A stretch of 41,405 nt of DNA, taken from NCBI GenBank assembly GCA_002633005.1, contig NMRA01001194.1, positions 1 to 41,405 of the forward strand, in the 5' to 3' direction. The stretch is from Phoronis australis. Taxonomy: Eukaryota > Animalia > Phoronida. Under the pieces are notes generated by a model, which worked only from the letters and a program-made list of their open reading frames with translations, was not told the origin of the DNA and searched no databases. The position numbers were made by a program, and so were the translations under genes. Shown here in pieces: positions 1 to 41,405 of this stretch; positions within the stretch are counted from its first letter, which is position 1, and every line of letters starts with the position of its first letter.

Positions 1-428
1 AGTGAGCACGATTTTGAGTATGAAATCTCGAGTATGAGTATGAGTCTGAGTACGGAGATTGGAGACCGGGCCCAGGGATGTCCAAACCGTTTTCACCACG
101 GTCACTCTTAGTCTTGCAAAATACATGGAGCTGATACAGAGTTGTACCTTGTTCTTGATTTGCTTATCAAGACTTTACTCTTATAAAATCGGTTTCGTAA
201 TAATTTTTTATCGCGACAGGATCATATTTCTGTTACCAGCAAGAATATCGAAATCAATATCGGTGACTCCTGAGAAAACGGAGAATGAAAGGACTAATTA
301 GATTAGCAATCTAATTATAAAAAATAATTGCTGGCGGTCTGATACACGTTGTACCAGACGGGCGCAGGCCTCGCATGTGGTCTCATTGCACTGATCACCT
401 GGAAATATTTTTATGCTTTATTAATATA

Positions 429-559
429 TGGTTAAAACCGAGCTGAGGAGCTAGAAACCTGGCTCAAGGGTTTACCAGTGTGAATCCTTGAGCCAGGTAA
501 CGGTTCACAATGCTAAACCCTTGAGCCAGGTTTCTACCTCCTCAGCTCGGTTTTAACCA
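429..559. mobile_element. Palindromic MITE-like / fold-back element (~130 bp)
   Basis: The left arm TGGTTAAAACCGAGCTGAGGAGCTAGAAACCTGGCTCAAGGGTTTACCAGTGTGAA is a near-perfect reverse complement of the right arm ending ...CTCAGCTCGGTTTTAACCA. No coding capacity and no clear TSD. Confidence 0.7.
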
Positions 560-783
560 ACCTAATTAGGGCGGAATGCAGCTTTTTAGTTGCACATATC
601 TTTCTCACTTCAGAAGTGGGGAATGATTTGTATTAAGTGGTTTCAGTAAATTTTGGGCATTTTTATTTCCATCGTTGTGCTTAATGTAAGAAACCACGAT
701 GCCAACCATCTAGAACCACAAGCTGTCTGAAACACTTTCCAGTTGTTCTTCACTCATTGGTACTCCATGAAGTTTTCCATACA

Positions 784-2106
784 TCACGTTTTTGAACGCG
801 GAAACGCTGACAACCCCTTGCGTCCTCTGCCAGACCTAGAGGTCTTCAGAGATGTCAACTTGCCCGATGGTAGCTTGTTAGACTTGAGTGATTTCAGTGA
901 CTTGCGCGTTGCTCTCTTGATTATTTTGCTGGACGTCGGCGACTTCACAGATGGTGGTTTATTTGATGATTGCCTACTTGCCTTGCTAGATCTCGACGAC
1001 CTTTTACTTTTCGACGCCATCATCGTAATCTTTCTTTCAAATTCTCTGTCGTAAAGAGAGTAATTGTCCGCGCCTTCTTCGGCATCATATTCCTCGCGGT
1101 TCTGAATCGTTCCCTCGTCGCTTTCTTCAGCTATTTTGTAAATCCTCATAATGAGCTTTTTTCTTATGTACACGACAAGCACGGCGAAACATTGTCCCGT
1201 CGGTAGAGCTAAAAAGATAAGAATTAAAAAATACGCCACTGTCCGCATCGGCTGTTGCTCGAAGTTCAGAATGACAGCTATGTTGTTTTTACCGTAGTGA
1301 TCAGTACCGCCGTTCAGGAGATACACAGCAGCGAATGTGAAATACGATAGCGCGAACAATTCAGCAAACCAGACGTGTTGCACGTACATCGGATGCGATA
1401 CAAGAAACATTTCGATCACTAGTAAAACGAAAGTAATCACGAATCGATGGTAGTGCGTATAATAAAAGACGACGTCCTGTCTTTTGCTGACGATGAGGAA
1501 TACGAAAATCCAAATTAAACTAAGACTGACGTTAAAACATATGTTGAGTAGAACCCATCTCGTTTTATTGTACCACGATAGACTTGTGCTTTCTGGACAT
1601 GCGTGACAAAAGGAAGTTGACGAATGCAGTGCATTGGTCTCAATATCTAGGCTCGTCAAATGTTTCCGAGGCGTAGCAATAATTTCTTCGGATTGCTTCA
1701 ACTCGCTCACGGTGGCACTACTTCGCCAAGGGCGTTCATTTTCGCCAGAGTCTTTCCTATTAACTGTAGCCAGGGTGACAGGCACTACTTGGGATTTTCG
1801 TCTCAAGTTAATCGCGTAAAGCTGAGACAAAAAGGCGACGATGAAATACATTGTTGCTACGACGTTTTGCCAGGTATCAAAATATAAAAATAATTTCCAG
1901 GCGTCCCTGACTGACAATTTGTAAAATGTGACAAAGAGATATGGTCCAGTTAGAAGAAGAACAATTTCGTACAGAGCCACAACCCCACGGTAAACGAGAA
2001 CAACATTGGAGTGGTTGATGGGCCAAGCAAAGCGAGCAAAATCCTCGTTGTTGCCTTCAAAGTAGAAGAAAAACTTTTGTTGACAGTTGTCGTCTAAACA
2101 GTTCAT
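784..2106 (-). CDS. rost: Protein rolling stone-like multipass membrane protein (440 aa, intronless CDS)
   Basis: Family-like motifs: VYRGVVALY, LFLYFDTW..VATMYF, LSWYNKTRWVLLNI, IEMFLVSHP..VQH, YLLNGGTDHYGKNNIAVILNFEQQP; about six hydrophobic segments. A splice acceptor lies just upstream (AG at 2134-2133), and AAG|GTAAGC at 2563/2562 suggests a 5'UTR intron. The symbol denotes the family, not proven orthology. Confidence 0.85.
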   Translation of the reverse strand: MNCLDDNCQQKFFFYFEGNNEDFARFAWPINHSNVVLVYRGVVALYEIVLLLTGPYLFVTFYKLSVRDAWKLFLYFDTWQNVVATMYFIVAFLSQLYAINLRRKSQVVPVTLATVNRKDSGENERPWRSSATVSELKQSEEIIATPRKHLTSLDIETNALHSSTSFCHACPESTSLSWYNKTRWVLLNICFNVSLSLIWIFVFLIVSKRQDVVFYYTHYHRFVITFVLLVIEMFLVSHPMYVQHVWFAELFALSYFTFAAVYLLNGGTDHYGKNNIAVILNFEQQPMRTVAYFLILIFLALPTGQCFAVLVVYIRKKLIMRIYKIAEESDEGTIQNREEYDAEEGADNYSLYDREFERKITMMASKSKRSSRSSKASRQSSNKPPSVKSPTSSKIIKRATRKSLKSLKSNKLPSGKLTSLKTSRSGRGRKGLSAFPRSKT

Positions 2107-2686
2107 CCTCGGGTCTTTCTATCTTTCATGTGCTGAAAATAAAGAGCATTTAGTTTCTACCTTCACTTACATGTCATTAACCACTGGGTCGACTGATCAA
2201 ATATTCACATTTTGTTGGAACTTTATCTTGCAAAACGGTAACAAACCGTTACGCACTCACTACATGTACGTGTAGATGGTTTTCAACAGAGTCAAATTTG
2301 CGGCGACATCAAGGCAACGCTTAATGACCGATTCTTCACTCTAGTCTCTGACTCTGCTCTTTTCTGTCCCATCCCCGTCTTTCAAACACGTTTGTGTACA
2401 GATGCTATGATCTATGCAATGTCTGGACAGAGTAAATACTGTTAAACGTGATCAAAGAAAGGGCATAAAATTGCCGAAATTCTTTTACTTTCCATCAGAA
2501 GGCCTCGTAAAGCTAAGGATGAACACTGTAGAAGATGCATTCGACAGTTCAATACTGCTTACCTTCCTTTGCTAGTTTGAACAGCACCTTGTGTACTTTC
2601 CTACTCTCAATAACTGTTTTTGAAATTCTCCTCAGAAGTATATGGCTTTGCTAACTGACAGCAGATGTCGAAACAAAATCAATGTA

Positions 2687-2696
2687 ATGACGTCAT
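2687..2696. promoter_or_regulatory. Palindromic CRE/ATF site upstream of the putative first exon of the rost-like gene
   Basis: ATGACGTCAT lies ~125 bp upstream of the putative first-exon donor at 2563. Confidence 0.35.
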
Positions 2697-3389
2697 GAAG
2701 TAGATAAGCATAAAGCCACACAAGCGGAATCTTTTTTACATTATTTTGAGTAAAATGCGATAAGAAGACTGTCAATATTAATCATGTCGCAATGAGAGTA
2801 GCATTAAACCACTAAGTGGATCATTAATACGCTCAGAAGCCAGTCCGTGGCAGCATAGAATGTAATACATGTATGTGGACCGCCAACTCTGTATTTGTAC
2901 GCGTCTATTGTTTCGTCCACCATCTTGAATATGTAACTAGATAGAGTAAACAAACAACTTTACGTGCGTTTTCCACGTGAGTGGGCGTGAGAGTAATTAA
3001 TCTCTTATTTTCCGAAGGATATCTATTAAATTGTCAAAGGTTGCTATTAAACGACTGCCAAAATTTCAGCATTATCACAAGGTTACTTTCCTTCTTCGGA
3101 ACGTCTCGTCCTCGACTTTGGAGCGCATTTAACATGCCGATGATTTTAGTATTGATCCACATTTTCATTTACATGACCAAGACTCAATATACTATCAGTT
3201 AGACCTCATTACAAAGAAAAATCAAGTTTTCAAAGCATCAGTGATCTTGCACACCAGCCACGACCAACACTATTGGCCGCGAAGTTACTAGCTGCGCCCG
3301 TGTTACTTTGGACAAGCACATGTACATGTAGGTCGGTTTCTCATTAACCGGATGGTGGGGCTTTGGGGAATTCCATTAGCAAATCGTTG

Positions 3390-3930
3390 TTTACGATCTG
3401 TGGTGGAAGGAATCAGTTTGGTGGTTTGCACCACTCTGAGCACACCTCAAGCTGGTACTGTTTCACCTAAAATCGTCGGCGGCAAAGCCAGTTAAATCTC
3501 TTTGCAGCCTATTGGTCCATCCAAAAGACAAGCAGGATGTTTACGACTGTGCTTGTGTCGTTGTTAACGTGCTTCGTAATAGCTTTGAATTTGTGTACAT
3601 CGGAGAGACTGGTCAAAATCTGGGCACGCGCATTTCTGATCCGTTACAGGAAACAGTTGGAATTAGACAGCTTCAACCATTTCACTTGCAGACAGAGAAG
3701 ATTTTCTAAGTTTCTTGACTTAATTCACAAATCTGCAATACTGACCATGTCATGCAAAAGAAGCATGACTACTGACTGGGAATATATGTCTCCATCTTGG
3801 ACTCAATTTTCAATAGGTTCACGAGATGGATCAGACAGCCAGTGTACATATTAGGAAAGCTGATAATCCTTGCACGAATAGGAATTCGGAACAATTCCAT
3901 CTGGACCCTTCTCACAATTATATGTTGAAA
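3390..3930 (+). mobile_element. Decayed Penelope-like retroelement, GIY-YIG endonuclease region
   Basis: Translates to AAKPVKSLCSLLVHPKDK...VYIGETGQNLGTRISD, then HKSAI...DWE in a shifted frame. This matches the PLE pattern KP..TLRSLLVHPKDK...YIGETGR.L..R..EH. Frameshifted. Confidence 0.8.
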
Positions 3931-4421
3931 CCTAGTCAACCAATCAGATTCCAATATTTACAATCTCTGAGTGCCATGTTCAAAATACCGAATTAAAGTG
4001 TTCTCGATAATTTCGAGTCTAGCAATTTTGCGGCCATACCGACGCAGAAAATGGTTTTTGATAGAACCACCTGAAGAACGCATAGAAAGGGAACATACCG
4101 TGTGGCCGATACAGTGTTGTGTACGTTTGGACGCAATCGTCCAGAAGACAATTGACATTCTATCTCGTCAACAATCGGAAATTCTGACGGCTTAGGTTGT
4201 TTGTCATCATTAGATCACATTCTGTTGTATTATGATATAATAACAATAAGTTTATCTTCCGGTTTCACAACTTTGATATTTTGACATACAATTTTAATTT
4301 AACAACACGTTCGAAACTAAGATACAGCCACTGGAATTACAGTTCTTATTATAGTATATAGACATCCTGGTGTAAGAAATCAAATCTTTAAAGAACACCA
4401 AAATTTCCCTGCTGCCATTAT

Positions 4422-5133
4422 GGCGTTTTGTCCATGCCCATCTTGAAGAGTTTTATTTAGTTTTATCTATTTACGTCATAATAAATGACACTATTCTCAA
4501 TCCTCCTCTTTTACTCTGCAACATAGCTCGTGGCATACCCCGGGCAAAATAGATTACGATAAATTAAATTTAACTTGTTAAACGCATTTATCGTCATTAA
4601 TTTGACATTTGTCTCTTTATTTTGATATCAACCCTTAGGGTTCATTTTGCATTACTCATTTCTTTTTATAGCCTCAAGGGCCTACTTTTGTAGTCATACA
4701 TTTCTCCATGCGACACTTGATTGGTCGCCCATATTTCCTTTGTTCAGTTGAACGTGGTCTCTCTCATTCAGCCACCTACCTCGTCGTCTACAAGACCTAC
4801 GTTCGTTCTCTGCATTTTTTCCCCACCCCCATCCCGGGTGTCGGTTCCACTTTACTCTTTTCTCATATACACTTCCTGTTAGGTGTTTTCAAGTTTGTGT
4901 TCATGTTCTGTACTTTTCCTTTAAGCCCTTCAGGCAGTTCTTTTGTTTTGGTTCCCTCTTTCAGGGCTATTCCTTGTACACGCCGGTGGGCGTATTGTCC
5001 ATGCCCATCTTGCAGAGTCTTATTTAGTTTTATCTATTTACGTCATAATAAATGACATTATTCTCAATCCTCCTCTTGTTTTACTCTGCAAAATAGCTCG
5101 TGGTGTACCCCGGGCAAAATAGATTACGATAAA
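4422..5133 (+). repeat. Direct repeat of ~143 bp (4422-4563 and 4989-5133)
   Basis: GGCGT.TTGTCCATGCCCATCTTG...CCCGGGCAAAATAGATTACGATAAA occurs twice with few differences. Confidence 0.85.
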
Positions 5134-5523
5134 ATACGTATTTCACCTTACACCTACATGTACATTACAGTTCAGTTCGAAATTACATACGCTCAAACCA
5201 TGGCTTTCATCAACTAATATATGTGTTATATCAAATCGCCGCGTTACTGTCTACATAGTAATACTGGCAACGAGGGTAAAGAAATACTTTCATCTTAATG
5301 GTACAACATTTTCACGTGCCTGTACCGCTGTCATGAAATCTATGAAATTCATGATACATATGTACATTACTAAGTATGTTAGTTTGATAGTATTGGTGAT
5401 ATTATTTCTTTGCTAACAAATTGTTTGTGTTTATAGTAACTTGTTTTGGCTGTCAGCTGAGTCAGCAACCGACCCATCCGGTGCGTCCACTCATGTTTTG
5501 ATGATCTCCGTAGTATACGAGAT

Positions 5524-5886
5524 TGTGTAATGGTTATTCACAGAATCATTGCCTTGAGACAGCTGACCAATACCATATATGGCAGATGATTGTTGTGAAA
5601 GTTGAGTTGCTTCCTGTTATTTCCTGTAGAATCGTGAATCATAAAGTTTAGTGCATGCAACCCACAAACATGTATTTGTAACTTGCACATAAATCCGTTC
5701 ACTTGTCTAATAAAGACAATCCTCTTCTTGCTGCTGTCAGTTGCTTTTAGTAGGGTACTTGAGTGTTCCGCACTTAGTTACTGAATACAACCATCTCACT
5801 GACGGATCGAGACAGCCCACACAACACAACGCTGGTATTAAGTCGAGTTATTCTACTATTCTACTACATTGTTTGGTGCAGTGACC
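5524..5886 (+). mobile_element. Putative 5' LTR and primer-binding site of a BEL/Pao element
   Basis: TGT at 5524, AATAAA at 5709, ...CTACA at 5868, then TGGTGCAGTGACC (5874-5886), which resembles a tRNA-His-type PBS (TGGTGCCGTGAC). It sits 10 bp before the gag ATG. The LTR start is approximate because no second LTR is present. Confidence 0.5.
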
Positions 5887-5895
5887 TGTGCGAAT

Positions 5896-6692
5896 ATGGA
5901 ACCACAACTGGCCAAACAGAAGAAAGTACGCGGTGCGCACAGAGGACTCATGACGAAGCTTATTGATCGTGCCACCCACTTCATGACTGCGACTCCATCG
6001 TACCATGTTGCCGACCTGGAGAAGGTTCTAAACCAGATACACACCAAGAGAACTCAGCTAGAAATGCTCGATGCCAGCATGATCACCCTGCTTGATGACG
6101 AGGATGCCATCGAAGACGAAGTCATCAGTACTGATGCCTACATGTCTACTGTGCTGGAGATCATTTTCCACGCGACCAGGTTTATTGACCAAGCAAAGAC
6201 CTCACCGACCCCAACCGCTACCAGGTCACCTGCTAGCCACCAGACTCGGACAGTGCAACTGCCCAAGTTGCAACTGCCTATTTTCTCTGGAGACCCCCTC
6301 CAGTGGCTGTCGTTTTGTGACTCTTTTTGTGCTGCGGTCGACTCAGATTCTGGACTAGAGCTAGTCCAGAAGTTACAGTACCTGCGTGTCCACATCGCCG
6401 GCGACGCCACCAATGCCATCGCTGGCCTCCCACTGACGAACGCTAGTTACTCAGGAGCCATCATGGAACTGCTTGCTGACAGTCATGGGAATCCACTCTA
6501 TTGGTCATTGCTTATATGAAAGCTCTGTGGGAAATCAACCCCCCCCCCAACCAACTAGTGCCAGCCTACACCACTTCCGTGACACTCTTGAGACCTACAT
6601 CCGGGGGCTGAGGACCCTGGGTAAAACAGAAGACTCCTACGGTGACCTCTTGGTGCCCATTATCTTTGAGAAAATCCCTGAAGGTGTGAAAG
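5896..6692 (+). mobile_element. BEL/Pao retrotransposon gag remnant (DUF1759-type), frameshifted and truncated
   Basis: N-terminal coiled coil, then LPKLQLPIFSGDPLQWLSFCDSFCAAVD...KLQYLRVHIAGDATNAIAGLPLTNASY. After a frameshift near 6500 it continues SLHHFRDTLETYIRGLRTLGKTEDSYGDLLVPIIFEKIPE. No protease, RT or integrase follows. Confidence 0.9.
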
Positions 6693-9600
6693 AACAGGGG
6701 GGAAATAATTGCAAATTTCACGAGAAAAAGATGTGGTGTGTAATGTCGGTTACGTATTCAGTGACGAACTTAGCATGAAGGTAAAAGCCTCGAAATTCTT
6801 CCACTTTGTGTGGTATATCCCATGATTATTGGGCGATTCAAGCTCTGTGTGTCGCACTGCTTGTCGTATATGGAAAAAAAGGTCACGCAGTCACATGCAA
6901 AGCACCTGTTACTTCGGCCGGGATGTGGCTTAACTGCGAGAAAAGAATGGTTCTTTTTAAGAATAAATTTCTTGTAGCGTACTATGAAAGACTGTGATTG
7001 ACTTTCGACCTCGTAAGTTTCAATTCAACAAAGCGTCCACTTATAATGCACTGCAGAAGACGTTTAACAACTCCCCGGCCACCACTGGTGACGTTCATAG
7101 CCAAACGACTTGAAATTTGCGAGTAAAGCGATCGAAAAAACGTTTAGAAAACGTAAAAATACGAGCACCAAATTTTAACACGAAGCTTCGGCGTTTTTTT
7201 TTGTCACGATCTTTTACCAAGCCAAGTCCGGGTATACAAGCGCTAGTGCACATATGCCGTCACTCTAATTTTCCAGCGGAGCTTTTCGCCCGTGTTGAGC
7301 ACTGGTGGGCCTGAGTTATGAATTTGTTGAGGATATGGTCTTGTTCAGTGTAGACTAGTGAATTGCAGTACTGTGAGATGTATGGAACGTAGACGTGTGT
7401 ACTCTAGGATATATTTCTTCATACAACTTCATTGCCTTCTCACAATTTTAAATGGTTTCTCAACTGCATTAAAGTAGTTCACTTCGGTTTTGAGAGCTAC
7501 AAGATACATTGAGTCCGGTACTTATGCTGTGGATTATCTGTCTAACAGGCAACACAGATTATCTTAAAAATAGTTACAGATTTTGATTTTTGCTGTCTAG
7601 TGACAATGCACACATCCTGAATGGAACAAACCCTCTAATTTTTGTTTAGCTTCCCTCTGAGTCGTCCTTTGAACAAGAAAAAGCAAATGAAAATGACCGC
7701 TATCAGCCAGTTAACATTTTCCACATTATGCCTGCCAAACTACAGTATATCTCATGTAAGTTCAGTTCAAGTGATTCATCAGTGTTCGATAGGATGCAGT
7801 CATTTACAGCCACCCAATAATTTTTAATCATATTTATCCGTGAAAACCCCACTTCCGATGTTAAGATCTTCAGAGGAGTATTTGCCCTTCCAAAGCAACG
7901 TTCTTGTCTGTCTCGAGTTGAACTAATGTGCTAAAATTCCCTAGTGCTTGCCGTGATGCTTATTCCTAGAATAAATGCATTTCTTGCTACAGTAATATGA
8001 TTTCATTTTGTTTATTTTTTCAATAAAACTGAATTCGGACGCTAACTATTGAGACGTTGCTTATATGAATGGAATTTTCATTGACATATAATTACCAATT
8101 GAACTGGTTGAATTCTACATCTGTTTCCAAACAAAACACTCACTACGAAGGTAACTACGTCTGTCACAGTCCTCGACTGTGTTGCAAAAATTATTGAACA
8201 AAATCACACTACAAGTACAAATGAAGCAGTCTCGGATTACCTCACGCAGAAAGAAAACAAGGGGGACTTACTCTCCTGGAATCACAAGTGATAATTGTAT
8301 GCTATAGTTTAAGCTGAAACTATCGAAGTTTCATATCGAAATTCGCATAATAGACATTTTAGCCCATGAATGTACAGTGTATAGCAAGTTTGGTTCACCA
8401 CTTCATATCAAACCTTGGCCTACAATATTAAAGGAAGCCAAAATCATATCGCATGTAGAATCTAACGTTCGGTTAAGGCCACTTACCGCTGTGAAATAGG
8501 TCAAAACTTGTTAATTACCGAGACGACTAATGTGACTTTTGGTCTTGCAAAAAACTAGCTGTTCGTTACTGCTCGAGACCATACATGCTCGACAAACAAA
8601 ATGACACGCCATGATGAGTCATGTTGTGTAGCCTTCTCTCAAACAATAATGAAATATCAGTTCTTTTCAACTCATGTCATTACACCTATTGTGTCTAAGA
8701 AATACATTCTGACCAATTCCATAACGATCAGTGCTCTCAATAAAAATTTAGTTTTTGGGACGTAAGAGGGGTTTATCGTAGTTATGGGAAGTCTAAAAAC
8801 AAATTGAAGGAATCAGATGCCAAATCATTCAAAGCTTCAGTCCTGTTTTTTTAGTATATTCTGCTTGCCAACGTCATGATATTACTGTATCCAATTTGAA
8901 TAGATATTCCTTCAAAAAATATCAATTCTGAGTAAATTCACCGTGTAAGGTAACTCTGTTTCCAGGTGGATATGAAGAACACCTGAGTGGAAGAGTAACT
9001 GACGTAAGAGATTTTTACTTGGTAAAAGCTTCCTTGAATTGATTCTGCTTTATTTCTGACCATTTCAGCAGTCACTATTGGAACACTCCTCATTCTAATG
9101 CCCATGTGATAGGTTGGGACACTGTCCCACAACAGGAGTCAACAAAACTAGAATAGCTAAGCTGCTTGCAAACTTTGATAAATTGATGTGATAAGGTACC
9201 AACCCTGAGGGAGGGCCCGAGAACGAGGTTCGAACCTGGTGCTCGACTACTTTTCTTCGTTATAACGGACCCGGAAGAATACAAAGAGCCCCCACTGGCG
9301 GGTCTGGCATGTCCCGAGGGAACGACTAAAATTTCAGAAGGTGTCGTTTCGGACAGTCTTCAGTAAAAACTGCATGTCTGGTGCTCTAATCATCATGTTC
9401 CTGTATTTGTACTTATTTCGTTGCCTGAATGAGAATCTCTGACTTAATTACAACAGCATTATTCCTTGTGGTGTTGTGAACTATTTACTGAGTTTGACCC
9501 GGTTACATGCATTTGGAGGTTCTCACGAAATGTGTACATGCGACAGAGTACGTTTGAGTCAGTCGGTAGTACCGGGGAAGGCTTCAGTCGTCTTACGGTG

Positions 9601-11641
9601 GTCAGAAGGAACTTTCTGCATAGCTGGACCCAGATCCTGAACTTCAAAACAAGTGCTTGGAATGAGAGACCTGCTGCATTGACTACTCAATAGTCAACAC
9701 GGCTGAACACTTTTTTGTTTACATTTGCTTGTTTAAATGTTAATTCATAACAAAAATAAGCCTTCATTCTTTCTTAACAGTAAGTGTTCCTTTGATGATT
9801 CGTGTTTCAATACATGTAGCCCATTTCAAGTTCGTCTACTGGTTTAAATGTTCGCGGCCTAACGATTTCAGTAGCTTACAAATATGCTCCCGTTGTTCAA
9901 GTACATGAATCTGGTATAATGGATTGTACGTACTTATCTTATTCCTAGCCTCTGTCTCGTTTTCTTGGACAAGATGATTGACCCTGTGGCACAAACGAGT
10001 TATACTAAATCGATCAGAGATGATGAAAAAGGGGCGGTACACGTCCATATGCTCTCACGCATATGTTTAACGATTCAAATACATTTGTAAATGTGGACCA
10101 ATAGCACTGAGTGCAGGCGTACTCTCTTTAGGAGCGACAACAACTGCTCACGAAAACTTCGTGAGATATCGCCAGCTAAGCTACGCACATGATCAGCAAC
10201 TTCCTCCTTAGGTCAAATTAACTCATGCCAGGTCAGGAGGCACACTTTCAGTGGGGAACGGTTATACGGCGGTCGTGAACAAAGAATTAAGTAGGACGAT
10301 TTTTGTTCAAACAAACTAGTTCCAGTCAGTTGAGGTTAACGTTCAAACATTTCAACGCCAAATAGCCATTACAGATCGCTGAGCACGAACAGGTAAGGCA
10401 AAGTGTAGCATGTGTCATGAGGATTAGGTGAGCTTAGTAGACAAGTTCGATCCCAATTTGGGCCTGGTCAAGTGTGCGCGTCCGACCTTTTAATTCTCAA
10501 AATGCGATATCAGTCACGATCCCTGGAACAGGACAGCAACTGACATAGGACTTACTGTAAGGTGATGTATAAGAACCTTAGAAAAATTCTTATGTTTAGT
10601 TAACGTCGGAGCGTTATATCTCAGACATGGCTGATCGAATTCATATGAAACTTTCGGATACAGCTTTCCAATTAGTGCTGTTAGAAACTGCTCTTAAAAT
10701 GCTCCACTGGTGCATGAGAACTATAGCAACACTAAAACTTTTTTATTTTTATGAAACACTTAAAAGCTGCATCAAAGGAAAAAGAAACGGTTATTCAGAA
10801 AACCCTTTTGAGATTGTATGCTACCAGCCTATAAATAATCCTAAATTTGGACGTTTTATTGATACCATTGTTTTGCTATGGATGAACTCTTGTCACTCGT
10901 GATCCAATTAATGGCATATTGGCAAAAAATCTAAATTTGCTAGCTTTCCAAAAAATGTAAAATTTACCTGGTTAAAAAATATATAGTTTTGTAGATATTT
11001 GGCAAGATACAAAGACTTGTCAACAATGTCCTACATAAAATTTACCATGGGAATTAATAACGGGAGCTACGGAACAACTGTACCGGGTTTTTCTAAGAAA
11101 TACAGCCCGTCATATGCAGCGTTCAAACCTACCTCAGGGGTGCGCTCATCCTTTTAGAGGTAAGGGGTGTACCTGAGCTCCCAAATCTGGGACGTTATAC
11201 CGGCCTGAAAATAAAATGAAAATATCCGACACATGTCCATACCCAAAGCTATTGTGTCACGTTTCTATACCTATTGGAAAAATGCGACACGTCTTTGTAG
11301 CAAAAGCTAGAATCTGTTCCCCAATCCCATACCTATTGAAAGAGGTTTTAAAAACATGACCCATATTTATACCTGATCTGCAGATAGGCTAAGGATTAAT
11401 GATGGTTGATAGTCGGATGGCTGGATTTGCCGTCTTTCAAAATTAGGTCAATATTCATACTGTGCAGAGAATTGTCGTGCAGAAACTTGTATCGAACAAA
11501 ACTAGCCTTTTGACAAACCCAGGCTTAATCTAAAATGGCACGGCCCCCCGGATACGCAAGCACTGAGGAGTTCAGAAATTCGAAGAAATTGCGAATACAA
11601 AGACTTTGTTGTAGGCCGTCGATCAATTACAAAAGGTGGGC

Positions 11642-14600
11642 AAAATTCGAAGAAATTGCGAATACAAAGAGACTGCTGTAGGCGATCGATCAACTACAAT
11701 GATTTCTATTATTAGGCTAAGGAAATATTGTTTAGTACATTGTCAAACGAGAACTTTCATATTCATATGGCTTGGATGTCCACATGGTGGCCCAATAGAT
11801 TTTTCAACAGGCTTTAGATACGGGGGAAATGTTCGACTCACATGGCATATAGTTCGAGTTTGTCAAGATAAGAGTTGTAGCCCCCAAAGTGACCGAGTAA
11901 GGTCGCTGCGGACTATAAATAGGATAAGTTTATTCAGTTTGCGCTGCCTCCCGGCGCTGCCATTAGGCGAGTCCCACCCTGCATTTTATCAGGTCTAGCG
12001 CAGTATTGGATAAGCAATCTATAAACTAGATCCTCATACTTTTACCTTGGGAACCCATAGACTCTGCATCGAGCACGTTGACGACGACGGCGGCTGTCTA
12101 CGAATAGTTTGTGAAAGAAATATTATGCCTGGAGCATGACGGAGTTCAAATGGTGAAAAACATAGGCGGGGCCTAAACAATATTTTCAATGCACGAGACG
12201 CTTTTACATGTACAATAAAGAGAATTTTGATATCTTTTCAGCTCCAGTCTTAGAACCACTTTCGACAGCTTATCAAGCTACACGACAGGAGTTTTCAACA
12301 AAACATTGTTGGGTGTTAATCATGATATTGTATTTTACGGAAAGAAGTGTCTTTTGGTTTCTGATTAACGGTTTTGCAAACATAATGATATATAGACCCA
12401 GATGTCCCGCTTTTATCAGGAAGTCCTGCTTTTCAACCCAGTTGTCCCGTTTTTTCATTCTCGAACGTTGACCGTGATGCCAGATGTGATCAAAATAACA
12501 TTGTCTATTCGTTGTGAATATTATTTTCCAGAGTCCACTTTCTTTTAACATAACAATAGTAAAAGTGTTTGCCAACGTCTCTTGTTTACCGCGTTAGCAT
12601 ACACTATATGTACGAGGATCACGAGAAATAACCTTTTTTGTAAACTTCTATAGGGAAAGTCCTATACTGCAACCAATGTAATGATCTGTCCAGAGTGTGT
12701 TTCAAAGCTACACAGTAGATGTTTGCCGAATTTTTAACTATCAAAAATCCTTATCTGCAACTTTTGGATAGATGGAGTGCATGTAATTAGTTTATTGAAA
12801 GTATGTAATTGTTTCAAACGGCACCAGTGGTCCGATTATTATATAAAGACGTATAATTTTGGATAAATGCCTGACTAAATTCTTTGCAGCAACTAAAATC
12901 AACGGTCTTTCCAGGGTAAAAATCCTTTGAATAATTGAAAATATTTCTCTGGTGGTTTCACTAGTCATTTATATAACCTCTCTTGTTCATTTCCTTTTCA
13001 TGTCACTATTTAACAGTAACATTAAAATGAAATGTAAAACACCCTGTTATTTTTTCCATTTTGGTAACACTCTTGCTTTTGAAAATTAAAATAAATATAT
13101 TTTTAAACTTGTACACTGTAGGTATGCGAAATGGTGAATACCTACGAATTAAATTGTTTATCTTTTGCCACAGGTATAATCACACACAATCAAAAACTGA
13201 TAAAAGGCAATCTTATGCAATTTGGTTGAATACCGGCGGATTTGCAAAAAGGCTTATTGACGGTAAACTCCATAGCAAGAGCCAACACCGGCACTTCAGC
13301 AGCGCGAGATCAAAGTTGGAAGTCCGGGGCTAGAGTCCTATAACTTTAAGTAGCATAAGATTTAAAACAGATGTTTCACAGCTTTTTGGTTAGGTCTGTG
13401 TGATATTTCGAAGAAGGGGACCCGTAAACGTTTTCTTAGAAATGGATGAATTATGCGGCGGTATTTTGAGTTTTGGTCACACTAAATAATAAACGTGTAT
13501 GAAATGTTAACCATATCTGATAACAGAAACACAAAATATCCGGCGACTGATCGTCAATAAAATTATTATTCCACAAACGAAAATTTGTCCTTGTCCTGAT
13601 TACTTGAAGTTCTGAGGTGTGCATGTGCACGGGTCTTTTCTTAAAAAGTGTTTGCATTCCCTGTGATTGTATCACTTATAAATATTTAGATTGTGTGTAA
13701 TGTTTGTAATACACTATTGGACTGGTGGTCATGTGTGCACAAACATACAAGATATAGAATTGACGTGTTTCATTAGATGTCTTATTAGGCCCATGCTTGT
13801 GTTGTACTTCTACGCATAGTATCTAAGTTGGCTCAGCTGGAGACCCAGTGTCCGTAGTTGAAAAATTGGAATGACTGAGGGGACATGTCTAGTTATAAAC
13901 ATGTCATATTTGAGACAATTTGCGTTGATGCCGATCGAGTAGTGGACTGTAGTAATTTCACCTTAACCTATTCAATTAACGGTACCACTGTTTAGGTGTG
14001 ACACCCAATCTCAAAGTTTTTGTGAAGTTAAATTTAATAACCCCACTCTTATCATTTTCTAGCANNNNNNNNNNNNNNNNNNNNNNNNAAAATTCGAAGA
14101 AATTGCGAATACAAAGAGACTGCTGTAGGCGATCGATCAACTACAATGATCTCTATTATTAGGCTAAGGAAACATTGTTTAGTACATTGTCAAACGAGAA
14201 TTTTCATATTCATATGGCTTGGATGTCCACATGGTGGCCCAATAGATTTTTAAACAGGCTTTAGATACGGGGGAAATGTTCGACTCACACGGCATATAGT
14301 TCGAGTTTGTCAAGATAAGAGTTGTCATAGCCACCAAAGTGACCGAGTAAGGTCGCTGCGGACTATAAATAGGTTAAGTTTATTCAGTTTGCGCTGCCTC
14401 CCGGCGCTGCCATTAGGCGAGTCCCACCCTGCGTCTAAACAGGTCTAGCGCAGTATTGGATACACAATCTATAAACTAGATCCTCATACTTTTACCATGG
14501 GAACCCATAGACTCTGCATCGAGCACGTTGACGACGACAGCGGCTGTCTGCGAATAGTTTGTGAAAGAAATATTATGCCTGGAGCATGTCGGAGTTCAAA

Positions 14601-16979
14601 TGGTGAAAAACATAGGCGGGGCCTAAACAATATTTTCAATGCACGAGACGCTTTTACAATAAAGAGAATTTTGAGTTGTTAACGAGTACAAATTCACATC
14701 CTCCAAAGAATACGTCAGAAATACGGCAGGTTTTTACTTTGGCGTGGTTAAAGGATAATTAACTCACTACATTTATTTTCCAAGACATGCAGTTATTTAC
14801 GCGTTTCGCGCTACGCGCATGCACGTGAAATTTCTCCTACATCATAATTAGGCATATGTCTTGTACATGTACATGCAAAACGGTAGAGTGAAAACCATAG
14901 AGTAATGTTTTAATTCAGCAAGTCAATGAAATCTGATTTATTTCCGTTACAAAACCGTAGGCGTCGTTCACCAACCTGTGGCCCTGGGTGAATGACTGGG
15001 ATTAGTCTGACATCTGATATCTTTTCAGCTCCAGTCTTAGAACCACTTTCGACAGCTTATCAAACTACACGACAGGAGTTTTCAACAAAACATTATTGGG
15101 TGTTACAATCATGATATTGTATTTTACGGAAAGAAGTGTCTTTAATTGGTCTCTGAGTAACGGTTTTGCAAACATAATGATATGTATAGGCCCTAGTAGA
15201 GATTTGTTGACGTTATTTTCCAAAAATTACTTGTAACTGCGTTTTGATATAGACCCAGATGTCCCGCTTTTATCAGGAAGTCCTGCTTTTCAATCCAGTT
15301 GTCCCGTTTTTTCATTCTCGAACGTTGACCCTGATGCCAGATGTGATCAAAATAACATTGTCTATTCGTTGTGAATATTATATTCGAGAGTCCACATTCT
15401 TTTAACATAACAATAGTAAAAGTGTTTGCCAATGTCTCTTGTTTACCGCGTTAGCATACACTATATGTACGAGGATCACTAATTTCAATTTCTGAAGAAA
15501 TAACCTTTTTTGTAAACTTCTATCGGGAAAGTCCTATACTGCAACCAATGTAATTATCTGTCCAGAGTGTGTTTCAAAGCTACACAGTAGATGTTTGCCG
15601 ATTTTTTATCTATCAAAAAATCCTTATCTGCAACTATTGGATAGATGGAGTACATGTAATTAGTTTATAACATTTTAGTAAATATCAATGCATCCAGAAT
15701 TTTATTGAAGTATGTAATTGTTTCAAACGGCACCAGTGGTCCAATTAGTATATAAAGACGTATAATTTTGGATAAATGCCTGACTAAATTCTTAACAGCA
15801 ACTAAAATCAACGGTCTTTCTAGGGTAAAAATCCTTTGGATAATTGAAAATATTTCTCTTCTGGTTTCACTAGTCATTTATATAACCTCTCTTGTTCATT
15901 TCCTTTTCATGTCACTATTAAACAGTAACATTAAAAGGAAATGTAATACACCCTGTCATTTTTTTCCATTTTGGTAACACTCTTGCTTTTGAAAATTAAA
16001 AAAAAATGTTTAAACTTGTACACTGTAGGTATGCGAAATGGTAAATACCTATGAATTAAATTGTTTATCTTTTGCCTCTGGTATAATCACACACCATCAA
16101 AAACTGATAAAAGGCAATCTTATGCAATTTGGTTGAATACCGGCGGATTTGCAAAAAGGCTTATTGACGGTAAACTCCATAGCAAGAGCCAACACCGGCA
16201 CTTCAGCAGCGCGAGATTAAAGTTGGAAGTCCGGGGCTAGAGTCCTATAACCTTAAGGAGCATAAGATTTAAAACAGATGTTTCACAGCTTTTTTGGTTA
16301 GGTCTGTGTGATATTTCGAAGAAGGGAACCCGTAAACGTTTTCTTAGAAATGGATGAATTATGCGGCGGTATTTTGAGTTTTGGTCACACTAAATAATAA
16401 ACGTGTATGAAATGTTAGCCATATCTGCTAACAGAAACACAAAATATCCGGCGACTGATCGTCAATAAAATTATTATTCCACAAACGAAAATTTGTACGT
16501 GTCCTGATTACTTGAAGTTCTGAGGTGTGCATGTGCACGGGTCTTTCCTTAAAAAGTTAACAGTGTTTGCATTCCCTGTGATTGTATCACTTATAAATAT
16601 TTAGATTGTGTGTAATGTTTGTAATACACTATTGGACCGGTGGTCATTTGTGCACAAGCATACAAGATATAGAATTGACGTGTTTCATTAGATGTCTTAT
16701 TAGGCCAATGCTTGTGTTGTACTTCTACGCATAGTATCTAAGTTGGCTCAGCTGGAGACCCAGTGTCCTTAGTTGAAATATTGGAATGACTGAGGGGACA
16801 TGTCTAGTTATAAACATGTCATATTTGAGACAATTTGCGTTGATGCCGATCGAGTAGTGGACTGTAGTAATTTCACCTTAACCTATTCAATTAACGGTAC
16901 CACTGTTTAGGTGTGACACCCAATCTCAAAGTTTTTGTGAAGTTAAATTTAATAACCCCACTCTTATCATTTTCTAGCA
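11642..16979 (+). repeat. Near-identical duplication flanking an assembly gap (11642-14064 vs 14089-16979)
   Basis: Both copies run from AAAATTCGAAGAAATTGCG to ATCATTTTCTAGCA. Copy 2 has extra segments at ~14675-15017, ~15181-15247 and ~15667-15700. Confidence 0.95.
14065..14088. other. Assembly gap (24 N)
   Basis: Run of n characters. Confidence 1.
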
Positions 16980-16980
16980 T

Positions 16981-17133
16981 ATTCATGGGCGCCGCAGAGC
17001 TGAAAAAGTGGGGGGGCTAAGCCCATTCAGCTCCCCCCCCCTGTGTTGCACCGCCTATAGACCATTTGCGGAGTAGCACTGAAAGAGTGGGGGCTATAGC
17101 CTCCCAGCCCCCTATGGTGCGCCGCCCATGAAT
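16981..17133. mobile_element. Small non-autonomous DNA-transposon-like element
   Basis: Inverted termini ATTCATGGGCG / CGCCCATGAAT enclose two GC-rich GGGGGCTA..GCC..CCC hairpin units. Confidence 0.55.
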
Positions 17134-17452
17134 TGATTTCAGTTGTTAGGAGGCACAATTAACTCGGTTATTTATGCTATAACAATTCATTTATATTGCT
17201 TCATCAGTAGTGATGAAGATCAGGGTAGATATTCGAATCGTTCAGTGGCAGGAAGGTATTGCAGGTATAACTGAAAAAGTCATTTTAGTGGACTGGTCAT
17301 ATGTACTATAACCACGACTACCACTTCCACCCAGGCCTCCTCGTGTAGACAAATTCACGCAGACAGGAAGCGCGTTGCAAAACGAGGCTCACTGCGATAG
17401 CTCCGTTGATGACTTAACGATATAGTTGTGTCATGTTACGCGTTGCTCGAAT

Positions 17453-19968
17453 GGCGATAGAAAAAATACGGACACTTAACTGTCTTTTTTACAATACCTA
17501 AGGACGCTGAGATTTGGAAGCGTTGGGTCGTTGCCAAACGCCGCGACGAAGGAAAATATTTCCGTGTAAAATTGATAAATGTTTTGGAAAAAATAGATCA
17601 TATTTGTCGCATCTCGGTTGCCGAGCATCATAGCAACGTCCGGTGATTCCTCGGACAGCCAGGCTGTGTTTTCATGACTACAGCTTGAAAGATCATGCAT
17701 TTTTCTTTCCAAAAAGGACAGGGCCCTCAATCCCTCAAATTTGGGGCCGAATATCGGCTCTATCCCCTTCTCAAAAATATTGAAACAATTCCTGACGAGG
17801 CCAAAAATTCCAGTTGATTAAGTGACTGAAAAAATCTCTCGAACTTCAAATCTCCTCCAACCACACAGGAGACAATTTGAAAGAGCACAACATGCTACTT
17901 GAGGCAGAGCCTATGAAAACTTGCAACAGGGCGGCTGCTATTGATGGTGTTCGAGAGGTAGATTTTCCCTCACTCGGCGAAAAAAAGTCCTCTCAGAAGG
18001 CACAGGCACCTTTCCCCTCGGATAAACGAGGATCTTGAAGAAACATGATAACTATGCTTGCTCTTTCCAGTTAACTGAAATAGAGTTCTAAAACGAAATC
18101 GAGTATTTTTTTCAGGTTATGCTTTGGACGAACGAATTAGGGGGTTTAATTTCAAAATTCAACTTGGTCCATATTGATATTTGAAACCTAACACAGGAAA
18201 TAGATGTAAGAGTTATTAAAACCAAGAAAGCAGAATTGATGGTGAAATAAGTTTTAGTTTCAGTTACAAGCCTGGTTGTTTATTTTAATAAAAGCATATT
18301 TAAGAACATCAATCGTTCTCGCAGATCAATGGCAAATCAAGTGTTAGTCCCGGTAGTCCCTACCCCTCTACCAGGACCTAGGCTAAGATTGATGTCAATA
18401 TCCTTGATCAAAAAAATTAAACCAGGTGAGAGTTGCACATGACAGGAAAACGGGATGAGCCACCATTGTCGAATATACCTTCAACTCGTCAAAAAACGAC
18501 CAGATGACCGGGTTCATGTAGAAAGAACTTTTTGTGAACAATTTACAAGAAGAAATGAAACCCTGCATTCAGCATTTAGGCCTAACAAGGGGCCACCATT
18601 TTGAAGAAGAGTGCAGGTACAGCCGAGAAAGTGGCCTTTTTTATTCTCAGTAAATACAAACAAATCACTTGGCCTACATACATGCACAATACCTAACTAA
18701 AAATTCTCCCAAGACTGGCCTATCCCTAGATTGTAATATTTTGGGAGTCCAAGTTGGATGCGCCGCAGCCTAACCGTTCAGTGCAACTTTATCGGCACAA
18801 TTGTGTTCCGCGGCGATAGAAAAAATACGGACTCAACTGTCTTTTTACAAAACCTAAGGACATTGATATTCGGAAGCGTTGGGTTGTTGCCATACGTCGT
18901 GACAAAGGGAAATGTTTCCGTGGAAAATTTACAAATGTTTTGGAAAACGGTTTGATCATATTTTGTCGCATCTCGGTTGCCGAGCATCATCATATCAACG
19001 ATCAGTGATTCTTTGGCCCGCCAGCCTGTGTTTTCATGACTACTTGTTGAAACATGATGCATTTTCTTTCCAAAAAGGACAGGAACCTCAATTTCTCGAT
19101 TTGGGGCCGGATATCGGCCCTATTGGCCTCTCAAAAATATTGAAAAAATTCCCCCAAGAGGCCTAAAAATTCCACTAACGTGATTGGAATTTTCCCCCGA
19201 ACTTCAAATCAACTGCAACCACACAGGTGACAATTTCAAAGAGCCCAAAAGGCTACTTGAGACAGATCCTATGAGAACTTGCAACAAGGCTGGGTGCTAT
19301 TGATGGTGATCGGGAGGTAGATTTTCCCCATCACTCGGCGAAAAAATCCCCTCTTAGAAGGCAGAGGCACCTTTCACTCGGATGAGCGAAGACTCTGAAG
19401 AAACATGATAACTATGCTTGCTCTGTCCAGTTCACTGAAGTTGAGCTCTAAAACGAAATGGATTGATTTTTGAGGTTTTGCTTTGGACGAACGAATTAGA
19501 TAGTTTAATTTTAAAATTCAACATGGTCCAGACTGATATTTGAAACCTAACACAGGAAATAGACGTAAGAATTATTAAAACCAATAAAGCAGAATTGATG
19601 GTCAAATAATTCTCAGTTTCAATTACAAGCCTGGTTTTTTAGTTTAATAAAAATATATTTAAGAACATCAATCGTTCTTGCAGATCAATCAGAAATCAAC
19701 TGTTGGTCTCAGGTAGTCCCTACTTCACTACCAGGACCTACATGTAGGCTATGCTTGATGTCAATATCCTTGGTCAAAAAATTAAACCAGAGGAGACTTG
19801 CACATGACAGCAAAACTGGATGAGCCACCATTGTCGAATATACATTCAACTCGTCAAAATACGACCAGATGACCTGGTTCTTGTAGAAAGTATTTTTATC
19901 AACAATTTACAAGAAGAAATGTAACCCTGCATTCAGCATTTAGGCCTAATCCGTAACACTATCGCCGC
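17453..19968 (+). repeat. Two diverged direct copies of a ~1.14 kb unit (17453-18585 and 18812-19949)
   Basis: Colinear from GGCGATAGAAAAAATACGGAC to GCATTCAGCATTTAGGCCTAA with many substitutions. Copy 2 is bracketed by the inverted 10-mers GCGGCGATAG (18810) and CTATCGCCGC (19959). Confidence 0.85.
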
Positions 19969-20941
19969 AATTAGGTCATATTGACTTTTCATGTTTCGTG
20001 TCTAGTTTTCAGAAAAACCATATACCCATTAGTCAGACAACTCTTTGGTGCATTGACTTGTCCTCTAATGTATTTTTTCTACGTCTCTGTGGTTAATTAT
20101 CGACACATTTTTAAGATTTAATGTCCAGGTTGGACTCGAAAGACGAGCCATTTAGCTCCCGCAATATCAACTTCCGCTATGTTTATCGCAGTGAGCTTGG
20201 CTTTGAATTAGATGTACAGGTCTTCCGCTAGTCACTTGCTGAATGCACTTGGAACCAACTTTATTTTCATTTCTTTCAATTTAGTACAGATCGTATTTTT
20301 GCACATTAATTATGAAGCCATTTGTTAAGAAAATACGAGTCCGCTTTGACCGAATCCATTTTGCCAGTTTTTAACCGGAGGGAAGAGCTCTGGGAAATTT
20401 ATCTCTTCTGAAATAGTGTTTATTTGGCTAAAATTATCATTTTGGATATAGACCATCACGACCAATAATGCCATATTTTGTAACCAATTTTTGAATTATA
20501 CCTTTCCCCCCGAACAAAATTGCAAATTTATAGACACGAAAGAAATACAAAATTTGCTGGTGTAGCCCAATAGATAACAATTTTCAAAGATCACCGAGTA
20601 TAAATAATGCGTCAAAGCGAGCCTAAATGTTCACAAGTAGTGTTTGCAAGTTTTGTTGTCAGTTTGTATTGTTTAGAACGTAAATGCAAATGACAAGCAA
20701 TGATCACTTACAGAGATCCTAGATTTTGAGAATCAGTTTGATCCTCGTTATTCACCAGCAAACACTAGATCATTAAACGTTACTAAGTTGATCTCAAGAT
20801 ACGGGCATTTATTGGTCAATAGATACAACCTAAGATCGGGACAACCAATCACAGCGCCAGTCATCCTCCGTTATTATGAGAGCGAAAAGTTGTCAGATAT
20901 TGTTGCTCGTTTTCCCATGGTTTATGGTATTATAATAGGGA

Positions 20942-21115
20942 ATGCCGAGGCGTTGCGTTCGTGGTGGTTGTGACAACTTGGTATTTGACCACGATGTGGC
21001 TGTTTTCACTTTCTCGCCGGACAACGGAGATGCGCGGATATGGCACATGTTTGTACAAGGAATTCGAGTGTTGGTGGAAAAAATATACTGGAGCTGGTTA
21101 TGTTCGTACGTCACA
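20942..21115 (+). pseudogene. Degenerate THAP zinc-finger ORF start (P-element-like or THAP-gene remnant)
   Basis: MPRRCVRGGCDN...VFTFSPD...RIWHMFVQGIR...WLCSYV follows the THAP pattern MxxxC-x4-C-xN...FP...W...LCSxHF. The final His/Phe is missing. Confidence 0.55.
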
Positions 21116-21342
21116 GTTATGTCCGTGGAGCTAAGAAACTTTCAATTGAAGTCGTCTTTCTTCTATTTTTCGTTTATGGGATATTGAATTCACGATTCTG
21201 ATATGCAGTGTTATAAAGGAAGGTTTTATGATGTTCGCAATGTAGTCCCTTGTCACAGCAAGACAAACGGTCGTTTTGAGCACTTTACGCCAGTTTATTT
21301 CCTTTTTTGTTATTGCAGGACACTTCCTAGATTTCAGAGACC

Positions 21343-21793
21343 ATGGCCTTCCTAGACGACATGATATACGACTACGTCTTTTTGTTTCATGAAGATGACA
21401 GAGAAGCGGCCTTGGCTTATCTAACAGAACTCCTAAGTCGGGAAATAAACGGCTGTCTTTACGACGACCCTACTGCAGCACCTGATTACACGGTATACAC
21501 GGTGGAAAGTATTTTGTACCTACTCAAGCATAGCCATGTATATTTGATATACATGAGCGAGTCATTTTGCGAAGGCATGAACGGACAATTAAAGCTTGCT
21601 CTCTACGTTGCTCTGGAGAAGATTTTGCAAGGTGAAGAAGGTTTATCCAGAAAAAAGTTGATTCCTTACTACCCCACAACTAAAAGAGAACTCCAGTGCA
21701 ATTTGGGACCTTTGGCGCCAATAGCCGGACTAGAACGTCTGAGCCCCTATTATGAGGATCATCTAACCAAGTCTTTTCCCAAGCACAAAAAAG
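21343..21793 (+). CDS. Coding exon 1: divergent TIR domain
   Basis: YDYVFLFHEDDREAA (box 1-like), INGCLYDD..AP (betaB/BB loop), ILYLLKHSHVYLIYMSESF (alphaB-betaC), RKKLIPYY (betaD). Acceptor TTGCAG at 21318; strong phase-1 donor AAG|GTAAGA at 21793/4, 11 nt before the ORF's stop codon. Confidence 0.75.
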
Positions 21794-24700
21794 GTAAGAG
21801 AGCGTGATAACTCATCAAGCACCCATGAAATTGTACCCTATCGTTTTGACGGTGAAAACCGATTATAAATCCCGAGCACATATTAAAATTTCTTTTAATT
21901 ATCGACTCCATCTTCAGAATAGTTGATGATAACAACGAATGTGTTTTCATTTCATGTCTTCGAACTTTTATCTTGTTTCGATATTTATGGGCCCTCTTTG
22001 AAAAACATTGTTTTGGTTCTTGTTTTGATATGGACCTCTTTTGTTTTCTTTTTGTTTTATTTTGTGATAGCGACATTTCGTAACCCTAGTTACACAGAAT
22101 GACACTACTTACCCAGTGGTATTCATCGACTGACTGGGAAGGAAGATTCACCGCCTCTAGCTTGCCTTGCAGTGTAATCCAGATTGGAGTTTACGATTTC
22201 GAATTGGTTGAATAAATTAGTAATGCGTGGGACTATAAAAGCTCTCTTGGAGGGAGCCTTACACGAAGGAACTTGTTAGGTCTCCCCCACTATGATTTTA
22301 AGTGATATACAATGTATAGCCTTTTGTATTTGGAGACTCTGTGATCAGCAATGTGGATAATTGATGAATTGTGAGATAAAGCAAGTAATTGCCGCCAGAC
22401 CAGGTTCATTCGGTACAATTCGTCATTTTCCGTAAAAGTTTAATATGTTCATTTTCTTAGTAGAGCAGTAATGCATACGATAACATCACACAGAAATGGA
22501 CGAACTTAGTATCGAGCGAGCGTGGTCAGACCATAATTATTCTTAAGATTCCTATTTCTTTAGGACATGTGCCAATGGGCCCTACAAGCCAACCTAGTGG
22601 CAAACCTAAGTCCATTGACCCTCCAGCAGCCAATGCGCCCGGTGGCGATACGCCTGACTCTAAACCCGACAGCCCCAGTGAGTTAACATTTTACATTCTT
22701 TTATATGCAAAATGGGTCTACTCAACCGCTGTTCATTAATGGACCTGTGCCCAGGGACAAGGATTAACTTTTTATTGAATGTTGACTTGTTATCGTGTGA
22801 TTTACAGTTTAAATGTCAAGAATGGTAGCTTTGTAACTAAGGCAATGAAAACTAAGATGATCTGAATTCTTTTACTTACAACCACCGTTTGAAACAAACT
22901 ACTAAGCTGTGATTAAGCAATGATGTATTTGGTGCAAAATATCAACATGTTTTGTATACCAATGCTGGGCACGGGCAGCTGGGATTTATAATGAAAGCTA
23001 TGCGTGAAATTAGAACATGCAAACCGAGAAGAGAGAACGTTGTTAATTTTAATATGTTCATTTTCTTAGTAGAGTAGTAATGCATAAGATAACATCACAC
23101 AGAAATGGACGAACTTTGTATCGAGCGAGCTTGGTGAGACCATAATTATTATTAGGAGTCATATTTCTTTAGGACATGTGCCAATGGGCCCTACGAGCCA
23201 ACCTAGAGGCAAACCTAAGTCCATTGACCCTCCAGTAGCCAATGCGCCCGGTGGCGATACGCCTGACTCTAAACCCGACAGCAGCAGTGAGTTAACATTT
23301 TACATTCTTTTATATGCAAAATGGGTCTACTCAACCGCTGTTCATTAATAGACCTGTTCCCAGGGACAAGGACTAACTTTTTATTGAATGTTGACTTGTT
23401 ATAGTGTGGTTTATAGTTTAAATGTCAAGCATTGTAGCTTTGTAACTAAGGCAAGGAAAACTAAGAAGATCTGAATTCTTTTACTTACAAGCACCGTTTG
23501 AAACAAATATCTAAGCTGTGTCTAAGCAATGATGTATTTGGTGCAAATATCAACACGTTTTGTATACCAATGCTGGGCACGGGGAGCTGTGATTTATAAT
23601 GAAAGATATGTGTGAAATTAGAGCATACAGCCCAAGAAGAGAGAACGTTGTTAATTAGTGACATCGACCGTGCTGGTGTTAAGAAAAGAAGGCCTGCTAC
23701 CTTACGTATATGTAGACTTTGTTAAGTATACAGCTTTACTATTGTTATTGGTTATAATTCATATTACGTGTAAATCATTAAATCACGTGAAAAACTATAA
23801 CGCGGTCAGTATGTATCTTTTAAGGATATTTGGGACTTTATCAACAAGTCTGTGTTTTCAGCTACGGTTCTGCAAAATCCCTGGATAAAAGTATAATTAT
23901 ATTTTCTCAAAGTGGAAAGTCTGTGAAACTTGTTTAATCCAAACTCCTTGACTGGCTCACGTGACCATTCTCTGGTAGAATTCTTCCAAAAAGTAGGTAA
24001 ATTCATAGGAAAATATAGGTAAATACATCAGTTGCATGATCAAATTTCTTTTGATACAAATATTGAAGATCAAATCTCAAAAACACTGTTAATGTTTTTG
24101 AATTATCCTTTAGTTTTCGTTTTGTGCAAATTTTGTTCATTTTTTCATGAAAATTCTAAAAATTAGAATTCTTGACAACCTCTAATGCCAGAGTGACAAA
24201 CCATTCTTAGCTGCGTTTTAGTAGACAACATTGTATAGAGTGTAATATCTGGTAGTTTCACTTAGTTTAACTGCCGTTTCTGAAACAGGCCTTTGGTGTA
24301 CCGAAGTTAACTAAATTTGGACATTTTTCTAAGGTAAACGTTGAACGTCGATTCTTGTTATAATTGGTGACCTAACTCCTTGTACAATGTGTTACGTTTC
24401 TAGGAAAAGACAACGAGCCGGACCCTGAAGGTGACCCACCGAAGATAACGGTAAAATTAACTGAAATAATATGATGTGATTAATGCAATATTAACAAGTG
24501 ATCGATTTCAAAAGTAAAAGATAGAAATTTAGAGCGTAAATTCAACTTAACCTAATTTCCGAGTCATGCGAAACGATCCCGAAATCGCGCCCACGGAAGT
24601 TTTTATCAAACATATTTCCGAAAGCACCTCGTGGGTTCTTCATGATTCCCATGGCTGAAGAAAGAACAGACTGTCGGAGCTTTGTGAGACGAAAGATTAC

Positions 24701-27700
24701 TTTTGAACTGAGTAAAGGTCAGTATAGACTATGATCAATTTTCCAGCGGTAAATGGCCTTAATAAAACTTGTTTTTTACAAAAACCTTGTGCCACCTTAA
24801 AAAAACTAGCCGATGTTCCGTAAGTGAGTCCCTTATTTCCTTGATCATGTAACAAGAGCCAATCATTCTCTGAGCTACGCAAAACTGACAAATTTCACTA
24901 TAAGAACACCACCATTGCCTAACAGAGGGTGGTCCTCTGAATCCACTGGAAACAAATTGCTAAGCAAAGCAAAGCCACATAAATCATGAAGTACTGTGTT
25001 GGCGACGTAGTTATAATGATATTTGCGGATTTCTATGTTGGCAAGTAGCATCATATGGTAATAAAAACAACGACGGATTTAAAACTGCTTGAAATGTTTC
25101 GGCGTTTACTAATATACCATCATCAGAAGAAAAAAACACAGTGGTCACCTCGCTAGCCCCAACAAGTTACGATACACAGACACAGTAGTAACAATAGACT
25201 GTACTAACAATGACAACCTGTGGTGTGCCAGTTGCCTGTTGAGACTAGGCTGGCACTATGAACTATTGATGTGTAGAGCCACACGACTTTTAACCTCCTT
25301 TGTTGTTTATGCTCGGTCTATTATAGCAAATTCATTGAGAGAGCATTGCTCATAACAATGATTGGAGCTTTGCAGACTAACATTAATGAGTGAAACCGTC
25401 AGAATTTAGATGTTCCGTGGTCCGGGTTTTCAAATGGCGAACAATTTCGCCTACAGTGTATATAACTGGAGCCACATTCAGCACAGATAAATTTGTACAC
25501 TACACTGGACTGTAGACCCACAGGAATTTTGTCCTCAGGGTTAAATAAATTGGACAGTTTTAGAGTCATGAATATTAACACAACTCTTAAGTCAACGGAG
25601 TAATAATTCACGTATTTGTTGAGTTTTCGTTGAGTGATCTTGACGAACATTTCAACATAGGGTATTTTAAAGTACTTGTGTTGACTCCAATGTAACCCTG
25701 ATGGTATTCATCGGTTGCCAAAACGAAACCTTTGACCAGGGGTCATTTTGCAACGATCAAAACTGGCCCGGGTCTTTTTTTCCACGGGAGTGAAACTTTA
25801 CAACTGTTTCCCCAATCGCAAGCAAATGATCCTTCGTTTGACAGTGATTGAGACCATTAGATCTCAAAATTTTCCAAAAATATAGACGAAATTTGTTCGG
25901 AAGACGTTGATGGTGATGACATTTATAAATTTTATTTTTTACTAAACATACTTAATTCTACCCTAAGCCCAAAACAAAAATAACACCGAAACAAACGAAC
26001 GCAAACAATTCCCTGCACGCATACACGGCGCAACCTCAGCCGCGCGTAAGTTGGCTTTCCAACCCTAAAGTGGATGTCTGTGGTTCGCCGATTTTCACTA
26101 CACGTCATTAGCGCGAATTTTAGCGTGAGCACGCCGAGCGTGCTGACAAACAGTTTTCCAAATTCTCTCCACAACGTTTTGTGTAGAAAATGGTAGCTGA
26201 ATAAACGAACGAGTAAACAACATACGACCCATACCCCCATCCGTGAACTACTTTAATTAGCGACTTTGTATAATAAAATTATTGGCTTTCACAATCGGTC
26301 ACCATGTTGGTTTTCAGACGCCAAGAACATGTCCTAGGTAACCGCCTTGGTAGTCATCACAATGTCTGAAAACTAACATTCTGACCACAGAGAAATTCAA
26401 TAGTTGTATAACACTCTACTTAGAAATGTCCTTCACAAACCACCTCAATGGACTGTGTGCAAGTTGAAGTGGAAAATGTGACCTTCTCACTTCTGACCGT
26501 CCTGTTTACGACTTTTGCCCTGGTTAATTATTCCTAGTGGCGTAAATTTGTTTGGACATGTATCTCTGATGACGGTATTTTGAATAAATGCTTGATGATA
26601 ACTTTGTAATTAGAGCGTAGATTCACAGTGGAATTTGGCCAGCGAAGGACCTTCAAACAATGATGACGAACTTGGGTATGACGTCTACGCAGACGCATTC
26701 GTCGAGTTGGTACGGGATGAGCGTGTTTCAAATGGCACTACCATCGGTGTCTACGGAAGTTGGGGCGCAGGGAAGACATTCTTGCTGAACCGCTTGAGTG
26801 AAAAATGCAAGCAGATAGAGTCCAACGCTAAGAAGGCAAGTAGTATTTGGCGAACTGGGTAAGGTCGGTAGCTGGCAATTGTTTTAGTTCCACAAACGCC
26901 CAATACGTCTGTACATGTAGGTGCCTCATTGCAGCTTTTCCGTGTGTCATGCATGGGAAGACCTGCTGATGGTGTTATATACATTTACTACTTCAAAGAC
27001 TACTTATTACATTCTAACTTGAACATTTTGTTACGAAAGCCGGGTCTATTTACAATTGATCAGTTTAAAATAAAACTATTAATAAAAAGTAACTGTGTTT
27101 ACTTTACATTGCGCAAGCATGTTTTTACAAAAGTTGCGTTATGTGGTTTAAAGTTTTAGACACATCAAGTTTTTCGGTAAAAAGATCGTTTTTACGGTTC
27201 ATATGGAAATCCTACACTCGTTCCAGGTTGATGACATGGGCAAAACCTCTTGGCAAGTCTATGCATTTTGACGGAATTTCCAAGAGGTTTTGGGCATGTC
27301 ATGAACTTGAGACGAGTATAAGAATATCTAGATACGTTATATCATCGCACGGAAATTGTCGAATATTTTATCGATGGAGTGTGTTCATGATTATAGAATT
27401 AGAGATACGTGGATGTACAAAAGCTTCAATGAATGCATTTCACGTGATTTTGGATGAACGCTTTGTTAGACAAAATCAGGAAGAGGTTATCTCTTCCTGA
27501 CAAAAGTAATACTTGTTAATCTCATAAGTAAGTGTCAAGATCATGCACGAATCCCTAGAATGAACAACTAGTTATTATCAATTTAAGCTAATTGTCTACT
27601 TGATGTCTACACTTACCATCAAATCAATTATTAACTTCCATACTCAACCCATAGAAGTAATTGTTTCCCTACCATTTAATTCATGAACGAAAAATCTTAA

Positions 27701-30700
27701 TTCATGTTATAAGGTCCTCGTAATCATGTCACCGACGTTTGTGAAGGGGGTCAAGTTTTGCTTGAAACAAGAATAATTCTTTAAAAACCCACCTCAGAAA
27801 TTCTTGTTCAAACTACATCTTTTACAGGAATCGCAACCTCCAAGCTATCGCCAAATGAAGACAAGGTTATGTTGCCGTTTCTCGTGTAACATATGTGCCT
27901 ATCTTACTTTACTTGCGTTCGTGGTACTGGGTTTTGGCATAACTGCAGGAGGTTTGGTTTTGGGACTTGGTGACGAAAACAACACAACGGGAAATGGAAG
28001 TGCAACAAACTCACCAACAGTTTTACCTCAAATATATGTGATGTCGAGTTTCGGCGGATTTGTCGTTATAGTTATCCTATTCGCCCTGATTAAGTGCTGC
28101 TGTATCAGTGGGTGCAAGATGTTCGACGAATTCTTCAAATTACTGTTACTCGTGTTCTTCAAACAACCATCGCAGCAACGAAGCACCACGGACAACAAAT
28201 CAACACCAAGCAACTTAAAAGTGATTGAAGCTCGTTTCAACGCTTGGGAGTTCTCTGGCTCTGACCATCTGTGGGCTGGTATAGTTACAAACATCTGTAA
28301 TGTTGTAGAACAAGAATTCGGTTACTGGAAAACTAGACTGTTCCGTTTCGTTGAAGGCAAAGCCACAGACACTGAGCAAAGCAGAGCCGTCGAAGACAGT
28401 TTTTGCTTCAGGTCATGCTGCGTCTCGGGAGGGACTGAACGTCACTATAGCCAGGTACCCACGGACGATAACACGACAACCGGAGTACAACCAAATTCTG
28501 GAAGCGACACAAGCAATGTGCTGGAAGAGCGGCAATCCTGTCTGCGGATATCCTATTACTTTACCTTTTTCTTGATAATCTCCATGTTAATTTTTTCAGT
28601 AACAGTAATTATTTATTATGCCCAAACAACGCCCCCAGCCACGCGCGAGCAACTCCTATTTGGCGTAGCGCTTGCGGGTTTGGTTACAGCGCTAATACCG
28701 ATAATTAAAACAACCGTGGGTTTGATTAGTTCCCTGTGTCAATCTGAGGCGGAACGTGTAGTGCGGATGAAGAGGCACTTGACTCGTTCAAATTTTGACG
28801 AGGAATTAGGATTTATGAACAGAGTCAAATTAGAAGTATACTTTATTAACGATTTTATTAGATATATGGAATACATATACCAGACAGATTATCGCCTACT
28901 TATAATCATTGACGATCTTGACAGAGTGGAAAAAGACAAAATTCACAAAATTCTTGAAGCTGTTAATATATTGTTCTCCGATAACACTCTGCCCTTCATT
29001 TCGCTAGTTGCCGTTGATCCACTGATTGTCGTGAAGGCTATCGAGCAATCATATCCCAAAGTGCTGTTAAAAGCTAATATTAACGGTCACGAGTATCTGA
29101 AGAAAATCATTCACCTGCCTTTTTGCATTCCCTTGCCCAAGGACGAGTCAGTTAAGCAGTATGTTAACGCCATGGTGAAAACAGAAAAGTCCAGTAATGC
29201 CGTCCGTAATGACAGTAATGTTGAACCTAAACACTTAGAACTTGGACACGTACATGATAGCCAAATGAATGAGCGAAAGGCGGACGGTGATACTCCGTCA
29301 AAAAGTGATGAGCAAAGAGAAGTTGAGAATGCCTCGTTGAGAACAGCGATGGATGGTTTGAGAGAAACGAGTGAATTCCTCGCACCTAACGCGCGAAATA
29401 TCAAACGTATTCGTAACATACTGATGGCAACGTTTAAGCTTGTGATGAGAGGGGAAAAGATGAGCGACAACGAAATTCACGAGCTGGCGCGATGGGTGCT
29501 TTTCACAGAGCAGTGGCCATATAGAGCGAGTTGGTTGATACATCTTTGCGAAAAGTGCGAGTACGATTCGGAGAAACAGCTATTCACGTTATACGAAGAA
29601 TGCGAGAAAGAATTGGCCAAGCCGTCCAACTGGAAAGCGCTACTTAGCCTTGATCACAACCCAAGGCTGTTCAAATTATTCCTAAAGAAATACAAGTTTA
29701 AAGTGAGTGACGTGAAAAAGTTTTTGCCAGTAACTGTAAACCTTGACTACACAATCAGGACAATAATAGTGAATGCTGAATCGGAGAAAACTGCAAAAAT
29801 GTATCGCGAACAGTTGAAATCGAATGAAGTTGGAAAAGCTGGAGAAAATCAATCGACACTAAATGCAGCGGAAATGACTAGATCAGAAAATAGAAGAGAT
29901 GGCAATGAAGGTACCATTAAATTAGTTTTAACAATTTTTCAAATCAGAATATATTGTTGCACCTAACTGTCTCAAGCTGTCTAATAGCCGTCTTTCCGTG
30001 GCGTAATTCAGAGGCACCCCATTCTGCAAACTTACATTTCGCGAGAGACAAAAACATCGCCGAGTATCTGTTTAACAGTAAATCAATATGGTGTCGACCC
30101 AATGTTCCCCAGCCAGATGTTCCCCCGGCCTTATGTTCCTCTGTCTCCATTTTCCACCGGTCCTATGTTGCCCAGCAGAGGGTCTCGATGTTATCCCTAC
30201 TCGTTAGTTTAGGTTCAAGGGCGATAATTTGATGCGCCCCACTATTTTTATGTGAAGACACTCATAACGCTTACACTCATGTCGTATTTTCGGAAATTGT
30301 CCACTTCCTTGGAGAACGGTTTTCCGATAGCATTTACCCGGAACGTTCTAAATGTACACACCCAATGTATGGATTTTTTTGCAAGATTCGTTGTAAGTTT
30401 GTATTGTTTAGAACTCAAATGAAATACATATGCCAAACAATGGTCACTTTAGTGTTCCGGATTTTGAGAACCAGTTTGATGCTCGTCGTCCAGTAGGGGG
30501 AACTGGTTCTCAAAATGAGGGGACCCTTTAAGTGACTATTACCCAAATCTCAAGCACTCGTTTAACAGTTCAGTCTCTCTGGAGTAGTCAGCAATCAAAT
30601 TTGTTCTTACATAATTCAAAGCTTGGATTCTCCAGGGAAACCTGCATTGTATCTAGCAGACCTACATTTTGTGAGAGACACAAACAGTGCCCTGTGTTTG

Positions 30701-33700
30701 GCTAAGAGTAACCGAATAATACCATTGTGTTTAGAATTATTTCATTGACTTAGAGATTTTTACGGGGGGACAGCAGTCCACTCGCCACCAAAAGACGAGA
30801 CAAATCACGTGGAAGCCACAGAAAATCAGTCACCAGACACTCTACGTAAGCTGACAAATAAGTGAAGTATCAAGATTTTACCACCTGAAAGGTGCTTGCT
30901 GCACAAATTCAGCAATCACTTTCGCAATGGTCATCATTGCCATTACAGCACACGTGAAATCGTGGTAATGGCTTTAGAGTGCTTTAAAGATTTGAGTACC
31001 TTGTTAAAACACTTACAGAAAGTGGGCATCATTTAATCTAGATTTAAATGTAGTTACTTTATATTTACTGCATGTTTATGGGGTACATCTTTAAAGCATA
31101 CGTTGTACACATCAAGTTTTTACGGAAGACGAATTCTTCACGCTACAATGAATTGTGTAGGATGCTGGTAATCCAACGCAGAATGAAACAAACTTCTACA
31201 CTTATATCAAAGCAAAAGTTTGGGCTTAGTGTTGATGCGTTTCACCACCAAGTTTTGTTTAGGAGATAGGACAGTCAATCACACATTCGAGTTCATCAGT
31301 AAATCTACCCGTGCAACTTACGTTCTTAATCATATCCCTACCTCTGCGAGACAAGCGCCGACATTGCTCGTAGCGTTCATGTCAATAGAATACACTCTAC
31401 ATCATTTGGTTTCTCTCTATTTATTTCTCAATAGTTTTTATTTGATGAATATTTTGGGTGAATATCGTTTATTTCTTTCCTTTTGTTTCTTTTACATGTT
31501 CCATTACTTTCCAGCGCCACGTGAACGACTCGAGAAAAACGTAAAAGCCAGTGGCATGAAGTTTCTCGGTCAAACGCCACGTGATGGCAATTGCTTCTTC
31601 CATGCTATGGTGTCTCAGTGTAAGCGAACGAACACTCGCCCTGATATCACACCTCAAAAGCTTCGAGAAGAAACTGTTGGCCATATGAAAGTAAGCGTTT
31701 TGAAAGTAATCAGGATCCGTGTCAATTGTATCGCCTCTGACATGGAATGTTCTAAATACATCAATTTTGTAGATTAAATCTATAGTCAGTGATCGATGAT
31801 TCAGGACAATGTGGTTATAAACGCTAGAATTTTTTTCGGCATTATTTCATGCGAACAGATCGCGTACATGTATGGGTAACGCACTGTTTCTCAGAATGAT
31901 TTGTCGTCACTTTTATGCTCCCGCATATTTATTTGTCGACTCATTATGCCGTCTTCCTCGTCCCTCTGGTGTCCAGCATCCGGAGTCCGCTGCTCTATCT
32001 CCAAAATCTTTCGATATGTGTTCATGAATTTTGCGCATGTTTCTTTTATGAATGGCACGGATGAGCGAACATTAGGGCGGATCCGACCACTGGTGCGCCC
32101 CTTGGTGTCAATTTTAGTTTTTAGGGTTTTCTCTGTATCTTCAAAGGTCCTCAACATATTTTCATAAAATTTGGCAGATAGGCATCTATTGGCAAGATGA
32201 AGCTATCCCCCGTTTTCGACTGAATTTATGGTATTTTGCGTCACACAGTGGCTGTTTTGTTTGTTTGTTGTCGTCCTCACCTCTGTCAACCAAACCACTC
32301 TGAGCATGATTGTGAAAATTGGCATATATGGTCCTATTGTAAAGAGGACGAATGACAATTTTCCGACGATTTCGACTACCGTGGCGCTTCTAGTGGCGGT
32401 TTTGGTTTGTTTTTTGCGCCCCTGTCTGTATCTCCTAAACCCTCGGCAGGATCTTTGTTAAATTCAGAATATATATTTATATGAAGCTGACAATGGACCA
32501 CCACAACTTTGAGACCAATACGACGAATGCCGTGTCCCGTAATGGCAATTTCATTTTTCCGTTTTCCTCTGTTTCTCTGAAATTTCGTGACAGATTTTTA
32601 TGATAATTGGTAATTGAGTTTCTATTAAAGAAATGGTATCAAGCACCACTTTTTAGGATGGTTCGACGTATTTTGCTTCTAATGGCCAATTTTTACTGTT
32701 TTCTAGTCTATTTTTGAAGTCCGACCTGGATTGTTCTAAAAATCCCTCGACCCTCTCACCCCGCGACCCCCTCGACCCATTTTACCCAAGCTCGACTCAA
32801 TCTGAACATAGACCAAGCGCTGACCTGGAGGACCAACGAATTGGGCCATGAGCTCGGATGGCTTTTCCCGTCATTTTTTTGGAATAAAGAGAGTATTCGG
32901 CAAGTTGGAAAGCCAAAAACAGAAAAAAAAAACAACGTCACCATATTAAATTTAAGACCTACCAACGTTACAAATGTTGTTTCCAGCAGGGCATAATCGT
33001 CTCGTCTTCTCTTCAGTAAATGACAGATTCAAGCTTTTTTGGGAGAGTGCAAAGAACCGAAGAGTAATGTATGCTGGAAAATACAGTTGGAAAAACAAAT
33101 TGATAACTAAAAGGAGTATTTCAACGTTATGTGGAGTATAATATAAACGAATGTACAACAGAAAGCAAGTTATAAAAATGTGAAATTATTTTCGTTCACA
33201 TTAACGTACTCTCTCCCTAAGTTTAGGAGAACTGGGCCATTGGTAGCCACTTGTGGAACTATTTCCTTGACAACAATAGCGCGCTCATAATGCACTATTT
33301 CAGATCACGTTCTTACGACACTTTCTGTTTTTAACCACCAGAGCAGATTAGCGTGTAGGTTGTCTTGTGGGAGTCATTAGGCGACGAAATGTGGTTATGA
33401 AATGTTTAAACGTCGAAGAAAAATCATTGCTGCATGTCGTGGGTAGACGATGTTGTGAATAGTGGGTCATTGGGGTTGGAGGTCGAGGGTGTCGTGGGTC
33501 GGCGGGGTGTCGGGTCGAGGGGTTTTGGAACAATACGTCTGCCCCTCTATTTAACCAAACCAATCTAAGAATGAAAACTGGCACAGTATGCGTCCACTTT
33601 TTGGGAATATGTTTGTGCTTTGACCGCAAATTTGTTGGGAAATCACTGGAGCACGACACTGTAAAGAAAGAACAATCACTCATGGTTTTTTGAACCCCTG

Positions 33701-35754
33701 TTTTGTGTAAATTTATTGAGCTTTGTGCTGCATAAATCGACTGAAGTGAAGCGCCCGTGAATTTCCTAAACCCAAGTGTCATACCTTGAAGTATAAATAG
33801 GGTATTGGAGACGATCAGAAGCTGAGAACGCGTGTGGGCTGATGATGATTTTCAGACAACACGAACTATAGCAGCTCCTCGCAGTGGCAATTTCTTTGCG
33901 TCTATGCCTCTATCTCTCAAACCTTCTGCAGGATCGTCATTAAACTTGGCAATTTATATCATCAAAGTTGACAACGGACAAAGACGACATTTGGATGGAT
34001 CCAACTACTGATATGGTCTCATAGTGGCAATTAATTTTTTCGTTCTTTGTATCTTTGAAACTCCTTGGCAGATTTTTATGAAACTTAACAAGTAGGTATT
34101 TATTATAGAGTCGTAAATATTTCCGTTTATAGCGGATGTTTTACTGTCATGAAATTTTGCAAATAGTTTTCCTATTAAAGAGACGACGAAACCTTCTCAT
34201 TTTCGATTGGATTTGGCGTATTCTACGCCACTTGGTGGCCATTTTAAATTTTTTAATGAGTTTTTGACATCACCCTCCTTATTCACCAAACCGCTTGAAG
34301 GATTAATACTAAAATTTGATGAAAAGACTGAGCCTGACGTTGGTTTTCAGGCGTTTTCATCTACTCTGCTACCCCCACCCCCTGCCCCTGCATCCACGGT
34401 TGTATCATCTTTACCTGCCCCAAGATTTTTTGCAGATGTTTTCTTATAAAGATGGCAACAGATGACGATGATTGATTAGCCATATTCTGCACCAACTAGC
34501 GGCCATTTTAATTATTTTAATTTAGTTTTTTGACGTTTACTCCTGTATCTGCCCAACCATACCTCGGATTATTATGAAAATTACCAAATGTGTTTCTACT
34601 GACAAAAGCATAACTGGCGTGGATTTTCAAAGAGGTCCAACTTCTGTGTTGCCGCTTATTGACGTTTTTTCACATCAACGACTGTATCAGCTAAACACCT
34701 TGCAAGATGTTTTTGAAATTTTCCAATATTTATTCTATTCCTATTAACTTGACGGCAGATGGGTAGATTCGACTACTGCTTTGACTCCTAATTGCCGTTT
34801 TTTAAGTTTGCCTTTCTATCTTTGGATTTCTTTGACGAATTTTCATAAAATCTGGCAAATAATTTGGGAGACGACGACACCTTTCCATTTTTGGGCGGCT
34901 TCAACACACTATGAGCCATCTAACGGCTACGAGAAGCACACCATTTTGTCATTGCCTTATACAGTATGACATCTGCTCCCAACATGCTTAAAATCAGTTT
35001 TGGAATGTTTGGCATAGTGTCTGTTAGCAAGTATCACATTCAGTATGTGTCACGTGTCAAAAAGCATTTCATGGGCAAGACTTTTTGACCATCTGAAGAC
35101 ACGAATTTATGTATATTACAGTGTTGAAACAATATTTTTTTACAAACAACTGTGAATTTTTAAAAGTGACTGATTGTTCTTTATACTTTATTCAATACAT
35201 AAAAATATATTTTACAAATATTTGTGACGTTTTAGAGTCAAAAGTCAAGTGATGGTTGTTTAAAGTTTAGCCTTGAAGATAGAAAACTGACTGTTTCCGA
35301 AGAAGAAAGTTTGTAAAATGGAAAGTTAGTTTTGTTAGCGCTCGGTTAGCCTATGGAAAATCATATGACAAAAATATTCCCAAAATACTAATTATTTCTT
35401 GTGATTTTCATCTAATCGATTGTGATGTTTCATTAGGCGCAGTCGTTGTGTAGCGTGTAACATGTTCTTGTTTGATTTATACAGGACAATCCTGACGACT
35501 ACAAATCATCAGTCACCAAAAACTGGGAGGACTATATCGAAGGCATGAAAAAAAGTAATACTTGGGTTGATCACCCTGCCGTAGAGGCTGCAGCAAAGGT
35601 CCTTGGTGTGAAACTACACATAGTGAACAGTTTTCAATATGATAAGTCGGATACAATTGAAAACATCATCAACGAAACAGCTAAAGGTCCTACGTTTCTG
35701 CTTGGTCACGAAGACGAAGTTCATTATGAGAGTCTTGAGCTAGTGCCGCCCTGA
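21343..35754 (+). CDS. Multi-exon gene model: TIR - Pro-rich linker - KAP-family P-loop NTPase (4 TM) - OTU deubiquitinase, ~1,158-1,188 aa
   Basis: Proposed join: 21343-21793, 22564-22677, 23173-23286, 24404-24450, 26614-26835, 27828-29910, [30756 or 30774-30845, optional], 31515-31690, 35485-35754. Intron phases 1,1,1,0,0,1,(1),0 are all mutually compatible and give a stop-free frame. The start is in an ACCATGG context. Confidence 0.72.
22564..22677 (+). CDS. Coding exon 2: Pro-rich linker repeat, copy 1
   Basis: TTTCTTTAG| ... |GTGAGT; 114 nt, phase 1-1; encodes GHVPMGPTSQPSGKPKSIDPPAANAPGGDTPDSKPDSP. Confidence 0.75.
23173..23286 (+). CDS. Coding exon 3: Pro-rich linker repeat, copy 2
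   Basis: TTTCTTTAG| ... |GTGAGT; 114 nt, phase 1-1; encodes RHVPMGPTSQPRGKPKSIDPPVANAPGGDTPDSKPDSS. Confidence 0.72.
24404..24450 (+). CDS. Coding exon 4: short linker exon
   Basis: TTTCTAG| ... ACG|GTAAAA; 47 nt; encodes RKDNEPDPEGDPPKIT. Its phase 1 to 0 change is exactly what is needed to join exon 3 to exon 5. Confidence 0.65.
25088..25129 (-). ncRNA. Degenerate minimal type I hammerhead ribozyme associated with a Penelope-like remnant
   Basis: The minus strand reads CUU-CUGAUGA-UGGUAUAUUAGUAAACGCC-GAAAC-AUUUC-AAG. Both core boxes are present, CUU/AAG can form stem I, and stems II and III have mismatches. Confidence 0.5.
25088..25680 (-). mobile_element. Decayed Penelope-like retroelement (GIY-YIG region and 3' end), intronic
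   Basis: LKLSNLFNPEDKIPVGLQSSVVYKFICAECGSSYI matches the PLE pattern KD.IP..L.S.VVYKF.C..C...YIG.T. It is preceded by a KIPYV-like segment and is frameshifted after YI. Confidence 0.8.
26297..26388. repeat. Short imperfect inverted repeat (MITE-like)
   Basis: GGTCACCATGTTGGTTTTCAGAC pairs with GTCTGAAAACTAACATTCTGACC. Confidence 0.55.
26614..26835 (+). CDS. Coding exon 5: KAP NTPase N-terminus with Walker A
   Basis: DDELGYDVYADAFVELV...TTIGVYGSWGAGKTFLLNRL, the typical KAP D-x-LG and GxWGxGKT motifs. Acceptor AATTAG| at 26613 (in-frame alternative CAG| at 26628); donor AAG|GCAAGT. Confidence 0.88.
27828..29910 (+). CDS. Coding exon 6: KAP-family P-loop NTPase core, NKPD1/Kidins220-like, with two pairs of TM helices
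   Basis: Motifs RFNAWEFSGSDHLWAGIV, ELGFMNRVKLEV, Walker B LLIIIDDLDR, VAVDPLIVVKAIE, YLKKIIHLPFCIP, PNARNIKRIRN, WVLFTEQWPYRASW; four hydrophobic segments. Acceptor TTTTACAG| (phase 0), donor AAG|GTACCA (phase 1). Confidence 0.93.
30461..30516. repeat. Perfect 16-bp inverted repeat; a related left arm occurs at ~20723
   Basis: ATTTTGAGAACCAGTT ... AACTGGTTCTCAAAAT. 20701-20754 resembles 30441-30492. Confidence 0.6.
30756..30845 (+). CDS. Putative optional linker exon 7
   Basis: Good donor C|GTAAGC (phase 1); encodes ...VHSPPKDETNHVEATENQSPDTL. The acceptor is ambiguous: AG at 30755 or CAG at 30773 keep the frame, while TAG at 30753 does not. Confidence 0.4.
31515..31690 (+). CDS. Coding exon 8: OTU deubiquitinase N-half with catalytic Cys
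   Basis: TPRDGNCFFHAMVSQ...LREETVGHMK; acceptor TTTCCAG| (phase 1), donor AAA|GTAAGC (phase 0). Confidence 0.9.
32730..33534. mobile_element. ~800-bp non-autonomous DNA transposon with subterminal CGACCC repeats
   Basis: Inverted ends ATTGTTCTAAAAATCCCTCGACCC / GGGTCGAGGGGTTTTGGAACAAT, with short C-rich repeats on the left mirrored by G-rich repeats on the right. Confidence 0.7.
35485..35754 (+). CDS. Coding exon 9 (terminal): OTU deubiquitinase C-half with catalytic His
   Basis: Acceptor TATACAG| (phase 0); encodes DNPDDYKSSVTKNWEDYIEGMKKSNTWVDHPAVEAAAKVLGVKLHIVNS...LLGHEDEVHYESLELVPP*. Confidence 0.9.
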   Translation, partial: DNPDDYKSSVTKNWEDYIEGMKKSNTWVDHPAVEAAAKVLGVKLHIVNSFQYDKSDTIENIINETAKGPTFLLGHEDEVHYESLELVPP

Positions 35755-37202
35755 AACCAGTGTACGGTTTGCACAAGTTAAAATGAATCATAACGGGCAC
35801 GTTTATTTGGCATTCGAATACATGAAGGCAGGGCACTGTCTTTCGTGCAACATGGGCAACATGTTCTAAGTAATTGGTGGTTGGAGCCTACCATAGGAGT
35901 TCATTACGTCATATTAACGAAGTTGATACAGGAAAGTTCATTTAAAGTTTTGCTGGACCTTATTGACAACTTTGTGTACTTAGCCAAATACATGTATCTA
36001 TAAAACTGGTAAATTTTGACACGGTGAGAGTGAATCTTCTGAAAATAGAAGGCTTGTAAAATTTGATTTCAGACCTTATCCAGTGTAACATTGGTTGGGT
36101 CACGTGATCATGTATTTCAATAGAATTCAGCAAAAAAAACAAAGGTACATTGAGAGGAAAATGACGGTATCAATAATATGACCAAATATTAGTTGATGTA
36201 AATCTTCCAACATAAAATCTAAAAAACGCTGTTACTGTTTTCTGAATTTTTGTTTTCGTTCCTCCAATTTTCATTGTTTCAAGGAAATCATAACAGCCCT
36301 ATTTTTGCAAATGTGGAACATTTTAAATCCAATTCTTAACAGCTTTTCAGAGAACACTGCATAAAGCATAGTATCTGAGGGCCCTTTTGGAAAGCAATGC
36401 TGACACTGAAGAGGCCACCCTCGTTTTAAATATTAAAATAAGAAAAATCTGAAGGTTGCATATGAATCCGACTGCCAGTCGAGATATACGTTATTCCGAA
36501 GTTATCCAAACTTTTCTAGGGTACAGTAAAACCTTAGTACAATGGCTTAAATACAGGTTATTATGGGAGCTCTTTTCTTCAGATTGATAATGAGACTAGA
36601 ATGACTATTGACTGTAGGAATGTATATAAAACTGAGACCCGTTCCGCAACGCAAGACACTCGCAAGTGAAACCTAGCGTGATTGCATGACTCTTCTAATA
36701 CATAGCCAAGTGTCATCAAGATTTGCGAGATCTCATTTTTATCACTAGAAACTTGTTCACGACCAGGTCTGTTTTGCATAACCCCAAGACATTTGCCAGC
36801 CTTTTGCGCGTGAAATCTTGGTTTATCCTATAATTCAACATTTCAACCTCGCCTTTAGTGGCCGTCACATTGCTACATGTAGGCTACAGTACATTAGTCA
36901 GGGTGGAGTTCAGAAAGGTTAGGACATGGTTAAGAAGCAAGTATTCGCGAGATTACGTGAGACATCGTCGTGTATTTAAAGAAGTACACTAGATTTTAGC
37001 GAGATGCTATCGTTACTGCACTGTACCCAGGTCTTGAGCATAGTTGCGAAACAATAGCCTTTCACTTTCGTGATTTTGCGTGATCTTGCTTTTTGGAGAG
37101 ATTCTTCGATCTACAAAACAAAGCACGTCTGTGTTGCCAGTTGTTTACTACCTTATCTGATTCGCTCGTCTTCACGGTACAGGCTAAATGCTTATCTTCC
37201 AG

Positions 37203-37264
37203 TGAACATGTTTTGGTCTGCAAATAAAAAGACATGAACATGTTTTAGTCTGCAAATAAAAATA
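37203..37264 (+). repeat. Tandem duplication of ~32 bp
   Basis: TGAACATGTTTT(G/A)GTCTGCAAATAAAAA occurs twice in tandem. Confidence 0.8.
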
Positions 37265-39611
37265 CAGACACTTGAACAAATTGCATAGTGGAAAAAACAC
37301 GATTTTGTGATTTTGTATATCATTTTGCCTGAATTTCTCTCTGAATTTTTTTTTCATAGGTAAATTCTTACTTTTTGAAAATTTAGAGACAAGCCGTTGT
37401 CAAAACACTAGTTTAGCGATTTTCGGGCATGGGAAAAGCGGGAAGTTCTTTTTGGCGAAGATTGAACACCGTACATAGATACTGATATGGATACCAGATT
37501 AAACCGAAATCAATTTGACTATCAGCTCAGTAAGAACCAATTCATTCCGCTAGTAATTTCAAGACATTTCGAATGGGGCAGAGAGTACTTAGAAAACGTG
37601 AAGCTTAAGTTTGGAGAAAACGGTATAGACTTAGTTCATGGTGTGCTGTTTGAGTTTATGTTATGGTGTGCTTTATATAACTGTTTTGATTTTGTAATAA
37701 TAGGATTTTAGCAATCATAATTATTCATTGTCCAGTTCAGATTAGCGGAGGGCTGGAGATACATTATATACAGCAATGAAAGTGTTAAAGTAATTAAAAC
37801 GGTTGCAACTGTTTTGTCATATTCATTTCCCGACTGATTGTAACGTCGTTGTGAATGTTTGCTCTACCAAACAGAGACGGTCGTTTAAGGAGATTGCAAG
37901 GCCAGCATATCTGTTTCTATTGTATCAGTTCAGGATGTAATTGGTATGAATGAAAATGTATAGACAGTGTGGGGTTTTGTGAATAAATATATAACATCTG
38001 TACAATATACCATAATTTATGTTGTATCGGGTGAGACCGTTTAATTATGCATAAAGCGGAATCCAGAGATTGATTTGTCTTACATGAAATTCGTTCAACC
38101 AAAATATTTCTGGGCCTATAAGATCGCTGGATATCATTTTGGAATAAAGGAAATAAACGAAATTCAAGAATTATCGAAACGGAACGTTAACTTCACAAAA
38201 TTCATCGCTAAGCCTTACTTTTCGTTTTTGTCCCCTTGGTACTAGATTTAGCGGATGAGGTGTCCCCGTGCGTTAGTGATTGGATTTTGTTCAGTGGTAA
38301 ACGACTTTGATCATCGCTGCGCAGACCCAAATTGTCGCAACAGCTCAACTTGACACATCTTTGGAGTTGTAACAATTTGACTCAGCACTCACGGCTCCAA
38401 TCTCACAATTTGCCAAAATTGTTCCCGACAGTCTTGCGTGTGACAATATGTGCCTGTACTATGCAACTCAGGCAGCCACCACAGTTACCGGACGTTTCAC
38501 TAAAGGGCTGCGCCCTCTTCGTCGCAAGCTATGGCTTGTGGACAAGGTGGGGGAGGTGGAGCTTGGTCCCCTTATTTTTCAAAATGTACTTGGTAAACTT
38601 TAACTTAAAACTAGAATTGTATGAACAACCGACGTGCGAAATGCTCTTAAAAATACTCGAATTATATATGTTTCCAAATTTATTCAGAACTCAGCTTAAC
38701 CCTCGCATACTTCTTGGGCTATATACATGTAGTATCAACTAATTGCTTAATCTTAAAAACCAAGAGCTATAGGGACCCATCTGTCGTCAAATCTCGTGTA
38801 GTCGCAGCTCCTATAGAATAAAAATTAATATATTTTTCAAGCTTGTAATACTCAAAACCTTTCATTTGTCAAGGCAGACTGTGACAGTATATGTGATGTT
38901 TACCAAAACTAAGATCAAGCTCTATTTTCTAGGTTCTGATGATTATCCTAAAAAAGTTCTGCACAAGTGAAATTCAAAGACACATTTATATGGTCATGTA
39001 ACCATTGCTATAATGCAGACCAGAAACGACGGACGACACTGCATGACCAGTAAAGATGGAATTCTGGTTCTTATCCATACAATGTGCATAGTTGTGAACT
39101 ACTGCTTCCAATTTGATGTATTAGTACAGGTTCGTGGTAGCCAACATTGCACGGGGGTAGTTCAAATTTCCAAAACGGTTTGCCTTTTGATGATATTTCG
39201 CAAACGGCGACACTAGATTTTTCGGTAGCACCCTTTCGCAGCTTGAGCCGGTGGAAGGGAAATCTGCATACAAGACGATGACTCTCGACTCCATTTTCCT
39301 GGGATGAGACCAAGGGAATTCGTAATGACAGAAATGAGTATGCTATGACGGTTGCTCATAAACGAAGGGTCCCAAATTCTGATGTATTGTGGTCCAGAAA
39401 CTTCTATTTTTGGATTACTGAGCGTTTCCCCTCTGCCAAACGTTGCAACCAGGCGTGCTTAAATGAGTGATTTTCTACGGCTCGGCCACCGCATACCCGG
39501 GCGGAAGTATTTATTAGGACAATGATTTGACATATTTTATTTTTCATCGGTTTGTATTTCTGTGTTTTACTTAAGTTGCTCATAGGTATGGAAATTGGAA
39601 AAGCCTCTTAA

Positions 39612-39696
39612 TCCAAAGGTTCATTACTCTGAAGTTTGACTACTCCGAAGGTTCACTACTCCGAAGGTTCACTACTCCGAAGGATCACTATTCCAA
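39612..39696 (+). repeat. 16-bp minisatellite, about 5 copies
   Basis: Unit ACTACTCCGAAGGTTC, degenerate at both edges. Confidence 0.85.
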
Positions 39697-41405
39697 AAAT
39701 ATGACATTTCGGTTTCAGAAGTAACTTTATACTGGCTGCAAAAATATTCGATACTTCGGTTATTAGACAACGTGATGTACTTACACTGTATACCGATAAC
39801 AAGGCTCATTTACTTAAACACTTGATATGGGATTAATTTCTTTTCCATGCAAAACTGGGCTCCAAAGCATGTCTTATGAGGACGAAAAAATGAGTATGTA
39901 CTTGGATTTTTAAGAGAATGTGAAGTAGAAATATTGAATTATCAATCACAAAATCCATGTCAAGATCCCAACATTTCATTGAGCGCCATTGAAAACTTTA
40001 ACCGTTGCGCCTCAATCTCACCCACAGCGTCTAATCCACGAGAATAACTAAATATAGTAGGCTACACTGTCCCTGCAAGTCTTCATCAATACATAGACTC
40101 CTACCCAATATTTTCCAATTTAAAGACGCCCGTAGGTCGCCGTAGCCGTGAAATAATATATCCCAGTGTTCCGGTGTTGTCCCTGTTCAGTGAAAATGAG
40201 TCGTTTTACTGAAGAATCACGACTGTTAGTGATTGTCGTGGAATTTAGCTCATTTCCACACAATATTTAAGGAGACATCAAAAATTTAAACACATTTTTT
40301 AATGGTTATTAAACGCGCACAGATACAATATTTTTGCATGTCAGTTCTACCTGATTTACAGACATTGAGAGTAGTAAACTGTTGGAGTTATGAGCTTGCT
40401 TTCGGATTATTAAGCATTCGGGGGCTAATGAACCTTCGGAGTAGTGACGTGTAACCTTGGAAGTATATGCCATCAAGTTTGTTTCTCGTACTAAGTCTGC
40501 GAGGTTGTGCATAAATGACAATAGTTACAAGGGAAGATTGAATAAAGATTTTTAATAGGTCTAAGTCCCCTTTTCCGAATAACACGAACATTCGTGTCAG
40601 GATTTTCTCAGTGCTAAAGTATGTAGTTACATGTAAATGGTATTTAAACAAGGACGGAGGACTGCCTAGTTCTGAATTTAAAAGAAATGATGAAAACGCA
40701 AACACGTGTGAACATAGGGATATCAGTCCATCAATTCAAAACCAGAGCGTGCACTGGATGAACGACGTACTCGACAATCACTCTATTCAAGGGGAAAGCA
40801 ACCTTTTTCGTATCATTTTTAATAAAAATAAGGTTATTTGATTATCCCAAACGCATGCTTCAGTTAATTACAGCTCTTCATAATTTTATTAATTAGCCGT
40901 GCGCTATTCCGGAAGTGTCATTTAGGGGTTAAGAATTTCTCGAATTTTCGTTTCTAGTGCGTTCGAGTAACTGTGAGAATCTTTTTTAGTGTTGTTTTTT
41001 GCTGGTCTCCTAAAATTGTCGTCGCCACTTCCCATCTACGAGTATTCTATGACAAGCTAGGTTGCTAGATAACTCAATTACGCTGTATCTAGGAATATTT
41101 TTGTTTGTAATAGAAGTGGGTGGATATATGCATGTTTCAGCCCGAGTATAGCGCGTCAGAATACAGGCAACTGTTGAGAGGGATGAGGCAGATACTCAGG
41201 ACAGACGTGGTGGGACGTCTTGGTCCAAAGGCAAGGTGTGCACTGTGATGCCGCCGACCTCAATGGAATGCCAATGCCGTTCCCACTGAGCATCCAGACC
41301 GCTTACAACCAGCCGTGTGACTCCCTTGCCACATACTTGAACCTTCTAAATTGCTCCAACGAATACTTAAGTCAAATCCACAATAAACTTATCAAAGTTT
41401 GTCTC

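Follow-up and report, generated by a model that had tools for sequence, protein, structure and literature searches.

A candidate TIR-KAP-OTU fusion gene in the phoronid Phoronis australis

Background

The animal members of the KAP NTPase family include Kidins220/ARMS, a neuronal scaffold in which a four-TM KAP core bears interaction modules at both ends, and NKPD1, for which we know of no clear role. Deubiquitinases in animal TIR pathways mostly damp signalling, and A20 and OTUD5 have such a damping role in immune signalling. Bacterial KAP NTPases were recently shown, in the accessible part of one report, to act against phage through fused effector regions, this defence requiring Walker B as well as the fused region (10.1101/2025.10.07.681051). 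The definition of the KAP family is quoted in the available text of PMC13001434, and TRIF/TRAM signalling is stated in an excerpt of PMC9334734 to have arisen only in chordates.

The window analysed here is the whole stretch of 41,405 nucleotides (positions 1 to 41,405 of contig NMRA01001194.1 of Phoronis australis), in which a preliminary description had joined several open reading frames and small exons into one gene coding for TIR, KAP and OTU domains. Compared by domain make-up (no Kidins220 was among the relatives returned), the predicted product resembles Kidins220/ARMS in having a four-TM KAP core with modules at both ends, but it has neither the ankyrin repeats nor the SAM domain. Like the anti-phage KAPs PifA, QatA and EF_KAP it joins the NTPase to an effector region, although the phoronid gene is animal, spliced and provided with a ubiquitin effector. 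PADLOC and NCBIfam gave weak PifA and QatA matches on both KAP exons, QatA scoring 39.6 against a cut-off of 600.

Gene structure

Joining eight exons on the forward strand gave a computed open reading frame of 1150 aa with no internal stop (Table 1). The frame also stays open with the second copy of the linker exon included (1188 aa) or with the 30-codon linker exon omitted (1120 aa).

Table 1 Predicted exons of the candidate TIR-KAP-OTU gene (positions in the window)
Feature	Position	Strand	Remarks
Coding exons joined	21343-21793, 22564-22677, 24404-24450, 26614-26835, 27828-29910, 30756-30845, 31515-31690, 35485-35754	+	Span 21343-35754
First exon	21319..21793	+	5' UTR, ATG at 21343, 150-aa TIR-like domain; exits in phase 1
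Linker exon	22564..22677	+	Pro/Ser/Asp-rich, 38 codons; phase 1-1
Linker exon, second copy	23173..23286	+	Optional or assembly duplicate
47-nt linker exon	24404..24450	+	Phase 1-0; splice sites of medium strength; the least secure of the exons
KAP N-terminal exon	26614..26835	+	Walker A (aa 252-259); PF07693; predicted GC-AG donor at 26835
Large KAP exon	27828..29910	+	Four hydrophobic segments, Walker B, C-terminal helical region; PF07693, hydropathy, alignment, stranded RNA depth
Optional linker exon	30756..30845	+	30 codons; phase 1-1
OTU first half	31515..31690	+	Asp1026, catalytic Cys1029; PF02338 positions 2-38
OTU second half	35485..35754	+	His1141, Glu1143, stop codon; PF02338 positions 40-111

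The first exon begins at a strong acceptor (top 0.3% of the AG sites in the window) that opens into an in-frame stop, and its start codon lies in an ACCATGG context downstream of that stop, so an upstream coding exon is not needed. A phase-1 acceptor that still permits such an exon is found at 21338. The preliminary description had pointed to a strong donor just before the stop of this ORF. This donor, AAG/GTAAGA, is located only 11 nt upstream of the stop and ranks in the top 0.4% of the 2516 GT sites in the window. AGGTAAG occurs four times in the window against 3.7 expected, so that only the position of the motif is informative. The KAP N-terminal exon has no Met of its own and therefore needs a partner, as does the TIR exon with such a donor just before its stop. 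Between them, the two copies of the linker exon sit in a 612-nt tandem duplicate (22436-23048 and 23045-23656, ~93% identical), with an RNA depth of 0-0.13 in the bin of the second copy versus 0.29-0.36 for the first.

The acceptor of the KAP N-terminal exon is weak (9/18, a score reached by 58% of AG sites), and it is at the exit of this exon that the joining into one frame proposed earlier had to be amended. The sites were found as placed, but the canonical GT donor at 26858 is in phase 2 and, spliced to acceptor 27828, leads to a stop at codon 296, whereas the GC donor AAG/GCAAGT at 26835 keeps the frame and has 8/9 consensus matches. The frame can also be kept by splicing to one of two weak acceptors (27845 and 27866) or through an additional exon in between, for which 27227-27443, overlapping an inverted repeat, is a candidate. 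Use of donor 26858 would truncate the message and make the locus a decaying or unproductive one, as could be read from its canonical GT and from the low RNA depth; yet the in-frame GC donor outscores it, and given the 729-codon open frame with its motifs intact and the intact OTU residues we find this scarcely credible.

The KAP exon does leave in phase 1, the phase of the OTU acceptor at 31515, as had been claimed. Donor 29910 matches only 6/9 of the consensus (15% of GT sites score at least as well) and the KAP ORF continues beyond it to its own in-frame stop at 29966, 53 nt on. The T content jumps from 15% to 40% exactly at this donor, with intron-like composition beyond it, and the OTU acceptor, only 1.6 kb downstream, is good (top 3%).

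The KAP NTPase core

By sequence, the central module is certainly a KAP NTPase, in agreement with the earlier assignment. Both exons matched PF07693 above its cut-off of 20 (41.2 bits, E 1.6e-10 for the N-terminal exon and 97.1 bits, E 1.4e-27 for the large one), and Walker A (GxxGxGKT) and Walker B (hhhhDDLDR, aa 637-644) are intact. Between them lie four hydrophobic segments (aa 292-327, 342-378, 515-546 and 552-582; 19-residue hydropathy 2.2-2.7), while a fifth one (aa 665-684, hydropathy 1.9) falls, in the alignment, within the conserved core that follows Walker B. Two N-glycosylation sequons, N329 and N334, fall in the TM1-TM2 loop, as an N-in topology requires, and we infer that the protein has this topology. 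The four transmembrane helices previously predicted are supported by the sequence, and the TIR, both Walker motifs and the OTU would all be cytosolic.

No ankyrin or SAM match was obtained with Pfam on any exon scanned, nor was there a sensor repeat domain, and the NACHT and NB-ARC scores stayed below cut-off (12.4 and 12.0 bits, covering the P-loop only). The comparison with an NLR-like sensor made at the outset is therefore an analogy only.

The OTU domain

The OTU assignment was confirmed by PF02338 matches in two exons which, scanned separately, were collinear on the profile. The first half scored 17.5 bits and the second stands at the cut-off (24.1 bits for the ORF and 23.2 for the exon alone, versus 23.3). 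Cys1029 follows Asp1026, and His1141 was assigned by motif position, outside the Pfam-aligned stretch. OTU proteases have an Asp or Asn two residues after the His; here Glu1143 is found at this place. Among PDB sequences the first half had weak matches to OTUD3 and viral OTUs (E 0.24-2). The second exon had no useful PDB match, and none of its 26 candidate homologues reached E<=1.

The TIR-like domain

The N-terminal domain probably has a TIR fold. In the ESM Atlas the exon matched TIR clusters at 0.90-0.92, and in a glocal profile test it obtained z 3.2-3.7, a score reached by 0/300 and 2/1000 shuffles and also by 13 of 600 real non-TIR windows. It aligned in register with 12 bacterial TIRs at 11-21% identity. 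A model guided by this alignment, and hence partly circular, had a pLDDT of 63.6 and was most similar to TRIF (Z 11.4, rmsd 3.0, 131 aligned), followed by TRAM (Z 10.5), the best bacterial TIR attaining Z 8.9; identity in sequence is 17% to TRIF and 14% to TRAM. If the model is right, the domain would resemble the non-catalytic TIRs of these TICAM adaptors, but unlike them it would share a protein with an NTPase and a deubiquitinase.

The identification made earlier stands on the ESM features, the glocal profile and the guided model; it did not gain from family, homologue or single-sequence fold searches. Pfam TIR, TIR_2 and SEFIR were not matched by the exon, and PADLOC, NCBIfam and PDB sequences gave no match. 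No homologue was found by phmmer and related searches among representatives of 1.84 billion proteins, nor among 909 candidate longer proteins, the viral contigs, 72 retrieved proteins or 2733 ORFs of the retrieved loci. The single-sequence model (pLDDT 43) had no fold match, and without guidance no structure in the fold searches passed E<=0.001 or Z>=5. SPARTA TIR-APAZ chains appeared at ranks 2 and 7 (E 1.4 and 2.7), which is a hint only.

A single gene of non-immune function, that is, an NKPD1- or Kidins220-like scaffold in receptor ubiquitination or trafficking with some other flavodoxin-like first domain, would account for every standard TIR test being negative and for the clusters that the KAP exon matched best in the Atlas, one of chordate KAPs (0.89) and one of NKPD1 (0.85). 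Against it, the three partly independent lines above favour a TIR, and ankyrin and SAM are absent; we judge it highly improbable.

In the column where 12/12 bacterial TIRs have the catalytic Glu of helix C the phoronid domain has Lys84, a placement that depends on the alignment. As far as can be told from its residues, the NADase Glu is absent from the domain, which favours a scaffold over an NADase effector.

Transcription

Three raw RNA read runs, assigned by species label, were used, and reads were accepted at 90% likeness or more, so that some of the depth may come from paralogues. In all three, the KAP exon had, in the three bins that it fills entirely, a first-mate-minus depth of 0.25-4.18 and a plus depth of 0. 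The TIR bin had 0.82-1.51 minus versus 0-0.38 plus and the last OTU bin 0.33-2.0 versus 0-0.46, while the intron bin 30919-31519 had depth 0. The X1 contigs covered the KAP exon, but in the TIR bin and in the last bin of the OTU their depth was 0. No read spanning an exon junction was seen among the 15 of 53 joints listed, the mapping being swamped by repeats at 32131-32716. The RNA check of the junctions proposed at first thus gave stranded depth on the KAP exon, thin on the TIR and OTU bins, and no junction read among those joints.

These data bear on a partial fusion, in which the TIR-KAP message stops at 29966, with the OTU encoded by a gene of its own or present in a minor isoform, or in which the TIR exon is part of a different transcript. 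The lack of junction reads among the joints listed, the weak donor at 29910 with a stop so close behind it, and the ascidian relatives that end soon after the KAP without an OTU are in keeping with it. The good OTU acceptor of matching phase, the change to intron-like composition at 29910 and the low RNA depth, of similar order on all three domains, speak against it, and we think it unlikely. The TIR, KAP and OTU exons are probably on one mRNA.

Possible function

The explanation that we favour, tentatively, is that of one spliced gene for an 1150-aa protein anchored in the membrane by its four helices, which may dock on TIR complexes and trim ubiquitin under KAP control. By analogy with described proteins, its non-catalytic TRIF-like TIR would contact the TIRs of immune signalling complexes, the predicted deubiquitinase would remove ubiquitin chains from them, and the KAP, as a nucleotide switch with ATP-dependent oligomerisation, would control the OTU. 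The net effect could be a damping of signalling like that of A20 or OTUD5. Such an architecture may have originated by lineage-specific exon shuffling that added the end domains to a KAP core like that of NKPD1.

The protein could instead be an activator, its KAP sensing infection or membrane stress, oligomerising and nucleating TIR filaments in the manner of NLRs, with the OTU limiting its own output. The absence of sensor repeats, the TIR without catalytic Glu and a C-terminal module of a class mostly damping in animal TIR pathways make this improbable. It has in its favour that TRIF and TRAM TIRs form filaments (according to PDB titles), that TIR_2 was detected on 12 of the 66 N-termini of KAP relatives tested and, from the accessible parts of three sources, that bacterial KAP fusions work as defence switches (10.1101/2025.10.07.681051), that Tmn, a related membrane NTPase, is an oligomeric sensor (PMC13001434) and that in bacterial conflict systems the place of the STAND NTPase can be taken by KAP (PMC8195603).

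Returning to the docking and ubiquitin-trimming protein, an animal KAP placed between a TIR and a deubiquitinase would link the animal KAP branch to innate immunity, and if the architecture is true, point mutants in Walker B, the TIR interface and the OTU Cys would allow its switch function, its docking and its effector function to be told apart. A TICAM-like TIR, if real, would be informative because TRIF/TRAM signalling is held to be restricted to chordates in the available portion of PMC9334734. A wider idea, which we regard as doubtful, is that animals reused KAP, a bacterial anti-phage switch, to build an immune hub alongside the NLRs, with this gene as the first example. Were this so, the protein would be a membrane nucleotide switch linking ubiquitin editing with filament signalling of the TRIF type, and a clue to an immune origin of NKPD1-like proteins.

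Relatives in bacteria and animals

As to novelty, also raised at the outset, no description of a TIR-KAP-OTU architecture was found in the literature, no second species with it was found and no animal KAP relative found carried a TIR or an OTU, but the TIR-KAP pairing recurs in bacteria. The nearest bacterial KAP relatives are from Anaerolineales and include TIR-KAP fusions (L001, L083, L085, L086, L088 and L090) in which, as here, the TIR is N-terminal to a membrane KAP NTPase. The phoronid gene differs from them in three ways: in these fusions the catalytic Glu is still present in TIR_2, there is a single hydrophobic pair, and an OTU is absent. In the closest bacterial KAP kin the modules are exchangeable and include TIR, caspase, kinase and tyrosinase.

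In a quick-search, midpoint-rooted KAP tree, whose bacterial rows had been picked by patterns from the animal alignment and which left out six rows without the anchor motif (P0001, P0003, L084, L017, L089 and L130), the Anaerolineales TIR-KAP group adjoins the group of eukaryotes and giant viruses (SH-aLRT 97), and the tree points to no donor. A common origin with the TIR of the bacterial TIR-KAP proteins is unsupported, local HMM and hhalign comparisons having matched the exon to bacterial TIRs out of register and the guided model being nearer TRIF. Convergence is likelier than a shared TIR-KAP fusion because of the TIR identity of 11-21% and the model closer to TRIF.

Among animals, NKPD1-like KAPs of the ascidians Ciona, Phallusia and Clavelina and of Saccoglossus (P0001-P0003, P0005, P0006 and P0058) share the KAP core, Walker A and B, the hydrophobic pairs between them and the C-terminal region. 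They are 25-41% identical to the phoronid protein and form with it one supported animal group in the quick tree, which held no vertebrate rows. The full-length ascidian proteins have an N-terminus of 53-59 aa before Walker A, with neither TIR nor OTU, and stop 2-87 aa past the conserved KAP end, while the Saccoglossus protein has weak ankyrin matches in place of TIR and OTU. In the ascidian-like locus L074 the KAP core is divided among ~10 exons, versus two in the phoronid gene.

Structure of the probable fusion gene

The window is animal DNA (about 39% GC, many introns and transposon remnants), and the ORFs and small exons that the preliminary description had proposed to splice together do join, as eight exons at 21343-35754 (+), into one stop-free frame of 1150 amino acids that is probably a single gene. 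The TIR exon is preceded by a strong acceptor (21319) and then by an in-frame stop; its start codon lies in an ACCATGG context. These features likely place the TIR-like domain at the N-terminus of the product. Its donor, expected just before the stop, does lie 11 nt upstream of it and agrees with the consensus at 8 of 9 positions, a score in the top 0.4% of the window's 2516 GT sites. The N-terminal KAP ORF has no Met and therefore requires an upstream exon. The frame is kept with or without the duplicate exon 23173-23286, and likewise for exon 30756-30845. The junction that preserves the frame is the GC donor at 26835 (phase 0, 8/9 consensus) and not the obvious GT at 26858 (phase 2), which truncates the product at codon 296 when joined to the acceptor at 27828. 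By simple consensus counts, made without a trained model, the poorest sites are acceptor 26614 (9/18) and donor 29910 (6/9), although T content at 29910 rises from 15% on the exon side to 40% beyond it. A partial fusion we consider unlikely.

Features of the window
Feature	Position	Strand	Evidence
'Protein rolling stone' match (PF21534), 444-codon frame; neighbouring gene	784-2118	-	30.6 bits, above cut-off
Short frames like GIY-YIG ends of Penelope-like elements	3440-3709; 25399-25707	+; -	by eye; no Pfam match
Frameshifted gag remnant, two frames	5842-6778	+	DUF1759 matches at successive profile positions
Direct duplicate, ~2.4 kb, flanking N gap ~14066-14088	11642-16979		93-96% identity
Direct repeat, 1.15 kb	17453-19949		85% identity; many RNA reads on second copy
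82-codon frame directly 5' of TIR exon, THAP-like start	20939-21187	+	by eye; no Pfam match
Exons of the probable fusion gene	21343-21793, 22564-22677, 24404-24450, 26614-26835, 27828-29910, 30756-30845, 31515-31690, 35485-35754	+	open joined frame
Repeat family in OTU intron	32131-32716		read depth

The DUF1759 frames presumably derive from a Pao/BEL-type retrotransposon gag. The ~2.4-kb duplicate is possibly two haplotypes assembled in tandem, and the 612-nt duplicate around the linker exon may have arisen likewise.

Domains of the predicted product

Pfam recovered two of the three domains named earlier, KAP and OTU; the TIR exon had no match there or in PADLOC, NCBIfam, PDB sequences or 1.84 billion representatives. 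Its unguided model (pLDDT 43) matched no fold, and a local profile test and hhalign both left it out of register with bacterial TIRs. With MAFFT it was in register with 12 of them, and ESM Atlas scores were 0.90-0.92, with 19 of 30 hits in TIR/TIR_2 clusters, a level (0.9) that 4-10 of 100 shuffled proteins also attain. A glocal profile test, devised post hoc once the local one had failed, gave a score equalled in 0/300 and 2/1000 shuffles and in 13/600 real non-TIR windows. Guided by 12 bacterial rows, the model rose to pLDDT 63.6 and its top matches among 48161 chains were TRIF (Z 11.4, rmsd 3.0, 131 aligned), TRAM (10.5) and IL-18R beta (10.1), while the top-scoring bacterial TIR reached 8.9; Foldseek put plant TIRs at the head of its ranking, and the TM-score of TRIF there was one of the highest. 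As the guide rows are bacterial TIRs, the TIR likeness of this model is circular, the ranking of TRIF over bacterial TIRs less so. The N-terminal domain probably has a TIR fold. Lys84 occupies the column of the bacterial catalytic Glu in the 12-row alignment, which makes a docking role likelier than NAD cleavage.

Each KAP exon scores above the PF07693 cut-off (41.2 bits for the N-terminal exon, 97.1 for the large one), with Walker A at residues 252-259, Walker B at 637-644 and four hydrophobic segments in between. These segments, the pair of glycosylation sequons that the first loop contains and the lack of a signal peptide in view on the predicted product suggest that TIR, NTPase and OTU would all be cytosolic; the even number of segments is as proposed before. 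The two OTU halves match PF02338 collinearly (positions 2-38, then 40-111), the second attaining the cut-off, and Asp1026, Cys1029 and His1141 are present in this predicted OTU deubiquitinase, with a Glu two residues beyond the His.

Relatives and origin

The named proteins nearest to the KAP core come from ascidians and one hemichordate. None of 55 KAP relatives (381-1215 aa, from 7996 scored candidates) has a precomputed TIR or OTU domain, a count that would overlook so divergent a TIR, but the full-length ascidian relatives have fewer than 60 residues ahead of Walker A. Three unnamed animal proteins (P0004, P0007, P0009) resemble the large KAP exon, compared over the exon region without flanks. 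Within the portions of the sources available, literature searches retrieved no account of a KAP protein from an animal that also has TIR or OTU; supplementary domain tables or the metazoan TIR survey cited by PMC6321704 could list it. The architecture suspected before to be undescribed was found nowhere else in these searches. In separate lineages, a Tribonema (yellow-green alga) protein, P0021, joins TPR repeats to a KAP NTPase, and a giant-virus contig (L081:4470-10757) encodes a 2096-codon KAP NTPase with a very long insertion, placed among eukaryote KAPs in the quick tree.

From 144 loci fetched by patterns taken from the animal alignment, 66 N-terminal segments were scanned (65 in which the P-loop motif is preceded by more than 110 aa, and L088, added by hand). 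TIR_2 was found in 12 and OTU in none; others carried caspase, tyrosinase, kinase, Mrr or WD40 domains. Bacterial examples are tyrosinase-KAP (L004:1300-3843, L006:1-2541, L009:1872-3911), caspase-KAP (L005, L130), kinase-KAP (L003) and Mrr-KAP (L019). In a 58-row tree (quick search, midpoint root, bacterial rows picked by animal-alignment patterns; P0001, P0003, L084, L017, L089 and L130 dropped for want of the anchor motif) the window falls in an animal set (96) inside a eukaryote and giant-virus set (96), which an Anaerolineales group with five TIR-KAP rows adjoins (97). Together with the scan this indicates that TIR-KAP is already recurrent in bacteria. Bacterial fusions share this pairing with the window gene, but the scanned N-termini lack OTU; phase-1 junctions around the added domains and a TIR of animal type make the animal fusion look convergent.

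Possible function and expression

The roles of A20, OTUD5, Kidins220 and NKPD1 form the background here. Our most likely reading, held tentatively, is that the membrane-anchored KAP NTPase would act as a nucleotide gate for the predicted deubiquitinase, recruited to TIR signalling complexes. Bacterial KAP fusions protect from phage, Walker B and the fused region both being required (10.1101/2025.10.07.681051), and ecTIR-DC adaptors occur in invertebrates (PMC6321704). The related membrane NTPase Tmn senses as an oligomer (PMC13001434), in bacterial conflict systems KAP can stand in for the STAND NTPase (PMC8195603), and signalling through TRIF/TRAM is stated to have arisen in chordates only (PMC9334734). 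An NLR-like activator is unlikely, and a non-immune scaffold is more doubtful still.

RNA depth comes from one mapping of four runs, of which X1 is RNA by our guess and X2-X4 were sampled at ~18-19% each; reads were admitted from 90% likeness and the majority fit only in part. X1 contigs on the large KAP exon differ at 1/254, 3/284 and 5/174 bases, and X1 depth is 0 in the TIR bin and last OTU bin. In X2-X4, three bins within the KAP exon have first-mate-minus depth of 0.25-4.18 and plus 0, indicating plus-strand RNA in a usual stranded library. Minus versus plus depth (X2, X3, X4) was 0.82, 1.51, 0.92 versus 0.38, 0, 0 in the TIR bin and 0.33, 2.0, 0.37 versus 0.46, 0, 0 in the last OTU bin. 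Among the joints listed (15 of 53) none was an exon junction, all 15 being in repeats. Read depth supports low expression of the locus and falls short of establishing one transcript; a dead locus is very unlikely. The repeat family in the OTU intron is abundant, with ~100-fold read depth, mostly on one strand.
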